Origin: an uncultured Gammaproteobacteria bacterium
Lineage (GTDB): Bacteria > Patescibacteriota > Patescibacteriia > UBA9570 > XYC2-FULL-38-9
DNA: 64,000 bases
Reading direction: 5' to 3'
NCBI GenBank assembly: GCA_964344485.1
Contig: CAYFNF010000003.1
Span: 148,467 to 212,466 of the forward strand
Shown: piece by piece, positions 1-64,000 of the stretch
Numbering within the stretch: the first letter of the stretch is position 1
Layout: every line of letters begins with the position of its first letter
Translations under genes and position numbers: made by a program
The notes under the pieces: generated by a model
Database searches by the model: none
What the model saw: the letters and a program-made list of their open reading frames with translations, nothing else
What the model was told of the DNA's origin: nothing

Positions 1-111
1 GCCCAGGAATGTATTCTCGGCAAGCGAAAAATTAACATCCTCTAATACTGGGTGCCCAGTGCTATAGGAGAACTGCACGTCTTGTATGGATACAATTTCT
101 TTAGATGTCAT
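1..111 (-). CDS. ABC transporter ATP-binding protein, N-terminal fragment (gene runs off window start)
   Basis: Minus-strand ATG at 111-109 opens MTSKEIVSIQDVQFSYSTGHPVLEDVNFSLAENTFLG. This is the usual region preceding the Walker A motif of ABC ATPases. The frame is open to position 1. Confidence 0.5.
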   Translation of the reverse strand, partial: MTSKEIVSIQDVQFSYSTGHPVLEDVNFSLAENTFLG

Positions 112-161
112 GGTAAATAGTATAGCACGTCTGGAAGAGTTGTGGCTCAGCGTGCAGGAGG

Positions 162-791
162 TTACTTCTTTTTTGCGGGTATGTTGTAGGTATAAACTTT
201 GTTGCGTAGTTTCTCTAGCTTCATCATCTGTTTTGGCGTGAGTTTCTCAAAGTATCGTCGGAATGGACGAATGGCATTACTGTGAGTGACCACCAACACA
301 TTCACTTGCTCTCGCCGCATATATTTTTCAAGATCCTTAATAAATGAATATACCCGCTTTTCAACTTGTTTCATGCTCTCTCCGCCTGGAGGTGGCACAT
401 CATAGGAACGGTGATAGATCGGAAATATCTCTGGATGCTCTCGCGCATACTTATCCTTATTCTTCTTAGTGAGCTTCCCATAATCTCGCTCGATAATCCG
501 TGGATCAACCAATACAGGTGTGTCTGGATGATGCTTAAGGATGAGCTTGCACGTATGCTTGGTTCTGACGAGTGGGGAGTGAAACGCCACATCGATTTTT
601 TTTGCTTGCAATTTCTTAGCCAATGCTTTTGCTTGTTTCACACCATTGGGTGTCAGGCGTAAATTAGACCAACCAGAAAAAAAGCGACGCTTATTATGAA
701 ACGACTCTGTATGCGTTACTACATATAGTTTGTGGTTCTTGTTGTTTGCGCGCATAGTTGTTCTTTTTTTACTCATACTAATATAAGGCAA
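162..791 (-). CDS. Histidine phosphatase superfamily protein (phosphoglycerate mutase-like)
   Basis: 209-aa ORF. LYVVTHTES..FSGWSN..LTPNGVKQAKALAKKL aligns with the RHGES..F.GW.D..L...G..QA core, and the C-terminal VLVVTHSNAIRPF is the second His motif. The RHG Arg and Gly are both Thr here (THT). The start could also be M6 or M13. Confidence 0.65.
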   Translation of the reverse strand: MPYISMSKKRTTMRANNKNHKLYVVTHTESFHNKRRFFSGWSNLRLTPNGVKQAKALAKKLQAKKIDVAFHSPLVRTKHTCKLILKHHPDTPVLVDPRIIERDYGKLTKKNKDKYAREHPEIFPIYHRSYDVPPPGGESMKQVEKRVYSFIKDLEKYMRREQVNVLVVTHSNAIRPFRRYFEKLTPKQMMKLEKLRNKVYTYNIPAKKK

Positions 792-1248
792 ACGGGCCTG
801 CTAATCGGATGTCGCCCGAGCTAATTCCATCAACAATGTAGTATTGGTCATTGCAGATAACTGCATAGCGGAACACCCATACCCCGTCTTCAACAGATCC
901 TTGGTAGAATCGAAAGAACTCCCGTTGCTCTGCTTCAATTTCTGGTTCCTGGCACTCGAATGAAGGGTTCATACCAATGAGGTTCTGCGTCAATACAATA
1001 CCATCTTCATAGTAACCGGTCATATCAACACCAACAAATCGATCTTCAGGTATCTGTTCACGCTGCGACGTATAGGAAAAAAAGCTATGCACAGAACTCT
1101 TCCACCAAAGGACACTGCTAGTTAGTACCACCGCGAGAAAAAACACAAGAATCAACACCGCCCACAGTTTTGGGTGGCTACTCTGATCTGGGTCAGTAGG
1201 TATTTCGCTGTTAACGTGAGGCTGGTGGTTCATAATTAATCGATCCAA
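778..1248 (-). CDS. Hypothetical membrane-anchored protein
   Basis: 156-aa ORF with one TM segment (LWAVLILVFFLAVVLTSSVLWW). It overlaps both neighbouring genes by a few nt, an operon-style arrangement. No recognisable domain. Confidence 0.5.
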   Translation of the reverse strand: MDRLIMNHQPHVNSEIPTDPDQSSHPKLWAVLILVFFLAVVLTSSVLWWKSSVHSFFSYTSQREQIPEDRFVGVDMTGYYEDGIVLTQNLIGMNPSFECQEPEIEAEQREFFRFYQGSVEDGVWVFRYAVICNDQYYIVDGISSGDIRLAGPFALY

Positions 1249-1484
1249 TATTTAAGGTCTCCGAGCTCATCGTCTTCTTCATCGTCATCGTCAGTGAGAA
1301 TCTCTTGCACTCGACCGACCTGCCCGCTTTCTAGACGAACTTTGATACCGCGCGGATGCACTGCTTTACTAGTGAGAATATCCTTCACAATCCCGTGCGT
1401 TCTCTTGCCTGTTCGCTGGTCTTTTTTTAGTACGATCTCCACTTCATCACCAGCAGAGATATCTTGTCGTTGTGTGCCGTCCAT
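1236..1484 (-). CDS. YwbE family small protein (DUF2196)
   Basis: The 82-aa ORF contains EVEIVLKKDQRTGKRTHGIVKDILTSKAVHPRGIKVRLESGQVGRVQEI. This closely follows the conserved YwbE core and is followed by an acidic tail. Confidence 0.75.
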   Translation of the reverse strand: MDGTQRQDISAGDEVEIVLKKDQRTGKRTHGIVKDILTSKAVHPRGIKVRLESGQVGRVQEILTDDDDEEDDELGDLKYWID

Positions 1485-1575
1485 ATCCTGATCATACTGG
1501 ATTTAAGTGAAAATGCAAACGGTTTTGCTGTTATTATCGCTCGCTCACAGTCGCGGTTTGTGATACAATTCTTTC

Positions 1576-2040
1576 ATGAACCAATATATGAACATTGCGG
1601 TTAAAGAGGCGTTTCAAGGTATTCGTGCTGGACACGGAGGGCCGTTTGGAGCAGTAATTGTCTGTAATGGAGAAGTGATAGCACAGGACCATAACCGCGT
1701 GTTAGAAAGCAACGATCCATCAGCGCACGCAGAGATGTTAGTCATTCGACAAGCTGCGCAGAAACTAAATCGCTATGACCTCTCAGACTGTGAGCTCTAC
1801 GCTTCGTGCGAACCGTGCCCGATGTGTTTTGCAGTTATACACTGGGCGAAAATCACACAATGTTACTACGGCTGCACACGAGAAGACGCTGCACGCTCAC
1901 AGTTTGATGACAAGTACTTATACGATGTGATAAAAGGCACTACTACAGAACTGCGCGTGACCATGGAGCAGATGGACCATGACGCCTGCATCAAGCCGTT
2001 CCAAGAGTGGGACCAGATGGAAGATCGGGAGCAGTATTAA
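1576..2040 (+). CDS. guaD: Guanine deaminase (CDA-fold, GuaD-type)
   Basis: 154 aa. The GGPFGAVIV, DPSAHAEM and CEPCPMC zinc motifs plus the C-terminal FDDKYLYDVI follow the Bacillus GuaD layout rather than TadA (which has VPVGAV). An extended -10 box TGATACAAT at 1561-1569 lies 6 nt before the ATG. Confidence 0.75.
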   Translation: MNQYMNIAVKEAFQGIRAGHGGPFGAVIVCNGEVIAQDHNRVLESNDPSAHAEMLVIRQAAQKLNRYDLSDCELYASCEPCPMCFAVIHWAKITQCYYGCTREDAARSQFDDKYLYDVIKGTTTELRVTMEQMDHDACIKPFQEWDQMEDREQY

Positions 2041-2132
2041 GTGAAGAACACTTTTAGAAAATGGTCGTAGCGAGACTTGAAAGGGAACGTATAGCGCAAA
2101 GGCACTTTTTATATATTATTACGAATGACCGC

Positions 2133-2651
2133 TTAACACTCCACGAGCTTGCTGTAAGTGGATCCAGTATGCGTAATATGTGATTCGTATAAGGCAATTT
2201 TTTGTGCAGTCATCTCCCATTCCACGTCCTGATGAAATGCAGAGTAATCGTATCCAGGTTGCAGCGGTTTTGTACAGCGCCCTAATGTGATGTGCGGTTT
2301 TAAGCTGCGGTGACTAGGTTTATCGAGTGCTTCTTCTACTAGCTCTTTCATTGCATAGATCTCTGGTGTTGCTGTGCCCGTTGCCCAGAGCAACCGAGGG
2401 TTACGGGGTGTTGGACCGAATTCAACAGCAGTAAAACGCAACGCGCAGGGCTGTACGGCTCCACGAATCTGCTCCATCATACTCACTACTTCTAACTCTT
2501 CGCGCTCCTCCCACGGTGGAATCAGCGTAATATGAAGATCACTGCTTCGTAACCAGCGCACTGGTAGGCTGGAAACATTTTTTTCCCACTCAACAATTTG
2601 TTGTTCTAAGTCTGATGATATCGGAATCCCGACAAATAATCGTTTTTGCAT
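2133..2651 (-). CDS. thpR: RNA 2',3'-cyclic phosphodiesterase / 2'-5' RNA ligase family (2H phosphoesterase)
   Basis: 172 aa with the two H-x-T-x motifs of the 2H family (LHITLIPP and PHITLGR) at the expected spacing. Confidence 0.8.
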   Translation of the reverse strand: MQKRLFVGIPISSDLEQQIVEWEKNVSSLPVRWLRSSDLHITLIPPWEEREELEVVSMMEQIRGAVQPCALRFTAVEFGPTPRNPRLLWATGTATPEIYAMKELVEEALDKPSHRSLKPHITLGRCTKPLQPGYDYSAFHQDVEWEMTAQKIALYESHITHTGSTYSKLVEC

Positions 2652-2663
2652 GACTGTATATTA

Positions 2664-3467
2664 TTACACAGCGATGTCTCGTTTCTGGAATACCCACGCT
2701 CCTATTATCGTACACACGACGGCTGCGATAGAAAAAACTACGAGAGAAGTGAAGTTAAATTCATTCTGTGTCATCGCAGCAGCATGATCGTAATAGTAGA
2801 AGAACGAGATGTACTGTAAGTTTTCTGCTTTTTCAATAAGCGCCGCAGCGATATTGGCAACGTACATGAGAAACAGAATCGCCCCACAAAACATATACGC
2901 TCGACTGCGTTCTGAAGAGATCGCAGAGAACATACTTGCCATACTAAACACCGCCCAACCGAGTAACATGGAAAGCGCTGCGATCTTTACATGGGGCCCA
3001 ATATGATACTCCACACCATGAAACTGAACAAAGAGAATCACTGAAAACACCGATGCATTGACGAACACTGCTATGGCTACTAGCCCCGCGATGTAGCGTC
3101 CGAAATATAATCGTAGTCGCGATATAGGTTTTGCTAGGATATGCTCAATGGTCCCTTTCTCTACTTCACGCGCAAGTGTTGCTCCAGCAAATGAAACCAC
3201 GAAGAAGATCACCATCAGCGGCATAATGATGCTGTAATTCTCAACATCCAGGAAATTCTCCAGCGTTTCAAAACTGATGTCCTCAATGTCAAACATCTTC
3301 ATCATCGCTTCTGGGTAGTTCTCGACCATCTTTTGAAACTCCTCAGCTTGATCTAGAAACGAAGGATAGATCGCAACAAACATCCAGGTAAACAACATGC
3401 CAGCAAAACAGTAGGCCAGGATGGATGTCTTTTTATCTATGAGGGTTCTGATGATTATTTGAAACAT
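2664..3467 (-). CDS. ABC-2 type transporter permease
   Basis: 267-aa polytopic membrane ORF with about 6 TM segments. Its start lies 1 nt after the stop of the upstream ABC ATPase gene. Confidence 0.7.
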   Translation of the reverse strand: MFQIIIRTLIDKKTSILAYCFAGMLFTWMFVAIYPSFLDQAEEFQKMVENYPEAMMKMFDIEDISFETLENFLDVENYSIIMPLMVIFFVVSFAGATLAREVEKGTIEHILAKPISRLRLYFGRYIAGLVAIAVFVNASVFSVILFVQFHGVEYHIGPHVKIAALSMLLGWAVFSMASMFSAISSERSRAYMFCGAILFLMYVANIAAALIEKAENLQYISFFYYYDHAAAMTQNEFNFTSLVVFSIAAVVCTIIGAWVFQKRDIAV

Positions 3468-3468
3468 A

Positions 3469-4338
3469 CTAGGAATAGAATTCTAAGAATATATCTTCAA
3501 GATTTGCGTGAGTAATTTCCACATCATCGAATTGATAGTTGCATAGTTTGTCTAGGAGCGGATTGATGTCGCCTTTTACTGTCATCTCTAAACCATTAGT
3601 GATCTGTTGAACAGATGAAATGCCGTCACCCTGAAAGTCGCTTTGTGGTAGCTCTTGTTTTGAAAACAAACGCACCGTGTACATGAGCTTCTCTTTAATG
3701 GACGAAACACTTTCCACCGCCACCATCTTGCCTTGCTTTATTATTCCAATGCGGTCGCAGACACGTTCGACCTCCCGTAAGTTATGCGACGACATAAAGA
3801 TGGTCGCGCCGCGTGCACGTGCTTCTTCCAATAAGTCGTATACTTCGTTTTGCAGTATTGGATCCAGGGCGTTTGTGGGTTCGTCAAATATCAAGACATC
3901 GGGTTCGTTCATCATGGCTAAAATAATGCCGAGCTTCTGCCTGTTACCAGACGAGAGTTTCTTTGCTTTCAGGGACGTATCGAAGTCTAAACGTTTCACT
4001 AGCTGATCTGCGACATTGGTTTTGCCGTTCAGTTTACTGAAGAAATCTATATGTGTTTTACCCGTCCATTTATCGTAGAGCCGTACTGTACCCGAGAGGT
4101 AACCGACCTGATGCTTTAATGCAACAGATTCTTTTTGAGCGTTTTTATCAAGGATAGATATCTCTCCTTTAGTTGGACGGATATAATCCATCATACAGCG
4201 AATGGTAGTGGTCTTCCCTGCTCCGTTCGGACCAAGGAATCCGAAGATCTCTCCTTTTTCTACTTGAAAAGAGATACCGTCGACAGCTTTAATTTTGCCG
4301 AAGTGCTTATGAAGATCTGATAGTGATATAACGCTCAT
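3469..4338 (-). CDS. ABC transporter ATP-binding protein
   Basis: Walker A GPNGAGKTT, signature LSSGNRQK, Walker B VLIFDEPT, H-loop SSHN. A TATAGT box at 4348-4353 lies 9 nt upstream of the ATG. Confidence 0.9.
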   Translation of the reverse strand: MSVISLSDLHKHFGKIKAVDGISFQVEKGEIFGFLGPNGAGKTTTIRCMMDYIRPTKGEISILDKNAQKESVALKHQVGYLSGTVRLYDKWTGKTHIDFFSKLNGKTNVADQLVKRLDFDTSLKAKKLSSGNRQKLGIILAMMNEPDVLIFDEPTNALDPILQNEVYDLLEEARARGATIFMSSHNLREVERVCDRIGIIKQGKMVAVESVSSIKEKLMYTVRLFSKQELPQSDFQGDGISSVQQITNGLEMTVKGDINPLLDKLCNYQFDDVEITHANLEDIFLEFYS

Positions 4339-4389
4339 ACTGTGGGTACTATAACAAAAAAATGAATTAAAAAAAAGGGCGATCTGGAA

Positions 4390-4896
4390 CTACACGGTGT
4401 CGCGGAAGGTCTCTTGCGGCTGATCGATCCACGGGCACTCACCGCTGGCGTCTGTTGCCACGAACTGCGCGTGGACGTCCGGTTCGACCGTTGAGGTCTG
4501 CTTGTGCCACAGGACAGCGAGCGTGATCTCGTCGCGTGGGATACTCTCCCAGTCAGCAAGCCACTGCAGGGTGCGTTCCGTGGTCAGACCCGAGTCCGTC
4601 AGGTCATCGACCAGAATCACTCCAGCGCGCCGAAGCGGTTTGGCTGAAGTGAGGTCGCGGCTGAGCATGACCTCGCGCTGCTTCTGGTCCCCGTCCGGGT
4701 AGCTGGAGACCGAGAGCACGGCCAGCGGAAGACCGAGCGTACGAGCGATCAGCTCACCGGGCAGCATGCCGCCCTTGGCGATGCAGATCACCTGCTGGAA
4801 CTCGATTCCGCTCTCGCGAAGCTTCCGGATCAGGGTCCGGACCAGCTCGAAGTATGCGTCCCAGGTCACGTGTATTCGCGGGTGTTCGTCTGACAT
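4390..4896 (-). CDS. gpt: Xanthine-guanine phosphoribosyltransferase-like PRTase (high-GC island A)
   Basis: IHVTWDAYFELVRTLIRKL, ICIAKGGMLPGELIARTLGLP, SVSSY, PRPP motif VILVDDLTDSGLT and PWIDQP parallel E. coli Gpt block by block. GGAGGA lies 10 nt upstream of the ATG at 4896; the ORF-track start at 4914 is an alternative. Line 4441-4500 has 39/60 G+C. Confidence 0.75.
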   Translation of the reverse strand: MSDEHPRIHVTWDAYFELVRTLIRKLRESGIEFQQVICIAKGGMLPGELIARTLGLPLAVLSVSSYPDGDQKQREVMLSRDLTSAKPLRRAGVILVDDLTDSGLTTERTLQWLADWESIPRDEITLAVLWHKQTSTVEPDVHAQFVATDASGECPWIDQPQETFRDTV

Positions 4897-4975
4897 GATG
4901 GTTCCGTCCTCCAATTAGTTTTGCCCGTTTCTATTGTACAACAAAAACAGTTTTTTTAGTATGTAGGGCTATAAA

Positions 4976-5893
4976 TTAATTTACCGTATAATCTGCGAAC
5001 TCGGGCTCTCGGATGAATTCAACATGAGCCAGGTTGCCGACTCCTGTTTCCTGGTCCTGACGAATCATGCGCTCTAGATGTGGAATAATGCTCTCTGGAT
5101 AAAAACGAATCGCGCTTAAACTATTTCTCAGCACATCGGATAAACGCACAGTTGCGTTTCCGGTCTCTTGAAAAGAAGGATCAATATGCTGGATTAATTG
5201 TTCGAGTAAACCGCGGAGGTGAGCCTCTGCTCGTCGCATGTTTTCCACTTCATCGTCTCGTAATTGTATTTTTCCACTATGTATCAATTCCATAATATGA
5301 CTGGAAAGAACACCGAATAGATGTGGATTCTCCATTTCAAGTTTATAGTAGCGATGAGATCCACCTTGTTCATCAGTAACCAAGAACTGTATTTCATCCA
5401 TAGGGTACTCTCTGACTCCTGCTTTGCTCATCAAGTTTGGCATTGCGAGAACACGATCCTGGTCCCCAATGCTTGCAGTGAGCTCTTTGACTAGTCGATC
5501 AATCTCAGGAGCAGAACGATCCAATACAGTTGTGCGGTCCCCAGAATACTCCGTGCCAGGTTGTTCTCGTTGAATGACAAGCTTTCGATCAAGCACCGCG
5601 TTGTTCACCGTACGCCCAACAAAGTAATCTACTTGTGTTCTATCCAACGTACGTAGTAAGCTCGTGCGGTTATAACGCTTTCCTAGTGTTGGTGTTCGTA
5701 GCTGATCATACGTACCTTGCGAGAACTCCCGTTGCGGTTCACGTGTGAGTAAATGCTGTAGGTATCGCTCGGAACGTTCGACTGTTTGTCCTTCTTTTAG
5801 TTTCTCTTCTCTCAACCGCGCAACAAAACCTGGATCATCGCGTAAGCGCGGATCTTGCCATCCTCCCCTTTGATATAACGGCCTACCTGGCAT
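4976..5893 (-). CDS. Hypothetical protein (305 aa)
   Basis: Long ORF of backbone composition with no signal peptide or TM segment and no domain I recognise. A TATAAT box at 5900-5905 lies 6 nt upstream of the ATG. Confidence 0.55.
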   Translation of the reverse strand: MPGRPLYQRGGWQDPRLRDDPGFVARLREEKLKEGQTVERSERYLQHLLTREPQREFSQGTYDQLRTPTLGKRYNRTSLLRTLDRTQVDYFVGRTVNNAVLDRKLVIQREQPGTEYSGDRTTVLDRSAPEIDRLVKELTASIGDQDRVLAMPNLMSKAGVREYPMDEIQFLVTDEQGGSHRYYKLEMENPHLFGVLSSHIMELIHSGKIQLRDDEVENMRRAEAHLRGLLEQLIQHIDPSFQETGNATVRLSDVLRNSLSAIRFYPESIIPHLERMIRQDQETGVGNLAHVEFIREPEFADYTVN

Positions 5894-5943
5894 TGTTGTA
5901 TTATACTACTATCTGTCTCTATTCTGGGTCTGAATTACTGCTT

Positions 5944-5980
5944 TGTCAATATTGACAGCTTTTACTACGTGATATATAGT
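5944..5980 (+). promoter_or_regulatory. Sigma70-like promoter TTGACA-17-TATAGT, with its -35 inside a 14-bp palindrome
   Basis: TTGACA at 5952-5957, a 17-nt spacer, and TATAGT at 5975-5980. TGTCAATATTGACA (5944-5957) is a perfect palindrome that places a second TTGACA on the minus strand. Confidence 0.5.
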
Positions 5981-5989
5981 ACTCGCAAC

Positions 5990-6040
5990 ATGAAGAACCA
6001 CGTATACAACGCTACAGTAACAACTACCCACCTTATGTGA
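5990..6040 (+). other. Mini-ORF (16 codons, MKNHVYNATVTTTHLM) or small RNA within a promoter-terminator unit
   Basis: The ATG is 9 nt after the TATAGT box, the same leaderless geometry as real genes here. There is no SD. The unit is followed by the terminator at 6070-6092. Confidence 0.3.
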
Positions 6041-6069
6041 GGCGTTGTTTAGTTTGTATCAATACCCTA

Positions 6070-6092
6070 GCGCCTCACTCGAGGCGCTTTTT
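6070..6092 (+). terminator. Intrinsic terminator
   Basis: GCGCCTC-ACTC-GAGGCGC (7-bp GC-rich stem) followed by TTTTT. Confidence 0.65.
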
Positions 6093-6107
6093 GATTATTT
6101 ATTCATT

Positions 6108-6235
6108 ATGAACTTTCTCTTTTTTCAATCAACTACTACACCGTTATTGCTCTTCTTCCTCACTGGAACAGTGCCGTAATTAGTGTTGTGTAGTTGAAAG
6201 GAAGAAGAGCGCGGTCCGAATGGGCCGTGTTTTTG
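6108..6235 (+). promoter_or_regulatory. Structured leader upstream of the carboxylate-amine ligase gene: mini-ORF, long-range helix, inner hairpin and a second terminator
   Basis: A 23-codon ORF spans 6108-6179 (MNFLFFQSTTTPLLLFFLTGTVP). A perfect 12-bp inverted repeat pairs GCTCTTCTTCCT (6149-6160) with AGGAAGAAGAGC (6199-6210). An inner hairpin CACTG-GAA-CAGTG lies at 6161-6173. CAACTAC (6130-6136) is complementary to GTAGTTG (6190-6196). Terminator CGCGGTCC-GAAT-GGGCCGTG plus TTTTT lies at 6210-6235. Confidence 0.45.
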
Positions 6236-6263
6236 TTCTTTTGAATGTAAAGGAGGAATTCCA

Positions 6264-7232
6264 ATGTATGGAATTGAAGCAGAGTATCTGATGACGAGTC
6301 ATCGCATCCAAGATGTGCTCAAGCTGCAGCTCCCGGGCGTGACCGCCGAGTTCTTCGACTTCATGGTCGAGATCATCACGGATCCGCACGCGCGTGCACG
6401 TCAGGCTGTGGACCAGCTGGAGCGTCGGGTGCAAAGAATGCGTCGACGAGGTGTGGAGCTCGAGCAGTGGGCGTCCTTCCCGGACCGAGTTCAGCCGATT
6501 ACGTTCACGGACGTGGTCGCAGACAGCCCGTACTACCGCTGGGTCTATGACCAAGCGTGTAGATTCACGGGTCATGAGCCGCTGGACCTGCACCATGTGG
6601 GCATGCACCTGAACTACTCGTGCTCGGACATGAGCGAAAACGAGCTGGTGCACGCGGTGAACTGGTGTCGGTGCATGAACTTCTTGTTCATCCTGTTCTC
6701 AGCAAACTCACCGTTCCAGAATGGGCAGTCCTGCGGGCTACTGTCACGACGGTCATATCAGTACCCCAACCGATACGACGTCCCGCTGTGGGAAAGCGCC
6801 GTCGCGTTCAAGCGCTGGATCCAGGAGCAAGAAGCGTTGTATCGCATCTACCCTGGAAAAGGTCGCTGCTGGATGACGGTCTGCCCGCGCTTAGAGGATA
6901 ATGATTTCCGCAAACCGATTCAACGGATCGAACTGCGATCGTTAGACTCAGGCACCAATGTCCGCTTCGGTGTTGTGCACGGGTGCTGCAAGCTACTCGA
7001 GCGCATTGTCTTGCGCGCACGCCAAGGAGCGCCCCTGCCAGCGCAACTGAACGAACTGCAGCACAACGATCGAGAGGTCTCGCGGCTCGGAGCAAGCGCA
7101 TGGGTACGCTTGAATGGGCAAGAGTTCTGCGTGCAGCAGCTCGCTGAACAATGGGCAGCGGGTATCGACACGCTGGAGCAGATATTAACGCACGGATGCG
7201 CAGCACAATCGTCCTTGCGCTACTGCGTTTAA
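6264..7232 (+). CDS. Carboxylate-amine ligase, glutamate-cysteine ligase family 2 (YbdK-like) (high-GC island B)
   Basis: The N-terminal YGIEAEYLM and EFFDFMVEIITDP..ARQAVDQLERRV follow the GCS2 pattern (G-x-E-x-E, then E...E..T.P with a helical region). At 322 aa it is shorter than typical YbdK. AAAGGAGG lies 7 nt upstream of the ATG. Line 6361-6420 has 38/60 G+C. Confidence 0.65.
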   Translation: MYGIEAEYLMTSHRIQDVLKLQLPGVTAEFFDFMVEIITDPHARARQAVDQLERRVQRMRRRGVELEQWASFPDRVQPITFTDVVADSPYYRWVYDQACRFTGHEPLDLHHVGMHLNYSCSDMSENELVHAVNWCRCMNFLFILFSANSPFQNGQSCGLLSRRSYQYPNRYDVPLWESAVAFKRWIQEQEALYRIYPGKGRCWMTVCPRLEDNDFRKPIQRIELRSLDSGTNVRFGVVHGCCKLLERIVLRARQGAPLPAQLNELQHNDREVSRLGASAWVRLNGQEFCVQQLAEQWAAGIDTLEQILTHGCAAQSSLRYCV

Positions 7233-7327
7233 CTCTCTGCAACACAAAGAGAACATGGTCTAGTATGAGCCACACATCATACTTTTTTTCTTTCTTCTAA
7301 ACTGCGCCTACGAATAATAAAACGGTA

Positions 7328-8551
7328 TTATTTCATTCTGAACTTCTTCCATGGGCTCCACTTGCTCCACCCAGCATCATTGCCGCATCGCACTCTGAAA
7401 CGATAGTACTGTTTACTCTTCACGAATTTCTTTGACTTTTTCAGAAATTTTGAATTAGTAGTAAGTCCTTTAAACTTTTTCACAGATGTAAATTTCCCGT
7501 TTGCTTTCTTTTTTTGTAACACTGCTTGATAGGTATCGGCATTTGCTTTCGCTTTCCACCACAACTTTGCTGACTTCTTCTTTTTCTTTTTCACTTTCAG
7601 ATGCTTCTTTTTCTTGATCTTGCTTGGTGCAGTGAGTTCATTAATTGTAAAATTTGCTAATGCATAATCTTCTGCTGAATCTGCTGCGCCATCAGTGGTC
7701 ATAGCAACACTATGCGCTCCGGCAATCCCAGCAACAGCATCACTGATCAATAAATCATACGCATCTTCATTACTTTTAGCTACGTCGGTAAGGACCTCAC
7801 AACTGAGTACAGAATTCTGACTGAGGTCATACGTTAAAATCTCATCTAAAGTGCCTTTAGAATTGTCTATAGTTGCATCAGTTAGATCCCACCCTGATTC
7901 ACTAGGCGATTTATTCTCTGCAACAAACACAATGCTTAGCTCTTCTCCGCTAGATAATCCACGGCTAAGCGTAAAATAGAGTTCTAGATCCAGTGTAGAG
8001 CCGGCGGTTGCCTCAGTTGGAGAAACTGATAACGAACCTACGGCATTTCCAAGGCCTTGGATGGACACAGTATCATCAGTCATGGTTGCATTCGCACTTT
8101 CACTCAGAGGCTGCGTTGTAACTCCAAAGCGAATTGACGTTGCCTCATCAGGATTCACCGCATCTGCTAGGGTGACGGTATACTTGTCTGCGGGGAGTTT
8201 TGCGGATAACGTTAATACAGTGCCCCTGCCATCAAGCACTGGTGAAAAAATAAAATTGGAGTTGCCAATAGATCCCTCTGATGAAGGAACCACATTTTGT
8301 AAATTTACATACTCCGGACCGTCGTCTTCTGTAGAGAAAATTGAGATAGTTGAACCGCTGGGTAGATCTACGTTAGTAGTGACGGCGATAGTATACGTCT
8401 CGGTTTCCCCAGCAATAGAAGCTGTTGGTGCAGCGGATACTTCTGATATATTTGCATCTTCCGTTCCTTGCATGCTAAATGCTTGCGCAGATGATGGCGC
8501 GTACACCAGGACTGCTGCGATAGCGAGTGTAAGCAAGATTGTTTTTTTCAT
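7328..8551 (-). CDS. Secreted surface protein with a poly-lysine linker and a C-terminal fibronectin type III-like domain
   Basis: Signal peptide MKKTILLTLAIAAVLVYAPSSAQA. The body is S/T/D/E-rich. The linker is KIKKKKHLKVKKKKKKSAK. The FN3-like end is LWWKAKANADTYQ...YYRFRVRCGNDAGWSKWSPW. Confidence 0.7.
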   Translation of the reverse strand: MKKTILLTLAIAAVLVYAPSSAQAFSMQGTEDANISEVSAAPTASIAGETETYTIAVTTNVDLPSGSTISIFSTEDDGPEYVNLQNVVPSSEGSIGNSNFIFSPVLDGRGTVLTLSAKLPADKYTVTLADAVNPDEATSIRFGVTTQPLSESANATMTDDTVSIQGLGNAVGSLSVSPTEATAGSTLDLELYFTLSRGLSSGEELSIVFVAENKSPSESGWDLTDATIDNSKGTLDEILTYDLSQNSVLSCEVLTDVAKSNEDAYDLLISDAVAGIAGAHSVAMTTDGAADSAEDYALANFTINELTAPSKIKKKKHLKVKKKKKKSAKLWWKAKANADTYQAVLQKKKANGKFTSVKKFKGLTTNSKFLKKSKKFVKSKQYYRFRVRCGNDAGWSKWSPWKKFRMK

Positions 8552-8612
8552 ATGTATTCTTTATTGATTAAGTGTATAGTATAACAGAAAGCAATGCTTA
8601 AAAAAAGCTGCG

Positions 8613-9020
8613 CTATTTCATATTATACGATGCCTGGAGCCAGGATAATAATTCTTTATTAATGTCTTTCTTGCTTTTCAAATCAAGACAGATTTTATAG
8701 CTCTTTGCGGACAAAGGAACTACAGCTTTTATTCTTTGCTTGGCGATCTTCTGACTATAAATAAACCGGATCTCTAATCGGTCTTTTTTTGGTAGCGCTG
8801 CGAGAAAATCGAATGTGCCGAATAGGTGTACGCAACAAGGAATGGAAATAATCTTGCACTTTCCAATTTTACTGTTTATCTCCTTTACCAAATAATTAAA
8901 AAGCTCTTGGGCCACTGTTTTGTTCTTGAAATGCTCTTTGACATCTAGTCTTTGGCAGGTGTGTGGTTGTTTCGCTCTACGAAAAATACGTTCGCATTTA
9001 GGGCAGGTCCACATAAACAA
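8613..9020 (-). CDS. DUF5655-like small protein
   Basis: The N-terminal CPKCERIF..AKQPHTC followed by an alpha/beta region (FDFLAALPKKDRLEIRF) resembles the DUF5655 family layout. The start may be M3. Confidence 0.5.
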   Translation of the reverse strand: MFMWTCPKCERIFRRAKQPHTCQRLDVKEHFKNKTVAQELFNYLVKEINSKIGKCKIISIPCCVHLFGTFDFLAALPKKDRLEIRFIYSQKIAKQRIKAVVPLSAKSYKICLDLKSKKDINKELLSWLQASYNMK

Positions 9021-9070
9021 TTGCTCGTTTTACGGATTATTATTCTCAGTATATCATTTTTGTGCCATAT

Positions 9071-9091
9071 AAAAAACAGGGCGAGTCCCTG
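9071..9091 (-). terminator. Intrinsic terminator downstream of tRNA-Asn (hairpin usable on both strands)
   Basis: CAGGG-ACTCG-CCCTG followed by TTTTTT on the minus strand. Confidence 0.6.
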
Positions 9092-9101
9092 CTTTTATCT
9101 G

Positions 9102-9173
9102 CTCCGGGGGTGAGATTCGAACTCACGACCAATCGGTTAACAGCCGACTGCTCTACCACTGAGCTACCCCGGA
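9102..9173 (-). tRNA. tRNA-Asn (anticodon GTT)
   Basis: A 72-nt cloverleaf parsed by hand: TCCGGGG/TA/GCTC-AGTGGTA-GAGC/A/GTCGG-CTGTTAA-CCGAT/TGGTC/GTGAG-TTCGAAT-CTCAC/CCCCGGA/G. No CCA is encoded. Confidence 0.9.
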
Positions 9174-9240
9174 ATAATTCCTTTCTAAAAGAACACGGAC
9201 ATGAGTATATCGTACTCTTTTTTAAACGTCAATAGACTCT

Positions 9241-9915
9241 CTATTCGTCTTCGGATGCTGCTACTTCTTCTTTATACTCATCCAAAGTAATGCATGTTTG
9301 GTTTGCCCGGTCCCAACACTTACCTTCTCCACATGCGCAGTCATCAGTAGACCCTTGCCCACAGGTTAACCCTTCACCGCTGGCAATAGCTTCTTCTCGC
9401 GCTACCTGTGTTGCACAAGTGCCGGTGCATGTGGTGGGGTACTCAATCCAATCCCCGCCTTCAGCATTACATGCAGCAGCTTCTTCCTTGTCATGCTCTT
9501 TTGGGATTACGGTAAAATCCACAGGCGCTTCCTCTTCAACTGGTTCATCCGGCGTCTCAATTGCCATCTTGTACTCTTCCATTGTCATACAAGCTTCATG
9601 AATATCGTTCCAGCATAGGTTGTTACCGCAATCACAAGATACCCTCTCGGAAAACCCACATATAGGGTCATTTGTTTCGTTGAACACCGCTTCTCTGCAC
9701 GTATCAGTACAGCCAGAAAACAGTTCCCACGAACCTCCTGAATCTACACATCCTTCTATTTGGTCCCTGGTGGCGGTACCGCCTTTTTCTGCTTGCTTTA
9801 TCGCGTACGAAGTTGAGTTGTAATAGATGAAAAGACCGATAAAAACCAATGCTGATATTGCAAAAACAGTTATGACAGTAGCTATCAATATCACATCCAA
9901 TGGAGGGCGCTTCAT
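9241..9915 (-). CDS. Membrane-anchored extracellular protein with two 8-Cys modules
   Basis: N-terminal TM anchor (VILIATVITVFAISALVFIGLFIY). Two homologous modules follow the pattern C..GG.W......C...C....C..C.CG...CW....C.t.-EYK, separated by an acidic linker. Confidence 0.65.
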   Translation of the reverse strand: MKRPPLDVILIATVITVFAISALVFIGLFIYYNSTSYAIKQAEKGGTATRDQIEGCVDSGGSWELFSGCTDTCREAVFNETNDPICGFSERVSCDCGNNLCWNDIHEACMTMEEYKMAIETPDEPVEEEAPVDFTVIPKEHDKEEAAACNAEGGDWIEYPTTCTGTCATQVAREEAIASGEGLTCGQGSTDDCACGEGKCWDRANQTCITLDEYKEEVAASEDE

Positions 9916-9925
9916 ACCGTTCTTT

Positions 9926-11320
<1,395 letters not shown>

Positions 11321-11323
11321 ACG

Positions 11324-13114
11324 TTATCCTAACTTTCGTAAAGATTCCGTGAGTACACGAAATTCTTCTGAAAGCTGCTCGATCGTAGCATTATCATTAC
11401 TTTGTTCAGCTGTTGCAAGATCCTGTTCGATCTTCTTCAGCTGTCGTTGTATGCGAAATCGCTCTAAGCTTTCTAATAGAGTGAGCAGTTCTTGTTGTAT
11501 TTCTCTTGTTTCACGCTCACTATAGAGCTCTTCTCCGATGAGTTGAAGTTGCTGCCATTTGGATGACAATTGTGATGATTCAAACTCAACTGCATCTGGA
11601 GAAAAAGTACCTGCTTGATTATAATGGGATTCTATTTTTTTGTAAAGGTCTTGGAGTTCAGGGTCATGAATCGTATCTGACCGGACTTTCTCAGCAATCG
11701 CTGTAAATTCATCAGGTTTTACAGTAATTAGGGCAAGTAATCGCTCGACAGTCATATATTCCCGGTTGGGTTTTACTGTTTTTTGTGGTGTTTCTGTTGC
11801 ATCGCCCTTTGAGCCTCGCGCTTGGCTTTTTTGTTGTTTCTTGTTCATACTGCCTATCTTCTCTTGTAGTACGTCTGGGGTTACATCCAGAACCTCAGCG
11901 AGTTTTTTTACATAATGTGTTTGCTCAATTCTATCAGGGAACAGCGCAAGCATGGGCAGAAGCTCTTGTGCTGCCTTTTTCTTGTGATGCACATTGGTGA
12001 GATCAAGTGGCTCTAGAACAGAATCAAATGCATACTCCATGAACGGTTTTGCGTTTACAGCTCGATCGCGGAACTCTTGCGGGTCTTTCTTGATTAGATC
12101 GTCTGGATCTTGGCCTGGCGGAAGAATAAGGACTTTGATATTCATTCCTTGCTGGATCGCGAGCTGCATTCCTCGCCATGCAGCAGAGAGTCCTGCGGTG
12201 TCAGCGTCGAACGCTAAAATCACATTCGCAGAGTAGCGCTTGAGTAAACGGACCTGCTCTTCAGTGAGCGCGGTCCCGGATGCAGAGACCACGTTGCGGA
12301 ATTTCGCTTGATACGCAGTGATCACATCGGTGTAGCCTTCTACAATAACGGTCGCGTCCATCTTCTGAATATACTTCTTTGCCAAATGCAATCCATACAG
12401 TACTGCGCTCTTGTTATAAACCGGGGTCTGCGGAGAATTAATATACTTTGCTTCTTTCTCTTCTGGATTTAACGTGCGTCCGCCGAATCCAATGATGTTT
12501 CCATGTGCATTGTGAATAGGAAATAGTAACCGGCCACGAAATCGGTCGTAATACCCGCCGGTTTTCTCTGACGGCACAATCAGTCCGCTGCGTTCAATCT
12601 CCTTCTCTTTATAACCGTTCTTTTTTAAGTGATTCATCAACGCGTCCCATGAGTCCAAGCTGTAGCCGATCTGAAACAACTCAACCGTCTCTTTTTGAAT
12701 TCCCCGGTCAGTAATATACCTTCGAGCGTTCTCTGCTTCTTGTGCGTTTTGTAGCTGTGCTTGAAAGAAAGAATTTGCTTCTTTGAGGCAGTCCAGGAGA
12801 CGTGTCTTTTCATTATGTTCTCTTGGATTTGTTGGTCGTAACTCCACATTTGCTTTCTGTGCAAGAATACGCAATGCTTCTGCGAATTCTATAGATTCAA
12901 TCTCTTGGACGAACGTAAAGAGGTCGCCACCCTTGCCACATCCAAAACAGTGGAACATCTGCTTGGGTTCAGAGACCATAAAACTCGGTGTTTTCTCATT
13001 ATGGAATGGGCACCGTGCTTTGTGATTTGCGCCTGCTTTTTTTAGTGAAACGTACTCTTGGACTACGTCCACTATGTTCAAGCGTTCTTTGATCTCCTCG
13101 ACTGGTGTAGGCAT
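11324..13114 (-). CDS. dnaG: DNA primase
   Basis: Zinc ribbon CPFHNEKTPSF...CFGCGKGGD, RNA polymerase core, and TOPRIM motifs VIVEGYTDV and AFDADTAG. 596 aa. Confidence 0.95.
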   Translation of the reverse strand: MPTPVEEIKERLNIVDVVQEYVSLKKAGANHKARCPFHNEKTPSFMVSEPKQMFHCFGCGKGGDLFTFVQEIESIEFAEALRILAQKANVELRPTNPREHNEKTRLLDCLKEANSFFQAQLQNAQEAENARRYITDRGIQKETVELFQIGYSLDSWDALMNHLKKNGYKEKEIERSGLIVPSEKTGGYYDRFRGRLLFPIHNAHGNIIGFGGRTLNPEEKEAKYINSPQTPVYNKSAVLYGLHLAKKYIQKMDATVIVEGYTDVITAYQAKFRNVVSASGTALTEEQVRLLKRYSANVILAFDADTAGLSAAWRGMQLAIQQGMNIKVLILPPGQDPDDLIKKDPQEFRDRAVNAKPFMEYAFDSVLEPLDLTNVHHKKKAAQELLPMLALFPDRIEQTHYVKKLAEVLDVTPDVLQEKIGSMNKKQQKSQARGSKGDATETPQKTVKPNREYMTVERLLALITVKPDEFTAIAEKVRSDTIHDPELQDLYKKIESHYNQAGTFSPDAVEFESSQLSSKWQQLQLIGEELYSERETREIQQELLTLLESLERFRIQRQLKKIEQDLATAEQSNDNATIEQLSEEFRVLTESLRKLG

Positions 13115-13133
13115 ATCAGTACATAGACACTAC

Positions 13134-13160
13134 CAGAAAAACCGCTGTATTGACAAGCGG
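13134..13160 (-). terminator. Intrinsic terminator after the 13197-13892 gene
   Basis: CCGCT-TGTCAATAC-AGCGG followed by TTTTT on the minus strand. Confidence 0.45.
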
Positions 13161-13196
13161 CTTTATGAGGACAGATTGGGGATTTCCGGAAATATA

Positions 13197-13892
13197 TTAT
13201 GCAATTTTTGTGCCAAGTACCTTCTTTATTAGCACCGCACCATACATGATTGCGGTCATGATGGCCAATAGAATTGCGGCGATACTCAGAGCAAAAGCAA
13301 CAAATGAATTAATACCAGCGAGCTGAGGGATAAACACTGATGCAAGAATATATAGCACAAGAATTACTGCAACATTCTTAATGTCTTGTTTGGACGGAGC
13401 GAACGTTGCTAGGACGTTAATGAGACAAAACAGATAGACCCAGAACTTCCATGTGGCTAGCGCTGCCCACTGAAAGAACAGTGCTGGATGAATCATGCTT
13501 TTTACCAGTGTATACGTTGCGCTCCAGTCGCTATTCATTGCCACACGCATGAGCTCTTTGAAATCCATCCATGTTAGAGAGAAATACCAAAATGAAAGCA
13601 CTATCAAAAGTACGGTACCGACAAACAGCGGTGCTAAAGAGATGATGAATGCTCCAAGCAACGGAATGGGTGACTTTCCATGACGCACATGACCTTCTTG
13701 CCACCCGACTTTAAACTCAGATACAGGTGCGCGCATGAGCTTACATCCAATATAATGTGATGCTTCATGCACAAATACGCCCGGCCATAGCAGCCAACGA
13801 AAGATCTTGAGCCGCAACAACTGCAAATTGAAGAAGTAGCTCACTACCTCTATTCCGATGAACAAACTGACGACGATAATAAGAGGAATCAT
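13197..13892 (-). CDS. Polytopic membrane protein with an HExxH motif (putative membrane metallopeptidase-like)
   Basis: 231 aa with about 6 TM segments. VFVHEASHYIGC lies next to TM2. Confidence 0.55.
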   Translation of the reverse strand: MIPLIIVVSLFIGIEVVSYFFNLQLLRLKIFRWLLWPGVFVHEASHYIGCKLMRAPVSEFKVGWQEGHVRHGKSPIPLLGAFIISLAPLFVGTVLLIVLSFWYFSLTWMDFKELMRVAMNSDWSATYTLVKSMIHPALFFQWAALATWKFWVYLFCLINVLATFAPSKQDIKNVAVILVLYILASVFIPQLAGINSFVAFALSIAAILLAIMTAIMYGAVLIKKVLGTKIA

Positions 13893-13896
13893 ATGT

Positions 13897-14469
13897 TTAG
13901 AATCCTAATTCATCAGCGATTTCTTGCATGGCAGCAATCGCGAGTGTGAAGAACTCGCTGCGCTCTAGTCCTGTTTTCTCTATATCGTTTATTAAATCTC
14001 GATTCACCTTAGCTGCAAAAGACTTATCTTTGAATTTCTTCGTAATGGACTTCGCTTTTACTCCTTCCAACTTCTTATCTGGACGCATTAAGGTGTACGC
14101 AACGATAAGACCAGTCAAGTTCTCAGCTGCTGATAGGCAATAATCAAGCTTGGATTCGCGCGCTACTTTAGTGTATTCCTCATTATGAGAGAGAATCGCT
14201 TGCTTCATCTCATCCGGAATCGCAAGTCCAGCGTCAGTCAATATTTGAATAGTCGTCGGCCCGTGCGCATCAGCATTGTTCTCGCCAGTTTGTTCAAAAT
14301 CTAGATCATGCAGCAAGCCAGTCACACCCCAGAACTCTTCATCCTCTTCAAAGTGCTTTGCGAGCGCGCGCATAATGACCTCGGTCTCACGTGAATGCTT
14401 GAGCATGAAATCTTCTTTCAAGTGCTCTGTAAGAAGGTCCTGTGCTTGTTCGATCGTTGGATAATTCAT
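13897..14469 (-). CDS. HD domain-containing hydrolase
   Basis: H...HD signature (LKHSRE...GLLHDLD). The start is set at M25 of the ORF-track model (MNYPTIEQ) because the upstream 24 codons would run into tRNA-Ser. Confidence 0.7.
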   Translation of the reverse strand: MNYPTIEQAQDLLTEHLKEDFMLKHSRETEVIMRALAKHFEEDEEFWGVTGLLHDLDFEQTGENNADAHGPTTIQILTDAGLAIPDEMKQAILSHNEEYTKVARESKLDYCLSAAENLTGLIVAYTLMRPDKKLEGVKAKSITKKFKDKSFAAKVNRDLINDIEKTGLERSEFFTLAIAAMQEIADELGF

Positions 14470-14488
14470 AGTTATTTTGCTAATGATG

Positions 14489-14573
14489 CGGTGGGAATGG
14501 GATTTGAACCCATGGTACATTTCTGCACACACGCACTCCAAGCGTGCGCCTTAAACCACTCGGCCATCCCACC
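14489..14573 (-). tRNA. tRNA-Ser (anticodon GGA)
   Basis: An 85-nt class II tRNA: GGTGGGA/TG/GCC-GAGTGGTTTAA-GGC/G/CACGC-TTGGAGT-GCGTG/long variable arm/ATGGG-TTCAAAT-CCCAT/TCCCACC/G. Confidence 0.9.
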
Positions 14574-14670
14574 ATATATTGTTTCAGTCCGCGTGCCAGG
14601 TCAGCCGACCAGAGCAAAGGACGCCTCTGTACAATAAAAGGCTTTGATTGTCCAGTCAAGCGCTGAGAAG

Positions 14671-17600
14671 CTATTCACTAGCCTGTTCCGCGCTTGGAAG
14701 CACAAATTCCATAATCGCGGCTCTCCTATATGTGTTGTAATCACTCAGCTTTCCACCGAATGAATCACTATATTGATATTCGTTCTGTGTACGTGCAATA
14801 TACATATCTCGCTCCTCTCCTTTGTTCTCTTCAGTATCTCCGCGAACAGTTGCACCGCGACGCGCCGCTTCTTCATAGAATGCTTGTAACGCCTGTTCGC
14901 ACCATACATGTGGAGTGATGGACACACTCGCTCCACAACTCTCTGCTTTATTAAATGCGAGCTGAGCAAATGCTTGATAGACACGCGGATGATCGATGGT
15001 TTTGTATGCAGGTTCAAGGAATAGTGTCGGATGCTCACCTTCTGTATTAGTTTCTCGAATCTGAGTAATACGCTCTACACATCGCAGTAGTATCTCGCCT
15101 TCTTCACCGCGTACATTAATTCCTTTTTTATTTGCATCCACAACATACGACAATAAGCATTCGTTGTATGCACCGCGCTTCCAGCTCTGGCACGTTTCAG
15201 ATGGTTCGGTTCCTAGTCTAATCATGCGTAATTCATCATCAAACTCCTCAGCTGTGACCGTTCCAACTTCGCTGACCGTGAATGGACGGTATAGCTGGTT
15301 CACGTCCGACGCGACTTGATGAAGACTCGCTGCTTCGCACTGCTGTTGCAAGCGCATGGCCATTCGCAGGACTGCACCACGTTCCAGAGGAGTGGCAGTA
15401 AGCTGCTCTCTGACTGCAGCGAGTTGGCGGGCGATCGCTGTAACTGCATCATCATCCGTGCGATCTGCGGTGAACTCTGCAAAATGTGCATCTGCATCAT
15501 CGAGCAGCCCGAGTGCAGCGGAACGTTGCTGCTCTAATAAGTCCTGCTCTTCATCTGAACGCTCTACTTGCACAGCGTCTTCGGTCTCAATCCAATGTTC
15601 ACGCTGATCACCTAGGAAACCAATCTGATCTTCTGCGCACTCATGCGTATATTTCCAAGAGGCAAAATCTCCCACTACATGATGTTCAATCACGCTACGC
15701 AACGCCTCGACTGGATCATCAACTTTCTTTGCTTCAAATGAGAGCAATAGGGTAGTACTCATATCTAGGAAGCCTGAACGATCATGCGCATCAATATTAT
15801 CTGCAATCGCATGACCGATCTCTGCGCTCACTCCGAGACGATCAGTAAGTACCGTAGCAACTCGGTCTCTGTAGTGTTCAGTTGGGCCAACCAATCCAGT
15901 TAATTCTTGCTCTTCTTTTATCAGTGCTCGTCGTCTGGTGCGAATTGCTTTACGTGTAGGTGGATCCAATCTCGGTAGAATCAATTCGATATTAGCAAGC
16001 GCTGCGCGAATTGCCTCTAAACGTTCAGTTGGATCATAGTCATACTCCATGCATCCAAACCGTTCTAGCATTTCAAACGAACGAAACATCTCTCGAACAC
16101 GTCGTGGATCATCACGTGTATCACGGTAACGCTGCATCATATCCTGAAGAACAGCAGCTCCTTGTTCACCTTGTGCTCGCATACGCAGGAATCCTTGCAA
16201 CAGAATACCCCTACTTTGATGAGATCTCCGTACTTTCTTGTGCGCCAAGAGCCGGCGAAAATTATCCATTGCATCCCCTTCTTCCTGTCCAATTGCTTCT
16301 TGCCCTATTTGTTCCATAAACTCAGGGTTAGCAGCGAGCGCAGCAGTTAAACCATGTATAGTCCACCACGGCGTCATGTCTCTGGCTTCTAGTACTCTAC
16401 GCTCTACTTCTTCGCGCTGTCGAAGTAGTATTCCGACAGAAGTACCATCCGGTAACAGCCCGGCCACAAATGCACTGCGCTCAGGCATGTCCATAAAGCT
16501 AAACATCTCTGGTACTTCAGTGTCAGAGAACAGATCTGCGAGTTGAGCGCGCGCTACAAAGAACTCGCCTTTTGACAGCAAACGAGTCCGTCCATATACA
16601 TCACTTGTTTCTTGATAGAGTACAGAATCTTCATCTACCATCTGTGCGATTAATGCACGTTCAATGCCAGGCATCGCTTCTAAATGCGCGCGTCCTTCCT
16701 CTGACTGAGCCAATCGTCTAATAATAGAAAATATCAGCACCGTGGTATGACCGGATCCAGCATAGAAGATATGCTCTAATAGCGGCTCGATAGCTTTAGG
16801 ATTTCCTAGTTTTCCTAGGTCCATCGCTGCATCTGTACCGTGGCCAGATTCGCGTCCACCTGGACGAATCATATCCCGCATCAGAGTTTCAATGAGAAAC
16901 TCTTCGAACTCTTCGAACTCTTCATCAGTCGCAATAGCTGCGACTTCAGGGTCGTCACGTAATAGACGTATGCGCTGTGTTCCACGTAGAATTTTTATCA
17001 GCTCATCATTGTTCCCGACATGTTGAATTGCGTCATCACGCAACGATCTACGTTGATGTTTAATAGCTGCGGTAGGGCGATCGTACGGTACAACTTCACG
17101 GTTAAAGTCACGATGCGCTCGCCAGTCAGCAAACAAACGCAAGAGATTCCTGGTTTGTTGGTTTGGATTCTCCCAGTTCGATCGGTCGATATCGCTGGGT
17201 GCCCACTCTACAGCCCTTCTCAGCTCTCTGTCTCTATCGTGCAGCATCATAAATCGATCACCAGGGCGGCGCGGAAATTCATCAGTAAGTGCACGGCCAG
17301 CTCTATCCTCCCATCCATTAAAGGTCTGCACTCGCTCACCACCGATGCGCAGATCATCTGGGTGCCTGCTATTACCATCATTCGTCAGTAGCGCGACGAC
17401 CGCTTGTTCCCACTGTCTGATCTGCGGTTCAAGGCCAGGATGCCTCTCTAATAGCTCATCCACAATTGGTTGAATATGCATTTCTCGTAACCGAGCATTA
17501 ATACGATCATGCAGCTCTGTACTCCCCGCAAGGGCATAGAGCTGCTCCTGTTGCTCGACGATCTCGGCTGTACGCTGCTGTGCTTCAGCATACAACCGAT

Positions 17601-18210
17601 CATCAATCACTTCTCTTGCACTCTCTCGTGCTGAACCCAAACTACGACGTCCTTGTCGCGATGAAACACCCTGGTCTGTTTGCAGATCTGCAACTGCTTC
17701 ACGAATGAGCTCCACAATGCGTTCATGTGCTTGCAATTGCGCTACTGCACGTTTGTGTGCTCTACTACATGTTCTGACCAACCAATGTGCTCCTGATAAC
17801 TGACGGGTACGAGCCTGCATCGCTCCGCTTATAACTGCAAGATTGCTTTCAAACGTACGTTCAAACGGCAATTCCACCACAGTAACGTCATACATGCTTA
17901 AGGTGTCAAGTGCTATCTCCTCCCATTCTGTTAAGAATTGAGCGTACTCCTGCTCTATTGCCTGCAATTCCTGTTCGAGCGCTTCTAGGCTTGCTTCAAG
18001 GTGCGCGTTCATTTCATCGTAACTCTCGCCTTGGAATACTTCACGTGCAGCAAGTAGTTCTTCTACACGCTGAGCCACTCCTTCTATGCGTTGCTGCACC
18101 CCTTGAAATCGTTCAAGCATAGCTCTGCCACGTTCAACAAACTGCTCATGATGTTCATGGTACTGAGCCTCTATTGGTGTTTGGTGATTTTCGCGAATAG
18201 GTGCATTCAT
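14671..18210 (-). CDS. Giant hypothetical protein (1179 aa), acidic and helical, with no signal peptide
   Basis: Uninterrupted ORF whose ATG lies 4 nt after the stop of the 1849-aa gene. The only hint is one HEAT/PBS-lyase-like stretch (DLGKLGNPKAIEPLLEHI). No TM segments. Confidence 0.75.
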   Translation of the reverse strand: MNAPIRENHQTPIEAQYHEHHEQFVERGRAMLERFQGVQQRIEGVAQRVEELLAAREVFQGESYDEMNAHLEASLEALEQELQAIEQEYAQFLTEWEEIALDTLSMYDVTVVELPFERTFESNLAVISGAMQARTRQLSGAHWLVRTCSRAHKRAVAQLQAHERIVELIREAVADLQTDQGVSSRQGRRSLGSARESAREVIDDRLYAEAQQRTAEIVEQQEQLYALAGSTELHDRINARLREMHIQPIVDELLERHPGLEPQIRQWEQAVVALLTNDGNSRHPDDLRIGGERVQTFNGWEDRAGRALTDEFPRRPGDRFMMLHDRDRELRRAVEWAPSDIDRSNWENPNQQTRNLLRLFADWRAHRDFNREVVPYDRPTAAIKHQRRSLRDDAIQHVGNNDELIKILRGTQRIRLLRDDPEVAAIATDEEFEEFEEFLIETLMRDMIRPGGRESGHGTDAAMDLGKLGNPKAIEPLLEHIFYAGSGHTTVLIFSIIRRLAQSEEGRAHLEAMPGIERALIAQMVDEDSVLYQETSDVYGRTRLLSKGEFFVARAQLADLFSDTEVPEMFSFMDMPERSAFVAGLLPDGTSVGILLRQREEVERRVLEARDMTPWWTIHGLTAALAANPEFMEQIGQEAIGQEEGDAMDNFRRLLAHKKVRRSHQSRGILLQGFLRMRAQGEQGAAVLQDMMQRYRDTRDDPRRVREMFRSFEMLERFGCMEYDYDPTERLEAIRAALANIELILPRLDPPTRKAIRTRRRALIKEEQELTGLVGPTEHYRDRVATVLTDRLGVSAEIGHAIADNIDAHDRSGFLDMSTTLLLSFEAKKVDDPVEALRSVIEHHVVGDFASWKYTHECAEDQIGFLGDQREHWIETEDAVQVERSDEEQDLLEQQRSAALGLLDDADAHFAEFTADRTDDDAVTAIARQLAAVREQLTATPLERGAVLRMAMRLQQQCEAASLHQVASDVNQLYRPFTVSEVGTVTAEEFDDELRMIRLGTEPSETCQSWKRGAYNECLLSYVVDANKKGINVRGEEGEILLRCVERITQIRETNTEGEHPTLFLEPAYKTIDHPRVYQAFAQLAFNKAESCGASVSITPHVWCEQALQAFYEEAARRGATVRGDTEENKGEERDMYIARTQNEYQYSDSFGGKLSDYNTYRRAAIMEFVLPSAEQASE

Positions 18211-18214
18211 ATAT

Positions 18215-21200
18215 TTATGTTGTTATCCTACCATATCCCATTACTGTTGGAAGTAGTCTCATTGGGCTAATATCTCGATATCGTGTCTTGCCTGGTTCCC
18301 CGGTTGGCTCTTCCATGCGAGCAAGATACGCCCCGGTTGCTAGAGACTTCATAAATTTCTCGAACCCTTCATGGATTGCGCGTCCTCCTTCAGAGATAAT
18401 CATCAATACCTCTTTATACTTCTCACCGGTTTCCAAGGTGCCTGACACCACCGCAGCAACACGTTCTAACTGTTCTGCTTCAACATCAGGCACAAACGTG
18501 CGAATTCCCTCTTGCACTAACGCCGGGTTCTGGAATTGTGCGAGCATGCCTAAGAATATCTTCTTAATGCTATCAATCTCTGTTTGCGCGATCTCGCCCG
18601 CGCTTCCAAGGTCCAGCTCTCCGAGTTCACCATCTGGCGTGACCACCCAATTTCCTGGGTGCGGATCTGCTTGAAATCGTCCTTTCACGAATATTTGATA
18701 CATGAGCGCGTCAAACGCTTGTACGTGGATATCTTCTAATCGACCGACGAGACCTTCATACGCAGTCATTTCATCTGGCTGCAAGTCGTATTTCGCTTGA
18801 AAATCTGCCAAGGTGCGTCGCCCCATTGCTACGTCAGTTAATTCTCGTAACGACAACCCTCGAATCTCCTCTTCTAATATATGTTCTTCACTGTGATCTA
18901 GGATCTCTGCAATGCGCACCGGGAACAGACGCGCCATAGCTGCTTGTGGGTAGTCTTCCATAGCCGCAGCCACTGCTTCATGATTCCGTACTTCTTCTTG
19001 GAAGTTTGCCTCATCACGTAACCAACGACCGATACGATCTTCCAAACCATCAGGTACAGTAAAATCTGCTTCGCGAAGATTTCCCATAATCCTATTCAGT
19101 ACCCGAAGGTCTTCCCCGAGATGCTTTGCAATAGATGGTCTTCGCACTTTTGCAATCACACGCTGTCCGTCTTCTCTAGTCGCACGATAGACTTGTTTAA
19201 TTGACGCAGCAGAGATTCGTCTGTCCATAGAAACCAGCCGATGTGGATGGCCTTCTTCAAACTGTCCCACTGCTCCCATCATGTGCATGCTGGCAGTACG
19301 GTGGAACGTTTTTGCGTTCTGTTGGAGCTTGCGCAATTCCTCGGCGATGTCATCAGGGAGCAACGGGGTACCGTCCGCGTTCTTTTCTTCAGCTAAGACT
19401 TGGCCTGCTTTAATACCGACTGGCCCGACCGCTTCTAGTAATCCACGCAGGCGTTCTCCAATTGTAGAGTCTCCTTGTCCGCGTAGTACTTCCATCATCT
19501 CGATGTAGACTTTTGCACGTCGGAATGGACCGTACTCTTGTAATGCAGTTGTAAAGATCACTCGTACTGCTTCTCTTCCTCTCTCTCCCAGTGCTTCTGC
19601 TGCTTCAGGTGGAAAGACTCGCTCAAACGATCGATCAATAAATTCTTGGAATATCGCTTCGTCTTCTTCTTCGCGCGGGTCCATGACACCGTTCTCTCCA
19701 AAGAGCAAACGGATATAGGTCTCTTCGCGTTCCTGTGGAGTGGCTGCAAAGAGTAGGTCTGGCATGTCTTCCACTGAGCACTCATTATGTCCACCGAATG
19801 CACGTAATATGCGCGGAGGTTGATCAGTCTCTCCGATAGTCCATAATACAAATTCTTTTCTGTCTTCACGGTTTAAATATGCTAAAACCGAATTGATTTT
19901 CTCTACTGTAGATTGTTGTGATAGTTCTGCGTCCTCGGTGGTGCGTCGTTGTACATCAAAAAGACGGCGTGTGATTTCCCGTGCTTGTGGAGGAGTGCGG
20001 ACTACGCCAGTATCTCCAAGTTGCAATAGCGCTTCACCCCGTACATGTGATGCGTGTGGGTAGAGCTCACTGATACGATCCAATTCGCTCGCAAAGGTCT
20101 CTTCCCCTGTTGCAAGGTGTTCTCGGAATAATGAATTCGCTCTTCGTGACCAAAGCTGCTGATGCGCTTGATCTGCAAACAGTGGAATGGTTCGTTGATA
20201 AAACGTATATAGTTCATGTGCAACATCTGGCTGAATCTCGTTCCCTTCTGGTGCAACAACTTCGTGTCCGTTCGTAGTAAGGCCACGCTCTTGTAGTAAT
20301 GCTGTTTCTATGGCGCCTAATAATTCATCACGATAATTCGTCACCTCTGGAATGAGTTCTTGAACGCGGTCCACTCTTCCAACTGCGGGGATCGAGGGAT
20401 CCGCTGGTAATTGAGTGTAGTCTATATAGAACTCTAGTGCATTGTACCGCTCTGAGTATTTGCGGTCCCCTCGGAATATCGTAGTAAAGCTCGGCGCAGA
20501 AGGATCATACGCTGCAGCATCAGATTCGATATTACGGGGGATCAACTCACTAGTGCTTTTTGAATAATGCGACTCTCGATCTATCGGGTGATAACGTTGA
20601 ACGAATCCACTCTCCACCACCTCATCTGGAAGCGCTCCTGGATGATACACTCGAAAGATGTCGCGAAGCTGCGTATCACGTGTGGAAACTGGAACAAACT
20701 GCGTTATAGCTGCAACACTCTCATCTTCTGATCGCTCATCTGGTTCCACATGCCATCTGCCCCATTGCCATATAATGCCGTGCGCTTCTAGTGCTCGTTG
20801 CATAATTGAATATGTAACCCCGCGATCAATACGATCCACGCCCCATTCTCCACTTCTATCTTCGGCTTGTTTGCATTTCCCTTCTATCTCTACGCAATAC
20901 CGTGCGAGCTCTTCTAGCTCTGGCTGAGTGAGTGCATCAAATGCTGCTTGTAAATCTGCAGCGTGTGGTGAAACGCTGGTATCAAAATTAATCGCGCCGT
21001 CTCGCAGCACTCTCTTCAGCGGCGCAACGATGGAATCGCCTGGATTAAGCACCATATACAACCGAACATACTCAATAGACAGCGAAATGCTATAGATAGC
21101 AGCTGCTTTATCGCGCTCTGTATAATCCTCAACTTCACGTCTGTCGATACAGTCGCTATCCCACTTCGGTACCACATCAAGTGCTGCCTCTAAAAAGTCT

Positions 21201-23764
21201 AACTGCTCTTGCTCTGACATACGTGCTCGTCGCTCTGCATCATTCCATGCTCCTCGAATGTGCGTCCATATTACTGAGGGATCTTCTCCTTCTAGAAAGC
21301 GGAGCATCTCTGCAGGTGGAACAGAATCAGAACATGATGATATAATCGCATCCAGAAACTCTTGTCGAGCTCGTTTAGATTCATACGTCACTGCAGGGTA
21401 TAGATGAAGTATCGGTGCGGCTCGCTCAACTAAGTCATCGTATGATGCTATCCCGACTTCATGCAACAATCCAACTAACTCAGCTTGATGCAGAGAAGCA
21501 ACTTCAGCATGGGAAACCTGTAAAATACTATGCATCTGTTCTAGGCGTTCTTGAGGGGTGAGTGTTTGAAACCCTTCTCTCTCAGCTCGTGCTTGGATCG
21601 CACGAGTTACCACGTGCTCCCATAATACATAGATAGCATCAGCACCGCGGAGAGGTGCGTCAAATCCTGTTTCTTCTAAAAATAATTCGTTCGCTGAGGG
21701 TCTCGCTTCTATAGCTGGTTGTGGAAAGTGGCGTAACCACTGTTCACACTCCTGTTGTGAAAGTGTTGCAACAAAACCTTCAAGTTCCGCGGGTTGATAT
21801 CCTCTTGCAGATAACTTCATGGCGAGTTCAGCAACCAACTGTCCAAGTGTAGCGGCGTGCTCTGCTGAAAGTAATGCGCGACCCTCTGCGCTAGTAGTAT
21901 ACCGCTGTGCAAACCGCTGAGCGAGTTCCGGAAGTATACGATCAACAGTAGGAGAAGGAATGGTCCGTGGTTCTAAGGCTGGCATGGATTCTCCTGTGGC
22001 AATTGCTTGTCCTAACGCGGCAAGCGCTTCATTGTCATCACTATCAAACGCGTTTCGCGCTTCCATCATGAGAACTTGCCTGATGACTGCTACTCTTCCC
22101 TCTGGAGTTGAGACATCATCTGCTCTACGTAACTCTTCAGGTAGATAATGCTCTCTTGTGAGGTCGACTGTTAAGACACCTTGAGTGAGTTTGTCCAGCT
22201 GCATCTTCCAATTGCGTGCTTGGTCATGAAAAAATGGGGTACTGCTTTCACTGCAGAGAGTCATAAGCTCTTCAGGCTCTGCTGCACGCACTTGCTCTTT
22301 TACTGCATCATTATATTCATATCCGTCTTCTTTCGGCCCGTCGATATCTGCGTTAGAAATAAGCGTGTCTAGCGTGTCAGCGGACACACCATCAACTACT
22401 GCTTCTAGCTGTGCACGAAGATGCTGTACTTTACGTTGTAGTTCAATACGTGCTGCAAGCTTTGCTGCTTTTTCATGATCGTCCGGGTCTTCATCAGCAG
22501 CTGCTTGCGCTTGTGGAATTTGCTCACTGAGAAACCGTAGTGTTTCATCATATGCTTTGATTACTTCCGCGCGTTGCCGCTGCAGTCGCGTGTGCAGCGA
22601 TCGTTCAAATTTCTCTTCGTCATACGGCCCTTCCTCTACTTGTGCCCCAAAATCAAATTCTCTATCCATATATCGAGAGAGTTTATCCGGTGCTACCGAA
22701 GCCCTTGCCAAATACTCTGCTCTTCCTTCAGAGTAATGGTAACCGTAATATGCGGCATGTAGTGCATTGAGCACTTCTGCAAAATTGTGAAGCACAATCC
22801 TCTGTGCATAGTGTTTTCGCATTCGCTCCTGCTCTGCTGCGTGATGAAATAACGCGTGACGATCTAATACAAAAGCAGCAACACCAACTTCAACCGCATC
22901 ATGAAAACTCTCAGCTTGAGCGATCATGTCTTCAATATGGTCTAAACCCTCAGCACGGTACAATCGCGTGCCAGGTCGGCCGGGTGGTTCATCGATAAAT
23001 GCACGTTGCACTTCTGCTGGAACAACGGTCGGCTCTTTTTCAATATTCGGTAGCCAGGTGTCTGGGCTCTCCACTAACTCCACGAGCTCTCTATATCTAT
23101 CAGCGGATCGAGGGTGGGATGTTCCAATAGGCAGATCATTCGATAGGCTTAATAGAAACTGGATAGCTGCTAATCCCTCACGTGGATTATATCCAGCTTG
23201 TGCAAGTGCGATCAGTCCACCACGGTCAGCGTCGTATTCCGCATTCAAGCGGCGCTGCTTCTCATCGTGATCTGGATAGTCTTCATGAACGACGCCTTCT
23301 TCAGTATGCTGATCAATATGTGTACTTTCATGCGCTGCCACCATAGCGATCATGTCTTCGGTCATTGGTCGACCGTGTCGTTCGCACCAGCGCCCAAGTT
23401 CTCGCAGCAATCCCATGTATGTGTAGACGTGCGCGTGCCCGCTTACGACAAACGCATTAATTCCGGGTGAATCAATTGCAACCACATCAGTGGCGGGAAT
23501 CGATAACTGCCGCTCAATTCTTGCTTGAATGCGTGCCAGCATCTCTTTTCGCGGATCATCATCATCTAGAATTCCAAAACGCTGCTCCAATTGATAGAGC
23601 ATTCGTCGTAAATACGCTTCTGTTTGGTCTTGCCTACTTTGTGCTTCTGCAAGCCCAATTATTTCTACTCTTGGCGGTTCATCATGATCAACTTCAGGAA
23701 CTTCAGCAATTGAACGTGCTGGTCGTGGTAGTCTGGATTCTGATGCTGCAGCGTGTGAGTTCAT
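18215..23764 (-). CDS. Giant fusion protein (1849 aa): N-terminal M48-like zinc peptidase motifs and a C-terminal UbiB/ABC1-type atypical kinase domain
   Basis: The N-terminus has SPGINAFVVSG...MIAMVAAHESTHID (HExxH at 23318-23332) and EYDADRGGLIALAQAGYNP, the M48 pattern. The C-terminus has AASIKQVYRATREDGQRVIAKVRRPSI and FQADPHPGNWVV (about 18650-18676), the ABC1/UbiB signatures. A TATAAT box at 23770-23775 lies 5 nt upstream of the ATG. Confidence 0.8.
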   Translation of the reverse strand: MNSHAAASESRLPRPARSIAEVPEVDHDEPPRVEIIGLAEAQSRQDQTEAYLRRMLYQLEQRFGILDDDDPRKEMLARIQARIERQLSIPATDVVAIDSPGINAFVVSGHAHVYTYMGLLRELGRWCERHGRPMTEDMIAMVAAHESTHIDQHTEEGVVHEDYPDHDEKQRRLNAEYDADRGGLIALAQAGYNPREGLAAIQFLLSLSNDLPIGTSHPRSADRYRELVELVESPDTWLPNIEKEPTVVPAEVQRAFIDEPPGRPGTRLYRAEGLDHIEDMIAQAESFHDAVEVGVAAFVLDRHALFHHAAEQERMRKHYAQRIVLHNFAEVLNALHAAYYGYHYSEGRAEYLARASVAPDKLSRYMDREFDFGAQVEEGPYDEEKFERSLHTRLQRQRAEVIKAYDETLRFLSEQIPQAQAAADEDPDDHEKAAKLAARIELQRKVQHLRAQLEAVVDGVSADTLDTLISNADIDGPKEDGYEYNDAVKEQVRAAEPEELMTLCSESSTPFFHDQARNWKMQLDKLTQGVLTVDLTREHYLPEELRRADDVSTPEGRVAVIRQVLMMEARNAFDSDDNEALAALGQAIATGESMPALEPRTIPSPTVDRILPELAQRFAQRYTTSAEGRALLSAEHAATLGQLVAELAMKLSARGYQPAELEGFVATLSQQECEQWLRHFPQPAIEARPSANELFLEETGFDAPLRGADAIYVLWEHVVTRAIQARAEREGFQTLTPQERLEQMHSILQVSHAEVASLHQAELVGLLHEVGIASYDDLVERAAPILHLYPAVTYESKRARQEFLDAIISSCSDSVPPAEMLRFLEGEDPSVIWTHIRGAWNDAERRARMSEQEQLDFLEAALDVVPKWDSDCIDRREVEDYTERDKAAAIYSISLSIEYVRLYMVLNPGDSIVAPLKRVLRDGAINFDTSVSPHAADLQAAFDALTQPELEELARYCVEIEGKCKQAEDRSGEWGVDRIDRGVTYSIMQRALEAHGIIWQWGRWHVEPDERSEDESVAAITQFVPVSTRDTQLRDIFRVYHPGALPDEVVESGFVQRYHPIDRESHYSKSTSELIPRNIESDAAAYDPSAPSFTTIFRGDRKYSERYNALEFYIDYTQLPADPSIPAVGRVDRVQELIPEVTNYRDELLGAIETALLQERGLTTNGHEVVAPEGNEIQPDVAHELYTFYQRTIPLFADQAHQQLWSRRANSLFREHLATGEETFASELDRISELYPHASHVRGEALLQLGDTGVVRTPPQAREITRRLFDVQRRTTEDAELSQQSTVEKINSVLAYLNREDRKEFVLWTIGETDQPPRILRAFGGHNECSVEDMPDLLFAATPQEREETYIRLLFGENGVMDPREEEDEAIFQEFIDRSFERVFPPEAAEALGERGREAVRVIFTTALQEYGPFRRAKVYIEMMEVLRGQGDSTIGERLRGLLEAVGPVGIKAGQVLAEEKNADGTPLLPDDIAEELRKLQQNAKTFHRTASMHMMGAVGQFEEGHPHRLVSMDRRISAASIKQVYRATREDGQRVIAKVRRPSIAKHLGEDLRVLNRIMGNLREADFTVPDGLEDRIGRWLRDEANFQEEVRNHEAVAAAMEDYPQAAMARLFPVRIAEILDHSEEHILEEEIRGLSLRELTDVAMGRRTLADFQAKYDLQPDEMTAYEGLVGRLEDIHVQAFDALMYQIFVKGRFQADPHPGNWVVTPDGELGELDLGSAGEIAQTEIDSIKKIFLGMLAQFQNPALVQEGIRTFVPDVEAEQLERVAAVVSGTLETGEKYKEVLMIISEGGRAIHEGFEKFMKSLATGAYLARMEEPTGEPGKTRYRDISPMRLLPTVMGYGRITT

Positions 23765-23832
23765 GTATGATTATAACAAATAAAAATATCACAAAATAGT
23801 GAAAAAGTCAATGGAATCCTCCAATACAATCA

Positions 23833-26800
23833 TTATGCAGCAGCAGCTGGCGGCTCGGGTTGCTGACGATGTCGATGATGGCTGAACCATGCTATACCAA
23901 CTAAGAATATAATGACGATTCCAATGTTAATCATCACCAGCATGGTGGTGCTTGAGAGGCGATTCTTCTCTTCAATCACAAACCGCGTGATCTCGACCTG
24001 GTCAGATTTCACACCGTTTACTTCGGTTTGAGCAAAAACGACGTGATCTCCTTCACCGAGCAACTCTGCTGGAACCGTAATACTCCATTTACCGTTGGTG
24101 TCTACTTGCGCGACTTTTACTAATGGGTCTGAATAGATCGTCAGAATTGCCACAGCAGACATCTCTCTATACTGCTCAGCAATCTCTCCGGAGATAGTAA
24201 TCTCGTTCTTCTGTTCTTCGACTGTGCCGCCGAATAATCGTCTTGTTGCATCAATAATATCCCACTGCTGAACTTGCGTATAGGTGACGGTCCCATCATC
24301 TGATACCGTCGGTTCGATTGTAGTGCTATCTTGCTGGAACTCTATATCCGCAGTGTCTTGCAGCTGTCCAGTCTCGGTGGTCTGCAATTCTTCTCTTTGC
24401 TGCTTGGTCAGCGGCACGACTTCATCTGTATATGTATACGGATTCTCTGGCGGTTGTTTGACTCCATCCTCAGCATATTGTGTTTTTATTAGCTCTTCAA
24501 ATTTCTTTACGTTCACTACAACCACATCTGGAAGGCCGGTGTCGGTTGAACCCCCTTGGATTGGGTTGGTGCCGTACTTCACTTCATCACTATCTGATAC
24601 GCCGTCGTCATCAGAATCCGTGTCTGTTGGGTCAGAACCCAAATCCACTTCGTCGGAATCGCTTACCCCATCTTGATCTGAGTCCGCGTCTTCTGGATCA
24701 GTACCTAGCTCTTTCTCTTGTTCATCAGTCAGGCCGTCTCCGTCACTATCGGTCTCAGCTGGCTCGGTGTCAGTTCCTTGGTCAGGGCCTGGGTCTGTGC
24801 CCTGGCTCGGATCGCCGGTGTCAGTGTCTGGAGTATCAGTAGAAGGAGTTTCTTGAGGGGTGGCAGGGGCTACGGGTACGCTCACAGGAGCACTTACTGG
24901 TGCTGACACAGTAAAGGTGATTTCATTCGAAGTAGTCTCTGGATAGCCAGCTTGTTCAGAAGTGACAGCGTATGCAGTATGCGTGCCTGTAGATAGTGCA
25001 GATGGACGACATGCAACAGAGCTGGTCTCTCCACCACCAGTTGCAGTAGTATCGCAAATTCTCTGCCCATCAACATAGATTTGGGTATAAGCACCAGTAC
25101 GTGCTAATAGAGTAATCCATGGTCGGTTATATGATGTCTGCGCGTCCACCACAACTTGTTGCATCACTGCTGCAGGGTATGGGGTTGCGCGTACAATAGT
25201 CTGTGGAGTAAATACCTTTATCACAGTATCTTTTTTCGTATTCACGACCTTTACCTTGATCGCATTCGCTCCAATTGATAGTGCGGTGGTTGGTGTGCCC
25301 TGATATGAAATCACTGGACCAGTGTCGCTGGTAATAGCAGCAGTTCCGCTCAACGTACCGTTTACGAACAGTTGTACTGCAACATCATCCACTGAGATAT
25401 TTCCGATATAGACGTTACCGAAAAAGACCGGGTTCTTACTAAACGTCACATTCGAAGTCAATTTACTTCGCTCCTCTTTTGGATAGATATGAAATCGATC
25501 TGACACTACAGAAGATCCGACCGTATACCGGACACTGGATGTCTTTCCCACATTCCCTTTCTTATCTTCGATATTTGCCTCAGACGTATGTTTGTCGTAA
25601 TTCTTCTGGATCTGCGAATCTACCTCCCATTCTCCTTGCGCGTCTGTGGTGTCAGAACCGTCTAACTCACCTTCGGTATATACAGAAACTTCAGACTCTG
25701 TTTCAGCAGTTCCACTAAATGAAACGTATTGGTTGTAAACAATGTCATTTTGTTCTGGCTCTTCGATTACTGCTGCAGGCGGGCCGATTGAGAAACTCGC
25801 GGTCTTCTCCCACTCTGTGGAGCTGGATCTACTAGCGGTCTTCACTTTTGTGTACAGCTCCCAGAGTCCGCGCTTCAGTGTAAACTCTGTTTCTGCTGTG
25901 CCGTTACTGCCGACCTGTTCTTCATTGATCTTCTCTGCGCCGTTCTTTACGCGCACAAATTTAAACACCACCCACTGGCCAGTGGTTCCGGTTGCTGATA
26001 GCTCTACCTTCAGACGACCGGTATCCTCCTGTGCACTCAGTCGATGTACGCTCGAAGGATCACTTCGCAACTGCTCTCCATTTACTGTTAGTGCGGTGGG
26101 TAACAGTGATGACGCTGATCCTTCCTGTGTAGTGAATGAGTCTACTGAAGAGTTCGATGTATTACTACTCGCATCCGCGCTCACTACCTGATAGTAATAT
26201 GTAGTGCTGCTTAAAAGCCCTGATACAGTCACTGAATGGCTCTTTGTTAATCCACTAGTTGTTTGTGACTGCGGAATTTGCTCAGTCTTTCCATATCGTA
26301 CTTGTGATGTTGCTTTTTCATTCGTGGTCCAAGTAATAACCGCGGATGTAGAACGGCGAGTGACTTGAATATCTGAAATAGTGGGCGCCGAAAGGTCTCC
26401 AGTATCTGTGGTTGGGATTACTGACCCTGAAGTAAACTGAGATGTATTGTTTGATGAGTCTGTTAGCGTTGCAGTGACTTTATAGTTAGAAGCATATGAT
26501 TCTAGAGTGCTCTTGGGAACATCAACGCTCCATGTTAAACTCGTGACCGCTGCTTCTGTTATATAGACCTCGCCTTCATTATTCCGGTCTACAAAGACCT
26601 CCACTGTTCCGTCACTAGATGCAGTACCCGAGACAGTGTATGTATCTCCTTGCAAAGAAATTGCACTGATCACTGGGGTAGCAAGCCCCTCATTTGCTCC
26701 ATCAATTAGATTAATTCCACTTGAGGAGTTGTTATAGATAGAATTCTGTGTTACTAAATTGTATTTAGTTCCACTTTGAGAGATGTTCAATCCATCTGCA

Positions 26801-29202
26801 TAGGCGTTAGTAACTATGTTGCCCGGTCCAATGGTGTTGCTCTGACTAGTATTGGAGAGTGTTACTGCGTTCCACTGACACGGAAGCGGATCACCGTTTG
26901 TATCGATGCCGATCCTGTTTGATGAGAGAGTATTGTTTGAAGAGTCAGCAAATACCACACAGCGGTCTATATTGCCGATCACATTATCACTAATGGTGTT
27001 CCCAGTGCTGTTCGCTCGAATGATAATTCCATATACGTCATCCTGAGTAACAGGTTTCGTGATACCAATCCTATTACTGGAAATCACATTATTAATTCCA
27101 CCTTGCATTAGAATGTTCATGACATTGCCCGCAATAGTGTTGCTACCATTGATAGTGTTAGAACTGCCAGTGAGTTCAAGGCCGACAGCATTCTGCATCA
27201 CCGTTTGTTTACTCACTGCGAGGCCAATAGTATTCCCAGTGGCGGTGTTACTGTCTCCTTCAATCCATAACCCCACGCCGCTATGGTTAGAGATGAAATT
27301 CGTAGATATAGAATTACTATCGCTTTCAGTATCAATCACAAGACCGTTTGTGGTGTTTCCGATATTCGTATCACTTGCAGATACACCGATGTAGTTATCT
27401 GAGAGTGTGTTTGAATCAGAGGAATAGATAGCAATGCCCGATTCATTAAAACCAATGACATTAGATTGCGATGTTCCAATTCTACTATTTGATACTCCAG
27501 TAAATAGAATTCCGGTTCCAGTGTTCCCTCGATCGACTAGTGAAGCGTTGGTTCCAATATAATTACCCTCTATCGCTAGCTGAGAGATGTTTCCTGCGCT
27601 GCTATTTGCCTCAATACCATTTGATAGATTTCCAGAGATAGTATTCTTCGAAATCGATACCGCATTCGCGCTAATGGCAATAGAGATGCCATCCTCACCA
27701 TTCGAAACCGCTGCTCCACTTGAATCCAATCCAATAGTATTCTCAGTTATTGTGACATCGCTATCGTTTTCCAAGTAAATCCCATTTGCATCATTTCCTG
27801 AAATCACGTTATTCGGACCAATCGTTGTGTCTGCCCCACCAAAGATTCCGTCAGTATTTGGAATGGCTGTTCCAGAACTGTTTAATCCAATATAGTTCCC
27901 GGTGATTGTTCCAGTGCTCTGGTTCACTACTACCCCTGACTGGGTATTACCTGCAATAGTGTTGTTCGAAAGTGTATTCGCTCCTTGAAATGTTACACCG
28001 TTATTATTTTCAACTGCGCTCGTGCCGTTACTATCTACTCCGATATTATTCTTATTCACCGTGTTCCCAGATGTAGTTGCTTCTAAGAAGATACCTGACT
28101 TTGTATTGCCTGAAATTGTATTGCCAACGATCGTGTTATTGTTTCCGGTTACTCGAATACCTGAATCCCCATTAGTGGATTTTGTGGAACCGTCTGCAGT
28201 TATACCTATATAGTTCAAACCGATAGTACTGCTACTGCCTCGCAATTCAATTCCGTTGCTCGTATTTCCAGAGATGATATTGCGGAACGCTTGGTTGCTG
28301 CTATCTCCAATAGTGATGCCAGATACCGTCGCTGCTATATTAACTCCGTTTATCCCATTAGCGGTGATAGTGTTAGAACGCAATACATTAGTATTTGAAT
28401 TCTCGATAAAATTCACTCCCTGCTCAGAATTATTCGATATCGAGTTACCGGTTACCGTGGTGCTGGTTGCAGTGCCCCCAAAATAGATTCCGTTACGATT
28501 GCCTTTGATTGTGTTGCCTGAAATGGCATTATTACTCGATGCGACCTGAATGCCTTCACCCCCTGCAAAGCCTTCTATCGTGAAATTTGATATCTGACAA
28601 TTATCCGCTCGGATAGCTAGCCCATCATTATCTTGAGCTGCTGACAGCGCGCTCCCTTCAATGCCAACTCTGTTATCCCCATCGATTATAAGTTCATCAG
28701 TAATCGCGGGTAGCACACTTGAGGTTACTGCTATCTTTCCGTTTAATGAACTATTGAAACTGATCACGTCAGCACCAAGACTCGCGTTTGCATCGAGTAT
28801 AGCTTGCCGCAAAGATCCCGCACCGCTGTCATTCAAGTTTGACACAGTGAAATTAGCAGCATACGCGACTTTGATCTGATTCACCGGTAGCACTACAGAT
28901 GAAATTGCATACAAGAGAATAACCACTGCAACAAAGAACGCGGTGACTAACCCGCTGCGTAGTCGTATCTTTTTTCTGCGACTGTGATGCTCATGATACG
29001 AAAAACCCCAGATCCCTTTATGGTCTTGGTCATATAATGTACAGAATGTGTGCTGAGGTGGATAGAAAATGATATAGAAATATTCGTACAGCACGTATGC
29101 TATATATAGTGGAACGAGCGCAATGCCTAAAAGGACACGAATAATGAACGGTCGGGGTTTGGCTTGTACGTAGCACTCAATATGATTGATGGTTTTTTTC
29201 AT
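23833..29202 (-). CDS. Giant cell-surface protein (1789 aa): parallel beta-helix repeats, FN3, Ig-like regions, TSP3-type Ca-binding repeats and a C-terminal TM anchor
   Basis: The N-terminus has hydrophobic anchors. About 750 aa of (I/V)xGNxIxxN repeats (SGNTISGN, IAGNT...) match the NosD/CASH beta-helix type. The FN3-like stretch is APTISDIQVTRRSTSAVITWTTNEKATSQVRYG. The TSP3 repeats read DSDGDGLTDEQE, DSDQDGVSDSDE and DSDDDGVSDSDE. The C-terminal TM is MLVMINIGIVIIFLVGIAWF. Confidence 0.85.
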   Translation of the reverse strand: MKKTINHIECYVQAKPRPFIIRVLLGIALVPLYIAYVLYEYFYIIFYPPQHTFCTLYDQDHKGIWGFSYHEHHSRRKKIRLRSGLVTAFFVAVVILLYAISSVVLPVNQIKVAYAANFTVSNLNDSGAGSLRQAILDANASLGADVISFNSSLNGKIAVTSSVLPAITDELIIDGDNRVGIEGSALSAAQDNDGLAIRADNCQISNFTIEGFAGGEGIQVASSNNAISGNTIKGNRNGIYFGGTATSTTVTGNSISNNSEQGVNFIENSNTNVLRSNTITANGINGVNIAATVSGITIGDSSNQAFRNIISGNTSNGIELRGSSSTIGLNYIGITADGSTKSTNGDSGIRVTGNNNTIVGNTISGNTKSGIFLEATTSGNTVNKNNIGVDSNGTSAVENNNGVTFQGANTLSNNTIAGNTQSGVVVNQSTGTITGNYIGLNSSGTAIPNTDGIFGGADTTIGPNNVISGNDANGIYLENDSDVTITENTIGLDSSGAAVSNGEDGISIAISANAVSISKNTISGNLSNGIEANSSAGNISQLAIEGNYIGTNASLVDRGNTGTGILFTGVSNSRIGTSQSNVIGFNESGIAIYSSDSNTLSDNYIGVSASDTNIGNTTNGLVIDTESDSNSISTNFISNHSGVGLWIEGDSNTATGNTIGLAVSKQTVMQNAVGLELTGSSNTINGSNTIAGNVMNILMQGGINNVISSNRIGITKPVTQDDVYGIIIRANSTGNTISDNVIGNIDRCVVFADSSNNTLSSNRIGIDTNGDPLPCQWNAVTLSNTSQSNTIGPGNIVTNAYADGLNISQSGTKYNLVTQNSIYNNSSSGINLIDGANEGLATPVISAISLQGDTYTVSGTASSDGTVEVFVDRNNEGEVYITEAAVTSLTWSVDVPKSTLESYASNYKVTATLTDSSNNTSQFTSGSVIPTTDTGDLSAPTISDIQVTRRSTSAVITWTTNEKATSQVRYGKTEQIPQSQTTSGLTKSHSVTVSGLLSSTTYYYQVVSADASSNTSNSSVDSFTTQEGSASSLLPTALTVNGEQLRSDPSSVHRLSAQEDTGRLKVELSATGTTGQWVVFKFVRVKNGAEKINEEQVGSNGTAETEFTLKRGLWELYTKVKTASRSSSTEWEKTASFSIGPPAAVIEEPEQNDIVYNQYVSFSGTAETESEVSVYTEGELDGSDTTDAQGEWEVDSQIQKNYDKHTSEANIEDKKGNVGKTSSVRYTVGSSVVSDRFHIYPKEERSKLTSNVTFSKNPVFFGNVYIGNISVDDVAVQLFVNGTLSGTAAITSDTGPVISYQGTPTTALSIGANAIKVKVVNTKKDTVIKVFTPQTIVRATPYPAAVMQQVVVDAQTSYNRPWITLLARTGAYTQIYVDGQRICDTTATGGGETSSVACRPSALSTGTHTAYAVTSEQAGYPETTSNEITFTVSAPVSAPVSVPVAPATPQETPSTDTPDTDTGDPSQGTDPGPDQGTDTEPAETDSDGDGLTDEQEKELGTDPEDADSDQDGVSDSDEVDLGSDPTDTDSDDDGVSDSDEVKYGTNPIQGGSTDTGLPDVVVVNVKKFEELIKTQYAEDGVKQPPENPYTYTDEVVPLTKQQREELQTTETGQLQDTADIEFQQDSTTIEPTVSDDGTVTYTQVQQWDIIDATRRLFGGTVEEQKNEITISGEIAEQYREMSAVAILTIYSDPLVKVAQVDTNGKWSITVPAELLGEGDHVVFAQTEVNGVKSDQVEITRFVIEEKNRLSSTTMLVMINIGIVIIFLVGIAWFSHHRHRQQPEPPAAAA
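24582..24750 (-). repeat. Three thrombospondin type-3-like acidic calcium-binding repeats (coding)
   Basis: The DxDxDGxxDxxE motif is repeated three times in the translated sequence of the giant surface protein. Confidence 0.6.
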
Positions 29203-29317
29203 ATCTCAGGATAACAAAAAGGCCTTCTCCTCAATAAAAAGCCTTTATTTTTCTATTCAATGAATGCATATACTATTGTCTGGTTTTGTTTTTGTTTTTG
29301 AACTGACTACATATAGA

Positions 29318-29346
29318 ATTTTAACATTTTTAAGATTGTTTGTCAA
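29318..29346 (-). promoter_or_regulatory. Sigma70-like promoter TTGACA-17-TAAAAT for the giant surface-protein gene
   Basis: Minus-strand TTGACA at 29346-29341, a 17-nt spacer, and TAAAAT at 29323-29318. It lies about 110 nt upstream of the ATG at 29202. Confidence 0.45.
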
Positions 29347-29465
29347 ACAATAAAATCCGGGAAAAAGCGGGTTTTGCTGTCCGCAGGATACAAAAAAAGC
29401 CAGGGACCCACGATCGGGTGTGGCGTTAGCTCAGGAACGGGTGACGCGGTGCTGCGTCGGTCCGG

Positions 29466-29759
29466 CTACGCGCTGGGCGCGTCGCTGGCCAGGGCCAGCA
29501 GGCCGTCCGGCATGACCGCGGCGAGCGTACCGAGGTGGCCGACGCCGTTGGCGCCGCTCGAGCCGTTCCCGGGCTCGTTGGACTGCGCGTCCTGGTCGGC
29601 GGTACCGCCGTCGCTGCTGCCGTCGTCGTCCGGGCTCTTCCTCTGGCTGCTGCCGGGCAGGCCGTCCGCCTCGCCACGTCGGGCGAGCTGGGCCGTGAGG
29701 TTCTGTGAGCCACCGACTCCGCGGTGCAGGGGGCAGGCGTTCCGTCGTCTCTGCGTCAT
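29466..29759 (-). CDS. Small G/S/D-rich, probably disordered protein (97 aa) (high-GC island C)
   Basis: GAGGAG lies 5 nt upstream of the ATG. Third codon positions in this frame are almost all G/C, which picks this frame over four overlapping alternatives. Line 29521-29580 has 45/60 G+C. No recognisable domain. Confidence 0.5.
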   Translation of the reverse strand: MTQRRRNACPLHRGVGGSQNLTAQLARRGEADGLPGSSQRKSPDDDGSSDGGTADQDAQSNEPGNGSSGANGVGHLGTLAAVMPDGLLALASDAPSA

Positions 29760-29793
29760 CTCTTCTCCTCGTCAGTTCGACGTTCGCGCAGGC

Positions 29794-29875
29794 GTTGGGC
29801 AGGAGCCCAACTAAAAGCATCGAGTTGCCTCGAGCTTAACGCAAGAACTCTACACGAAAGTCTAATATTTGTCAA
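29794..29875 (-). promoter_or_regulatory. Promoter TTGACA-17-TAGAGT plus a 5'-UTR hairpin for the island C gene
   Basis: Minus-strand TTGACA at 29875-29870 and TAGAGT at 29852-29847. A perfect 7-bp hairpin GTTGGGC-TCCT-GCCCAAC lies at 29811-29794, within the ~85-nt leader. Confidence 0.45.
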
Positions 29876-29883
29876 GAGTAGAC

Positions 29884-29908
29884 TAGAAAACAGGGTTATT
29901 CGCCCTGT
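29884..29908 (-). terminator. Intrinsic terminator after ppsA
   Basis: ACAGGG-CGAATAA-CCCTGT followed by TTTTC on the minus strand. Confidence 0.6.
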
Positions 29909-29929
29909 TGCTAGTTTTTCTCCTTGTTT

Positions 29930-32374
29930 TTAGCTCTTATTCTTCAACTCTTTTTCATGCTGCGCAATCATCACCGAAGTCTTTACAACTGTGTCAGGAT
30001 TCAATGAAATAGAATCAATTCCTTTGTCGACTAAGAACTCTGCGATCTCTGGAAAGTCTGATGGTGCTTGTCCACAGATCCCGATCTTCTTCCCTTCTTC
30101 ATGAGCATAGCGAATCACTCGTTCAAGGATAATCGTAACCGCAAGATTCCGTTCGTCATACAGATGAGCAACTAATCCAGAGTCACGGTCCAACCCAAGC
30201 AGCAGTTGTGTCAGATCATTGGTCCCGATAGAGTATCCATCAAATATCTTTAAGAACTCTTTTGCGAGAATCACATTCGCTGGTATCTCACACATCATGT
30301 AGATCTCTAATCCATTCTCTCCTTGTTTCAGTCCGTTCTCTGCCATGATCTGTACTACCTTCTTCCCTTCCTCTGGTGTACGACAGAACGGGATCATAGC
30401 CTTCATATTCGTGAGCCCCATCTCATTGCGTACTCGTTTAAACGCCTCGCACTCTAACGCAAACGCTTCTTTATACTTCTCGGAGTAGTACCGTGACGCA
30501 CCACGCCATCCGATCATGGGGTTTTCCTCATGTGGCTCAAATTGCTTTCCTCCAATTAAGTTCGCGTACTCATTGGACTTGAAATCAGACATGCGCACGA
30601 TCACATCATGCGGATAAAACGCTGCACAGATCTTTCCCACTCCTTCTGCGAGCTTCTCAACAAAGTATTCGGTCTTGTCTTTATACCCAGCGGTTAATTC
30701 CTCTATCTGTTCCTTTACTTCACTGTCTTCAAGCTCATTAAAACGCAGCAATGCTAATGGATGTATCTTGATATAGTCCAAAATGATCAGTTCTTCACGT
30801 GCGAGTCCTACTCCCTGATTCGGAATTTGCGCAAAGTCGAATACGCGCGACGGGTCCGCTACAATCATCATCATCTGTGTTTCGGGCAGTTCCATACCAG
30901 AGATGTCAGTTTCATCTATACGAAACGGTAATTCGCCTTCATAGATAAACCCTCTCTCACCTTCTGCACACGAGACCGTCACGGTATCACCAGAATGCAA
31001 CGTGGTCGTAGCTTCTCCGGTGCCGACAATAGCCGGAATGCCGAGCTCACGAGAGACAATAGCAGCATGGGATGTTCTGCCTCCGGAGTTAGTTACAATC
31101 CCAGAGGCGATCTTCATAATCGGCTCCCAATCAGGGTCTGTTATTTCAGTCACAAGTATCTGTCCTTTTTGAAATCGGTGGATCTCAGACGCGTTTTTAA
31201 TGACATTTACTTCACCAGTACCGATCTTTGCGCCAACTGCGACTCCTTCCAACAACACCTTGCCCTTCTCTTCTAATACATACTCTCTGATCACATTCTT
31301 GTCTGTTTGTGACTGCACGGTCTCTGGACGCGCTTGCACAATGTATAACTCTCCGGTCCCACCATCTTTGGCCCATTCAATATCCATGGCTTTTTCATAG
31401 TGCTCCTCAATCTGCATGGCCCAGTGTGCGAGTGTAAGAATCTCCTCATTTGTCAGAACGAACTGTTGTTGCTCTTCTTCTGGAACCTGCACTTCTTTGA
31501 CCGCGCCTCCTAATGAGACCTCTGCTTCAGCTGCATAGACCATCTTATACTGCTTGGACCCAAGTTTTTTCTCAATAATCGGAGAGTTGGTAAATGCGAT
31601 CTTGCCCTGCTTCTCTACAGCGCCCTGCTTGAGCGCGGGCTTGAATACAATGAACTCATCTGGGTCAACCTTTCCTTGAACCACCATCTCGCCTAGCCCC
31701 CACGTAGCGTTGATCACCACCGCGTTCTCAAATCCAGACTCGGGGTCAATAGAGAACATCACTCCAGAGCATGCAGTGTCTGATCGCACCATCTTCTGGA
31801 TACCAACCGAAAGTGCAATCGTAAAGTGATCAAAGTTCTTGTCTTCACGGTATGAGATCGCGCGGTTAGTAAACAGTGACGCAATACAGCGCCTAGTGGC
31901 TTCTAGTACTTCGTGTGCTCCTTGTACATGTAAAAAAGTCTCTTGCTGTCCAGCGAATGACGCGTCCGGCAAGTCCTCAGCAGTTGCAGAGGACCGAACC
32001 GCGACATCCACATACTCTTCTCCATCTTTTTTGCTCAGTTCAGCATACGCTTGCTCCACTGCCTGCTCTAACTCATTCGGAAAATCTGCCTTCAAAATCG
32101 TCTCGCGTACTTTATGCCCTCGTTCCGTCAGGTTCTTCATGTCTGTAGTGTCTAAATCCGAAAGAATCTCCTTAATAGTATCTCGAATACCGGCTTGATC
32201 AATAAAGAAATTATACGCGTGCGCGGTCAGAGCAAATCCATTTGGAACTCGAATCCCTTTTTCAGCCAAGTTTTGATACATTTCGCCGAGCGAAGCGTTC
32301 TTACCGCCGACATACGGCACGTCCTCGATGCTTAAGTCGTTGAACCAAAGTATATATTCTTGGTCTTTGCTCAT
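29930..32374 (-). CDS. ppsA: Phosphoenolpyruvate synthase (pyruvate, water dikinase)
   Basis: The N-terminus has an ATP-grasp fold. The phosphohistidine motif is GGRTSHAAIVSRELGIPA and the C-terminal PEP-utilising motif is SIGTNDLTQ. The start is set at MSKDQEYILWF (32374) because the ORF-track start at 32413 lies inside the pyk terminator hairpin. Confidence 0.9.
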   Translation of the reverse strand: MSKDQEYILWFNDLSIEDVPYVGGKNASLGEMYQNLAEKGIRVPNGFALTAHAYNFFIDQAGIRDTIKEILSDLDTTDMKNLTERGHKVRETILKADFPNELEQAVEQAYAELSKKDGEEYVDVAVRSSATAEDLPDASFAGQQETFLHVQGAHEVLEATRRCIASLFTNRAISYREDKNFDHFTIALSVGIQKMVRSDTACSGVMFSIDPESGFENAVVINATWGLGEMVVQGKVDPDEFIVFKPALKQGAVEKQGKIAFTNSPIIEKKLGSKQYKMVYAAEAEVSLGGAVKEVQVPEEEQQQFVLTNEEILTLAHWAMQIEEHYEKAMDIEWAKDGGTGELYIVQARPETVQSQTDKNVIREYVLEEKGKVLLEGVAVGAKIGTGEVNVIKNASEIHRFQKGQILVTEITDPDWEPIMKIASGIVTNSGGRTSHAAIVSRELGIPAIVGTGEATTTLHSGDTVTVSCAEGERGFIYEGELPFRIDETDISGMELPETQMMMIVADPSRVFDFAQIPNQGVGLAREELIILDYIKIHPLALLRFNELEDSEVKEQIEELTAGYKDKTEYFVEKLAEGVGKICAAFYPHDVIVRMSDFKSNEYANLIGGKQFEPHEENPMIGWRGASRYYSEKYKEAFALECEAFKRVRNEMGLTNMKAMIPFCRTPEEGKKVVQIMAENGLKQGENGLEIYMMCEIPANVILAKEFLKIFDGYSIGTNDLTQLLLGLDRDSGLVAHLYDERNLAVTIILERVIRYAHEEGKKIGICGQAPSDFPEIAEFLVDKGIDSISLNPDTVVKTSVMIAQHEKELKNKS

Positions 32375-32391
32375 AGGGGTGTGTTTATATG

Positions 32392-32413
32392 AAAAATGTG
32401 GCGGTTGCCACAT
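32392..32413 (-). terminator. Intrinsic terminator after pyk
   Basis: ATGTGGC-AACC-GCCACAT followed by TTTTT on the minus strand. Confidence 0.6.
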
Positions 32414-32447
32414 ACTAGAGTATCATATTTCGAACGATCTATAAACT

Positions 32448-33866
32448 TTAAATTTCGACTGCTTCTGCCAGTGCCAGGTCCCGTTTAATGAATCCGCTGA
32501 CAGTAACAATATAATCGCCTTTTTTTGCCATCTTTGCTTTCACGATCTCTCGGCGGGCTTTTTGGATAAAGTCTTTTCGGTCTTTAGGTCTGTTGATTTT
32601 GATTCCTTTACACCCCCAGATAAGTGCGAGCTGTCGAAGCACTTGATCGTCATCCGTGAACACCACAATCTCTGCTTTTTGCGGCCGCAGTTGTGAAATC
32701 ATGGTAGCGGTATGTCCGGTTCTACTGAGAATAGCGATTGCTTTTGCGCCGATAGCTTCAGCTAGATGCACAGTAGAGTGCGCGACTCCAATGGCTTTCG
32801 TTTTCTTGCGTCTGTCAAAGATATCATCAGAAAGATCATCAAATGCAGACTGTTCGATCTTGCGTGCAATACTGGACATGGTGCGTACTGCTTGTACCGG
32901 GAACTTCCCAGTCGCGGATTCTGCGGAGAGCATGATGGCATCGGTATGGTCGATAATTGCGTTTGCCACATCAGCTGCTTCAGCACGGGTCGGTCGAGGG
33001 TTTCTGGTCATAGACTCTAGCATCTGCGTTGCTACAATTACTGGCTTTCCTTCGGTAAGTGCTTTTGCCACCATCTTTTTCTGCAGTAGTGGAATCTCTG
33101 CTGGACCGAGCTCTACACCTAAGTCACCGCGCGCTACCATAATACCGTCCACTGCTTTTAATATCTTATCATAGTTCTTCACTGCTTCCGCGCGTTCGAT
33201 TTTTGCAATGATCTTAATTGGCCGTGACTTTGGAATGAGCTTTCGCAGCTGCTTAATGTCTTTGTCGTCTTTGACAAAAGAGAGTGCAACGTAGTCCACT
33301 CCTTGCTTAATGCCAAACTTGAGATCTTTCTTGTCTTTTGCAGTAATCACATCTGCCTCAATAGTAACACCTGGAGCGTTCACTCCCTTATGGGAGTACA
33401 CAGTCTCGCCTTGTACCACGCGGCAGAAGATCTTTTTATCCGTAATCTTCTGAATCTTCAAATCAATAATACCGTCTTGGATATAGATGTGTCCGCCTGG
33501 CTTTACAAACTGATAGAGCTCTTCGTATTGGATTGGTATTGGAATACGACCTAGCTCCTCGTGCTGCTCAAACTCTTGTTGAGAGAGAAGGATAACGTAG
33601 TCTCCATTGCGGATTTCAATACCTTCGGGCGGTACATCTCCAGTGCGAATACGTGGCCCTTGCAGGTCTTGAAGTAGTGCAATCGGTTCTTTCTCTTCTT
33701 TTGCTGCAGTACGTATGGTTTTTATTAGTTTGGCGTGGTCTTCATAGCTCCCATGAGAGAAATTCAAGCGCGCGACGTTCATTCCAGCCGAGATCATTTT
33801 GCGCAACTGTGTTTTCGAATCAGAGGATGGACCGATGGTACAGACAATTTTTGTATTCTTCTTCAT
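32448..33866 (-). CDS. pyk: Pyruvate kinase
   Basis: KIVCTIGPSS, NFSHGS, MVARGDLGVE and ATQMLESM. 472 aa. An extended -10 box TGATATAAT ends 6 nt upstream of the ATG (TATAAT at 33878-33873). Confidence 0.95.
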   Translation of the reverse strand: MKKNTKIVCTIGPSSDSKTQLRKMISAGMNVARLNFSHGSYEDHAKLIKTIRTAAKEEKEPIALLQDLQGPRIRTGDVPPEGIEIRNGDYVILLSQQEFEQHEELGRIPIPIQYEELYQFVKPGGHIYIQDGIIDLKIQKITDKKIFCRVVQGETVYSHKGVNAPGVTIEADVITAKDKKDLKFGIKQGVDYVALSFVKDDKDIKQLRKLIPKSRPIKIIAKIERAEAVKNYDKILKAVDGIMVARGDLGVELGPAEIPLLQKKMVAKALTEGKPVIVATQMLESMTRNPRPTRAEAADVANAIIDHTDAIMLSAESATGKFPVQAVRTMSSIARKIEQSAFDDLSDDIFDRRKKTKAIGVAHSTVHLAEAIGAKAIAILSRTGHTATMISQLRPQKAEIVVFTDDDQVLRQLALIWGCKGIKINRPKDRKDFIQKARREIVKAKMAKKGDYIVTVSGFIKRDLALAEAVEI

Positions 33867-33878
33867 GTACGTATTATA

Positions 33879-34313
33879 TCATATTGAACAATAAAAAAAA
33901 GCTGCTGTTGCAGGTACTGACCAGGCTGCGGCTACGCGGGTGAGTGCGAGTCTGTCACGTCGCAGAACTCGTTCCGGTACCTCCAGGGCAGTGAGCTGCC
34001 CCGCGGTGTAGCGCTGCCAGATGATGAGCTGATCCAGGTGCGTTCCCGGGATGCTGCTGAGCGCAGCGTTGGTGCGGCGCACAGCCGTGAGCACGGTCAT
34101 GGGAGGTGCACCGTTGGCAGATGCCTCGGTTCCGCTGGCCACGTAGATGCGGCCCTCTCCACGTACCTCGTCCAGCTCCTCGCTGGTGAAGCCCCCGCCC
34201 AGTGAATCGGGCTTGAAGACCTGGAGGCTCCCGATCTCCACCACCAGCCTGAGCGCGGTCTCGCTGGCGTACAGCACGTGCGTCGGCGTTCCAGAAGTTG
34301 TGTTGCAGTTCAT
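33879..34313 (-). CDS. Unknown soluble protein (144 aa), possibly 3'-truncated or fused (high-GC island D)
   Basis: The ATG at 34313 has GGAG 8 nt upstream. A candidate promoter TTGCAT-17-TATACC lies at 34396-34368. High GC ends near 33901, and the last ~7 codons (..FFYCSI) read through a T8 run into AT-rich host DNA, stopping inside the pyk -10 region. Line 34141-34200 has 41/60 G+C. Confidence 0.5.
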   Translation of the reverse strand: MNCNTTSGTPTHVLYASETALRLVVEIGSLQVFKPDSLGGGFTSEELDEVRGEGRIYVASGTEASANGAPPMTVLTAVRRTNAALSSIPGTHLDQLIIWQRYTAGQLTALEVPERVLRRDRLALTRVAAAWSVPATAAFFYCSI

Positions 34314-34442
34314 ACGTTCGCTCCAGCACTGTCCTTTCAATGCAGCTATGGGTGTTCCCACCAACAGGGTATACCATAGCAGGAATAAATATGCAAACCA
34401 CTCTCATACGTCACACTATATAAGACATGATATGAAAACTGC

Positions 34443-34471
34443 TTGACTGTAACACCAAAACTACCTATTAT
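34443..34471 (+). promoter_or_regulatory. Promoter TTGACT-17-TATTAT for the island E gene, divergent from the island D promoter
   Basis: TTGACT at 34443-34448, a 17-nt spacer, and TATTAT at 34466-34471. Confidence 0.45.
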
Positions 34472-34523
34472 CAGGGACGGAATAGTCTTTGTCGCCGTAT
34501 GAACCTGTTGGAATGGAGGTGTT

Positions 34524-34856
34524 TTGAGCGCCGCAGCCCACGACCGAGACTTCCCGCGTACGCGAGGTGAACCCGTCGAGACCGATGACGATGTCCGTGT
34601 CGCACTGCAACGACTCGAAGCCATCCCCGCACTGGAAGGTGCAGTGGCAACGATCGTGGCCTGGTGCTTCGTGGCCTTCGCGGTCAAGGAAGGATGGTGG
34701 CACGCCATCCTGATCTTCACCCTCGTGGGATGCGTGATCGCGTCTCTGGCGTGTATCGTCCACCGGGCCGACCTGAACCGGAAGTACATCCGGTCGTTCC
34801 TGTTCTTCTTCCTGGTCTGGCCACTGGTGATGACGGTCAAGGTCAAGAGCTTCTGA
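34524..34856 (+). CDS. Small polytopic membrane protein (110 aa, 2-3 TM) (high-GC island E)
   Basis: TTG start with GGAGG 4 nt upstream. The N-terminus is acidic and is followed by the hydrophobic segments AVATIVAWCFVAFAV, AILIFTLVGCVIASLACIV and FLFFFLVWPLVM. Line 34621-34680 has 39/60 G+C. Confidence 0.5.
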   Translation: MSAAAHDRDFPRTRGEPVETDDDVRVALQRLEAIPALEGAVATIVAWCFVAFAVKEGWWHAILIFTLVGCVIASLACIVHRADLNRKYIRSFLFFFLVWPLVMTVKVKSF

Positions 34857-34926
34857 TCACGGTACGCGGTTTTTTTATACTATTGCATTTTTTCGCGTTA
34901 ATCGCGTTTATTTCTATAAACAGCAC

Positions 34927-34954
34927 TTGATTTTTTCATTTCTCTCTGTATACT
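34927..34954 (+). promoter_or_regulatory. Promoter TTGATT-16-TATACT for the island F gene
   Basis: TTGATT at 34927-34932 and TATACT at 34949-34954. Confidence 0.4.
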
Positions 34955-34989
34955 AGGGGCGCACCTTTTTACTGCGAGGGGAGATAGGA

Positions 34990-35340
34990 GTGCACCCAGA
35001 GGAGCGGGAAGCCGCTCAGGCCCAATTCAGCATCGAATCATCGCGACAGCATGCCATCATGGCGATCGCGGTGCTGGGAAGCATCGCCTTTCACGGCGTC
35101 TTCCTGCCGGTTGTCTGGATCTTCTTCGGAATGTTCATTGCAGTTGGAGCAGACATCGCCCTGTGCATTCTGGCCGCCCTGGTGTGCCAGAACTGCGTCA
35201 AGGTCGTCCGCATACCTCGTCATGCGGGCATACTGCTCACGCTGTCGTACTTCCCGGAGTTCCTGGTCTGGGCTGCAATGTGGCCGATGATGGTCACTGC
35301 TGCGAAGATCCACTTCAGTCGAATGTCACCTCCCCCTTGA
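34990..35340 (+). CDS. Small polytopic membrane protein (116 aa, 3-4 TM) (high-GC island F)
   Basis: GTG start preceded by GGGGAGATAGGA. Hydrophobic segments are AIMAIAVLGSIAFHGVFLPVVWIFFGMFIAV, ADIALCILAALV and LVWAAMWPMMV. Line 35161-35220 has 37/60 G+C. Confidence 0.5.
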   Translation: MHPEEREAAQAQFSIESSRQHAIMAIAVLGSIAFHGVFLPVVWIFFGMFIAVGADIALCILAALVCQNCVKVVRIPRHAGILLTLSYFPEFLVWAAMWPMMVTAAKIHFSRMSPPP

Positions 35341-35371
35341 GGCGACACGCAGCAACTTTTTCTACAACAAC

Positions 35372-35394
35372 GCCCGGTATAACACCGGGCTTTT
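35372..35394 (+). terminator. Intrinsic terminator after the island F gene
   Basis: GCCCGGT-ATAAC-ACCGGGC followed by TTTT. Confidence 0.65.
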
Positions 35395-35421
35395 ATAGTT
35401 GTGTTTTACTGCTATTCAGCG

Positions 35422-35985
35422 TTACGCTGTCGCACGTTCTACATACTCTCCAGTCTCTGTATTTATACGTACTTTATCGCCTTTATTAATGAAGAGCGGA
35501 ACGGAGAGTTCGTAGTCTGTCTCTACTTTTACCTTTTTTGTGACGTTTGATGCTGAGTCTCCTTTAATGCCTGGAGGTGATTGCACCACTTCCAGAACTA
35601 CTTTTGGAGGAAGAGAGATGCTCACTGGCTTCTCTTCATAGTACATCACGTCTACATCTTCGCCTTCTTTCACGAAGTTCACGTTGTCGCCTACTGCATC
35701 GTTATCAAGAGTGAACTGTTCATACGTTTCATTATCCATGAACGTTAAGCCGTCCTCGTCCTTGTATTGATAGTTAGCTTTCTTGTTCTGTAGATGCGCT
35801 GGTTCAATAGAGTCACTCTGCTGGAATGTATTGTCCAATACTTGTCCGGAGATCAGATTCTTCATCTTTACACGCAACACTGCAGCGCTTCGTGCTTGCT
35901 TTGAGTGCTCAGCTTTGACTACTTGGTACGGTGCTCCCTCATACGAAATAACCTTCCCTACTTTAATGTCGGATATTGATAGCAT
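35422..35985 (-). CDS. efp: Elongation factor P
   Basis: 187 aa. The N-terminal KOW-like region is DIKVGKVISYEGAPYQVVKAEH. OB domains follow, ending ...GDKVRINTETGEYVERA. Confidence 0.9.
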   Translation of the reverse strand: MLSISDIKVGKVISYEGAPYQVVKAEHSKQARSAAVLRVKMKNLISGQVLDNTFQQSDSIEPAHLQNKKANYQYKDEDGLTFMDNETYEQFTLDNDAVGDNVNFVKEGEDVDVMYYEEKPVSISLPPKVVLEVVQSPPGIKGDSASNVTKKVKVETDYELSVPLFINKGDKVRINTETGEYVERATA

Positions 35986-35995
35986 ATCTCTTGAA

Positions 35996-36235
35996 TTACT
36001 TCTGTTCGTTTGTATACGGAATCAGTGCCATGTATCGTGCTCGCTTTACTGATTTTGCGAGTTGACGTTGGTGCTTAGCACATGCTCCCATTCTCTTTCT
36101 TGGAAGGATCTTCTGATAGTTCGATGTGAACTTCTGAAGAACATTGATATTCTTGTAGTCGATCTCTGGAATGTTATTTACGCAGAAAAAGCAGAAGCGT
36201 TCTTGTTTTTGGTCTCGTTTTTTATGTGGTCTCAT
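35996..36235 (-). CDS. rpsR: 30S ribosomal protein S18
   Basis: CFFCVNNIPEIDYKNINVLQKFTS...KILPRKRMGACAKHQRQLAKSVKRARYMALIPY. Confidence 0.95.
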   Translation of the reverse strand: MRPHKKRDQKQERFCFFCVNNIPEIDYKNINVLQKFTSNYQKILPRKRMGACAKHQRQLAKSVKRARYMALIPYTNEQK

Positions 36236-36247
36236 AGTCTGTCTTGA

Positions 36248-36700
36248 TTAAAAAGGAATATCTTCTACTGAGATGGTCTCTTCATCGCTTGCTGGTTCTG
36301 GTGGTGGGGGTGTCTGTCCGTCATCCTGCTCTTTTGCTGGTGCATCTGAAGCAGCTGCTGGAGCAGCATCTCCCTTGCTTCCTAGCATGATCATATTATC
36401 AGCCACAATCTCAGTACGGTATCGCTTAGTGCCAGATTGGTCGTCCCATGATCTGGTCTGCAGATGTCCTTCAAGATAAATTTGACGCCCCTTCTTTAGG
36501 TACTGCGCGCAGATCTCAGCAAGTCGTCTCCAGGCAACGATATTATGAAACTCAGTTTTTGATTGCATCTCTCCGCTCTTGTCTTTCCATTGTCGGTTGG
36601 TGGCAAGTGAGAATGTGGTGACTGTTTGACCAGAAGGAATGGTTCGTGATTCTGGATCTCGGGTGAGTCTCCCGATGATCATTACTTTGTTTAAATCCAT
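36248..36700 (-). CDS. ssb: Single-stranded DNA-binding protein
   Basis: The OB fold begins [36 protein letters not shown]. The tail is acidic or P/A-rich and ends in DIPF. The start is set at M8 of the ORF-track model, downstream of the rpsF stop. Confidence 0.9.
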
Positions 36701-36710
36701 ACGTGTGTAA

Positions 36711-37376
36711 TTAAATGTCAAAGTCGTTACTTAGTAGTTTGTCGATCTCATCATCCAGATCCTCAATAGATCGAGTCTCTTTTGGTTTCTCCTCTGTTGC
36801 TGTGTCTTTCACTGGCACAGCTTTCTTTACCTTCTTCTCTGGTGCGCTCTTGGTGGTAGTGGTTGCAGTTGCAACGGTCTTTGCGGCCGGCTTCTTTGTT
36901 GCTGCTTTCTTCTCCTCTTCTTCCGCACGTTGTTCTTCTTGCGCTTTCATATATCGCTCTTGTTTACGTGCATCGATCTTCTTTTGAATGCGCTCTTCCT
37001 CTGCGAGTTCTTCAGCTGTCTTCTCCCGCTTCTTGATAATGAGAAAGCGAGTCACCTTCTTATGAATACGAAGCTTCTCTTGCAATAGAGCAAGTTGTGA
37101 CTTCAAGAGATTAAACTCTGCCACGAAGTAGACACCACTACGTGAACCTTCTACCGTGTATGCGAGTGTACGGCTTCCAAGTGATTCGTCGAGTGTGATC
37201 TCTCCGTTAAAAGAAGTAATTGCGGATTTCACTTCTTCAAATACTGGCTCAGCTTGATCAGCGGTGAGCCCGCCCCCAACTAGCACCAATATTTCGTAGT
37301 GCTCCTTGAGCTCTTCTTTTTTCGGGAAGTCAAAAACCTCCCCCTGTTGCTCTTGCGCAACGTCTTGGTCTTGCAT
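36711..37376 (-). CDS. rpsF: 30S ribosomal protein S6 with an acidic N-terminal and a long K/E/A-rich C-terminal extension
   Basis: The S6 core reads HYEILVLV...[31 protein letters not shown]. It is embedded in a 221-aa ORF, whereas typical S6 is about 100-130 aa. The gene order is rpsF-ssb-rpsR. Confidence 0.85.
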
Positions 37377-37545
37377 ATGTTGTTGAATTTACGATACTGT
37401 TTCGCTCACCATCATCCATGGTTGATACCAGTGGGCGATGAGCATGGGCCGCTTATACCAAATCTTCTATTCGGCACGACAAGCGGGAAACAATATGCTA
37501 TTGATTAAGCCTCAGGAGATTACCATGTGAGGGGCGATGTGTCAA
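37377..37545 (-). promoter_or_regulatory. Promoter TTGACA-17-TAATCT plus a ~130-nt structured rpsF leader
   Basis: Minus-strand TTGACA at 37545-37540 and TAATCT at 37522-37517. The leader contains the helices CCGCTT/AAGCGG and GCTCATC/GGTGAGC. Confidence 0.4.
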
Positions 37546-37561
37546 GAAATGACAGGCAGTG

Positions 37562-37582
37562 AAAAAAACGCTAATATTAGCG
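37562..37582 (-). terminator. Intrinsic terminator after the 996-aa gene
   Basis: CGCTA-ATAT-TAGCG followed by a T7 run on the minus strand. Confidence 0.55.
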
Positions 37583-37601
37583 CTTTAATTAAGTTTTTTC
37601 G

Positions 37602-40544
37602 TTACCAATCACACGTGGACAACGTTGCGGTTGCCTGTAAATTACCCGACGAATCAATATAGATACAGTGTAATTGACTGTCTTGCCCGTATATATACAA
37701 CCCTCTGCTCACATGAGTAGCATCATGCCCGAATCCTGATCCAGTTGCTCGTCTCGTCAACTCTCCGCCAATATGCATGGTCCACATATACGTAGCATCA
37801 AATACTATGCCCCCTGGAATCTGGCCAGGAATCATACCAATGCCTTTAGCGGTTTCTTTCGAAATATCAAATATTGCCGTACCGTACCCTCCGGCTCCGC
37901 CACCACCTGCAAAAATAATCCAGATGTTAGCTCCATCAAACGCGACATCTACTGGCTTAGTTAGTCCTGTTGATGCGAGACTAAAGGTTCGGAAGTTGTT
38001 GGTCTTAGTATGCAGTTGAATTAATTCATTATTTGCTGCACTAGCAATCCAGAGATACTGTCCGTCATACGCCATCCGTTCTAACGACCCAGCTTCAAAC
38101 CCTGATATGACTGTATCCACTGCCATGGTGTCAATATTAATCTTAATCACCTGACCATTCGGTTTATCAATAGCCCAAATAAAACCATTAGCAAAGATCA
38201 TATCGATAATACGACCAAACCCACCTGCGACCACTTGAAAATTACTACCACCCCAATTCACATACCCAATCTGGCCCGCAACATTCCCTGCCCATATGCG
38301 AGCGTATTGATCATGTGTGGAACTCACTGGCTGCCCAAGTCCAGAAATAGTCGTCGTTGTTGCCGTATCATCTCGTAGTTGCACTTTTTTAATCTGATTG
38401 CTTGAACACAATATATAGATAGTTTCATCACGCAGCACCATGGTACGACAAGTGATCTCAGTAAAGTCATAATCCAATACTTTTCTCTTATCCACTGCGT
38501 TGTATCGATAGAGCCAGTCACCGGTAAGCACCCATACATCAGATCCATCAAACAACATGTCATCTACATTATTAGAAGTTCCTAGGCTCGTATTTCCTGC
38601 ATCCACATATGCATTCTGGTAGATACCGTCCCCGGAGTTTTCATTTGGATAGAACTGCCCGCCGATGAACTCTGCCTCACCTATAACCATGCCGGTATTT
38701 GCATGTAGTGCTAAGCCGAATTCATCCACTTTAATAATGACTCCTGATCCTTTATTCGACATATCCACCTGTATACCAGTTGCTGTCTCACCGCCTGCTT
38801 CGACACGTATACCGTATTTATCCGTTGTTGATGTTGTTGTATGAGTGTTTTGCGCGAGAAGTGCTGTAGAATTAGACCCATCAGACGTAAACCACCCACC
38901 GTATCCAGCAGTAGCAAACGTGGATGTGCCTACGACTCCGGCCCCTCCGCTTCCTGTCGAGGATCCAAATACCGCGTGTTCATTCACACTGATAGCATGA
39001 ACTGCTGTGTTATCAGTGGAATAGCCGAACACACCATGCTCGGTGTCACCGGTACCGATTACTGCTGATCCGTCAGCCACAATTGCCGTGACTGTTGCTG
39101 GGTCGATGTTATGAACGGTTGAAACTATACCGTAGCCTGGGCTTGAAGTGCTCACTGCTGTATTCTTCACTGTCAACACAATATCATTCTGCAACTGATC
39201 TTCCATATAGACCTTTGCAGTAAAATTTCCTGAGTAGGTTGGCCCACCAAGATACGCACAATTCGATGTCTGGTTACACATCACACCTCCATAATACGTC
39301 GTAGCATCCGCGGAGTTTGCGTATAACCCGTAATTTAACTCACTATGTGCAACAACTCCCATGTCTGAATTACCAGCACCATATACTCCTGCCCCACCTG
39401 CGGTGGATTCAGCATACCCAACCACACCGTAGGTTGAATCACTTAGTCCGAGCACTCCTTCACTTCCAGAGGTCGGGAACGACGCAGCTGGTACAGGTAC
39501 TGAACCCGAAACTGACCCTGAATCTGAACGTAATCCAATACCTCCAGCGGTATTACTGACCAGCACTGAAGCGTCTGGACTAGTTACGGCACTAGAAAAA
39601 GTTCCTGCAGGTCCTGTTCCTGTACTTGATGCTACTCCAGTTGCACCGGTTGTTCCTTTGACATTTACTCCTGTATGCGCTCCATCAACAAACACCTCTA
39701 ATGCATCAGCGACAGTAATAGGCGCAGCGCCGTCACCAATAGCCGCGGGGCCTTGAATAAATGCTGCATGGCTGGGATTTCCTAAGTCTGTATAATGGCC
39801 AGATGTCGTATTTTCTGCGTGCACTGCTACACCAGTATCAGAAGTAGTATACACTCCATCCGCGCCGCTCGTACCAACCGCGTATATACCTTTATAAGAG
39901 CCGTCGACATACACGGATAGACCGTCTGCAGTAGTAATCGGTGTGCTCCCTGAACCTATAGCTCCAGGGCCGCTTAAGTACGCAGCATGCGCAGGTGTAC
40001 TGAGATCGATAGAATATGATGATGTGGTGTTATTTGCAAAGATTGCTGGCGCTGAACCAGAAGCAGTAATTACCGACATGCCTGGACCGGCTCCGTCTTG
40101 TTGAATCTGAACTCCATTCACCCATGAATTCGTCACCACAGCAATGGCATTAGTTCCAGAGTCTTGGTGGTCGATATTTAACGACTCTCCTGAGGTGGTT
40201 ATAATTGCTATCTCCCCGTTGCCTGTACCAATAGATGGATCAATAAATAGATCTACTGCGGTTGCAGCTTGCTGTACAGCCAAGGTATTTTCCAACACCG
40301 TAGTTCCAACCACTGTTAATGAATCACCGAGTGTGAGTGGGCCTGCTTTGGTTTGCGCTGCAGTAGAGAGGTTAATTGGTGCTGAAACATTGCAAGATGC
40401 GTGTGTTGGCCCGTCTACATCAGGGTCACATGTAGGCTGATTCCAGGCTGCACGCGCATAAGGCGCAACAAGAAACATACAGAGAGAAATAACAAAAAAA
40501 CCAGTGAAATACTGCGAAAATCGTGTTATAAACTCTGTTTTCAT
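37602..40544 (-). CDS. Large secreted protein (~980 aa): tail-fibre-like N-terminus, G/S/T/A-rich repeats and a C-terminal beta-propeller-like repeat region
   Basis: Signal/anchor FFVISLCMFLVAPYARA followed by AWNQPTCDP...APINLSTAAQTKAGPLTLG. The centre has repeated blocks (...SGHYTDLGNPSHAAFIQGPAAIGDGAAPITVADALEVFVDG... and a near-copy). The C-terminus has DG..(L/I/V)W(I/V) propeller-type repeats. The start is set at M17 because the first 16 codons overlap the divergent promoter of the 40605 gene. Confidence 0.75.
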   Translation of the reverse strand: MKTEFITRFSQYFTGFFVISLCMFLVAPYARAAWNQPTCDPDVDGPTHASCNVSAPINLSTAAQTKAGPLTLGDSLTVVGTTVLENTLAVQQAATAVDLFIDPSIGTGNGEIAIITTSGESLNIDHQDSGTNAIAVVTNSWVNGVQIQQDGAGPGMSVITASGSAPAIFANNTTSSYSIDLSTPAHAAYLSGPGAIGSGSTPITTADGLSVYVDGSYKGIYAVGTSGADGVYTTSDTGVAVHAENTTSGHYTDLGNPSHAAFIQGPAAIGDGAAPITVADALEVFVDGAHTGVNVKGTTGATGVASSTGTGPAGTFSSAVTSPDASVLVSNTAGGIGLRSDSGSVSGSVPVPAASFPTSGSEGVLGLSDSTYGVVGYAESTAGGAGVYGAGNSDMGVVAHSELNYGLYANSADATTYYGGVMCNQTSNCAYLGGPTYSGNFTAKVYMEDQLQNDIVLTVKNTAVSTSSPGYGIVSTVHNIDPATVTAIVADGSAVIGTGDTEHGVFGYSTDNTAVHAISVNEHAVFGSSTGSGGAGVVGTSTFATAGYGGWFTSDGSNSTALLAQNTHTTTSTTDKYGIRVEAGGETATGIQVDMSNKGSGVIIKVDEFGLALHANTGMVIGEAEFIGGQFYPNENSGDGIYQNAYVDAGNTSLGTSNNVDDMLFDGSDVWVLTGDWLYRYNAVDKRKVLDYDFTEITCRTMVLRDETIYILCSSNQIKKVQLRDDTATTTTISGLGQPVSSTHDQYARIWAGNVAGQIGYVNWGGSNFQVVAGGFGRIIDMIFANGFIWAIDKPNGQVIKINIDTMAVDTVISGFEAGSLERMAYDGQYLWIASAANNELIQLHTKTNNFRTFSLASTGLTKPVDVAFDGANIWIIFAGGGGAGGYGTAIFDISKETAKGIGMIPGQIPGGIVFDATYMWTMHIGGELTRRATGSGFGHDATHVSRGLYIYGQDSQLHCIYIDSSGNLQATATLSTCDW

Positions 40545-40549
40545 TTCGT

Positions 40550-40578
40550 TGACGGTTAGGCCATTTTTAGTATATAAT
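40550..40578 (+). promoter_or_regulatory. Candidate promoter TTGACG-(17/18)-TATAAT for the 40605 gene
   Basis: TTGACG at 40550-40555 and TATAAT at 40573-40578, about 26 nt upstream of the ATG. Confidence 0.35.
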
Positions 40579-40604
40579 ATCAACACATTCATCGCAATAG
40601 CACT

Positions 40605-41096
40605 ATGGCATCATCTCGTTCATTCAGTCACTCATTTACCTCTGTTCTTCTATTTATCCTGGCAGCAGGCTGTGTTGTAATCATTGCTGCATTTACCTAT
40701 TTTTTACTAAGCAATACTAACAACCACACCGCATCTGAACAGAACACTGCTGCACCAAATAGCAATATAGCAGCTTCTGTAGAAGTTGAGTCCGTTCCGC
40801 AGCAGCAACAGGTCCGTGGGACGGTTTCAGAGGTCCAGGACAGTGAATTCTCTATTACTGTTGATGCGGAGTCTTCTAAAACTCGCACAGTGAATATTCT
40901 ATACTCTGATAATACGGTGGTCACTGAATACGACACCACTACACCGCCAGTACCAGGTTCTCAACCAGAAGAACCGTATACTGAAACAGACGTCACCTCA
41001 ATTACCGCAGGTTCCATTGTTGTGGTGCAAAGCGCAGAAGTCATAGCAGCAGACGCAACTACGGTTCAAGCCCAAGATATAATAATTTTAAAATAA
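40605..41096 (+). CDS. Hypothetical membrane-anchored protein
   Basis: 163 aa with one N-terminal TM segment (LLFILAAGCVVIIAAFTYFLL). The remainder is predicted to be extracytoplasmic. Confidence 0.55.
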   Translation: MASSRSFSHSFTSVLLFILAAGCVVIIAAFTYFLLSNTNNHTASEQNTAAPNSNIAASVEVESVPQQQQVRGTVSEVQDSEFSITVDAESSKTRTVNILYSDNTVVTEYDTTTPPVPGSQPEEPYTETDVTSITAGSIVVVQSAEVIAADATTVQAQDIIILK

Positions 41097-41113
41097 TTAA
41101 TTAACACTATTGT

Positions 41114-41677
41114 ATGATTATTTTCGGAATTATCGCCGCTGTAGTGGTAGTCATCGGCCTCTGGCTGATTCTCACATACAACGGCTTAATCCGATCACGC
41201 AATCAAGTTGATGAAGCGTGGTCAGATATTGACGTTCAATTAAAACGTCGGTATGACCTTATCCCAAACTTAATCGAAACCTGTAAGGGATATGCAAAAC
41301 ATGAGAACGAAACGTTCCAACAGGTAACAGAAGCTCGAGCTAATGCAATTAAAGCTGAACAAGCTGGCGACACCAAGAAACTCGGGGAAGCAGAGAACAT
41401 GCTGACCGGCGCATTGAAGAGCCTGTTTGCTGTTGCTGAGAACTACCCAGAATTGAAAGCAAATGAAAACTTTCTTCAATTGCAGGATGAACTCTCAGAC
41501 ACCGAGAACAAGATCCAGGCATCACGTCGTTTCTACAACGGAAATGTTCGAGACTTCAACACCAAGGTTCAAGTGTTCCCAACCAACTTAATTGCCGGAA
41601 TGCTCGGATTCAAGGACTATGAATTCTTCGAGATTGGAGAAGAGGAAGAACGAGAAAATCCACAAGTAAAATTCTAG
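41114..41677 (+). CDS. lemA: LemA family protein
   Basis: N-terminal TM segment followed by YNGLIRSRNQVDEAWSDIDVQLKRRYDLIPNL...ENYPELKANENFLQLQDEL...RRFYN. Confidence 0.9.
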   Translation: MIIFGIIAAVVVVIGLWLILTYNGLIRSRNQVDEAWSDIDVQLKRRYDLIPNLIETCKGYAKHENETFQQVTEARANAIKAEQAGDTKKLGEAENMLTGALKSLFAVAENYPELKANENFLQLQDELSDTENKIQASRRFYNGNVRDFNTKVQVFPTNLIAGMLGFKDYEFFEIGEEEERENPQVKF

Positions 41678-41726
41678 CAGCCTTTTGCGCGCAACAACGC
41701 GTGTTTGAGCTACCCTTCATACCTCT

Positions 41727-42662
41727 ATGACGGTCTATCAACAGATTTCTAAAAATAAGAGGCGCACTATTGTATTGATGATGATCTTTATTGCGTTCAT
41801 TCTTGGTTTAGGGTATGTGCTTGCTGAGTACTACGCCGGTGTTGGTTATATTGGTTTAGTGTACGCTGCAATCCTCTCGTTAGTCATGACAACGGTAAGT
41901 TACTTCGGTGGAGACAAAGCTGCGTTGCTAACATCAGGCGCAAAGGAGATCGCAAAAGATGATAACCCATACGTCTGGCGCATGGTAGAGAACCTCTGCA
42001 TCACTTCAGGCTTGCCTATGCCACGAGTTTATATCATCAATGATCCAGTGATGAATGCATTTGCTACAGGCCGAAAACCAGAGAAGTCTTCTATTGCACT
42101 AACAACCGGGCTAATTGAAAACCTCGAGAATGAAGAGCTAGAAGGAGTCATCGCACACGAACTCTCTCATATACAGAACTACGACACTCGATTAATGATG
42201 GTAGTGGTAGTGTTGGTTGGAGTGTTAGCGTTAATGGCAGACTGGATGTGGCGGTTCCATTTCTTCAGTGGTAACCGACGAGGTGGAGGACGTCGCGGTG
42301 GCGGTGGATTCCAGATTGAACTGATCTTTGCGATTGTCGGTGTGGCATTAATCATCCTCTCCCCAGTCATTGCCGAGCTGATTAAACTCGCGATATCGAG
42401 AAAGCGTGAGTACTTAGCAGATGCGTCTGCAGTGTTGATGACTCGATACTCTGAAGGATTAGCAGGGGCATTAGAAAAGATCGCTAAGCAAGACGGAAAA
42501 ATGCTGCGCGCGAACCATGCAACCGCACATCTGTATATCGCTAATCCATTTGGAGCAAAAGCAAAGAAATGGCTCACTCGTCTCTGGTCCACGCATCCGC
42601 CAATAGAAGATCGTATCGCAAAATTGCGAGATATGGGCGGATCTCCGCAAATTGAGGTATAA
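41727..42662 (+). CDS. htpX: M48 family zinc metalloprotease HtpX
   Basis: NAFATG..., HELSHIQNYD and four TM segments. There is a G/R-rich insert (GNRRGGGRRGGGG). It follows lemA, a common pairing. Confidence 0.9.
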   Translation: MTVYQQISKNKRRTIVLMMIFIAFILGLGYVLAEYYAGVGYIGLVYAAILSLVMTTVSYFGGDKAALLTSGAKEIAKDDNPYVWRMVENLCITSGLPMPRVYIINDPVMNAFATGRKPEKSSIALTTGLIENLENEELEGVIAHELSHIQNYDTRLMMVVVVLVGVLALMADWMWRFHFFSGNRRGGGRRGGGGFQIELIFAIVGVALIILSPVIAELIKLAISRKREYLADASAVLMTRYSEGLAGALEKIAKQDGKMLRANHATAHLYIANPFGAKAKKWLTRLWSTHPPIEDRIAKLRDMGGSPQIEV

Positions 42663-42692
42663 TAGAAATACAAATATATAACCCATATATCT

Positions 42693-43487
42693 ATGGCAAA
42701 AACAAATGTTCATCAACAGGTCATTGCAATAAGCAAAAGCTATCACGATAGCATAGAAATCTACACAAAACACTTCTTAAAACTCATGGGAGTAGTGCTG
42801 ATTCCTAACCTATTAACGTATTTTCTGATTATTTCATTGAAGGCTTCTGTGGTCTCCTCTATTGCAAAACTTGGAGCGCTCGAGTTCTTTTCGTTCACAA
42901 ATATTAACTTTATTGTTTCGCTACTATTAATTCTCACCATTGTTATTGTGCAAGCACTGGGTGTAATTGCTTTAACGTATATGGTGGTACATCGAGAACG
43001 AGTCGCGGTGTTGACCGCGTTTGAACACTCCCTAGAGTTCTTCTGGAGATTTATCGGTCTGGCAATAGTCCTCATGGTTATCACTGGAATTGGTTTACTG
43101 CTGGGGTTCCTATTAGTAATCCTTATTGGCAGTCCGCTAGCAAGCTATTCACTCACTGCACTGGAATATACCTTTGACTGGCTGATGTTGATACCAGTAA
43201 TAATCAGCGCAATCATTACCACCTTCTTTGTCTTTGCTAGTTATAGCATTGTTGATAAGAATCAGAGCATTACTAAAGGTCTGCAACACAGCTTTACATT
43301 AGTGCGAGGACACTTTATCCCTGTTGCCATTCGCGTACTGCTGATCTATATCATCACCTCACTACTGTTCTTCGGAATTCAGTTTATTCCTCATATCGGA
43401 AACATTGTTTCTGTTATCCTGGTTGCTCCGTTCTCAGTGGTCTACCTCTACATTCTCTATAACGACTTAGTAAAATTTAAATCCTAA
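42693..43487 (+). CDS. Polytopic membrane protein, function unknown
   Basis: 264 aa with about 6 TM segments and no diagnostic motif. Confidence 0.55.
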   Translation: MAKTNVHQQVIAISKSYHDSIEIYTKHFLKLMGVVLIPNLLTYFLIISLKASVVSSIAKLGALEFFSFTNINFIVSLLLILTIVIVQALGVIALTYMVVHRERVAVLTAFEHSLEFFWRFIGLAIVLMVITGIGLLLGFLLVILIGSPLASYSLTALEYTFDWLMLIPVIISAIITTFFVFASYSIVDKNQSITKGLQHSFTLVRGHFIPVAIRVLLIYIITSLLFFGIQFIPHIGNIVSVILVAPFSVVYLYILYNDLVKFKS

Positions 43488-43496
43488 CCTGTTTCT

Positions 43497-46076
43497 TTGT
43501 TCATGCAACTTGACCTACTCGACAAATTCACTTCTCATCTTCGCGGCGCACTTTCTCGGTCCATTGACCTTGCATGGCAATTACAACAAGAATCCATACC
43601 TCCGCTGTTTTTACTTATCTCAATAGCAGAACAACAAGGGAGTATTGGTTCTGACCTGCTCAAACGATATAACATATCCATGAAGACACTAGCAGAGTAT
43701 CTCTCTGAGCACGGTGAACAGTTCGCGCCGACTGTTTTACAGGAGCTCACAAAGTCAAAAAAACCATTTGTATTCCTGTGGCCAGAGTTTTCTTCTAAGA
43801 CAAAGGATTTAATTGAGCACGCAGCACTGACAGCGTACGATTATGAACATCAACATATTGGAACAGAGCATCTGCTGTTTGCGGTGTTGGACCAACAGGA
43901 TGAGGATGTTCAGCAGGTTCTTGCTCAGTCCAAAACCTCCTCGCAGAAGATCATTGGGGATTTAAAGAAAATACTGGAACAGAACACAGCAGCTGCACAA
44001 GTAGAAGCCGCGTTCACTAAAGCAGATAAAGCAGACCCAGACGACCAAATTGGTGTTGCTACTGCAGAGCTTTCCGCAGAAGAGGTGTCTGAGACTCCAG
44101 CGCTTGATTACTTTGGTATTGATCTTACTAGTACTGCGCAACAGGAGCAGCTTGATCCAGTGATTGGACGTGAAGATGAGATTGAGCGTGTTATACATAT
44201 CCTCTCTCGGCGCACTAAGAATAATCCAGTGTTAATCGGTGAACCAGGTGTTGGGAAAACAGCTATTGCAGAAGGCTTAGCCAAGCATATTGTAGACGGG
44301 AAAGTACCGGACATTCTACTTCACAAACGAATCATCTGCTTGGATTTAAGCTTGGTCCTCGCAGGCACTATGTATCGCGGTGAATTCGAATCGCGGTTAA
44401 AACAAGTAATTGAAGAGCTCAAAAGCCACCCTGATATTATTCTGTTTATTGATGAAATACACATGATTGTTGGAGCCGGAGGAGTGCAAGGTGGAAATAT
44501 GGATGCAGCAAATATCTTAAAGCCAGCGTTAGCAAAAGGGCTGATCCGTTGTATTGGAGCGACCACATCAGATGAATACCGCAAGCATATTGAAAACGAC
44601 CCTGCGCTTGAACGCAGGTTCCAACCTGTAGTGGTAGAAGAACCAACCATGGAGCAAACAGTAGATATCCTAAAAGGACTACGCAGCTACTATGAAACCT
44701 ATCACCACATTCGCATTCCAGATGCAGTGATTGAATCTGCAGTACAGTGGTCTACACGATATCAGCCGGATAAACACCAGCCGGATAAAACTATTGATTT
44801 AATTGATGAAGCTGGAGCAAAAGTGCACTCCAAACGCTCGGTTCCTGAATCTATGCGTGAACTGGACCGCTGCACACGCTTACTCTCCTCTCTGCGAAAA
44901 AAGAAAGAACTCGCTGCACAAGCAGAACGATTCTCTCTTGCGGTTGATATAAAGAAGCAAGAAGGAGTAATCGTGAAAAAGATGAAAGAGCTGCAAAAAC
45001 AGGTCCGTGCGTTAAAGATCCCTGCTACAGCGCTAACTGCAGATGATATTGCACAAGTACTCTCCTCAGCTACGAGCATCCCAGTTGACCACATTCGTGC
45101 GACCGGCAAGGAACGGTACGCAACGTTGGAGACAGAGATGAAGAAGTGCATCTTTGGGCAGGATGAAGCTATTGAGAAGGTCTGCTCGGTGATTAAGCGT
45201 TCGTACGCTGGACTTGCTTCTCCAAATCGTCCGTTAGGCAGCTTCATGCTGCTTGGGCCATCAGGCGTCGGAAAGACTGAATTAGCAAAAGTACTCGCAG
45301 AGAAGAATTTTGGACACCGAGATAACGTGATCCGCGTGGATATGTCTGAATTCTCTGAGAGTTTTACTGTGTCAAAGTTGATTGGTGCTCCAGCGGGATA
45401 TGTAGGGTATAACGACGGTGTGAAAATCTCCGACCATATTCGCCGCCGCCCGTACTCTGTAGTACTCTTTGATGAAATTGAGAAAGCACACCCGGATATA
45501 TTTAATATCTTGTTACAAGTTCTGGATGAAGGACGACTTACGGACTCTTCTGGACGTGAGCTTAACTTCCGCAATGCAATTGTGATCTTTACTTCGAATA
45601 TTGGAATCGATCTACTGAACCGACAAGCTGCAATTGGGTTTTCTACCGAAGAAGAGCAACCGGAAGAGTACCTCTCTCAAGAAGAGATTGAAGCGACGAT
45701 CACCCAAGAGCTGCAGCAACAGTATCCGCAGGAGTTCTTGAATCGCATCGATCATATTATGGTCTTCAGCTCCTTAACGCAAAAGAGCATGGAGAAAATT
45801 GTACAAGCACAATTCAAAGAGATTCAAGTGCGGTGCAAAGAAAAAGGTATATCGCTTCGACTTCTTCCGACTGCTAAACGCCACCTTGCAACTCAGAGCT
45901 ATGATCCGCAACAAGGAGCACGGTTGGTACGAAAAACACTCTCAGACTTGATCGAAGACCCATTAGCTGATAAGCTATTAACCAAGAAGTTCCGACCTGG
46001 AAATACTGTAGCAGTCAAGTTGAAAAAAGATGCGATTGTACTAGAACAGCAGAAGGACACCAAGAAAAAGAAGTAG
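43497..46076 (+). CDS. clpC: AAA+ Clp ATPase, ClpC type
   Basis: Clp N-domain repeats. D1 has Walker [10 protein letters not shown], and D2 has GPSGVGKTE and sensor motifs. The middle domain is short (~55 aa). The IGF tripeptide (AAIGFS) is typical of ClpP-docking Clp ATPases. The start may be the ATG at 43503. Confidence 0.85.
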
Positions 46077-46119
46077 TGCGGTCAGAACAGCAATAGAGCT
46101 CTTTCCTAAAGAATCATCA

Positions 46120-46144
46120 CCACCCATAACGGGTGGTTTTATTT
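46120..46144 (+). terminator. Intrinsic terminator after clpC
   Basis: CCACCC-ATAAC-GGGTGG followed by TTTTATTT. Confidence 0.6.
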
Positions 46145-46822
46145 ATGAACATCTTCAAACAACTCTCAAGTAGTATTCTCGACGCACTCTTTCCTCGCCG
46201 CTGCGTTGGGTGTGGTTGTTATGATACGTGGGCATGTGCTTCTTGCGTTCAGGAGCACCGTAATGTGGAATGCTTAGATCTACTCACAGCAGACGCTCAG
46301 AGTGCTGCAACATCTATTATCACTATTGGTCTATATAGTAATCCGTTCTGGAGAGAGTTAGTGCAGTTGTTAAAGTTTCATAACGTTCGATCACTCAGTG
46401 AAGCGTTGACACAAGAGCTAGCAGCGACGCTATGGCACTATATGCAACAACAAACACACCCACAGCAACCGACTGTGCTCGTGCCGATTCCGTTACATAA
46501 GAGACGTCTGCGAGAACGTGGATTCAATCAAGCGACGGTGGTTGCGGAGCGACTCTCTGATCATACGGACTGGCCAGTTCTCGAGCAGTTGCTGTTGAGA
46601 ACTCACTACACTCCATCTCAGACCACTCTCTCTCACGAGGAGCGCGAACAAAACATTGCACACGCATTTTCGTACACCTCCGCTGAACTATCGCTGCACG
46701 GTGTTCATGTCATTTTGGTAGATGATGTTGTGACTACCGGCTCCACCGCGTTGGAAGCAGCACAAACACTGCAGGAGCTTGAACCTGCTTCTGTACATAT
46801 CGTTGCTATTGCTCGAGGGTAA
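46145..46822 (+). CDS. comF: ComF family protein (phosphoribosyltransferase domain)
   Basis: The N-terminus has a 4-Cys motif (CVGCG....CASC) and the C-terminus has the PRTase motif VILVDDVVTTGST. The ATG at 46145 is preferred over the GTG at 46133, which lies inside the clpC terminator. Confidence 0.8.
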   Translation: MNIFKQLSSSILDALFPRRCVGCGCYDTWACASCVQEHRNVECLDLLTADAQSAATSIITIGLYSNPFWRELVQLLKFHNVRSLSEALTQELAATLWHYMQQQTHPQQPTVLVPIPLHKRRLRERGFNQATVVAERLSDHTDWPVLEQLLLRTHYTPSQTTLSHEEREQNIAHAFSYTSAELSLHGVHVILVDDVVTTGSTALEAAQTLQELEPASVHIVAIARG

Positions 46823-46825
46823 GTG

Positions 46826-46899
46826 TGTCCCCGGCACGATTTGAACGTGCGACCTCCGGTACCGCAAACCGACGCTCTATCCAACTGAGCTACGGGGAC
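46826..46899 (-). tRNA. tRNA-Arg (anticodon GCG)
   Basis: A 74-nt cloverleaf: GTCCCCG/TA/GCTC-AGTTGGATA-GAGC/G/TCGGT-TTGCGGT-ACCGG/AGGTC/GCACG-TTCAAAT-CGTGC/CGGGGAC/A. Confidence 0.85.
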
Positions 46900-46980
46900 A
46901 GATTGTGTACAGCAATGAACATGCTGCAGTAACAAATGGTAAATAAAAAAAGCGTATTCGTCAATAGCTTTGTGCGTGGA

Positions 46981-47523
46981 TTATAACTTGAACATGCGGA
47001 TTGCAGTATCTCCGGCTGACTCCTCTTCTCTCTCAAGATCTTCATCGAGAAAATCCAGAAGCATCTTTCGTAAGGTGACTGGATTCTTGTCTCGCAGTGG
47101 AATCGAAAATTCTCCGCGTAGAATAGTATTTTTTGGTTTTATATAGAGCTGCTTAATTAACGGTGGTTCATAAATAACAGCAAATGACTCGATCTCACGA
47201 TAGATATAGAATCTATCACCAATCTGTACGCCGGTTTCATATATCACAAACGGTAGAATTGCAGGGTCGGAACGATGGTGTGTAAAAACAATCAACGCAA
47301 TGAGTAGAATGATTAGTGCAAACAAGAAATTACCATCTGCAATTGCATAGATCAGCAGACCACCTCCGATGAGGATGGCAAAGAAATACCAAATCGGTCC
47401 ACGTTCGTGTTTTTCATACTCTGGGAACTCCCATTGTTCTAGGACGCTTCCACGTTCAATGGGGTTTACCCCCATGCGAATGGACCGCTCTCGGTCTTCA
47501 TCTGTAAGGATTCTTTCTGGCAT
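46981..47523 (-). CDS. Hypothetical membrane protein
   Basis: 180 aa with two adjacent TM segments (WYFFAILIGGGLLIYAI, FLFALIILLIALIVF) followed by a soluble C-terminal domain. Confidence 0.55.
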   Translation of the reverse strand: MPERILTDEDRERSIRMGVNPIERGSVLEQWEFPEYEKHERGPIWYFFAILIGGGLLIYAIADGNFLFALIILLIALIVFTHHRSDPAILPFVIYETGVQIGDRFYIYREIESFAVIYEPPLIKQLYIKPKNTILRGEFSIPLRDKNPVTLRKMLLDFLDEDLEREEESAGDTAIRMFKL

Positions 47524-47594
47524 ACATACGTATTATAGCATTTTTTTTATCGAATGAAAAGGGGATATTTCAACTGTTTTTTACTAGATTTTTA

Positions 47595-47622
47595 TTGACT
47601 TTTTTAAAAAAATCGTTATAGT
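47595..47622 (+). promoter_or_regulatory. Promoter TTGACT-16-TATAGT upstream of the RNA gene cluster
   Basis: TTGACT at 47595-47600 and TATAGT at 47617-47622, about 32 nt upstream of the 129-nt element. Confidence 0.45.
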
Positions 47623-47654
47623 TAGTAGCGCACGTTTCAGTTTGAGTGATATAT

Positions 47655-47783
47655 GGAGAGGTAGCTGAGTGGGTTCGAGCGGGCAATAAGTGAATGCATT
47701 TCTGCATTCACGGCCGCGAGAACGGGCGAACGATGCTGCAAAGCAGCCGTGAGTCCCGGATGAAAGCGATGAAATACCTCTCT
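47655..47783 (+). ncRNA. Unassigned structured RNA candidate or degenerate tRNA-Ser-like element (129 nt)
   Basis: The 5' end GGAGAGG/TA/GCT-GAGTGGGTTCG-AGC/G copies the acceptor and D-arm of the two downstream tRNA-Ser genes. The 3' end TACCTCTCT pairs with the 5' end. The ~95-nt interior has no anticodon arm or T-arm but contains perfect hairpins: GTGAATGCA-TTTC-TGCATTCAC (47690-47711) and GCTGC-AAA-GCAGC (47735-47747). Confidence 0.35.
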
Positions 47784-47811
47784 TGGCTTCATTTCAATAT
47801 AGTTCTAACTT

Positions 47812-47903
47812 GGAGAGGTGGCTGAGTGGTTGAAAGCGACGGATTGCTAATCCGTTATATCGGTATTTAGCCGGTATCGAGGGTTCAAATCCCTCCCTCT
47901 CCG
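47812..47903 (+). tRNA. tRNA-Ser (anticodon GCT)
   Basis: A 92-nt class II tRNA: GGAGAGG/TG/GCT-GAGTGGTTGAA-AGC/G/ACGGA-TTGCTAA-TCCGT/23-nt variable arm/GAGGG-TTCAAAT-CCCTC/CCTCTCC/G. Confidence 0.9.
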
Positions 47904-47927
47904 CAGGACCGATTTTTTTGTACGTCT

Positions 47928-48014
47928 GGAGAGATGACAGAGCGGTCGAATGTGACGGTCTTGAAAACCGTTGGGCCTTCACGGGTCCCGTGGGTTCGAA
48001 TCCCACTCTCTCCG
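47928..48014 (+). tRNA. tRNA-Ser (anticodon TGA)
   Basis: An 87-nt class II tRNA: GGAGAGA/TG/ACA-GAGCGGTCGAA-TGT/G/ACGGT-CTTGAAA-ACCGT/18-nt variable arm/GTGGG-TTCGAAT-CCCAC/TCTCTCC/G. Confidence 0.9.
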
Positions 48015-48015
48015 C

Positions 48016-48399
48016 ATGACCATACCTTTTCTTATTTCTAACATAACAATTGTCCTCCTCTTTGTCGGACACTTGTACTATGGAGATAAAGAAATAAAAC
48101 GAATTGAACCAAGGGATTCATCTGTTAATCAAGGTCTTTGGACATTGGCACGAGTTGCATGGCACTGGGTATCTTGGGACTTATTGTTCATTGCGATACT
48201 CATGGCCTTAGTAAATTTTACAGGTGTTTTTTCAGGGAATGAAGCTATTGTACAAAAAATTATCGCGGTTTACATCATTGGAGTTTCCGTCTCTTGGACA
48301 ATCACCACTTGTATATCTCGGCCATGCGAGAAAAAATTCGTTATGTTTATTCCTGCTGCGCTGATTATTCTGAGTATAGGCATACTGGCTTTTTTCTAA
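48016..48399 (+). CDS. Hypothetical membrane protein (127 aa)
   Basis: The ATG at 48016 comes immediately after the tRNA, and the ORF-track start at 47971 would overlap the tRNA. Four hydrophobic segments. Confidence 0.4.
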   Translation: MTIPFLISNITIVLLFVGHLYYGDKEIKRIEPRDSSVNQGLWTLARVAWHWVSWDLLFIAILMALVNFTGVFSGNEAIVQKIIAVYIIGVSVSWTITTCISRPCEKKFVMFIPAALIILSIGILAFF

Positions 48400-48417
48400 A
48401 AATTTGCGAGAGCTACT

Positions 48418-49128
48418 ATGGAACAACACCTCCACATTCCAACAGATGACGGGCATCAGATATATGGAGTATTGAACGGTGGCAGCGAGGAAAAGCTCAT
48501 CATCTTTGTGCATGGTCTTACAGGAAACATGAATGAGCATCAGTTCTATAATGCTGCTCGATTCTTTCCTGAGCACGGTTTTTCGACGTTTCGTTTTAAT
48601 CTCTACTCTGGAAAAGGAGATGCACGCACTCTTACTGACTGTTCACTCGATACTCATGTGCAGGACCTCAATGCAGTTATTGCTTACTTCACTGACAGTT
48701 ACCAATATCTTTATCTTGTGGGCCATAGTTTCGGTGGGCCAGCTATTCTTTATACGGATACGAAATCAGTCACATCAATTGTGCTATGGGATCCGTCATA
48801 TGATCCACTGGCATATCTCGGGGATGAAATCCAGTATAACGAACAGTTAGGACAATATATCCTCTCTTGGGAAAATGAATATATCATCTCCTCTGAGATG
48901 TATGACAGCTGGAAACAGTGCGGAGAAAAACTATTAGCACTCTTTTCTACACCCACTAAGATCATCTGTGCTGGACAGGATGTGTTATACAAAGACTGGA
49001 AAAACAATAGTGCTCATCTCCCTCCAGAAACAGAGCTCGCTCTGATTAAAGACGCAGGCCACTGTTTTGATGAGGAGGGAGCTGAAGAACAACTCTTTCA
49101 AGAAACCCTTAATTGGTTCACCTTATAA
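48418..49128 (+). CDS. Alpha/beta hydrolase fold protein
   Basis: Nucleophile elbow GHSFGG, an upstream oxyanion region (IIFVHGLTGN) and a C-terminal DAGHCF His motif. Confidence 0.75.
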   Translation: MEQHLHIPTDDGHQIYGVLNGGSEEKLIIFVHGLTGNMNEHQFYNAARFFPEHGFSTFRFNLYSGKGDARTLTDCSLDTHVQDLNAVIAYFTDSYQYLYLVGHSFGGPAILYTDTKSVTSIVLWDPSYDPLAYLGDEIQYNEQLGQYILSWENEYIISSEMYDSWKQCGEKLLALFSTPTKIICAGQDVLYKDWKNNSAHLPPETELALIKDAGHCFDEEGAEEQLFQETLNWFTL

Positions 49129-49133
49129 CACAT

Positions 49134-49523
49134 ATGAAACAAGCACTCGCAGTATTACTCGCAGGAGCATGGATAACACTCTCGGAATTCATTCGTAACG
49201 AATTCTTGCTAAAAAGCTACTGGACGGACCACTATAATACACTGAGCCTAACCTTTGAAACGCTTCCACTCAATGGTGTATTGTGGTTCATATGGAGCCT
49301 GATCTTTGCGTTTATAGTCATGAAGCTGTTGCAAAACAACTCTTTAAAAGAAACTCTCATTATTTCCTGGCTCGCTGCGTTTGTGATGATGTGGATCACG
49401 ATCTACAACCTTCAAGTGCTCCCTCTCCCGCTACTGTTATTTGCAGTTCCATGGAGTATACTGGAAGTACTGATCGCAATAATAATAGTTCAAACCATAT
49501 GCGAAAAACTCAAAAGGAATTAG
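49134..49523 (+). CDS. Hypothetical membrane protein (129 aa)
   Basis: Four TM segments. The ATG at 49134 is preferred over the TTG at 49113, which overlaps the preceding gene. Confidence 0.5.
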   Translation: MKQALAVLLAGAWITLSEFIRNEFLLKSYWTDHYNTLSLTFETLPLNGVLWFIWSLIFAFIVMKLLQNNSLKETLIISWLAAFVMMWITIYNLQVLPLPLLLFAVPWSILEVLIAIIIVQTICEKLKRN

Positions 49524-49882
49524 TATCCATCTATAAACGCTTGAAAAAGATACTGAAGCAATACGAAGATCCACTCAAACCTAAAATGGATCTGGATAGC
49601 AAATACGACCTCTGGTCTTTTAAAGAAGTAGAGATTGCAGGTAGAACAAGAGATGAAGTCTACTTTGCAGGCATCATCATTCAAAGCTCTTACGTTGGGT
49701 TCTACTTCATGCCAGTGTATACTGACAAAACACTGAAAGAAGTGTTCAAACCGGAATTATTAGGGTTGTTAAAGGGGAAATCGTGTTTTCATATCAAATC
49801 CCTGGACGCGAAGTTAGAGAAGGAAATTGAGCAAGCAGTAAAAAAGGGCTATCAGCTCTATAAAAAAAGAGGCTGGGTATAA
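49499..49882 (+). CDS. Small soluble protein, DUF1801-like
   Basis: The start is set at M73 of the ORF-track model (MRKTQKELVSIYKRLKKIL...). YFAGIIIQSSYVGFYFMPVY...GKSCFHIK resembles the YdhG/DUF1801 layout. The upstream part of the track ORF overlaps the previous membrane gene in another frame. Confidence 0.45.
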   Translation: MRKTQKELVSIYKRLKKILKQYEDPLKPKMDLDSKYDLWSFKEVEIAGRTRDEVYFAGIIIQSSYVGFYFMPVYTDKTLKEVFKPELLGLLKGKSCFHIKSLDAKLEKEIEQAVKKGYQLYKKRGWV

Positions 49883-49914
49883 CACCAGCTATATAATTCT
49901 ATAGACATACAACT

Positions 49915-50097
49915 ATGGGTAAAAAAATACATGACAGCGGACCGTCAGGAGCAATCTATGGCCTTGGTTTAATCGGAGCATTGGTCTACTACATTGCACA
50001 TGCTTCTGGTTTCTGGGTCGGAGTACTCGGAGTGCTGAAAGCGCTGGTCTGGCCAGCATTTGTGGTCTATGACCTGATGAAGTTTCTGAACATGTAA
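49915..50097 (+). CDS. Small membrane protein (60 aa)
   Basis: Two hydrophobic helices (IYGLGLIGALVYYIA, VGVLGVLKALVWPAFVV). A TATAGA box lies 9 nt upstream of the ATG, and the gene is followed by a terminator. Confidence 0.5.
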   Translation: MGKKIHDSGPSGAIYGLGLIGALVYYIAHASGFWVGVLGVLKALVWPAFVVYDLMKFLNM

Positions 50098-50103
50098 ACA
50101 AAT

Positions 50104-50137
50104 AAAAAAACTTGCAGCGCTTTCGCTCAAGTTTTTT
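50104..50137. terminator. Bidirectional intrinsic terminator between convergent genes
   Basis: An A-run, then CTTG(C)AGCG-CTTT-CGCTCAAG, then a T-run. Confidence 0.6.
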
Positions 50138-50142
50138 ATTCT

Positions 50143-51105
50143 CTATTCAGCTAACCATGCGAGCTGGTTATAGTACCCTGGATGCACTTGCTCCATGCAT
50201 GATCCTTCGGTCCGAAGAAAGTGCCGGAGCGCTTCTTTATCGTCTTCTGTTCTGGGAGTATATTCAAAGTGCTGAAAGTGATCTACTTGTCCATTAAAGA
50301 TAAAACTGCGAGCATGACGAAGTAGCTGAAGCGTTTCATCAGATGCTTTCCCATATACTGAAAGTTGTTGCATATACGCTTCAGCGAAATGCTTTGGGAT
50401 CTCTCTTTTTGCTGGGCCTTCACTCCATCGGGGGTTTACTGAACCGATATTCCGCTGCGGTATGGTTTCTGTGCCAAATGAATCATATGGACCAAGATCT
50501 CTATGAGTAATCGGCACAGTGACCCTTGCGTCTCCAACGTGAGAATACGCTAAAGCATGCCCGCGCATTGGCCACATGACGCCAGAATCAACTCCCATTT
50601 GTTGTGTTACGTACGCATAAAACGCTGCTCCAGTATCACACTCTAGAATTGAATACATACCATCTTGGCCGGTAGCGCCTGTTACTGCATCAAATCCATC
50701 TGGGTGTAAGTACTCTATTGTTGCATTTGGTGTTGGACCTCGATCAATATGCTGGTAACCAAAACGCAAGAATCCAGAGCTACGAAATGCTTCGTAGTTC
50801 ATCTTTGCAACCATGTAGGAACGAAAATTCTCTTCAGTCGGTTCTACCTCGTGGTCCTTGCAGAAATTCATAAACTGCTCTTGTTGAATCGGTAACTTCA
50901 TTAACTTCAGCACCTCTTCACGAGCGGCTGCAGTAAAATCACGAATTTCAATGGTCTCGACTGCGTGTTGCTCAGCTGTGCGCATTAATTCTCCAGCAGT
51001 TGCTTTGGGCGCAATTGCAGCAGCGCCAAGAAGCGACCCTGCAAGCTGTAAAAACTTTCTTCTATCCGGACCACTACGGCCGGGTCCTGAATCTCGTCTT
51101 TTCAT
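50143..51105 (-). CDS. Secreted hypothetical protein with a twin-arginine-like signal peptide
   Basis: The N-terminal DRRKFLQLAGSLLGAAAIAPKATA matches the (S/T)RRxFL Tat consensus. No domain is recognised in the 320-aa body. Confidence 0.6.
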   Translation of the reverse strand: MKRRDSGPGRSGPDRRKFLQLAGSLLGAAAIAPKATAGELMRTAEQHAVETIEIRDFTAAAREEVLKLMKLPIQQEQFMNFCKDHEVEPTEENFRSYMVAKMNYEAFRSSGFLRFGYQHIDRGPTPNATIEYLHPDGFDAVTGATGQDGMYSILECDTGAAFYAYVTQQMGVDSGVMWPMRGHALAYSHVGDARVTVPITHRDLGPYDSFGTETIPQRNIGSVNPRWSEGPAKREIPKHFAEAYMQQLSVYGKASDETLQLLRHARSFIFNGQVDHFQHFEYTPRTEDDKEALRHFLRTEGSCMEQVHPGYYNQLAWLAE

Positions 51106-51209
51106 ATAGTGATTTTAACATATTTGGCAAAAAAAATCAAGTCCTACACATAAATCCCCTTTTTTTTGATATAATAGAATCAGTATAAAAAACAATTAAA
51201 TAAAACACT

Positions 51210-52427
51210 ATGGTTGATCGAATCACCAAGGTCACGCGCACTGGGTACGGATCGCGTGTGGGCCAGTCTATTGGCGGCGTTCTTATTGGACTGCTGCTAT
51301 TTGTCGCGTCGTTCGTTGTGCTCTACTGGAACGAAGGCCGGCAAGACATGTCTCTGATTGCAGCAACTGCAACTGAGATTGAAGCAGAGACAGCAAACCA
51401 AGACGCTTCATTGGATGGAACGCTCGTTTCTCTCACCGGAACACTTTCCACCGATGAAACACTTGGCGATGACTTTCTTGTTGCTGGCGACTATATCGCT
51501 GTCAAACGAACTGTCGAGATGTATGCATGGGAAGAGTCCACGTCCAGCGAAACGCACACAGAGACTGGTGGTTCTGAGACAACCGAAACTACATACGAGT
51601 ACGACACAGTATGGACAGAGACACCTGCTGACTCAGATGACTTTGAGTACTCAGGGAGTTACTATAATCCAACTAAGGAGATTGAAAGCGTCACAAAAAC
51701 TGTTACTGACGCAAAAGTAGGTGTATATGCTGTAGATGCAGACGATGCAGAACTGCCAGGTTTTGATGAGGTATCACTTTCAGAAGACAACACGTATATC
51801 CTAGATACAGCTGCTGACCTCTATTGGGAAGATCCGCTATACGACACCTATTATGAATACGGGGATCAAGCACTATCTAGTTCATACATCTACATTGGAT
51901 ACGGCACATTAGATAACCCAACGGTCGGAGACTATCGTATCAGCTACTCCGTGCTACCAGCTGGTGAAGATGTGACGGCATTCGGAGAACTAGATGGAAC
52001 AAAAGTAGCAAGCTACACAGATGAAGACGGTAACACCTTATATCGCTTGTTTGACGGCTCTCGTGAAGAAGCAATTGCAACACTACACACCGAACATGTG
52101 ACTTCTACATGGATCTTACGTGTAGTTGGATTCTTCATGATGTGGATTGGACTCGCAGCTGTGTTTGGGCCAGTAAGCACGGTACTCTCCTTTATTCCAT
52201 TCCTTGGCAAGCTCAGCAAGAGTTTAATCGGGGTAGTAGCATTTGTCGTAGCGCTTGTACTGTCAGTGCTTACCATTGTTATCTCCATGATCCTACACAG
52301 CGTTGTCGCACTGATTATTATCGGTATTCTCGTACTTGCTGGAGTCGTGCTCATTGTTATGGGATATAAGAAAAAGAAAGGTGAAACTCCACCTGCATCC
52401 CCTCCATCTCCGGAGCCTACTCAATAA
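51210..52427 (+). CDS. TMEM43/DUF1625 family membrane protein
   Basis: The N-terminus reads ..SRVGQSIGGVLIGLLLFVASFVVLYWNEGR (the WNEGR signature after TM1). A large acidic loop is followed by three C-terminal TM segments. Confidence 0.6.
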   Translation: MVDRITKVTRTGYGSRVGQSIGGVLIGLLLFVASFVVLYWNEGRQDMSLIAATATEIEAETANQDASLDGTLVSLTGTLSTDETLGDDFLVAGDYIAVKRTVEMYAWEESTSSETHTETGGSETTETTYEYDTVWTETPADSDDFEYSGSYYNPTKEIESVTKTVTDAKVGVYAVDADDAELPGFDEVSLSEDNTYILDTAADLYWEDPLYDTYYEYGDQALSSSYIYIGYGTLDNPTVGDYRISYSVLPAGEDVTAFGELDGTKVASYTDEDGNTLYRLFDGSREEAIATLHTEHVTSTWILRVVGFFMMWIGLAAVFGPVSTVLSFIPFLGKLSKSLIGVVAFVVALVLSVLTIVISMILHSVVALIIIGILVLAGVVLIVMGYKKKKGETPPASPPSPEPTQ

Positions 52428-52436
52428 ATAGATTCA

Positions 52437-53138
52437 ATGAATTGTACAATTGATCAACAACTGTTTACGCAGTTCCCGTCTTTGAATATCGGCATTCTGG
52501 TTGTGCGTGGAATTGATAATGCTGGTACATCCGAGGAAGTGGCGCAGCTGTTGCGTGAACAAGAAACACGAATTAAAGCACAACATAACCTGGAAACACT
52601 ATCCGAACAGCCCCAGATTCATGCGTGGAGAGAGGCGTATCGATGGTTTGGTGCAAAGCCTAAGAAATATCGATGCTCTGTTGAAAATCTCTATCGCATG
52701 GTGCTAGAAGATGTAGAGCTGCGACACATCAACAAGCTGGTTGATATCTATAATGTCATGTCGCTCAAGCACATGGTACCGGTTGGGGGAGATGACTTGG
52801 ATAAGATTGACGGTGGCTTGACGTTAACCGTGGCAACAGGAGATGAACCGTTTACGCAATTAAACGCCGAAAAAACTACACACCCCAAAGAGGGCGAAGT
52901 GGTCTACAGGGACGACAAAGAAGTGCTCTGCCGCCGATGGAACTGGAGAGAGTGTGATAAATCCAAAATGACAGAACAGACCACGAACGCACTATTAGTT
53001 GTTGAAGCGCTCCCGCCAACAACCGAACAAGACCTTCAAACAGCAATACAAGACCTTCAATCTCTTGCCCAGCAGTACTGCGGTGGTACAAGTGAAATAC
53101 ATATATTAAATAGCGCAACTCCGAGCTGCGCTATTTAA
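52437..53138 (+). CDS. B3/B4 tRNA-binding domain-containing protein
   Basis: HAWREAYRWFGAKPKKYRCSVENLYRMV...INKLVDIYNVMSLKHMVPVGGDDLDKI follows the B3/4 (PheT-like) stand-alone domain pattern. Confidence 0.65.
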   Translation: MNCTIDQQLFTQFPSLNIGILVVRGIDNAGTSEEVAQLLREQETRIKAQHNLETLSEQPQIHAWREAYRWFGAKPKKYRCSVENLYRMVLEDVELRHINKLVDIYNVMSLKHMVPVGGDDLDKIDGGLTLTVATGDEPFTQLNAEKTTHPKEGEVVYRDDKEVLCRRWNWRECDKSKMTEQTTNALLVVEALPPTTEQDLQTAIQDLQSLAQQYCGGTSEIHILNSATPSCAI

Positions 53139-53161
53139 AGAGAACTTGATATCAGAACTAA

Positions 53162-54031
53162 CTACCGCATCTTCTTGTTCTTTTGCGCACGTAATGCGAG
53201 TATTTCGTCGTACACTTGTTTGCTATACCCTTCTAGATCGTCCTCAGTTCGATACTCAGTAATATGCGGGCTAATAAACGCCTTGTCTTTCTTTAAGTAG
53301 AATCGCTTCGCACCAATAGCGTCCAGTATCACCTGTGTTGGTTCAAGAGTAATCAGCTCCCTCCCCCATTTCATTTTATCTAAGTCATAGATTATTGAGA
53401 GTGCTATCACGATAATTGGCGGGAATGTTAATACAATTGTTTTATACAAGAAGTGCGAGGTGTCCAAGAAAAGCGTTGAAAGAAAAATCACAATTGAGAG
53501 CGCGATCAGGATGAGCCACTCAGTAAAGAATAAACGCTCGCGGTAGAGTGTGTTCATTTTAATAGTAGATTGCGTATAGGTATTATGGCTGATCATCATG
53601 TACTCAAAATACAGCTCGTCTTTCTTTTGATTAATATCTACTAACTCAAACGTTTTAGCTACATCGTTATAGTACGGCTCTTCGAACTGACCTTCATCCC
53701 AAAGAATAGACTCATCAGCAATTGCACTCATCTCCATACGCTTTTTAAACTCTTTCTCAAACTTCGGGTTCTTTAGATAGAAGTATTCTGCACGACGGAC
53801 TAAATTCATACCAGAAGCTGATCGGTCTCCTTGCAGTGAACGGATCTCTGTATAGCGAGTCCAGAGCTCTGAGATAAAAAATCCAACCAGTAATCCAAAT
53901 AGGATACTGGAGATGCTCAGGATTACCCCGATGATTTCAATATCTGCGCTTGGGAACCCAAAACCGAACTTAATAATCGCAATAACAATCATTGTTACAG
54001 CGATAAGTATAATGGTTCTCCAGTTCTTCAT
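53162..54031 (-). CDS. Hypothetical membrane protein
   Basis: 289 aa with two N-terminal and two C-terminal TM segments flanking a soluble region. Confidence 0.55.
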   Translation of the reverse strand: MKNWRTIILIAVTMIVIAIIKFGFGFPSADIEIIGVILSISSILFGLLVGFFISELWTRYTEIRSLQGDRSASGMNLVRRAEYFYLKNPKFEKEFKKRMEMSAIADESILWDEGQFEEPYYNDVAKTFELVDINQKKDELYFEYMMISHNTYTQSTIKMNTLYRERLFFTEWLILIALSIVIFLSTLFLDTSHFLYKTIVLTFPPIIVIALSIIYDLDKMKWGRELITLEPTQVILDAIGAKRFYLKKDKAFISPHITEYRTEDDLEGYSKQVYDEILALRAQKNKKMR

Positions 54032-54035
54032 AGTG

Positions 54036-54725
54036 TTATTTGTAATGCTTATTGAGTAGTTTTAGAACTTTCTTTCCAACACGCTTACCAGAGTTCGACT
54101 TCGGATGCCCGTCATACGGATCAGAGACATATTTCCGCTTCATATACCAGTGTTTTGGTCCTGTAAGCTGATAGAATAACCGGAATGAGTCTAAATTATC
54201 ACCGTTGTAATCTGAGATGTAGCGTTTTTTCAACCACTTATCAAACTTCTTTGCGCGCTTGGCGTTTGCTTTGCTGGTCATCTGTCTTGGTAGTGGAGGT
54301 GTAGACCACGGGATAAATAGCACATCTGGATGCGCTTGAAATATATCGTACAGTTTTCGATACTCCTTTTTATACTCGTTCAACTGTGCCTTGGATGAAA
54401 TATCACTATTTGGATAACATGATTTAAACATCAAGACGTCTGGAGTACCAATAATATCCCAAGAATCTGGATCAGAGAGCTGATCATGCCAGTCATTATA
54501 ATCTGTCGCTCCATCCCACCACGGTGCGCGCAGGTCGTATCCGTTGTTTTCTAGCTTGGTTTTCATGCCTCCGTCACGATAGATCTCTCCAGTAGAGTGA
54601 TGGATAAAAAAGACCTCTACATCAGCGGCTTCGCCCGCAAACGGGAAACAAAAAAACGCGCAGGAGATGAGCGTTGTTGTTAATCCAATGCCAATAATTC
54701 TCATATTGTTTGCGTTACTTATCAC
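54036..54725 (-). CDS. Secreted hypothetical protein
   Basis: 229 aa with an N-terminal signal/anchor (GIGLTTTLISCAFFCFPFAGEA). No diagnostic motif. Confidence 0.55.
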   Translation of the reverse strand: MISNANNMRIIGIGLTTTLISCAFFCFPFAGEAADVEVFFIHHSTGEIYRDGGMKTKLENNGYDLRAPWWDGATDYNDWHDQLSDPDSWDIIGTPDVLMFKSCYPNSDISSKAQLNEYKKEYRKLYDIFQAHPDVLFIPWSTPPLPRQMTSKANAKRAKKFDKWLKKRYISDYNGDNLDSFRLFYQLTGPKHWYMKRKYVSDPYDGHPKSNSGKRVGKKVLKLLNKHYK

Positions 54726-54898
54726 TTAGTATTATATACTTTTTCCATGCGCAGAACAATGTTTTACTTTTTTAGTACAGCATGTTACAGTGCTCGTATG
54801 ATATTCATCAATGCACAATATACCGCCTGTTCATGTTCTCTTGAGTACGCCTCGAGGGATTTGTGTTTGTGTTAACTAGAACTATCAAACTTCTCCTT

Positions 54899-54918
54899 GG
54901 GGCTCGGCCCCGTTTTTT
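54899..54918 (+). terminator. Terminator-like hairpin 20 nt upstream of the cysK start (possible attenuator)
   Basis: GGGGC-TCG-GCCCC followed by G and TTTTTT. Confidence 0.45.
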
Positions 54919-54937
54919 AATTAATAAAACAACTACT

Positions 54938-55825
54938 ATGAATACTACACTACTACACACCGTTGGAAATACCCCGCTCATTCAGTTGCACCATATTGTA
55001 CCGAACCCGCGGGTGCGATTACTTGCGAAGCTTGAAGGGCAAAATCCCGGCGGATCAATAAAGGACCGCGTCGCACTGTTTATGGTCGAGCAAGCAGAGT
55101 CGCGGAGGGAGCTACTTACTGGAAAAACCATTATTGAAGCCACGAGTGGAAATATGGGCATTGCGCTAGCACTCGTTGGTGCTCAGAAGAGATATCCTGT
55201 CCACATCGTCATGTCTGAGGGTATGAGCCAAGAACGCAGGAAGATGTTACGTGCTCTGGATGCTAAATTAACATTAACACCCGCTCTTCAAGGGACACAA
55301 GGTGCGATCGAACATGTCCATCAGTTACTTGCTGATGCACCAGATCAATACTGGTTCGCCGACCAATTTAATAATCCGGATAATGCTCGCGCTCACCATG
55401 ATTGGACTGCTGGAGAATTACTCGAGCAGGAGCCTGATATCGATGTACTCATTGCAGGTCTGGGAACTACCGGAACCATGATGGGCATGGCTGAGCGGTT
55501 TAGAACTGACTCGCCACATACGCAGCTCATTGGTGTCGTACCTCCGCCTGGATACGCTGTTCAAGGCCTACAACATCCGGAGCAGGACTTCTCTGGTCGA
55601 CTGTTTGACCGAGAATTACTTGATCAGCAGCTTCAAATCTCCGCGAAAGATGCGTATGAAACCGCACGACTGATTGCCAGAAAAGAAGGGTTATTTGTAG
55701 GCATGAGCTCCGGTGCTGCAATTGCTGCAGCGCTAGAATACAGCAAAACATTGGATTCTGGCACGATTGTGGTTATAATACCTGATAGAGGGGAGAAATA
55801 CTTAAGTACTTCATTATATCAATAA
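54938..55825 (+). CDS. cysK: Cysteine synthase (O-acetylserine sulfhydrylase), PLP-dependent
   Basis: GNTPLIQL, the PLP-lysine motif NPGGSIKDR, and TSGNMGIALA. The start is set at MNTTLLHTVGNTPL (M26 of the track ORF). Confidence 0.85.
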   Translation: MNTTLLHTVGNTPLIQLHHIVPNPRVRLLAKLEGQNPGGSIKDRVALFMVEQAESRRELLTGKTIIEATSGNMGIALALVGAQKRYPVHIVMSEGMSQERRKMLRALDAKLTLTPALQGTQGAIEHVHQLLADAPDQYWFADQFNNPDNARAHHDWTAGELLEQEPDIDVLIAGLGTTGTMMGMAERFRTDSPHTQLIGVVPPPGYAVQGLQHPEQDFSGRLFDRELLDQQLQISAKDAYETARLIARKEGLFVGMSSGAAIAAALEYSKTLDSGTIVVIIPDRGEKYLSTSLYQ

Positions 55826-56431
55826 ATGAGCTCTCAATACCAAGATTTATTGAGCGAACTGACGGACTCGCTGTCACCGGAAGAGGCGTTTGTTCGTGTC
55901 TGTACATATGTAAGAGATATTCCATATCAATTCATTGGCAGCCGAGATATCGATAGCATGTTACAAGCAGGTGCTGGAACGTGCAATGCAAAACACATGT
56001 TGCTGCACGAGCTACTGAAAGGGCTGGGATATGAAACAGAGTATGTGATAGATGAGTTCCAGCTGACAGATTTGCTCGCAGGCATAAGCTCTTCTGATCC
56101 TCAGGTAGCACAGCTACGGCAAATGGCTACAGAGATTGAACCGTATTACCATACGTACCTGAAAGTGAAAAAGAATGAGGCCTGGATCTCTTTAGACGTC
56201 TCATTTGATACACCATTAGCTGTATACGGATTTCCTGTCGACCTAGATTGGGATGGAACCAGAGACATGCAATTATTTCACACGCCGCTCAAAACGACTG
56301 CTGTAGAAGGATCGCCGGATGCATTCAAAAAACAATTAGTTCAAAGAGAATCTCCTGAGAACAAAAAAAAGAGAAAAGAGTTCTTTCGTGTATTGAACTC
56401 ATTATTAGAATCATTCAGATCGTCATTATGA
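55826..56431 (+). CDS. Transglutaminase-like domain protein
   Basis: GAGTCNAKHMLLHELLKGLGYE resembles the catalytic-Cys region of transglutaminase-like cysteine peptidases. The gene starts directly after the cysK stop. Confidence 0.45.
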   Translation: MSSQYQDLLSELTDSLSPEEAFVRVCTYVRDIPYQFIGSRDIDSMLQAGAGTCNAKHMLLHELLKGLGYETEYVIDEFQLTDLLAGISSSDPQVAQLRQMATEIEPYYHTYLKVKKNEAWISLDVSFDTPLAVYGFPVDLDWDGTRDMQLFHTPLKTTAVEGSPDAFKKQLVQRESPENKKKRKEFFRVLNSLLESFRSSL

Positions 56432-56970
56432 ACAAAAAAGAAAAAATCGCATTTATTAAGGTCAGTGCATTTCTGATTGCAGTGTTAGTTATAGTATTGG
56501 TTGCCAGCTATGGACTGTTTACTGGGGTGACATTAAAGATCTCAAAACCCGTTTTTTCAGAAGCCCAGAGAGTGCTTAACCCCTCAATAGAGGTTGTAGA
56601 CTCTGCTGACCCAGTCATTAAAGTTGATTCAACAACTGAAACTGATGCAGTAAGTGCGGATATCATTACGGACTTTACTGCGCCTGACAGAAGTACTACA
56701 GAACGGACGTTGCGGACATTTTGGTGGGCAGCTCAGCAAGGTGACACTAAAACAGCGCTCACGTGCGTCGATCAAGACAAAGTATCACAAGGGAGAGATG
56801 GTCGAGATATTCATGAACATATCGACATCATTAAAGATATACCATTTGAAGAGTTCACGGTTGTTACCAGAGAACAAGGGGCATCAGTGCGCCTTCTAAC
56901 GTACTTTATGGACTATGACATGGAACAACAAGAAGATGGTAGTTGGGTCATCGTCTCTATTCATCCGTAA
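56428..56970 (+). CDS. Hypothetical membrane-anchored protein
   Basis: 180 aa with an N-terminal TM segment (VSAFLIAVLVIVLVASYGLF). A 4-nt ATGA overlap with the upstream gene. Confidence 0.55.
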   Translation: MNKKEKIAFIKVSAFLIAVLVIVLVASYGLFTGVTLKISKPVFSEAQRVLNPSIEVVDSADPVIKVDSTTETDAVSADIITDFTAPDRSTTERTLRTFWWAAQQGDTKTALTCVDQDKVSQGRDGRDIHEHIDIIKDIPFEEFTVVTREQGASVRLLTYFMDYDMEQQEDGSWVIVSIHP

Positions 56971-57028
56971 ATCGTACTAATACGGTTCTCGCCTTTCCAG
57001 AACACGTGTAAACTTTTATAATACGTGT

Positions 57029-59071
57029 ATGTCTGCATCCACACCACTATCACAGTTACACGGAGTCGGGCCTTCAATAATGAAGCGTTTGAAAGTTCTT
57101 GGCATTACCACCACACATGATTTAATGTGGCACTTTCCACGTCAGTATGAGGACCGTTCACTCATGACTGATATTATTGACGTAGAACCGGATAGCAAAG
57201 TGACTATCCACGGCACGATTGAAAAAATACAGTCACGTCAGTCGTGGAAACGTCGTATCAACCTCACTGAAGCAACTGTTACTGATACTACAGGATCTAT
57301 AAAAGCGATCTGGTTTAACCAGCCGTACGTAGCAAACACACTAAAAAAGGGGGATACAGTACAGCTCTCTGGTCAAGTAAAGAAAACCAAGTACGGAACG
57401 TCTCTGCAGAGCCCGGTCTATGAGAAAGTATTTGAAGAAAAAGATACGACGCATACTGGGCGCATTGTTCCAAAGTACTCCCTGACAAAGGGTGTAACGC
57501 AAAAGCAACTTCGGTATTTTATGAAGCAGGCGCTGGAAATAGAACTCCCGGTTGAGGATTACGTCCCTGAAGAGATACTACAGGAGTACGAATTATTTCC
57601 TTTAGCTGATGCACTGCAACATATTCACTTCCCCACTTCTGAGCAGGACTTTCTTCAAGCAAAACAACGATGTGACTTCGACTCACTCTATATCATTCAG
57701 CTCTATGCGCAGCTCCTGCGTCAAGAGTTGCAATCTCAGCAAGCCTCCAGTATCGAGTTCCAGGAACGTGCGATAAAACACTTTGTTGACGAGCTCCCGT
57801 TTACGTTAACCAATGCACAAAAGAAAGCATCATGGGCCATTCTACAGGATGTAGAGAAACAGACCCCGATGAACCGGCTGCTTATTGGAGATGTTGGATC
57901 AGGAAAAACCATAGTGGCAGCGATCGCGATGTTGAATGCAGTTTTAAATGGCGCGCAAGCTGCGCTCATGGCGCCAACAGAGATTCTAGCAAAACAGCAC
58001 TATCAGACACTACAAGAAGTATTTGACACAAAGAACATCACGATTGAATTGCTCACTGGTTCTACAAAAAACGGACCAAAGCAACAACAGCTTGAAGGGT
58101 GTGCGTCTGATATCGTTGTCGGTACACACGCGTTAATTCAAGAGAGCGTCACGTTTAACAATTTAGGTCTAGCTATAGTGGATGAGCAACATCGGTTTGG
58201 GGTAGAACAACGAAAAGCGCTGAAATACCAGTCTGGGGATGAAAAAACTGCGCCGCATCTGCTGTCCATGACCGCCACCCCGATTCCACGAACATTAGCG
58301 CTAGCATTATACGGAGACTTAGACCTCTCTATTATTGATGAACTACCGACAGGTAGAAAGCCAGTCACTACGAATCTTGTTCCCCCAAACAAGCGAGAGG
58401 ATGCATATGGATTTATCCGGGAACACCTCGACCGCGGAGAGCAGTGTTTTGTGGTCTGCCCTCTGATTGATCCTTCGGATACGCTGGAAGTCAAAGCTGT
58501 CACCACAGAGTATGAACACTTGTGCAACGAAGTGTTTCCTGAGTACCAGTTAGAGATTCTACACGGAAAGATTCAGCCACAGGAGAAAGATGATATCATG
58601 CAACGCATGCGTAATAAGGAGATCGACATCTTGGTCTCCACATCTGTTATTGAAGTTGGAGTAGATATTCCGAATGCGACAATTATCGTAATTGAAGGTG
58701 CGGACAGATTTGGATTAGCACAACTACATCAATTCCGTGGTCGAGTCGGTCGTTCTGATACACAGTCATACTGCTTGCTCTTCTCCGAATCAGATAATGA
58801 ACAGACTATTAAACGGCTACAGGTACTGACGAACACCTATGATGGATTCAAGCTTGCAGAACAAGACTTACAGCTGCGTGGAGCTGGAGAGTTCTTTGGT
58901 AAAAATCAGACCGGGTTCTCCCCATTAGCAATGCTTGCGTACCAGCAGCCACAATTACTAAACAGTGCTCGCTCAGCAGCAAAACAAACACTAGCGAAGG
59001 ATTATATCTCTTCCACGCCATTGCTAAAAAAGAAAATCACTGAATTTACAAAAAGCATCCACTTAGAGTGA
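57029..59071 (+). CDS. recG: ATP-dependent DNA helicase RecG
   Basis: Wedge/OB N-terminus, GDVGSGKT, DEQHRFG, MTATPIPRT and QLHQFRGRVGR. A TATAAT box at 57017-57022 lies 6 nt upstream of the ATG. Confidence 0.95.
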   Translation: MSASTPLSQLHGVGPSIMKRLKVLGITTTHDLMWHFPRQYEDRSLMTDIIDVEPDSKVTIHGTIEKIQSRQSWKRRINLTEATVTDTTGSIKAIWFNQPYVANTLKKGDTVQLSGQVKKTKYGTSLQSPVYEKVFEEKDTTHTGRIVPKYSLTKGVTQKQLRYFMKQALEIELPVEDYVPEEILQEYELFPLADALQHIHFPTSEQDFLQAKQRCDFDSLYIIQLYAQLLRQELQSQQASSIEFQERAIKHFVDELPFTLTNAQKKASWAILQDVEKQTPMNRLLIGDVGSGKTIVAAIAMLNAVLNGAQAALMAPTEILAKQHYQTLQEVFDTKNITIELLTGSTKNGPKQQQLEGCASDIVVGTHALIQESVTFNNLGLAIVDEQHRFGVEQRKALKYQSGDEKTAPHLLSMTATPIPRTLALALYGDLDLSIIDELPTGRKPVTTNLVPPNKREDAYGFIREHLDRGEQCFVVCPLIDPSDTLEVKAVTTEYEHLCNEVFPEYQLEILHGKIQPQEKDDIMQRMRNKEIDILVSTSVIEVGVDIPNATIIVIEGADRFGLAQLHQFRGRVGRSDTQSYCLLFSESDNEQTIKRLQVLTNTYDGFKLAEQDLQLRGAGEFFGKNQTGFSPLAMLAYQQPQLLNSARSAAKQTLAKDYISSTPLLKKKITEFTKSIHLE

Positions 59072-59094
59072 ATGCTTTGAATAATACTATACCT

Positions 59095-60081
59095 TTAATA
59101 TGAACAGCCGTGCCCGGTCCATTCGTAGTGCATGTAGTCTTTTACACTGCTCCAATCTCCGCCCCACATAAACCCTTCATTCTTAAACGCATTGATTAAC
59201 CAATCTGGATAGTCACAAGCGTCTGTTCCAGTAGTAGCGTTGTAGTTTGCACACATATCTGAGGAGAATTTCTCAGTGGTGTAACACGACATGGTTTTTT
59301 TACAGTTTGGATTGTTGCTCCAATTCACATCAATAGCAAAGCCGAATGAGTGATTACTGTAACACGAGGGATTGTTTACGTTTTGACGCCAGGCCCATGT
59401 TCCCGTATGACCAAATTCAATATCATATTGAGATGACGGGTGACCGTAATTATATGCAGCTATGGTTGCAAATGCATTTTCAAACGCGAGCTGTGCATCT
59501 TTATGGACTGCAAGTGTTTTTGCATGGTCGTCCACTCCATCATCAACCGTAATGCGCACTAAGTAATTTGTGTCCACGTAATCCTTATCAAATAAATTCT
59601 CATACTTTCCTGCTAGGCAGGTCTGCATACCACTTGTACAGTTGCTAGGATCACCATCTGCCATAAATGACAGTTCTGGTACGTCAATATCTCCATAGAT
59701 AGTAAATGTTGGACTGATCATATTAATGATAGTCCACGAAAGAAGTGCGATAACCAAACCGATCAGTGCATTCGTAATACGATCCTTCCCTTCGGATACT
59801 TTCTCTTTATTTCCAGCTGCTAGCGCCCATTGCGCACCACCAAAGATTATCATCCCTACTGCAACAATCGCGATACCGCTCACCAAGAACTGGTACATTG
59901 CAGCAAGATAGTTTGGCAGATACGGTTCAGTAATATTCTGCAGTACTCCAAGGCCAACTTCTAGTTTGATCACCGCCGCTGAGACTACCATAGGAAACGC
60001 TCCACAAAAAGCCATCACAGTCGTCAGTATTCTCCGCGGAGTGAAGCGAATTGATGATGTGTGTATTGTTTTTCGAGACAT
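59095..60081 (-). CDS. Pilin-like (TrbC/VirB2-type two-helix) N-terminal module fused to an M15 family peptidoglycan peptidase domain
   Basis: The N-terminus has a signal sequence followed by YLAAMYQFLVSGIAIVAVGMIIFGGAQWALAAGNKEKVSEGKDRITNALIGLVIALLSWTIINMI. The C-terminus has SNHSFGFAIDVN (S-x-H-x-x-G-x-A-x-D) and GGDWSSVKDYMHYEW (D-x-x-H), the M15 zinc peptidase motifs. Confidence 0.7.
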   Translation of the reverse strand: MSRKTIHTSSIRFTPRRILTTVMAFCGAFPMVVSAAVIKLEVGLGVLQNITEPYLPNYLAAMYQFLVSGIAIVAVGMIIFGGAQWALAAGNKEKVSEGKDRITNALIGLVIALLSWTIINMISPTFTIYGDIDVPELSFMADGDPSNCTSGMQTCLAGKYENLFDKDYVDTNYLVRITVDDGVDDHAKTLAVHKDAQLAFENAFATIAAYNYGHPSSQYDIEFGHTGTWAWRQNVNNPSCYSNHSFGFAIDVNWSNNPNCKKTMSCYTTEKFSSDMCANYNATTGTDACDYPDWLINAFKNEGFMWGGDWSSVKDYMHYEWTGHGCSY

Positions 60082-60162
60082 GTAAAATCTCTAATCAAAT
60101 AGTGTCAATACTATTGTACAAGAAAATAGCAAAAAGTCAATCTACAATCCTCCTACACTCCC

Positions 60163-60909
60163 TTATCCCTCTTGCTGAATTTTTTCGATCTCCTGCTCTA
60201 CTAACACGCGCATCTCTTCAATCGTCTTCTCTCCAGTAACAAAAGTATCATTAATGAAGTACGATGGGGCTGAGTCAATCTGCAATGTCTTTGCAATATA
60301 GTATCCTTGTACAACGAGTTGCTTTTTTGATGTACCTGAGACGCACTCAGAAAACGTTTCAGTGTCTAAACCAATATCTTCAGCAATGGAGACCCAAGGA
60401 TTCAGAATAAACTGGTCTTGATCAAAGAATAGGAGATCATGGTACGCCCAAAAAGAATCCTGGTCTTGTGCGCAGCGTGCTGCCATAGCAGCGGTCTCAG
60501 AATTTTCATGTAATCGTGGAATTGGAAAGTCCTTCCACACATGCAAAACATCATTCGGATACTCTTGAACAATCTGCTCTATAATCGGGGACATGCGTTT
60601 ACACGCTTCACATTCAAAATCACCAAATTCAACGATAGTTACTGTTGGGCTCGCTGCGCCGCGCTGCGGATCAGTTGTTAATGGTCTGGGTGTGCTATCA
60701 CTCCCGTCAATTCCAGAGGGTACTTGAGTAATCAGCGGGTCGTACGGCATGGCACTGCCGGAGACCACCTCTCCATTGGTCGCGGTCTCAGTCCCTTGAT
60801 CAATATCTGACGCAGCATGATTTGTTACTGTAGCGCTTGCAACAAATAAAATGGCGATACAAACAGCACCGAGAACAAATATAAGAACTGCGCGGTTTTT
60901 CTTTTCCAT
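60163..60909 (-). CDS. DsbA-like thiol:disulfide oxidoreductase (membrane-anchored)
   Basis: An N-terminal TM segment and a thioredoxin fold with a CxxC active site (FGDFECEACKR). Confidence 0.75.
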   Translation of the reverse strand: MEKKNRAVLIFVLGAVCIAILFVASATVTNHAASDIDQGTETATNGEVVSGSAMPYDPLITQVPSGIDGSDSTPRPLTTDPQRGAASPTVTIVEFGDFECEACKRMSPIIEQIVQEYPNDVLHVWKDFPIPRLHENSETAAMAARCAQDQDSFWAYHDLLFFDQDQFILNPWVSIAEDIGLDTETFSECVSGTSKKQLVVQGYYIAKTLQIDSAPSYFINDTFVTGEKTIEEMRVLVEQEIEKIQQEG

Positions 60910-60912
60910 ATG

Positions 60913-62151
60913 TTACTCTAATTCAATCTTAATTAAGCTGCCAGTGGTGGAGTCTTTAAAATAGAGCGTCTCTTCATCGTCGGACACGACCATATAATCG
61001 ACCGAATATGACGCTGTTCCATTTTCATCCACTGGAGTTGCTAGCTTAGTTTTAATTCCGGTGCTCAAATTAATCTTATAGATATCGTCCGCAACATCAT
61101 TCAGTAGTCGCGGTTCTAAACCGTATGCATCTACATCTTCTGCTGGGATGCCACAGTACGCGGTACCGCCATCACTACTGATCGTACATTTATCAGCAAA
61201 CGTATTAACGTTCAACTCTTTTCTATTTTTACCGATATCATCGCCATCCGAGTCCACAATCCATAGCGACGGTTTATAACCTGTACTACTGGAGTAGACG
61301 CTATAGAGTGCTTGCTTTCCGTCGGGTGTGTATTGATATTGCAGGCCCTTACCTTCAACAATGGTTCCTTTAAAGTTCTCTCCTTTTAATCCGATAAAAC
61401 CAAGTTCTTGCCTATTAAAATCAATAAACTCTGCCCAAGTAGCAGCGACTTTCCCAGTCGGAGACCACTCGACATTCACGCGATGTGCATTATTTCCAAG
61501 TGACTCTAACGTCCGTGCTGATGAGCCGTCAGGGCTGGACACTGCAAGTACTCGACGTTCTGGATCGATATGCATGTACTTGAATGCAATCTGATTTGAT
61601 GTCGGAGAGAAATCAAACTCTTCGTACTCCTTCGGTAGAGTGACTTGTGTATTTGAGTCCAGATCATAGTAGACATTAGTACCATCGGGAAATTCTAAGA
61701 TAGTTTCATTTGTTGTGTCTGCCCATGTGACTGTATCTACTGAGCTAAATCGGGCATCACTCAATGCGGTAACCTCACCGTCTGCATTTACTTTATAGAA
61801 CTTTCCGTCTTCTGCGTCATAGTAGCGCAGCGTACCATCTTTTGCTACTGACGGATCCTGTGCGTCTGTATCCGGAGTAAGAATGTCGGTTGCGGTATTT
61901 CCGCCTAACGCAACAGCGTCCACACCTGGAACAGTGGTGGTGGTATTGATGTTTGGCTCTGCGTTGTTTACATTCTCAAGTAACTCATTCACATTCGGGA
62001 GGCCGATATTAGCGTTGTTCACATTTTCATTGGTAACATCAGGCGGCGGTTGTCTAAAAAACACAATATACAGTAAATATGCAAGAGCGATCACTGTGAC
62101 CACAAAAAGTATGATCAACAGCGTTCTTTTTAATTTAGGGTTTAGTGCCAT
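60913..62151 (-). CDS. Membrane-anchored TolB-like beta-propeller protein
   Basis: An N-terminal TM segment and repeated PD40-like motifs (SSPDGSSARTL, WSPTGKVAATW, YTPDGKQALYSV, ISSDGGTAYC). Confidence 0.65.
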   Translation of the reverse strand: MALNPKLKRTLLIILFVVTVIALAYLLYIVFFRQPPPDVTNENVNNANIGLPNVNELLENVNNAEPNINTTTTVPGVDAVALGGNTATDILTPDTDAQDPSVAKDGTLRYYDAEDGKFYKVNADGEVTALSDARFSSVDTVTWADTTNETILEFPDGTNVYYDLDSNTQVTLPKEYEEFDFSPTSNQIAFKYMHIDPERRVLAVSSPDGSSARTLESLGNNAHRVNVEWSPTGKVAATWAEFIDFNRQELGFIGLKGENFKGTIVEGKGLQYQYTPDGKQALYSVYSSSTGYKPSLWIVDSDGDDIGKNRKELNVNTFADKCTISSDGGTAYCGIPAEDVDAYGLEPRLLNDVADDIYKINLSTGIKTKLATPVDENGTASYSVDYMVVSDDEETLYFKDSTTGSLIKIELE

Positions 62152-62171
62152 ATAAATACTATCTTAATAAT

Positions 62172-63317
62172 TTATACACATTTATGTTGCGAGCCGTCCC
62201 AGGTAGTACCAGGCGTACAGTCGTCACATTTATCGTCCGTACATCCTCTTCCAGGTCCTTGACACTGATAATCTGCAGTACATTCATCTCCTGGACTGCC
62301 GTCGAAACACTCATTCGCCCACTCAAATGAACAGTACATGAGCGGACTATCTCCTCCGTAACAATCTGTGTCCCCGTCGCACGAATCTCCTTCTGCTTTT
62401 GGAGTACAGGAACTGCTCACACACTTAAATCCAGAAATACAATCACTTGAGTTTACGCACGGAAGACTATCTGACCCATCACCAGTAATACAGAAATTCT
62501 CTACTGTATTACATATTCCTGACTTACAGACACTATCTGATGTACAATACGCACCTTCAGAACGATTATTCTGAGTCAAGCACTTCTTTGACGGGTCTCC
62601 TTCACAGACAAACCCGGTTTCACAGTCTGCTTCGCTCGCACAGAGCGTTCCAGAGGTAGCAGTCGTACAAACCCCAGGTGCAGACGGACTCCCGCCAGCA
62701 CACGTCATGGGTTCTATACAATTTTCATCGCGTTGACATGCTGCGCCTTCACCGTTCGTATTTGTTCCGGTTGGACGACAGACCGTTAACCCCTCACCTA
62801 CATTCACACACTCACAGCCTCCCACACAGTAACTCACGCTCGTACACGCTGATTCTGCTCCACCTGGACATTCGGTCCAGTCAGAGGTAGTACCGTCACC
62901 CGAAGCCGTAAATTCAATCCCTGTTGGACAGATATTACCGAAAATCACCATTCCATCACTAATAATGCTCATTATGGTATAAGACAGCAAAGCGAGCACC
63001 AGCCCGAGCAGTGCATTAGTAATACGTGACTTAGCTTCGTTTACTTTCTCTGAATTACCTGCAGCAAGTGCCCACTGTGCTCCACCGAACATAATCATAC
63101 CCACTGCAACAACAGCAATTGCTTGAATTAAAAACGTATACACTGCGGTAATGTACTCACCTAAGCTAATTACTTGTTCGAGAGTGCCAACTTGCACTTC
63201 TAACTTAATTGGACTGGTAATACAATCCTCTGCAAACGCAGGGAAAGCAGCGATAAACAGCCCAGTCATGACTGCGGCGAGTAATGGTATTCTTTTGTAG
63301 AGATAATGTTGTTTCAT
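62172..63317 (-). CDS. Pilin-like N-terminal module (paralog of 59095-60081) fused to an array of ~6 cysteine-knot repeats
   Basis: The N-terminus YITAVYTFLIQAIAVVAVGMIMFGGAQWALAAGNSEKVNEAKSRITNALLGLVLALLSYTIMSII is about 70% identical by eye to the other pilin-like module. The C-terminal ~210 aa hold repeated C-x5-7-C-x4-6-C-x5-9-C units (e.g. GTLCASEADCETGFVCEGDPSKKC, GAYCTSDSVCKSGICNTVENFC). Confidence 0.7.
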   Translation of the reverse strand: MKQHYLYKRIPLLAAVMTGLFIAAFPAFAEDCITSPIKLEVQVGTLEQVISLGEYITAVYTFLIQAIAVVAVGMIMFGGAQWALAAGNSEKVNEAKSRITNALLGLVLALLSYTIMSIISDGMVIFGNICPTGIEFTASGDGTTSDWTECPGGAESACTSVSYCVGGCECVNVGEGLTVCRPTGTNTNGEGAACQRDENCIEPMTCAGGSPSAPGVCTTATSGTLCASEADCETGFVCEGDPSKKCLTQNNRSEGAYCTSDSVCKSGICNTVENFCITGDGSDSLPCVNSSDCISGFKCVSSSCTPKAEGDSCDGDTDCYGGDSPLMYCSFEWANECFDGSPGDECTADYQCQGPGRGCTDDKCDDCTPGTTWDGSQHKCV

Positions 63318-63322
63318 ATGTT

Positions 63323-64000
63323 TTAAAAAATTGCACTAGCTATTTCATCAACTAAGGAGGTGACCCCTAGTTCTTGTAACGCAGACATGGCTTCTTGTAG
63401 ACGTCCCCAATTCCATGGGGTCATCAGAGCAACAGCTGCGCTAACAATGACTAGAGCGAAAATATATTGAGCAGCCATGGAGATGAATATCAGGAACTCT
63501 GTAAATAATAGTAGAACGAACAGAGCTTTTTGCGCCATGTCCGGCTCTTCAAACATCTTTGTAGATTTTAGGAACTGAGAGATAAAGCCCAGTACTGGGA
63601 TCTCTGGTAGTAGATAGTATCCGAAAAAATGTAGATGAATGTAAATTAGTGTTGATGGATCACAGCAACAGAGATCTTCGGGTAGAGCAATAAACATCTC
63701 CCATAACCACATGCGACTTCCTGGCTTTGCCATACTCGATGCATCTGCAGCAGCTCCAGCTGCATCTGCAGCGCCTCCAGCTGCATCTGCTGCACCGCCA
63801 GCGCCTTTTGCTCCTTGCTTGTCTTTTCCGAGTTGAGATGCTGCTCCAGCGCCTGCTGCAAGTCCAGCTCCAGCAACAGCGCCTGCTCCGGCTCCTACTG
63901 GTCCAGCAGCGGCTCCAGCGCCTGCTCCGGCTGCGGCAGCTCCACCAGCTCCAGCAGCGGCTCCTGCTCCAGCGCCTGCTCCGGCTGCGCCTGCACCCGC
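63323..64000 (-). CDS. Membrane protein with a Gly/Ala-rich N-terminal low-complexity region (5' end beyond the window)
   Basis: The frame of the 63323-63733 ORF stays open upstream to position 64000. It encodes AGAGAAGAGAGAGAAAGAGG...AADAAGGAADAAGAAADASS before the MAKPGSRMW... part, which contains TM segments. Confidence 0.55.
   Translation of the reverse strand, partial: AGAGAAGAGAGAGAAAGAGGAAAAGAGAGAAAGPVGAGAGAVAGAGLAAGAGAASQLGKDKQGAKGAGGAADAAGGAADAAGAAADASSMAKPGSRMWLWEMFIALPEDLCCCDPSTLIYIHLHFFGYYLLPEIPVLGFISQFLKSTKMFEEPDMAQKALFVLLLFTEFLIFISMAAQYIFALVIVSAAVALMTPWNWGRLQEAMSALQELGVTSLVDEIASAIF
63740..64000 (-). repeat. Coding low-complexity GC-rich repeat (GCx/GGx codons, Gly/Ala tract)
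   Basis: Degenerate reiteration of gctccagc/gcctgctcc/ggctgc units on the plus strand. Confidence 0.7.

Follow-up and report, generated by a model that had tools for sequence, protein, structure and literature searches.

Classical leader-peptide attenuation, as in thrL (RF00506) and the trp, his, phe and leu attenuators, relies on a short ORF in which codons for the amino acid to be sensed form a run. The position of the ribosome decides between the pairings 1:2, 2:3 (antiterminator) and 3:4 (terminator), which exclude one another; for thrL the signal is charged tRNA-Thr. Sensory short ORFs located at or near the 5' end of the transcript, which lack a Shine-Dalgarno (SD) sequence and use the codon run of one amino acid as a sensor, are known from Deinococcus deserti, with 14 predicted attenuator peptides on 5'-AUG transcripts (PMC4007540), and from mycobacteria, where a ribosome stalled in the run of a leaderless polycysteine sORF blocks an RNA structure that sequesters the ribosome-binding site (bioRxiv 10.1101/834739). 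Two sensors can also be placed in series, so that read-through needs two decisions, as in tandem T-boxes and riboswitches and in the Salmonella mgtCBR leader, whose mgtM and mgtP sense ATP, and Pro-tRNA with osmotic stress (PMC3641672). Features of all three kinds of system are seen in, or proposed for, the leader described here.

We analyzed the region upstream of a gene for a homologue of YbdK/GCS2-fold carboxylate-amine ligases (hereafter the ligase) in a stretch of DNA of 64,000 nucleotides (the window). The original prediction had seen no promoter from terminator 1 to the ligase ATG and proposed that ligase expression needs read-through of two terminators. Our promoter scan agreed: it found a strong sigma-70-type promoter further upstream (Table 1) and no plus-strand promoter-like site between 5980 and the ligase ATG (6264), and the intrinsic terminators at 6069-6093 and 6210-6243 separate the two leader ORFs from the ligase without a promoter between them. 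The upstream Thr-run ORF and terminator 1, also mentioned in that prediction, are real. Since the -10 element ends 9 nt 5' of the ORF1 ATG, ORF1 is probably leaderless or nearly so. At most related loci the -10 element ends 6-12 nt before the first leader ATG and an SD is absent, and from this spacing and the missing SD the leader ORFs appear to be leaderless. The ATG of ORF2 is located 14 nt 3' of the terminator 1 U-tract, within an A/U-rich stretch, and has no SD either. Based on sequence comparison and RNA modelling, we consider it probable that the region 5952-6264 is a tandem ribosome-mediated (leader-peptide) transcription attenuator that senses the supply of charged tRNA-Thr.

Table 1. 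Features of the ligase leader and the ligase gene (positions in the window).
Feature	Position	Strand	Sequence or description	Basis
Promoter, sigma-70-type	5952-5980	+	TTGACA-17-TATAGT	promoter scan, 11/12 matches
Leader ORF 1	5990-6040	+	MKNHVYNATVTTTHLM, then stop; 16 codons; no SD	ORF translation
Region 2a, 5' strand of antiterminator 1	6037-6047	+	pairs with 6068-6078; GTGAGGCG/CGCCTCAC	perfect 8 bp
Terminator 1	6069-6093	+	AGCGCCTC-ACTC-GAGGCGCT + T5	terminator scan, -14.5 kcal/mol
Leader ORF 2	6108-6179	+	MNFLFFQSTTTPLLLFFLTGTVP, then stop	ORF translation
Py1 pyrimidine tract	6113-6126	+	CUUUCUCUUUUUUC; ORF2 codons 2-7	pairing analysis, folding
Region 1 (arm A)	6129-6142	+	overlaps ORF2 Thr codons	pairs with A' 6182-6198
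Py2, 5' arm of 12-bp helix	6149-6160	+	GCTCTTCTTCCT; ORF2 codons 14-18	perfect complement of 6199-6210
Inner hairpin	6161-6175	+	CACUG-GAA-CAGUG; stem-loop at 6161-6173	alignment, duplex energy
Arm A' (region 2b)	6182-6198	+	partner of Thr-codon arm	complement analysis, duplex energy
Pu1, 3' arm of 12-bp helix	6199-6210	+	AGGAAGAAGAGC; SD-like purine tract	complement analysis, alignment
Terminator 2	6210-6243	+	CGCGGUCC-GAAU-GGGCCGUG, then UUUUUGUUCUUUU	terminator scan, folding
Ligase Shine-Dalgarno region	6250-6259	+	AAAGGAGGAA	sequence inspection, folding
YbdK/GCS2-fold carboxylate-amine ligase homologue	6264-7232	+	322 aa	PF04107, structure prediction

The clearest attenuator of the leader is unit 1 (5990-6093), which lies outside the coordinates of the original finding (6108-6263). 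ORF1 contains the regulatory codons ACA GTA ACA ACT ACC (run TVTTT) at 6014-6028 and is one of only two among the 1058 mini-ORFs of the window with at least four Thr in five codons. The ORF1 stop codon (6038-6040) sits inside region 2a, and the adjoining region 2b (6042-6057) pairs back to the Thr-codon run. The 2:3 duplex (6037-6047 with 6068-6078), with an energy of -18.2 kcal/mol (p 0.003 against shuffled sequences), overlaps the 5' arm of terminator 1, whose stem at 6069-6088 is followed by T5; the 1:2 duplex is present but on its own not significant (-10.5 kcal/mol, p 0.24). With a ribosome modelled at Thr1 or Thr2, the antiterminator replaced terminator 1 (0 of 8 terminator pairs kept at Thr1), and with a ribosome modelled at the ORF1 stop, terminator 1 was restored. 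According to this model, a ribosome at the stop codon would cover region 2a and terminator 1 would therefore form. With stalling at the early Thr codons, region 2a would be free to pair with 6068-6078, which would break terminator 1 and let RNA polymerase continue. As modelled, unit 1 is a textbook attenuator, and we infer that the leader ORFs are translated and that Thr limitation causes read-through.

The ligase family comprises ~15 relatives of 30-50% identity; no relative above 50% identity was found in a genome-contig scan, which recovered the L001 contig only, or in a metagenome scan, which added one short contig. All homologous loci with enough upstream DNA contain one or two Thr-run short ORFs, each followed by an intrinsic terminator, and these units precede the ligase or a peptidase-ligase pair. 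A mini-ORF, terminator, SD and ligase are present in the window, L001, L003, L004, L006, L008/9, L010, L011-14 and L015/16, L002 has two units ahead of a PepT-like peptidase and ligase pair, and L005 and L018 are truncated at a contig end, yet their regions 2 to 4 are visible. The architecture is conserved over ~11 diverged loci. The leader mini-ORFs of the related loci start with ATG and have 13-27 codons, with 4-7 Thr codons in the run in 12 of 12 units, and only one other comparable mini-ORF was present in ~250 kb of strand scanned. The binomial probability of finding Thr mini-ORFs at nine of ten loci is ~5e-21, calculated with a more conservative background of three hits, in which the two L002 leader ORFs were counted as background.

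The ACN run is in frame with an upstream ATG in every unit. The stop codon is located inside region 2a or at most 6 nt from it, and 20-37 nt 5' of the terminator, in 14 of 14 units. The 2:3 pairings of these 14 units beat shuffled controls (Fisher p 1.4e-10), as did the 1:2 pairings (p 3e-6), and in unit 2 of the window both the 1:2 pairing (A:A') and the placement of the stop codon are likewise found. In silico, 12 of the 14 units switched: a ribosome footprint at Thr1 or Thr2 gave the antiterminator and a footprint at the stop codon brought the terminator back. The MFE folds of L004 showed no switching, and L003 has weak 1:2 and 2:3 pairings. The Thr units are tandem in four lineages, and alignment showed that the two leader units of the window are evident duplicates. 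We also considered that ribosomes might reinitiate at the ORF1 stop and continue in the ORF2 frame, but that frame is open as far back as the ORF1 stop in three of the four tandem loci and not in L002, and a joint chance of ~0.03 was unconvincing. The idea of leader-peptide attenuation, offered as a speculation in the original prediction, has strong support, with the entire leader considered, from the Thr-run ORFs and terminators of the homologous loci together with the predicted switching of the RNA; it did not hold for the specifics of unit 2, where terminator 2 was intact in all modelled states.

The same prediction had regarded a riboswitch-like element as equally possible. The strong and non-random fold, the mini-ORFs without SD and the ACN repeats, which could in principle pair with tRNA-Thr anticodons, would fit a translation-independent RNA sensor, i.e. 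a riboswitch, a T-box-like binder of tRNA-Thr with ACN specifiers, or a protein-binding element. However, 14 of 14 units repeat an ATG, an in-frame ACN run and a fixed stop codon with no evident conserved unpaired core, and the ACN run always encodes Thr in the frame of the ATG. Leader alignments conserve the ATG, ACN run, region 2 and terminator without an unpaired core, and the stop-codon position and terminator architecture shared by the loci come with no hint of a ligand-binding core. An Rfam search of the whole window at the gathering threshold, and of the leader at E ≤10, returned only tRNAs and chance hits, with no T-box or riboswitch among them, and the ten related loci gave only tRNAs. 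The units of L001 had sub-threshold matches to Phe_leader, Thr_leader and Trp_leader; against Thr_leader, L001 unit 2 scored 26.2 bits (E 0.029) with a gathering threshold of 55 bits, and the window had no match to this family at E ≤10. A T-box 5' of thrS in L001, suspected by eye, was dropped, as no T-box or riboswitch match appeared there at E ≤1. With neither a conserved core across the leaders nor an Rfam family match, a translation-independent sensor is highly improbable, and ribosome-mediated attenuation remains the preferred explanation.

All the elements that had been listed for unit 2 (6108-6243) were found where the original prediction placed them (the ORF at 6108-6179, the 12-bp complement, the inner hairpin and the terminator). 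The Thr codons of ORF2, ACT ACT ACA (run STTT), are located at 6132-6140, and region 1 overlaps them, as had been noted for the arm 6130-6136. This arm (CAACTAC) is complementary to 6190-6196 over 7 bp, and with one bulge the A:A' pairing extends to ~6129-6142 with 6182-6198 (-13.9 kcal/mol, p 0.007 against shuffles). The 12-bp helix (6149-6160 with 6199-6210) has an energy of -19.5 kcal/mol and does interleave with the 7-bp helix in the order A-B-A'-B'. A perfect inverted repeat of at least 12 bp occurred in 1 of 1000 dinucleotide shuffles of 6095-6240. The MFE of this segment was -49.2 kcal/mol, compared with -27.7 ± 3.8 kcal/mol for shuffled sequences (z = -5.7), and none of 200 shuffles was as good, so that the folding check suggested earlier indicated a non-random structure. 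The core of terminator 2 (CGCGGTCC-GAAT-GGGCCGTG and T5 at 6210-6234; -12.8 kcal/mol) can be extended to 13 bp (6205-6234) via A-tract/U-tract pairs (-18.2 kcal/mol), and its predicted stem probability in the free leader is ≥0.98. Pu1 directly adjoins terminator 2, and the 12-bp helix overlaps the terminator stem by 1 nt only, plus the A-tract extension.

At equilibrium, the free RNA was predicted to form the 12-bp helix with a probability of ~0 and to favour a nested alternative, A:A' together with 6117-6126 paired with 6200-6209; the 12-bp helix formed only in models in which the 5' part was covered, e.g. by a ribosome. Because terminator 2 stayed intact in every modelled ribosome state (7 of 7 pairs kept), the 12-bp helix is no conventional antiterminator. 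An extended helix with five additional base pairs (6140-6144 with 6211-6215) over a 4-nt bulge enters the terminator arm, but we rejected it as the main mechanism: in models that include the 3' arm the terminator wins, and stalling at the Thr codons would place the ribosome over the extension. Alignment of CTGGAACAGTG with TTGAGGCAGTG identified the inner hairpin as the homologue of region 2a in the L002 unit, but this segment shows only degenerate pairing with the terminator 2 5' arm: this best 2:3 duplex has an energy of -9.7 kcal/mol and is at chance level (p 0.37 against shuffles). The antiterminator function of unit 2 thus seems to have been lost.

ORF2 is homologous to the second leader ORFs of L001 (MNLFILTTTTTTT...) and L002 (MNFYQLTTTTTT...), and the DNA of unit 2 aligns with the second units of both loci. 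Pu1 and A' lie within a ~22-nt insertion missing from the L001 and L002 units, and the 12-bp helix is therefore partly located in window-specific sequence. We infer the behaviour of unit 2 from these alignments and models. Unit 2 is an evolutionary homologue of the second Thr attenuators of three other lineages that has retained the Thr-run ORF, the A:A' pairing of the Thr codons, the position of the stop codon and the terminator, but has apparently lost the competitive antiterminator and gained the 12-bp helix with Pu1 in the insertion. Terminator 2 would therefore most likely act as a second, largely unconditional gate that holds basal expression low.

Unit 2 may not be a Thr sensor at all, because its terminator persists, its 2:3 pairing is at chance and it has only three Thr codons. 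These observations, together with the 6-7 Thr codons in the second units of L001, L002 and L008 and the replacement of the stop codon of the homologous L002 unit by TGG in the window, would also suit a decayed duplicate, in which terminator 2 is a constitutive partial terminator that dampens expression and ORF2, A:A' and the 12-bp helix have no present regulatory role, even if unit 1 still works. Decay would, however, hardly be expected to leave a perfect 12-bp helix, a significant A:A' pairing and a fold with such a z-score, and ORF2 is still open, with a conserved MNF... start and a stop-to-terminator spacing of 34 nt, which is within the range of the family. We regard decay as possible but doubtful. 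The hydrophobic product of ORF2 and a weak minus-strand promoter-like site at 6132-6105 would be compatible with a small hydrophobic protein (a type I toxin or membrane peptide), the structure serving antisense or stability control. This is extremely improbable: the homologous second ORFs (MNLFILTTTTTTTNSPPV, MNFYQLTTTTTTASPP and MFSIHHSLLQTTTTTTTIGRGALLLGE) are not membrane-like, the hydrophobic tail of ORF2 stems from the pyrimidine tract of the RNA helix, and the minus-strand site matches just 9 of 12 positions.

For unit 2 as a modified attenuator, whatever Thr-dependent role ORF2 still has would most plausibly be exerted on translation. Py1 has two pairing options, Pu1 (6200-6209) in the terminated leader and the ligase SD (6250-6259) in the read-through RNA. 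Thermodynamic prediction of this pyrimidine-purine tract pairing (-10.2 kcal/mol) gave a Py1:SD probability of ~0.9 in the free full-length leader. The SD was predicted to be unpaired with a probability of 0.03 when the RNA is free or the ribosome stands at the ORF2 stop; a ribosome at ORF2 Thr1 raised this value to 0.3-0.73. In the read-through RNA, the ORF2 codons 2-7 would thus pair with the ligase SD, ribosome stalling at the ORF2 Thr codons would expose it, and the 12-bp helix may control access to the ligase ribosome-binding site. This stall-dependent unmasking (from 0.03 to 0.73 and back to 0.03) was predicted in the window only; SD masking as a family-wide feature was rejected, since the other loci show none. 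In a bolder interpretation, which we consider unlikely as a whole, the Thr attenuator marks the ligase as the core of an unrecognised threonine-limitation response of uncultured bacteria, and unit 2 has been rewired from transcriptional to translational control, with a stalled ribosome uncovering the ligase ribosome-binding site and the new 12-bp helix locking terminator 2 on.

The regulated protein matches PF04107 with 41.4 bits (cutoff 21), and its predicted structure (pLDDT 95.9) resembles 1R8G and 1TT4 with TM scores of 0.72-0.77. Its scores fell far short of every NCBIfam cutoff (TIGR02050, 42.6 vs 176.4; TIGR02048, 38.2 vs 249). The window ligase thus shares the fold and Pfam domain of the YbdK/GCS2 ligases, but its sequence identity to them is only ~14-15%, its profile E-value against PDB sequences is only ~0.5, and it belongs to a distinct clade of ~15 sequences with a Thr-attenuator leader of its own. 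Invariant Glu, His and Arg residues, as we tentatively assign them, point to retention of the superfamily's metal and nucleotide site. The label 'ligase' is uncertain, because the superfamily also holds hydrolases (Dop). We did not find the family or its leader described in the literature. The Thr content of the ligase (3.1%) is the lowest of the 35 window ORFs of at least 200 aa. No neighbours of the window ligase are conserved, and the surrounding genes vary by locus; in two lineages the ligase is paired with a PepT-like peptidase. ThrRS is located 3' of the ligase in L001 only, and the synthetase near L008 is GlyRS. A link to aminoacyl-tRNA synthetases was dismissed, the tRNAs near the ligase being those for Met and Asn, not Thr.

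RiPP loci typically have small peptide genes, followed by leaky terminators, directly 5' of a modifying enzyme. The Thr-rich mini-ORFs could accordingly encode RiPP-like precursor or substrate peptides of the ligase, with the hairpins setting the stoichiometry of peptide and enzyme transcripts, and the superfamily does include peptide and protein ligases such as PafA. Yet similarity beyond the Thr run is limited to an aromatic residue before it in several of the peptides and an N-terminal motif in those of three lineages, and their C-termini and lengths vary. Most of them lack any Asp or Glu and there is no conserved Lys, so no conserved side-chain substrate is available for a carboxylate-amine ligase. 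Neither a conserved recognition or core sequence nor accessory genes were found: the vicinity holds no conserved gene for a protease, exporter or immunity protein, and in L002 the peptidase gene stands between the peptides and the ligase. A pure peptide-coding role would also leave the pairing of the Thr codons and the stop codon on the antiterminator arm unexplained. We therefore judge this explanation highly improbable and retain the attenuator as the preferred one.

The finding is mainly of value for what it says about the function of an orphan enzyme, since few functional clues are as specific as regulatory codon runs. A leader with Thr runs only, kept across ligases of 30-50% identity, indicates that the enzyme is wanted when Thr-tRNA is scarce, and implies that it is made when threonine runs short. 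In the bolder interpretation given above, the ligase could belong to an ATP-dependent pathway for the supply, salvage or sparing of threonine, or to one that counters inhibition of threonyl-tRNA synthetase. The orphan enzyme thereby becomes testable, with Thr-related substrates and the PepT-like partner as starting points. The locus also offers a natural comparison: a single lineage has a duplicated attenuator of which one copy seems to have lost the antiterminator and acquired a different helix.

The proposed mechanism is classical leader-peptide attenuation and involves no new regulatory principle. The start codons are near-leaderless and the units frequently tandem, and in this form the known range of the mechanism would extend to uncultured lineages about which little is known. 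Compared with thrL, the present leaders have no sequence or covariance-model membership, their ORFs lack SDs and Ile codons and are apparently leaderless, the units are tandem in four lineages, and the controlled gene is an orphan YbdK-like ligase instead of thrABC. The exclusion between 1:2 and 2:3 pairings would here depend in part on helices that cross in a pseudoknot-like manner, since region 2a lies next to region 2b without overlapping it. The leaderless leaders of mycobacteria and D. deserti differ in the amino acid (Cys and others instead of Thr), in the lineages, and in their target genes, as the gene under control in the window is not known to be connected with the amino acid that is sensed. 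The logic of the polycysteine sORFs matches that proposed for ORF2 and the ligase SD, whereas unit 1 would work via an intrinsic terminator and not at the level of translation. In contrast to mgtCBR, in which each ORF responds to a different signal, both ORFs of the present leader carry a Thr codon run.

The interval 5894-6263 separates a divergently transcribed 305-aa ORF, for which no family match was found, from the 322-aa ORF of the ligase, a protein of the YbdK/GCS2 fold. It contains two units, each consisting of a leader ORF with a run of Thr codons (ORF1 and ORF2) and an intrinsic terminator (unit 1, 5990-6093; unit 2, 6108-6243). The elements of unit 2 described in the original prediction were all present: the 23-codon ORF2 (6108-6179), the perfect 12-bp complement of 6149-6160 with 6199-6210, the inner hairpin (6161-6173), the second terminator (6210-6234) and the 7-bp complement of 6130-6136 with 6190-6196, which extends to approximately 6129-6142 (A) with 6182-6198 (A'). 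Their coordinates bear out the interleaved A-B-A'-B' order. A promoter scan revealed one good plus-strand promoter upstream of the ligase gene and no promoter-like site between it and the ligase ATG, in agreement with the claimed absence of a promoter downstream of terminator 1; therefore, ligase transcripts must pass both terminators, as anticipated. Among 1000 dinucleotide shuffles, one yielded a perfect inverted repeat of 12 bp or more, and the fold of 6095-6240 had a z of -5.7. The leader structure is not a product of chance.

Features of the window leader and leader peptides of the related loci (L001-L016, loci of ligase relatives; positions are those of the respective DNA)
Locus	Feature	Position	Strand	Remark
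Window	305-aa ORF	4976-5893	minus	divergently transcribed
Window	promoter TTGACA-17-TATAGT	5952-5980	plus	only good plus-strand promoter upstream of ligase
Window	terminator 1	6069-6093		
Window	ORF2 open-frame stretch	6045-6179		
Window	terminator 2	6210-6243		
Window	322-aa ORF (ligase)	6264-7232		strong SD
Window	leader peptides			MKNHVYNATVTTTHLM + MNFLFFQSTTTPLLLFFLTGTVP
L001	leader peptides			MRNRRFTTTTLNFLFSR + MNLFILTTTTTTTNSPPV
L001	ORF2 open-frame stretch	5766-5873		
L002	leader peptides			MRNVRFTTTTTDTIFIG + MNFYQLTTTTTTASPP; ahead of PepT-like M20 peptidase gene, then ligase
L003	leader peptide			MTYCGRYTTTTLLTRLPS
L004	leader peptide			MNNSPKKQLYTTTTTP
L006	leader peptide			MKSVFKTTTTKLP
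L008/9	leader peptides			MQYTRTSITTTTTSTPIPRS + MFSIHHSLLQTTTTTTTIGRGALLLGE
L008	ORF2 open-frame stretch	4781-4918		
L010	leader peptide			MNCHIRCTTTTTLTRLPS
L011-14	leader peptide			MHVSLLVAPITTTTSTTSRSG
L015/16	leader peptide			MMLAKYTTATTTTTS; ligase just 30% identical

Three further features were noticed around the leader. The perfect palindrome TTGTCAATATTGACA (5944-5958) consists of the back-to-back -35 hexamers of two divergent promoters, the plus-strand one and one at 5949-5921 on the minus strand that serves the 305-aa ORF; alternatively, it could be an operator. A weak promoter-like site (TTGATT-16-CATAAT, 6132-6105, minus strand, 9/12 matches) is directed antisense across terminator 1 and ORF1. 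A 7-bp hairpin (AATTCCA-ATGTA-TGGAATT, 6257-6275) has the start codon of the ligase gene within its loop and takes in the final bases of the SD.

The decisive evidence for attenuation came from comparison of the DNA around every ligase relative for which it could be retrieved. Neighbouring genes vary between the loci and the leader accompanies the ligase, the order in each listed locus being a short ATG ORF with a Thr-codon run, an intrinsic terminator, an SD and the ligase gene. L002 was considered as an exception and rejected as such: its two units precede a peptidase gene (TIGR01883, E 1e-49; region 4586-5919) directly upstream of the ligase gene, with an 81-nt gap. The same peptidase lies directly upstream of the ligase in L017 (1-198; C-terminus 64% identical) and may be its functional partner. 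In L005 and L018 the contig end cuts the leader, and regions 2 to 4 (the downstream partners of the Thr codons and the two terminator arms) can still be seen. Outside these leaders, one mini-ORF with at least four Thr in five codons was found in ~250 kb of scanned strand; the binomial probability of a Thr-run leader in 9 of 10 loci was ~5e-21, with a conservative background of three hits in which the two L002 leader ORFs were counted. The sole other such mini-ORF of the window (MTTTTAAIIPKIIIQ, 41110-41154, minus strand) runs antisense across the beginning of a gene (41114-41677), shows no obvious terminator by eye in the displayed flank and is probably due to chance.

The Thr-rich peptides might instead be RiPP precursors, which is unlikely: they have little in common besides the Thr run, no side chain, carboxylate or amine, on which such a ligase could act is conserved among them, accessory genes are not conserved, and the stop-codon and pairing geometry would be left unexplained. 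Nor does ORF2 hold up as a small toxin, since its homologues are not hydrophobic. Among the four tandem loci, all but L002 have an ORF2 frame that is open back to a TTG 0-7 nt past the ORF1 stop codon, and in L008 ORF1 and ORF2 share one frame, with a single TGA between them. This may reflect termination-reinitiation or chance (joint probability ~0.03).

The RNA of each of 14 units was folded with the ribosome footprint held single-stranded. Placing the ribosome on Thr codon 1 or 2 was predicted to replace the terminator (3:4) by the antiterminator (2:3) in 12 units, and with the ribosome at the stop codon or the last Thr codon the terminator was predicted to return. In all 14 units the stop codon is located inside region 2a (the 5' strand of the antiterminator) or at most 6 nt away from it, and 20-37 nt ahead of the terminator. 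When the spacer was dinucleotide-shuffled for comparison, the combined p was 1.4e-10 for the 2:3 duplexes and 3e-6 for the 1:2 duplexes (pairing of the Thr codons to the segment past 2a). In most loci the -10 element ends 6-12 nt ahead of the ATG of the first leader ORF, which lacks an SD; therefore, these ORFs are leaderless or nearly so. Infernal gave sub-threshold hits of the L001 units to Phe_leader, Thr_leader and Trp_leader, and no Rfam family reached threshold in the window or the related loci searched. Taken together, the loci and the modelled folds indicate a classical, Thr-specific leader-peptide attenuation design, which supports the original, speculative proposal for the leader as a whole. 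A riboswitch, previously regarded as equally possible, or a T-box has no support from Rfam and would leave unexplained both that the ACN run is always in the frame of the ATG and that the position of the stop codon is fixed.

Unit 1, outside the coordinates of the feature under study, is a textbook attenuator. The segment GTGAGGCG(TTG) (6037-6047) includes the ORF1 stop codon and forms a perfect duplex (-18.2 kcal/mol, p 0.003) with CGCCTCAC, which belongs to the terminator 1 5' arm, and 6042-6057, adjoining 2a, pairs back to the Thr codons. The sequence CCTCACTCGA (6073-6082, terminator 1 5' arm and loop) recurs as CCTCACTGGA at 6158-6167, where the 12-bp helix of unit 2 meets the inner hairpin, and CAACTAC is repeated in both Thr runs. 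These repeats fit an origin of unit 2 by duplication of unit 1.

By sequence, unit 2 is clearly a homologue of the L001 and L002 second units and shares with them the TTATGAA(T/C)TT start, the ACN run, the CCTC tract and CAGTG. Its stop-to-terminator spacing (34 nt) is still canonical. Region 2a of L002 is TTGAGGCAGTG, stop included, and the homologous window segment is CTGGAACAGTG; the stop has been lost from unit 2 and ORF2 is five codons longer. Of the attenuation proposed for this unit, the pairing of the Thr-codon arm (A:A', p 0.007) held, whereas the antiterminator did not: pairing of the 2a homologue with the terminator 2 arm is at chance level (-9.7 kcal/mol, p 0.37), and terminator 2 is fully formed in free RNA (P at least 0.98) and intact in modelled folds with the ribosome at any Thr codon or stop. 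A' and Pu1, the 3' strand of the 12-bp helix, both lie within a ~22-nt insertion missing from L001 and L002. The helix and terminator 2 share only C6210 and the A-tract extension, and, bridging a bulge, the helix can gain 5 bp that reach into the terminator arm. As an antiterminator this extension was rejected, as it is outcompeted thermodynamically and a ribosome stalled on the Thr codons would cover it; therefore, the helix is not a conventional antiterminator. If anything, its crossing topology and 3-nt overlap would exclude the remnant canonical antiterminator.

In modelled read-through transcripts, the pyrimidine tract of ORF2 codons 2-7 (Py1, 6114-6122) pairs with the ligase SD (6250-6259; P ~0.9). 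The predicted probability of the SD being unpaired was 0.03 in free RNA or with the ribosome at the ORF2 stop, and 0.3-0.73 with the ribosome at the first ORF2 Thr codon. Ribosome stalling on the ORF2 Thr codons would then unmask the SD in read-through RNA. We keep this translational role of unit 2 as a hypothesis, because its basis is thermodynamic prediction of low-complexity pairing. Stall-dependent unmasking was predicted only in the window, which is also the lineage without the antiterminator, and was absent in eight other loci; the same logic was shown experimentally for mycobacterial polycysteine leaderless sORFs (bioRxiv 10.1101/834739). Alternatively, unit 2 could be a decaying duplicate, terminator 2 merely dampening expression.

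The window ligase matches Pfam GCS2 (PF04107) with 41 bits and falls far below every NCBIfam cutoff for YbdK or glutamate-cysteine ligases. Its AlphaFold model (pLDDT 95.9) superposes on the YbdK structures 1R8G and 1TT4 (TM 0.72-0.77), with GCL, PafA/Dop and glutamine synthetase as more distant structural matches; hydrolases such as Dop also belong to this fold. The family has extremely few members: a word-indexed search covering 5.8 billion returned 7 proteins, and among 1.84 billion there were 10 representatives with E < 1e-30, or 14 with a profile. The Thr content of the window ligase (3.1%) is the lowest of any window ORF with 200 aa or more (35 ORFs, median 6.2%), and the family mean (4.1%) is below that of neighbours in most loci, not all, consistent with a protein made under Thr limitation. 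In nearly every locus the ligase gene is much richer in G+C than its surroundings (window 57.8% vs 45.6%, GC3 0.70; L001 53% vs 38%; L008 59% vs 49%; L015 42% vs 35%), which could result from repeated horizontal transfer of the leader-ligase module or from compositional constraint. A phosphoribosyltransferase gene two genes off (PF00156, 4390-4914, minus strand) is a G+C island as well (63% vs ~45%). In L001, the next gene past the ligase encodes threonyl-tRNA synthetase (thrS, 7333-9135; TIGR00418, E 1e-202); it has its own 340-nt structured leader, with a T-box-like motif (GGTGGAACCG) by eye and no Rfam match at E <= 1.

The leader is a strong functional pointer to an enzyme wanted by the cell when Thr-tRNA is limiting. 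The low-Thr ligase, the pairing with the PepT-like peptidase in two lineages and the thrS adjacency in L001 are consistent with such a role.

The mechanism is of the same type as thrL/trpL attenuation, and by test the leader is not a member of Rfam RF00506. For Deinococcus deserti, leaderless leader peptides were predicted (PMC4007540), mycobacteria provide demonstrated cases, and the first leader ORFs described here are likewise near-leaderless. Tandem short-ORF attenuators, as in the window, are known from Salmonella mgtCBR (PMC3641672). What is new is the leader family itself with its specificity for Thr, placed ahead of an orphan enzyme that is not biosynthetic, together with the finding that four lineages carry duplicated units for one signal and that the second unit of the window has diverged.

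Follow-up and report, generated by a model that had tools for sequence, protein, structure and literature searches.

Putative threonine-codon attenuators ahead of a rare clade of compact YbdK/GCS2-like ligases in uncultured bacteria

The window, that is, the whole 64,000-nucleotide stretch of DNA that was analyzed, contains at positions 6264–7232 of the plus strand a GC-rich gene for a compact, Thr-poor ATP-dependent carboxylate-amine ligase with the GCS2/YbdK fold (322 aa, ATG start). The preliminary description of this locus, which had placed the open reading frame at exactly these positions, regarded it as a lone gene and named two mini-ORFs of the same orientation as its neighbors. The question is what such an enzyme is for, and what the two mini-ORFs do in front of it.

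Position and Composition of the Ligase Gene

The ligase gene is preceded by a strong Shine-Dalgarno sequence, AAAGGAGG (6249–6256, plus strand), located 7 nt before the start codon. It is the sole sizeable plus-strand gene between two minus-strand genes (4976–5893 and 7328–8551), and both mini-ORFs are indeed present upstream on the plus strand, at 5990–6040 and 6108–6179. According to tblastn analysis, none of the neighbors of the ligase in the window recurs at the other loci of the family. The reported absence of thiol and ergothioneine genes holds for the neighborhood of the ligase, and no egtB-E genes of an EgtA-type context were found among the Pfam-scanned proteins of the window or in the gene lists of related loci. 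A CysK/CysM-like gene lies at 54863–55825, 48 kb from the ligase.

The high GC content noted earlier (about 63% in a sampled line) was reproduced: the gene has 57.8% GC versus 45.8% for the whole window, with up to 62.5% in 200-nt windows inside it, and its GC3 is 70% versus approximately 37–50% in neighboring genes. Of the six hosts with long flanks, five show a GC3 excess in the ligase coding sequence, and the hosts retaining it span 36–51% GC. The excess is limited to the coding sequence and constitutes a compositional anomaly. The window ligase contains 3.1% Thr versus 6.95% in the other proteins of the window, and uses the Thr codons ACG and ACC, whereas the leaders described below use ACA and ACU. 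Across the ligase family, the Thr content varies from 2.4 to 6.9%, so that the depletion is not uniform.

Fold, Motifs and Phylogenetic Rarity of the Ligase

The assignment of the protein as a GCS2/YbdK-type carboxylate-amine ligase is supported by profile searches and by the predicted structure, neither of which gives a different fold. The Pfam GCS2 profile PF04107 matches residues 19–193 (E = 1.5e-10, 41.4 bits, gathering score 21). With the NCBIfam YbdK-family model TIGR02050 the protein scores 42.6 bits, below the curated cutoff of 176.4, which indicates a divergent sister clade and not a typical YbdK. The GshA equivalog models (TIGR02048, NF010043 and others) gave at best 38.2 bits with a cutoff of 249. 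A comparison of the 17-sequence family with 27 canonical GCS2 proteins, including E. coli YbdK, in the hhalign program produced a full-length alignment (columns 7–334 versus 17–362; probability 99.9%, E = 2.9e-37). The AF2 model of the ligase has a pLDDT of 87, and its top PDB match in Foldseek is YbdK (1r8g_A, E = 7.8e-12, TM 0.68), followed by GshA/GshF, PafA/Dop and glutamine synthetase; the PafA/Dop matches are weaker than those of YbdK and GshA (E approximately 2e-5, TM approximately 0.5).

Iyer et al. in 2008 described five motifs of the superfamily (PMC2588565): strand 1 bears GhExE, strands 2 and 3 bear acidic residues, strand 4 has [HD]x[NH] and strand 6 has Ex[RK]xxD, and Arg residues are found in strand 5 and the loop before it. 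All five are conserved in the ligase family, where the motif residues are invariant or nearly so among 17–21 sequences. In the window ligase they correspond to G3-I-E5-A-E7, E29, E36, H115-L-N117, R163, R209 and E223-L-R225-S-L-D228; the G-I-E-x-E and E..E..T.P motifs recognized in the preliminary description are thus found as G3-I-E5-A-E7 and E29...E36..T39.P41. The protein is, as had been stated, shorter than typical GCS2 members (322 aa versus 372 aa for E. coli YbdK). Since all members of the clade are 307–361 aa long, the short length is a family trait and not a truncation. Conservation extends to every metal- and ATP-binding residue. The computational data support an intact enzyme with a predicted glutamine-synthetase fold, which, judging by its motifs, should be catalytically competent.

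The clade is a compact, very rare sister group of YbdK/GCS2. It comprises approximately 20 sequences among about 15 billion proteins, with a sharp score gap around it: the most distant member scores 1e-47, a degenerate relative 1e-18 and other GCS2 proteins approximately 1e-8. Scans with a 7-sequence alignment gained no more than a single genome locus and a single metagenome locus. The ligases of the leader-bearing loci are 27–52% identical; no homologue above approximately 52% identity and no donor clade were found in the databases searched. The hosts are uncultured bacteria, one of the samples being from groundwater.

Leader Region of the Window

The region between the divergent minus-strand gene and the ligase appears to hold two leader units in tandem, A and B. 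Unit A begins with a sigma-70-like promoter at 5952–5980 of the plus strand (TTGACA-17-TATAGT, 11 of 12 consensus matches), whose -35 box makes up one half of the palindrome TGTCAATATTGACA (5944–5957), common to this promoter and to a divergent promoter-like site. The promoter ends 9 nt before the ATG of ORF-A, so the transcript of ORF-A would be nearly leaderless. By eye, the same arrangement of TTGACA-17-TAnnnT, then 8–9 nt, then the ATG of ORF-A recurs in loci L001, L003 and L006. No clear Shine-Dalgarno sequence is seen by eye before the leader ORFs, and ORF-A would require near-leaderless initiation.

ORF-A (5990–6040, plus strand) has 16 codons and encodes MKNHVYNATVTTTHLM, with Thr codons at 6014–6016 and 6020–6028; its counterparts are MRNRRFTTTTLNFLFSR in L001, MRNVRFTTTTTDTIFIG in L003 and MQYTRTSITTTTTSTPIPRS in L006. 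The ORF-A stop codon is held within a putative antiterminator strand, UGUGAGGCGUUG (6036–6047, plus strand), which pairs with 6069–6079, i.e., with the 5' arm and loop of terminator A. The energy of this duplex is -18.3 kcal/mol versus -6.2 ± 2.1 for shuffled sequences (0 of 500 as good). Predicted terminator A (6069–6096, plus strand) consists of an 8-bp G+C-rich hairpin at 6069–6088, AGCGCCUC-ACUC-GAGGCGCU, and a U-rich tail (-14.5 kcal/mol). In modelled folding, a ribosome at the first Thr codon abolishes terminator A, and one at the stop codon leaves it intact.

ORF-B (6108–6179, plus strand) has 23 codons and encodes MNFLFFQSTTTPLLLFFLTGTVP, beginning with MNFLFFQSTTTP, with a Thr run at 6132–6140. 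Its counterparts include MNLFILTTTTTTTNSPPV in L001, MNFYQLTTTTTTASPP in L003 and MNNSPKKQLYTTTTTP in L014, among others. In the minimum free energy structure, the segment with the Thr codons (6129–6142) is paired with 6182–6198, a 1:2 pairing that spans 6129–6198 of the plus strand and has an energy of -13.9 kcal/mol versus -7.1 ± 2.3 for shuffled sequences (fraction as good 0.012). The candidate antiterminator of this unit (6149–6210, plus strand) is partial: GCUCUUCUUCC (6149–6159) is perfectly complementary to GGAAGAAGAGC (6200–6210), which overlaps the outer part of terminator B. Predicted terminator B, a 13-bp hairpin at 6205–6234 with a U-rich tail (6205–6243 of the plus strand, -18.2 kcal/mol), stops just short of the ribosome-binding site of the ligase. 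In the models of unit B only the outer pairs are stripped, 7–10 of the 13 terminator pairs persist and the core survives every state, which suggests that unit B of the window is a weaker switch than its homologues. A fold dependent on the ribosome position was thus obtained for unit A and only in part for unit B. The Thr runs of the window have 3–4 codons versus 5–7 in the homologues.

Attenuators across the Ligase Family

Mini-ORFs with Thr runs precede the ligase gene or its operon in all ten distinct loci with enough upstream DNA (the window, L001, L003, L006, L008, L010, L014, L015, L017 and L019; L007, the second contig of the L006 locus, was counted once), with no counter-example. In L018 and L020, where the contigs end early, the terminator half is visible. 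The leader ORFs of the ten loci have 15–27 codons with runs of 3–7 Thr codons, and their arrangement varies among loci, being either tandem or single. A survey of both strands of the window and nine scanned loci found such ORFs only upstream of the ligase or its operon, except for one antisense chance match. The description of the ligase as a lone gene without context therefore does not stand, Thr-leader switches being predicted before its family in all ten loci.

Twelve leader units were analyzed, namely units A and B of the window, L001, L003 and L006, and one unit each of L008, L010, L014 and L015. Because the MAFFT alignment of these units was out of structural register, per-unit duplex energies were compared with those of shuffled sequences and constrained folds were calculated instead of counting covariations. 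All 12 units contain a hairpin with a U-tail 23–35 nt past the leader stop codon (-9.9 to -18.2 kcal/mol). The energies of the 2:3 antiterminator duplexes sum to -183.9 kcal/mol versus -83.6 ± 7.6 for shuffled sequences, the duplex being far stronger than the shuffles in 11 of the 12 units, and those of the 1:2 duplexes sum to -160.0 versus -104.6 ± 9.1. The pairing sequences themselves vary from unit to unit while complementarity is maintained. With a ribosome placed on the stop codon, the terminator remained fully intact in 11 units, and unit B of the window kept 7 of 13 pairs; with a stalled ribosome modelled on the first Thr codon, it was abolished in 10 of 12. Taken computationally, these data give good support to the mini-ORFs being Thr-codon leader peptides of a tandem transcription attenuator.

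This interpretation bears on two other readings of the locus. One, which the preliminary description raised as pure inference, is that the mini-ORF peptides are substrates of the ligase; they would then be Pup-like tags or RiPP-type precursors. Small ORFs of the same orientation are conserved immediately upstream in all loci, and PafA, a member of the superfamily, ligates a small protein. However, only the Thr run is conserved in the peptides: their C-termini are not conserved, the last residue being P, V, S, G or E, and the endings …TGTVP, …NSPPV, …TTS, …SRSG and …TTP differ and lack the Glu/Gln used in Pup ligation. A Thr side chain has no carboxylate or amine to offer. Every ORF moreover lies inside a predicted terminator/antiterminator switch with its stop codon in the antiterminator strand, and in L003 the ORFs lie before a peptidase gene and not before the ligase gene. 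A substrate role of the peptides is therefore considered very unlikely, and a leader function is preferred.

The other reading takes the enzyme for an ordinary, recently transferred YbdK-like gamma-glutamylcysteine ligase and the upstream ORFs and hairpins for coincidence. The foreign-looking GC3, the weak matches with gshA models and the presence of the CysK/CysM-like gene elsewhere in the window would agree with it. Coincidence is nevertheless hard to reconcile with leaders and switches in ten distinct loci, for which a rough chance estimate is <1e-20. In addition, the ligase scores far below every gshA and YbdK equivalog cutoff, and no glutathione synthetase or thiol genes adjoin the ligase in any locus. 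This reading is strongly disfavoured and we give it almost no weight.

Genes Linked to the Ligase

Although no partner genes were described for the window ligase, they are found elsewhere in the family. In L003, the tandem leaders are followed by a two-gene operon in which a gene for a PepT-like M20 peptidase precedes the ligase gene, and the same pair is present in L016. A thrS gene (TIGR00418, above cutoff) is located directly downstream of the ligase in two loci, after a gap of 340 bp in L001 and of 105 bp in L015. M20 or thrS linkage was detected in only 4 of 13 distinct loci, and the M20- and thrS-linked ligases are not sisters in the family tree. The window contains no M20 homologue. The GC-rich gene for a 180-aa protein beside the ligase in L008 proved to be unrelated to the GC-rich phosphoribosyltransferase of the window. 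A T-box before thrS of L001, suspected from the GGTGGAACCG motif, was not found by Rfam at E ≤ 0.1 in 1.8 kb of L001.

The co-operonic peptidase, together with a regulation that suggests threonine supply, could also agree with a Dop-like amidase, i.e., an enzyme that hydrolyzes an amide or isopeptide, such as a gamma-glutamyl or acyl threonine conjugate, with a nucleotide cofactor and releases threonine alongside M20. Dop itself is a hydrolase of the superfamily and is among the Foldseek matches. But the closest structures, YbdK and GshA, are true ligases, and the set of ligase motifs is complete; such hydrolytic activity seems to us quite improbable.

The thrS adjacency, the rare and patchy distribution and the foreign-looking composition would fit an accessory resistance gene as well. 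The attenuators would then respond to a drop in Thr-tRNA charging brought about by an inhibitor of ThrRS or a threonine antimetabolite and not by a lack of nutrients. The ligase (with M20 where present) would inactivate that compound through amide formation or cleavage, and the regulatory logic of such inducible detoxification is identical to that of threonine supply. Against it, the PADLOC defence models gave no match, searches of plasmids and viral contigs yielded no relatives, neither a transporter nor a second, resistant thrS was seen in the loci examined, and known attenuator and T-box regulons consist of supply or charging genes. Detoxification is thus regarded as unlikely, and a role in threonine supply or charging is preferred.

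Proposed Role and Mechanism

According to the proposed mechanism, transcription from the promoter at 5952–5980 would produce an RNA with ORF-A first and ORF-B second, both of which contain a Thr run. With ample charged tRNA-Thr, the ribosome would reach the stop codon and mask the segment around it, so that the downstream hairpin with its U-tract could form and transcription would end. When charged tRNA-Thr is scarce, the ribosome would stall at the Thr codons, and the stop-codon segment would be free to pair with the 5' arm of the terminator, allowing read-through into the ligase gene. Two such switches in series should limit expression to a marked shortage.

The fold, the motifs, the leaders, the alternative pairings and the gene linkage are supported computationally, and we infer that the switch may operate in vivo. 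To our knowledge, all known amino-acid attenuator and T-box regulons control genes of supply, transport and charging; by analogy, the enzyme would help to restore the threonine or Thr-tRNA pool. It therefore seems likely that the ligase behind the tandem Thr attenuators, switched on at low levels of charged tRNA-Thr, serves threonine supply or charging, and it probably works together with the PepT-like M20 peptidase. A point against this role is that ligation uses up amino acids, and it is not obvious by what route the enzyme would relieve a threonine shortage.

A bolder version, which we consider rather unlikely, is that the clade and the PepT-like M20 hydrolase carry out an as yet undescribed step, dependent on ATP, by which threonine is acquired or tRNA-Thr is charged. 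This could be an amide conjugate cycle capturing or liberating threonine, or else the pair could act on an intermediate bound to tRNA or linked to ThrRS. The hosts may be devoid of the canonical thrABC pathway, and the GC3 excess in five of the six long-flank hosts would then reflect selection on a starvation-expressed gene and not transfer.

YbdK/GCS2-type ligases are widespread, and the predicted regulation provides a rare and direct functional clue for one of their relatives. The clade as a whole appears to be tied to how far tRNA-Thr is charged, and it has links with a peptidase and with thrS; this yields a testable hypothesis on how some bacteria respond to threonine shortage.

Comparison with Known Systems

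The window ligase and E. coli YbdK/GCS2 proteins are both stand-alone single-domain enzymes with a common fold over the whole length and a common motif set (GhExE, acidic residues of strands 2 and 3, HxN, ExRxxD and two Arg). The window ligase is about 50 residues shorter than YbdK and only approximately 15% identical to it. Unlike YbdK/GCS2, its clade has invariant motifs of its own, YYRW and FPNRYDVPxW, and according to the hhalign alignment the strand-5 Arg follows the conserved Pro (CPR), whereas in GCS2 it precedes it (RP). The predicted control by Thr leaders, present at every locus with enough upstream DNA, also sets the clade apart. A literature search found no physiological substrate reported for YbdK and no report connecting GCS2/YbdK with threonine attenuation.

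PafA and Dop belong to the same superfamily and give precedents both for carboxylate donation by a small gene product and for the conversion of a ligase to a hydrolase. Their structural match with the window ligase is much weaker, and with no Pup-like ORF and no proteasome genes seen, membership in this group is not indicated.

The leader units resemble most closely the thrL attenuator of the enterobacterial thr operon (RF00506). Both have a short ORF that contains a Thr-codon run and whose stop codon belongs to the antiterminator strand. In both, the 1:2, 2:3 and 3:4 pairings exclude one another, and an intrinsic terminator lies ahead of the regulated gene. The units would work like thrL, but they are not members of RF00506 by sequence or structure: Rfam at the gathering score detected only tRNAs in the whole window, and an E-value scan of 5850–7400 yielded no meaningful match and none with the Thr_leader model RF00506 at E ≤ 10. 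Unit B of L001 showed sub-threshold matches with Phe_leader and Thr_leader (RF00506, 26.2 bits with a gathering score of 55). A loose scan of the window for leaders with runs of other amino acids returned only noise. In contrast to thrL, the leaders of the ligase clade contain Thr codons only and no Ile codons, often form two distinct units in tandem, the first apparently near-leaderless, and control the ligase with or without the peptidase and not thrABC. The attenuator would thus represent a new leader-peptide type, tandem or single, apparently co-inherited with its gene.

Another parallel is provided by Bacillota, in which tandem tRNA-sensing T-boxes are overrepresented upstream of thrS, hom, thrB, thrC and amhX, a gene for an M20 amidohydrolase (PMC12452182). 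The tandem Thr T-boxes of thrS, hom-thrCB and amhX and the tandem units described here would both act as sensors of tRNA-Thr charging in series, and both are located before threonine-related genes and a gene of the M20 family (PMC12452182). The difference lies in the mechanism: a T-box binds tRNA directly, whereas the leaders of the ligase clade would respond through stalling of the ribosome on the leader peptide.

Ligase gene and protein family

The open reading frame at 6264–7232 (+) of the window, encoding the 322 aa carboxylate-amine ligase, is present as claimed in the preliminary description, and a ribosome-binding site of consensus sequence (AAAGGAGG) lies 7 nt before it. The ligase gene is bordered by the minus-strand genes 4976–5893 and 7328–8551, and the only neighbours in its orientation among nearby plus-strand frames are indeed two mini-ORFs.

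The assignment to the GCS2/YbdK family was right. The protein matched Pfam GCS2 (PF04107) above threshold (E = 1.5e-10); matches to the NCBIfam YbdK and gshA models were weak (38–43 bits, cutoffs 176–249), and nothing significant was found among PDB sequences by single-sequence or profile search. Profile-profile alignment of 17 family members with 27 canonical GCS2 proteins, including E. coli YbdK, extended over the whole length (probability 99.9%, E = 2.9e-37). The AlphaFold model (pLDDT 87) was nearest to YbdK (1r8g; E = 7.8e-12, TM 0.68), followed by GshA/GshF, PafA/Dop and glutamine synthetases. Together, the profile-profile alignment and the model comparison settle the fold.

Carboxylate-amine ligases are defined by five features (Iyer et al., PMC2588565), all of which occur in the ligase and are invariant or nearly invariant across the family: the GhExE motif (G3, E5, E7), acidic residues in strands 2 and 3 (E29, E36), the HxN motif (H115, N117), two arginines (R163, R209) and the ExRxxD motif (E223, R225, D228). 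The protein is shorter than usual members of the family, as had been noted; the truncation or inactivity considered at the same time was not borne out, because the catalytic motifs are complete and the short length is a trait of the clade (all relatives have 307–361 aa). Computational evidence from sequence and model thus supports well an intact, YbdK-like protein, whose activity is predicted.

The ligase and its relatives form a new, rare GCS2 clade. In 5.8 billion clusters searched through a word index, 7 proteins matched the single-sequence query and 14 the 17-sequence profile. When 1.84 billion representatives were searched exhaustively by HMM, 10 clusters scored E < 1e-30, below which the scores dropped sharply to a degenerate relative (1e-18) and then to ordinary GCS2 proteins (~1e-8). 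In total, ~20 full-length members are known, 27–52% identical in the pairs compared, and their tree is star-like. No member was found on plasmid or viral contigs, and none matched defence models. One metagenome-assembled genome with a related locus is labelled Gammaproteobacteria.

Threonine-codon leader ORFs

The upstream gap measures 210–370 bp at most relatives' loci. Alignment of these gaps first exposed leader ORFs with runs of Thr codons, which were then confirmed by systematic extraction. Tandem leaders, ORF-A followed by ORF-B, are present in the window (MKNHVYNATVTTTHLM, 5990–6040, and MNFLFFQSTTTPLLLFFLTGTVP, 6108–6179, both +) and in the related loci L001 (MRNRRFTTTTLNFLFSR and MNLFILTTTTTTTNSPPV), L003 (MRNVRFTTTTTDTIFIG and MNFYQLTTTTTTASPP) and L006, of which L007 is a second contig (MQYTRTSITTTTTSTPIPRS and MFSIHHSLLQTTTTTTTIGRGALLLGE). 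A single leader without ORF-A was found in L008 (MMLAKYTTATTTTTS), L019 (MMLAKYTTVTTTTTS), L010 (MHVSLLVAPITTTTSTTSRSG), L014 (MNNSPKKQLYTTTTTP), L015 (MNCHIRCTTTTTLTRLPS) and L017 (MTYCGRYTTTTLLTRLPS). On the truncated contigs of L018 and L020 just the 3' half of a leader element is visible; the L016 contig, where the ligase directly adjoins an M20 peptidase gene, ends before the leader position. No ligase locus with enough upstream DNA lacks a Thr leader.

When both strands of the window and nine loci were scanned, Thr-run ORFs occurred at the ligase-leader position only, except for one antisense match. This sole other Thr-run mini-ORF of the window (MTTTTAAIIPKIIIQ, 41107–41154, −) lies opposite the beginning of a LemA-family gene, in antisense orientation, and probably arose by chance. 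By a rough estimate, the chance of Thr-run leaders at eight independent loci is ~1e-21. The statement that the ligase has no context was wrong: Thr leaders precede it or its operon in 10 distinct loci, and M20 or thrS partners accompany it in some. The mini-ORF peptides, mentioned earlier as conceivable ligase substrates, are unlikely in that role: apart from the Thr run nothing in them is conserved, their C-termini differ, and each ORF forms part of an RNA switch.

Predicted attenuator architecture

Twelve units, each a leader ORF with its attenuator, were analyzed (A and B of the window, L001, L003 and L006, and those of L008, L010, L014 and L015), and they would constitute a new type of Thr attenuator upstream of the ligase clade. 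A G+C-rich hairpin with a U-rich tail starts 23–35 nt past the stop codon in all 12 (in the window, 6069–6088 for unit A and 6205–6234 for unit B, both +). The segment at or near the stop codon is complementary to the 5' arm and loop of the terminator, with a summed duplex energy of −183.9 kcal/mol versus −83.6 ± 7.6 for shuffles and individual significance in 11/12 units; the Thr-codon segment in turn pairs with the stop-codon segment (sum −160.0 versus −104.6 ± 9.1 kcal/mol). The paired sequences vary between units and the complementarity is kept. With the ribosome placed on the stop codon in constrained folds, 11 of the 12 units kept the whole terminator; with it placed on the first Thr codon, 10 units lost all terminator pairs. 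Stalling of ribosomes on the Thr codons should release ligase transcription, a prediction well supported by these computations. Unit A of the window would be a clean switch (6036–6047 pairing with 6069–6079, −18.3 kcal/mol); unit B is weaker, its 11-bp pairing (6149–6159 with 6200–6210) opening the terminator in its outer part only.

A TTGACA-17-TAnnnT candidate promoter (window 5952–5980, +) lies 8–9 nt before the ORF-A ATG in 4/4 tandem loci, those other than the window being judged by eye, so the first leader would be near-leaderless. A perfect 14-nt palindrome (TGTCAATATTGACA, 5944–5957) holds back-to-back −35 boxes of this promoter and of a divergent promoter-like site of gene 4976–5893; it could also serve as an operator.

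Base composition and other genes of the window

The high GC content ascribed to the ligase gene was confirmed (57.8%, GC3 70%; window 45.8% GC, ordinary genes GC3 ~37–50%). The coding sequence is GC-richer than the host in 5/6 hosts with long flanks, with GC3 of 0.70 in the window (neighbouring genes ~0.42), 0.57 in L001 (0.19–0.28), 0.48 in L003 (0.34–0.45), 0.69 in L006 (0.39–0.59) and 0.35 in L008 (0.15–0.23); in L010, from a 61% GC host, it matches its flanks. The excess ends at the borders of the coding sequence: the leader region is host-like, as is the co-operonic M20 gene of L003 (GC3 0.34). Two explanations are possible: acquisition from donors of ~60% GC that have not been sampled, or selection acting on a gene expressed during starvation.

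Other GC-rich islands were also observed. The phosphoribosyltransferase gene 4390–4914 (−), which matches Pfam Pribosyltran and, weakly, xanthine/hypoxanthine PRTs, reaches 63% GC and GC3 of 0.80, with a jump limited to the coding sequence like that of the ligase, within a host-like row of minus-strand genes. In L008, a 180-aa gene just upstream of the ligase leader (9216–9758, +; GC3 0.53) has no Pfam match and is unrelated to this phosphoribosyltransferase. Four short islands of 57–76% GC in the 45% GC window (29450–29750, 33950–34250, 34550–34850 and 35000–35300), with all frames open and no Pfam or Rfam match, may represent remnants of foreign DNA, genes for small membrane proteins or uncharacterised RNAs.

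Products of the window include T4SS-pilin-domain proteins and large surface proteins, and biosynthetic genes are few; such a content is compatible with a small-genome lineage, which it does not prove. Two T4SS_pilin-domain proteins are encoded at 59095–60081 (−) and 62172–63317 (−), one of them fused to an M15 peptidase domain. The 1849-aa protein at 18215–23764 (−) matches M48 peptidases at its N-terminus and carries an ABC1 atypical-kinase domain at its C-terminus; its 1179-aa neighbour has no Pfam match. A CysK/CysM-like PLP enzyme (54863–55825, +; TIGR01136, 322 bits versus a cutoff of 344) is encoded 48 kb from the ligase, and therefore cysteine synthesis may exist in the host genome.

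Probable functional links to threonine

In L003, the tandem leaders are followed by a two-gene operon in which a PepT-like M20 peptidase (TIGR01883, 169 bits, below cutoff) precedes the ligase; the same gene pair occurs in L016. A bona fide thrS, encoding threonyl-tRNA synthetase, lies directly downstream of the ligase in L001 and L015 (TIGR00418, 675 and 630 bits). Neither the M20-linked nor the thrS-linked members are sisters in the ligase tree. The thrS of L001 has its own ~230-nt leader (11070–11330), in which a promoter-like TTGACA is accompanied by a GGTGGAACCG motif and by a hairpin with a T-run; by eye this leader resembles a T-box, but no Rfam T-box matched at E ≤ 0.1. The window ligase contains 3.1% Thr, half of the 6.95% in its neighbours, and uses the Thr codons ACG and ACC, versus ACA, ACU and one ACC in the leaders.

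Since, to our knowledge, no known attenuator or T-box regulon governs anything but amino-acid supply or charging, the ligase probably serves threonine supply or charging. Its chemistry might be a ligation capturing or converting a precursor, a Dop-like hydrolysis freeing threonine, or a reaction that detoxifies a ThrRS inhibitor. The ligase with its Thr attenuator provides a concrete, testable functional lead.

The leader units follow the same classical logic as the thrL and trpL attenuators. They are not members of Rfam RF00506 (Thr_leader); Phe_leader and Thr_leader matched one unit, below threshold. A close functional parallel is found in Bacillota, where the genes thrS, hom, thrB and thrC and that of an M20 amidohydrolase characteristically have T-boxes in tandem (PMC12452182).

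Follow-up and report, generated by a model that had tools for sequence, protein, structure and literature searches.

The 14.5-kb block at positions 14671-29202 of the window, as the whole 64-kb stretch of DNA analysed here is called, is best read as three large genes that evolve independently of each other and have come to lie side by side, in this lineage, on a Peregrinibacteria-like (CPR) chromosome, a reading to which we give a probability of about 0.6. A conserved module for contact and effector delivery is not supported. The block holds three intact minus-strand ORFs coding for proteins of 1789, 1849 and 1179 aa (genes 1, 2 and 3, respectively), which together span 14,532 nt or 22.7% of the window; the sizes, strand and positions given for them in a preliminary description of this DNA were exact (Table 1). 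The novel elements are the domain architecture of gene 2 and the uncharacterised GNAT-like family represented by gene 3. Pseudogenes or a misassembly had been envisaged, but genes 2 and 3 both align from end to end with equally long homologues, which indicates that they are intact. If a random gene order is assumed, the post-hoc probability that the three largest of ~50 genes are consecutive by chance is 6/(n(n-1)), i.e. ~0.002. The shared orientation of the three genes is real but carries no information, because nearly every gene between ~2100 and ~40600 also lies on the minus strand (~25 consecutive genes) and the GC skew is negative throughout. Tandem repeats of note were absent from the 14.5-kb block.

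Table 1. Location of the three genes, their domains and the features at their borders.
Feature	Position	Strand	Basis or remark
Gene 1, cell-surface protein, 1789 aa	23833..29202	(-)	Pfam, NCBIfam, hydropathy
Promoter-like site upstream of gene 1	29318..29346	(-)	TTGACA-17-TAAAAT with TG, 11/12 matches
Gene 2, 1849 aa, 209 kDa, pI 4.9, no TM	18215..23764	(-)	M48 + helical scaffold + UbiB/ABC1
Possible own promoter of gene 2	23770..23811	(-)	TTGACT-17-TATTTT (+TG) at 23811..23783
Gene 2, soluble M48 zinc-metalloprotease domain, residues ~60-245	23030..23587	(-)	PF01435
Gene 2, all-alpha solenoid scaffold, residues ~246-1414 (about 1150 residues)	19523..23029	(-)	
Gene 2, UbiB/ABC1 atypical kinase/ATPase domain, residues ~1415-1849	18218..19522	(-)	PF03109
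Spacer ATAT, gene 2 stop (TAA) to gene 3 ATG	18211..18214	(-)	no terminator-like hairpin
Gene 3, 1179 aa, 135 kDa, pI 5.0, no TM	14671..18210	(-)	uncharacterised family
Gene 3, long paired helices (coiled-coil-like), residues 12-273	17392..18177	(-)	
Gene 3, alpha-solenoid with HEAT-like repeats, residues 297-978	15277..17322	(-)	AF2
Gene 3, conserved alpha/beta domain with GNAT topology, residues 985-1170	14701..15258	(-)	
Promoter-like site between gene 3 and tRNA-Ser(GGA)	14659..14631	(-)	
tRNA-Ser(GGA)	14488..14573	(-)	97 nt downstream of gene 3

Synteny of the trio is lacking in relatives. Eight distinct loci with full-length or nearly full-length gene 2 homologues were inspected (L001/L002, which are one locus from two samples, L003, L004, L005, L055, L056, L057 and L058), and neither gene 1 nor gene 3 had a homologue within up to 10 kb of any of them. 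Similarly, the 42 loci fetched for the gene 3 family (L059-L100, about 41 distinct ones given that L059 and L060 are near-duplicates) were devoid of gene 1 and gene 2 homologues. The trio, expected to be syntenic if it formed a functional unit, thus showed no pairing at about 50 related loci; the databases searched hold no relative with more than 50% identity to this genome, and the comparison rests on homologues at ≤41% identity. No conserved neighbour of the gene 3 family was observed either, and two recurrent clusters of small ORFs turned out to be shadow ORFs on the antisense strand of the large gene itself. In addition, proteins fusing gene 2 to gene 3 were absent among 149 gene 3 relatives and the 11 members of the gene 2 family. 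The pairing of genes 2 and 3 is probably recent and not a conserved system, and tight adjacency of large genes without the backing of synteny calls for caution in genome scanning.

Housekeeping genes (PPDK, dnaG-rpoD, SpoU, Dap genes, Lgt) flank most gene 2 loci. A SpoU methylase gene was located near gene 2 in L001, L003 and L055, and the dnaG-rpoD pair adjoins gene 2 in L001, where identity to the window proteins is 75% for RpoD, 54% for DnaG and 34% for gene 2. The PPDK, dnaG-rpoD and SpoU neighbours speak for a chromosomal location and vertical descent of gene 2. In L005, a Peregrinibacteria MAG, gene 2 is immediately preceded by PPDK, whereas in the window gene 1 stands between the two; gene 1 thus has the look of an inserted gene, or of a neighbour peculiar to this lineage, rather than of a partner. 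A phage origin of genes 2 and 3 was also considered and was rejected, as neither family is present in IMG/VR viral contigs.

The fusion of an M48 peptidase to a UbiB-type kinase, proposed beforehand for gene 2, was confirmed by two Pfam matches above threshold and by the conservation of the catalytic motifs. At the N-terminal end, PF01435 matched residues 74-152 with 30.6 bits (cut-off 20.3), a match that spans only the first ~80 of the 186 model positions. The zinc site (H145, E146 and H149 in HExxH, together with E176-Y-D-A-D180) is invariant in the 11 family sequences, and the profile of the family retrieved from the PDB the structures 3c37 (1e-10), BepA (7e-6) and HtpX (5e-3). At the opposite end, PF03109 reached 93.5 bits (cut-off 22.9), and the profile matched 5yjz (5e-17), 7cy2 (1e-13) and COQ8A. 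Proteins of the UbiB/ABC1 group are defined by a signature that comprises KxGQ, an A-rich loop, a catalytic Lys, a DxHxGN loop and a Mg-binding Asp. The corresponding motifs of gene 2 are KxGQ (K1452, Q1455), the A-rich loop AASIKQV at ~1519-1525, K1539, D1700-x-H1702-x-G-N1705 and D1718-x-G1720; within the 11-member family, K1452, G1454, Q1455, A1520, S1521, K1523, K1539, D1700, H1702, G1704, N1705, D1718 and G1720 are each conserved at ≥90%. The last ~280 residues of the solenoid (1130-1410) are also strongly conserved.

Compared with the UbiB/ABC1/COQ8 proteins (PF03109; MABP-1-like 5yjz, 7cy2 and COQ8A 4ped), gene 2 keeps all the motifs in its C-terminal ~430 residues, but has about four times their size, is joined to a protease through the 1150-residue solenoid and has no TM anchor. 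Its identification as UbiB proper, with a role in ubiquinone biosynthesis, is not supported, given the lack of a C-terminal TM segment and the low equivalog scores: 112.9 bits for TIGR01982 against a cut-off of 487.55, 72.1 against 667 for PRK04750, and a value likewise far below the cut-off for the MABP-1 equivalog. To our knowledge, the host lineage is not known for quinone synthesis. Regarding the protease, gene 2 shares with BepA/YfgC and with the Geobacter protein 3c37, members of the soluble branch that its M48 domain resembles, the HExxH motif and the downstream Glu in ExxAD, and with BepA the succession of a catalytic domain and a helical repeat region. This region is, on the other hand, about five times the size of the TPR domain of BepA and ends in a kinase-like domain. 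No 19-residue window of gene 2 exceeded a Kyte-Doolittle value of 1.6, which speaks against a membrane embedding as in HtpX, Ste24 or Oma1, and hydropathy bore out the earlier statement that genes 2 and 3 lack TM-like segments. Because it has neither a signal peptide nor a TM segment, the gene 2 product, unlike other M48 proteins (BepA/YfgC, HtpX, Ste24, Oma1, PGM48), is predicted to be cytoplasmic. The family is rare, with 10 relatives at 27-41% identity (the 11 members compared for motif conservation share 21-39%), and a Peregrinibacteria MAG is the only full-length representative genome. The literature searched contained no report of an M48-UbiB fusion, nor of UbiB/ABC1 proteins in Peregrinibacteria or Patescibacteria.

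From this architecture, the gene 2 product would be a cytoplasmic 209-kDa enzyme carrying M48 and UbiB/ABC1 domains at opposite ends of a solenoid, which may bind a client that is a protein or is associated with lipids. By binding or hydrolysing nucleotide, the UbiB module would then gate or target cleavage by the M48 domain, in what could be a self-contained, ATP-regulated processing protease; this putative coupling has a single basis, the domain fusion. What UbiB/ABC1 proteins do at the molecular level is a matter of ongoing debate, and the fusion, if functional, would provide a genetic argument for their joint action with M48 proteases. It would also give biochemists a soluble construct free of TM segments.

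The fusion might instead be related to lipid or membrane homeostasis. Gene 2 would in that case be a Rosetta-stone fusion of a UbiB/ABC1 ATPase handling lipids or quinones with an M48 protease of the plastoglobule/cyanoglobule type, acting in lipid scavenging or remodelling in the CPR cell, with no connection to gene 3. The core proteome of plastoglobule/cyanoglobule lipid droplets includes both ABC1K proteins and the M48 metalloprotease PGM48/sll1280 (PMC12223511), and PGM48 is co-expressed with ABC1K7 and ABC1K3 (bioRxiv 10.1101/2021.02.05.430006), although this link is one of co-localisation and co-expression only and comes from very distant organisms. Every hallmark UbiB motif is intact in gene 2, yet the protein stays below the UbiB equivalog threshold (113 vs 488 bits), and its hydropathy profile reveals neither a TM nor an amphipathic membrane anchor. 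The window also contains a separate, canonical HtpX-type M48 gene (41727-42662), and a distinct role would therefore be expected for the fused copy; lipid genes, however, are not consistently found near gene 2. Taken together, we regard this explanation as unlikely.

Gene 3 had been described as an acidic helical orphan. The protein is indeed acidic, as is that of gene 2, and its bulk, a coiled coil plus a solenoid, is helical, but it ends in an alpha/beta domain. The orphan status did not hold: word-indexed searches with the single sequence or with a 25-sequence profile returned only the query, and this result was overturned by an exhaustive HMMER search that yielded 274 relatives at E≤1e-3, which is a caution for genome scanning based on word-indexed searches. 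Clustered at 50% identity, the family numbers at least 274 clusters, and Pfam has no model for it. In the AF2 model of the protein (pLDDT 90.1, pTM 0.81), the coiled-coil-like part corresponds to a region shared by the six closest homologues only, and the solenoid gave a weak HEAT_PBS match in Pfam as well as weak alphaRep matches with the family profile. A paralogous relationship between the gene 2 scaffold and a strongly diverged gene 3 was discarded, since BLASTP gave no match below E 0.86 and hhalign a probability of 0.1%.

The C-terminal domain of gene 3 adopts a GNAT fold in the AF2 model, and AtaT is among its GNAT matches in Foldseek. The closest known proteins are GNAT acyltransferases (NatD/NAA40, the Eis-like 2hv2, AANAT, AAC(6') and the AtaT toxin). 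At the sequence level, the domain resembles no GNAT model: Pfam gave no match at E≤10, and the hhalign probability against a canonical GNAT was 0.2%. Inspection of the region after b4, with the sequence EPAYKTIDHPRVYQAF, revealed that the (Q/R)xxGx(G/A) loop (motif A), which contacts the CoA pyrophosphate in GNATs, is absent. The domain further differs from GNATs in being appended to a ~980-residue helical scaffold and in having an invariant set of its own, made up of two Cys, Glu-x-x-Tyr, Arg, Lys and Tyr-x-Asp. Near-invariant positions are G1000, P1003, C1007, C1018, L1019, R1043, E1066, Y1069, K1088, Y1147 and D1149, and the motif reads PxETCQSW..YNECLLAYV..D.NKK ... EYSD.LGG. Twenty-four positions of the domain are shared by ≥80% of 97 sequences; the window gene 3 departs from them at one, S1141 (Thr in the window), and has every residue that is conserved in at least 94 of the 97. 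With this unusual invariant Cys/Glu/Tyr set, the GNAT-fold domain merits the definition of a family. The gene 3 product would be a cytoplasmic 135-kDa protein in which a coiled-coil/HEAT solenoid presents a divergent GNAT-fold domain, and this domain may act on a solenoid-bound target by acylation or by binding; its role may lie in binding and not in catalysis.

A bolder proposal is that gene 2 represents a new class of self-contained, nucleotide-gated processing machine, in which UbiB/ABC1 would directly control M48 through the giant solenoid and the GNAT-fold domain of the co-transcribed gene 3 would modify the same client in this lineage. This is an improbable proposition in our view. If true, it would make gene 2 a Rosetta-stone fusion indicating that UbiB/ABC1 'kinases' work physically with M48 proteases, and would imply a quinone-independent UbiB/ABC1 function in a CPR bacterium.

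The prediction of a surface adhesin-like product for gene 1 was upheld by domain matches and by hydropathy. The protein contains parallel beta-helix repeats at ~115-840 (Pfam Beta_helix, 8e-32, and NosD, 2e-29; TIGR03804), an fn3-like domain at 945-1025 (Pfam Pur_ac_phosph_N, 2e-8) and bacterial, Ca-binding TSP3 repeats at ~1470-1540 (Pfam TSP3_bac, 3e-11). Three TM-like segments were detected at residues 16-46, 78-112 and 1748-1776, the last of them a C-terminal TM with a basic tail. The N-terminal export signal is ambiguous, with two hydrophobic segments and a potential AxA site (VAYA/AN) after the second one. Repeats and export/anchor signals thus coincide as in parallel beta-helix surface proteins, and gene 1 would encode a membrane-anchored surface protein with its own promoter-like site, of the ordinary CPR type for the cell surface or attachment. 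Very large, strain-variable surface proteins with repeats are reportedly typical of Peregrinibacteria (Ca. Peribacter riflensis, PMC4736985), and gene 1 resembles such Peregrinibacteria/CPR proteins in its size, its extracellular-type repeats and its membrane anchoring; the Peribacter proteins highlighted in that work are Cys-rich, whereas gene 1 is Cys-poor and carries beta-helix and TSP3 repeats.

The preliminary description had, as one hypothesis, combined this adhesin with genes 2 and 3 into a contact module, that is, a surface protein for host contact encoded in one operon with two giant, TM-less effectors that would be exported to the host cell or act on it. An episymbiotic lifestyle is generally assumed for CPR bacteria, Peregrinibacteria have been described as rich in very large proteins, of which several are extracellular (PMC4736985), and a gene with a T4SS-pilin domain is located in the window at 62172-63317. 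Furthermore, many effectors are likewise built as long scaffolds with an enzymatic domain at the end, and the evolution of genes 2 and 3 is fast, as illustrated by the L001 values for gene 2 and RpoD. The trio is adjacent and co-oriented, and a scan of the region revealed no terminator-like sites between the three genes, but co-orientation extends to the ~25-gene run, gene 1 has a strong promoter-like site of its own and gene 2 a possible one. Against the module stand, above all, the absence of the trio or of any pair at the gene 2 and gene 3 loci and the apparent insertion of the adhesin gene next to PPDK. Neither a secretion signal nor a toxin domain or polymorphic-toxin marker was detected with Pfam and NCBIfam, and no sign of contact-dependent delivery (CDI, T6SS/T7SS-linked polymorphic toxins) emerged, as linkage was missing at the ~50 loci and toxin, pre-toxin and secretion domains were missing in both collections. 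We consider such a module improbable.

An anti-phage or abortive-infection pair, in which gene 2 would supply a Lit-like zinc protease equipped with a kinase sensor and gene 3 a toxin-like GNAT-fold acyltransferase, in the manner of Lit and the AtaT/TacT toxins, is very improbable: the weak Peptidase_U49 (Lit) Pfam matches of family members P0002 and P0010 are to be expected between U49 and M48, both HExxH zincins, and the AtaT match, the fast evolution, the patchy distribution and the gene 2 neighbours in L056 (IS1595 transposase, ORF6N and AAA_14/DUF4143 genes), L058 (DUF4011/AAA_11/AAA_12/MTES_1575 helicase) and L001 (PIN/MazE pair) are opposed by the housekeeping flanks of most gene 2 loci, by the absence of both families from viral contigs, by their failure to co-localise at any other locus examined, and by PADLOC-DB, whose models matched none of genes 1-3 and two neighbouring genes at E≤0.01, so that membership in a defence system was rejected.

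Returning to the juxtaposition of independent genes, the arrangement within this genome still leaves room for joint expression. Gene 1 is separated from gene 2 by 68 nt, and the 4-nt gap reported between genes 2 and 3 was corroborated (...ACA TAA ATAT ATG AAT...). Because of this gap and of the lack of an intervening terminator-like site, the co-transcription suggested earlier is plausible; in this genome the two genes probably form one transcript, and translational coupling is possible. Both genes share an unusual R-rich, K-poor and E-rich composition, unlike the housekeeping genes of the window. The Lys-poor/Arg-rich bias was rejected as a family trait, since R/(K+R) ranges from 0.25 to 0.87 among homologues, and it is therefore specific to this genome. 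The short gap and the common composition could reflect a real functional link of the lineage, invisible in relatives at ≤41% identity. On the downstream side, any transcription unit is bounded by the tRNA-Ser(GGA) gene. Promoter-like sites in the scanned region numbered 13 against 23 expected from shuffles, i.e. fewer than by chance, and the best consensus match among them is the one upstream of gene 1. Ahead of gene 2, an extended -10 element recognised by eye (TGtTATAAT, 23778..23770) ends 5 nt before the ATG, a position that would be compatible with a leaderless transcript.

The block consists of gene 1, which encodes a surface protein, gene 2, which encodes an M48 peptidase-UbiB fusion, and gene 3. 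Their coordinates and lengths were reproduced exactly as three giant minus-strand ORFs, and the block, earlier put at about 23% of the window, measured 14,532 nt (22.7%). The 4-nt gap reported between genes 2 and 3 was read from the sequence as TAA-ATAT-ATG, and genes 1 and 2 are separated by 68 nt. The claim that proteins 2 and 3 carry no TM segment also held, as a Kyte-Doolittle scan found no TM-like stretch in either. All three proteins were singletons in sequence clusters. The chance probability that the three largest of ~50 genes are consecutive is ~0.002, by post-hoc arithmetic. The co-orientation of the trio is uninformative, since the minus strand carries almost all genes from ~2100 to ~40600, with negative GC skew throughout. 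Housekeeping genes surround the block: pyruvate kinase and PPDK upstream; tRNA-Ser(GGA), an HD-domain gene, dnaG and rpoD downstream; and, farther away, EF-P, SSB, ribosomal protein S6, ClpB-like, RecG and a canonical HtpX-type M48. The TTG-start ORF of the HD-domain gene overlaps the tRNA gene, also on the minus strand, and its start is more likely the ATG near 14468.

Coordinates of the three-gene block and of other features in the window
Feature	Position	Strand	Details
Gene 1	23833-29202	minus	1789 aa, ATG start (ORF listing)
Gene 2	18215-23764	minus	1849 aa, ATG start (ORF listing)
Gene 3	14671-18210	minus	1179 aa, ATG start (ORF listing)
Strong sigma-70-like site upstream of gene 1	29346..29318	minus	TTGACA-17-TAAAAT with TG
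Hairpin between this site and the gene 1 ATG	29218-29246	minus	11 bp, with T-rich tract
Weak promoter site for gene 2	23811..23783	minus	
HD-domain ORF	13897-14541	minus	TTG start
tRNA-Ser(GGA)	14488-14573		
HtpX-type M48 peptidase gene	41727-42662	plus	PF01435, 3.7e-32, full-length match
Small ORFs with arginine bias	4976-5893, 6264-7232, 46133-46822		
Low-charge ORF	37602-40592	minus	996 aa; K 2.0%, R 1.6%, E 2.6%
T4SS_pilin gene	62172-63317	minus	381 aa; PF18895, 3e-8
ORF adjoining the T4SS_pilin gene	60913-62151		412 aa

Analysis of the corresponding loci in relatives revealed that the trio is not conserved. In eight distinct gene 2 loci (L001/L002, one locus in two samples, L003, L004, L005, L055, L056, L057 and L058), each taken with flanks of up to 10 kb, neither gene 1 nor gene 3 homologues were found (tblastn, E ≤ 1e-2), and unrelated genes or genes on the opposite strand lay downstream of gene 2. 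Likewise, genes 1 and 2 had no homologue in any of the 42 gene 3 loci fetched (L059-L061 and L062-L100, with L059 and L060 near-duplicates), and all-against-all clustering of their flanking ORFs gave no conserved neighbour; the only recurrent clusters were discarded as antisense shadows within the big gene. Fusions of the gene 2 and gene 3 families were absent among the retrieved proteins, and the idea that gene 3 and the gene 2 scaffold are paralogues was rejected. The presence of PPDK directly upstream of gene 2 in L005 suggests an insertion of gene 1 between these two genes in the lineage of the window. Gene 2 itself looks, from these sequence comparisons, like a vertically inherited, fast-evolving chromosomal gene: vertically inherited because loose links persist to PPDK, to dnaG-rpoD (L001) and to a SpoU methylase gene (L001, L003 and L055), and fast-evolving because the L001 metagenome contig and the window share 34% identity in gene 2 where RpoD is 75% identical (DnaG, 54%).

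Co-transcription had been proposed for genes 2 and 3, and it is likely, given their 4-nt gap, the lack of any terminator-like hairpin in this gap and their shared unusual composition (Glu 11%, Arg 9-10%, Lys ~2%, R/(K+R) 0.79-0.86). In the housekeeping proteins of the window (PPDK, PK, DnaG, RpoD, EF-P, ClpB and RecG) Lys exceeds Arg, with R/(K+R) of 0.18-0.40. Homologues of both families span 0.25-0.87, so the Arg-rich, Lys-poor bias is a property of these genes in this genome and not of the families; three small ORFs have the same bias. On the other hand, it is doubtful that gene 1 is coupled to this pair. No terminator-like hairpin was seen in the 68-nt gap upstream of gene 2 either, and gene 2 may have a promoter of its own: besides the weak site, an extended -10 (TGtTATAAT, by eye) ends 5 nt before its ATG, from which a leaderless mRNA might be produced.

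The surface adhesin-like label of gene 1 is fair on the basis of its domains and hydrophobic anchors, adhesion being a prediction. Pfam and NCBIfam models detected parallel beta-helix/NosD repeats (~residues 115-840), an fn3-like Pur_ac_phosph_N domain (945-1025) and bacterial TSP3 repeats, and a PDB search found no sequence relative. The Kyte-Doolittle scan gave three TM-like segments (16-46, 78-112 and 1748-1776), corresponding to two hydrophobic segments at the N-terminus, the second followed by VAYA|AN, and a hydrophobic helix with a basic tail at the C-terminus. The occurrence of very large proteins in Peregrinibacteria, including several extracellular ones, is already on record (PMC4736985). 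The hairpin downstream of the strong promoter-like site could be a terminator of an upstream unit or a 5'-UTR element.

The M48/UbiB fusion in gene 2 was confirmed, with Peptidase_M48 (residues 74-152) and ABC1 (1516-1741) both exceeding Pfam gathering scores. A word-indexed search retrieved ten relatives (27-41% identity by BLASTP), nine of them of 1731-2327 aa; both domains are present in nine of the ten, and the 1236-aa relative P0010 has M48 plus a weak Peptidase_U49 match. In the family alignment, the zinc site H145-E-x-x-H149 and E176-YDAD are invariant, and the UbiB hallmarks (K1452-x-G-Q1455, A-rich loop, K1539, D1700-x-H-x-G-N1705 and D1718-x-G) are at least 90% conserved. The family profile matches the soluble M48 structure 3c37 and BepA at the N-terminus, and mycobacterial ABC1/MABP-1-like proteins and COQ8A/B at the C-terminus; gene 2 scores far under the UbiB and MABP-1 equivalog cut-offs. 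The architecture is a new variant that combines known enzyme families, and a rare one, with 11 clusters among 5.8 billion sequences and a full-length relative in only one species-representative genome, the Candidatus Peregrinibacteria MAG of L005. This relative, together with the RpoD and DnaG identities to L001, makes a Peregrinibacteria-like CPR bacterium the most likely source of the window. In the literature searched, neither an M48-UbiB fusion nor a UbiB-family protein from Peregrinibacteria or Patescibacteria was described. The separate HtpX-type gene means that the genome holds a standard M48 plus the giant fused one. At L057 (13690-13715) a split or frameshift leaves the family gene in two pieces, one of 1236 aa (M48 and scaffold) and one of 572 aa (ABC1); homology is continuous across the frame change at the junction, ATGGGCGCCATGA, and the split may reflect an indel in the assembly, a pseudogene or a true two-gene arrangement. 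A few kb at most separate the giant gene from dnaG-rpoD in the window (11324-13114) and in L001 (6639-8408), and in ~25 Chitinophagaceae/Bacteroidota loci (among L008-L054, fetched via the M48 motif A[RQM]AGYNPRE) a small M48-like gene has a dnaG homologue at a distance of 2-3 kb; this proximity may be fortuitous or reflect an ancient linkage.

Gene 3, described as an orphan, proved to have a family: an exhaustive phmmer search, run against 1.84 billion representatives, recovered 274 proteins at E ≤ 1e-3, of which 45 reached E ≤ 1e-30, and a word-indexed search, with single sequence and profile, returned only the query. Six relatives are full-length (32-38% identity), and many of 750-1500 aa have only the last ~200 residues in common. 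The AlphaFold2 model (pLDDT 90.1, pTM 0.81; 103-sequence alignment) predicts long paired helices (residues 12-273), an alpha-solenoid (297-978) with weak HEAT_PBS and alphaRep signals, and an alpha/beta domain (985-1170) with the element order of GNAT acyltransferases. Structural matches of GNAT type, with their two listed values, were 4u9w_A (NatD; 9.8, 153), 2hv2_A (Eis-like GNAT; 9.8, 147), 4fd7 (AANAT7; 9.1, 159) and 5f46 (AAC; 8.7, 127); the top 50 Foldseek matches were mostly GNATs, none at E ≤ 1e-3. No Pfam model matched this domain, even at E ≤ 10, and hhalign gave no match to a canonical GNAT; the usual (Q/R)xxGx(G/A) CoA loop is not visible here after strand b4. Instead, G1000, P1003, C1007, C1018, L1019, R1043, E1066, Y1069, K1088, Y1147 and D1149 are near-invariant in 97 domain sequences, and the window protein retains them all. 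With a GNAT fold, no sequence match and an invariant set of its own, this is therefore a GNAT-fold domain, and on the model its membership of the superfamily holds at fold level only. No Pfam model covers the gene 3 family, which is uncharacterised and carries a GNAT fold. A distant relative, P0105 (2037 aa), is a tandem of divergent and classical GNAT folds, with the GNAT-fold domain at 1653-1817 and a canonical Acetyltransf_1 at 1882-1972.

We propose that the solenoid of protein 2 would bind a client, with the zinc protease at one end and the ATP-binding UbiB module at the other, whose nucleotide state would gate or target proteolysis; in protein 3, a coiled-coil/HEAT scaffold would place the GNAT-fold domain against a bound macromolecule, either to bind it or to transfer an acyl group. 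A precedent, no more than suggestive, for a functional M48-ABC1 link comes from plastoglobules and cyanoglobules, whose core proteomes include both ABC1K proteins and the M48 protease PGM48/sll1280 (PMC12223511); PGM48 is also co-expressed with ABC1K7 and ABC1K3 (bioRxiv 10.1101/2021.02.05.430006). Three other explanations draw all their positive support from context. A role of gene 2 in lipid homeostasis is unlikely. Slightly less probable is a contact/effector module of genes 1-3, as the preliminary description had it: a three-gene unit central to lifestyle is unsupported, none of the relatives' loci examined holding a second member. An abortive-infection pair of genes 2 and 3 is the least credible: PADLOC was negative, both families are absent from viral contigs, and the only hints are weak Lit/U49 cross-matches and a few gene 2 loci with mobile-element or defence-like neighbours.

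Two further loci in the window were recorded. The T4SS_pilin gene and its neighbour, which had no Pfam match, could belong to an apparatus for conjugation or secretion. The low-charge ORF, the fourth large one and likewise without a match in a Pfam search, is probably another surface protein.
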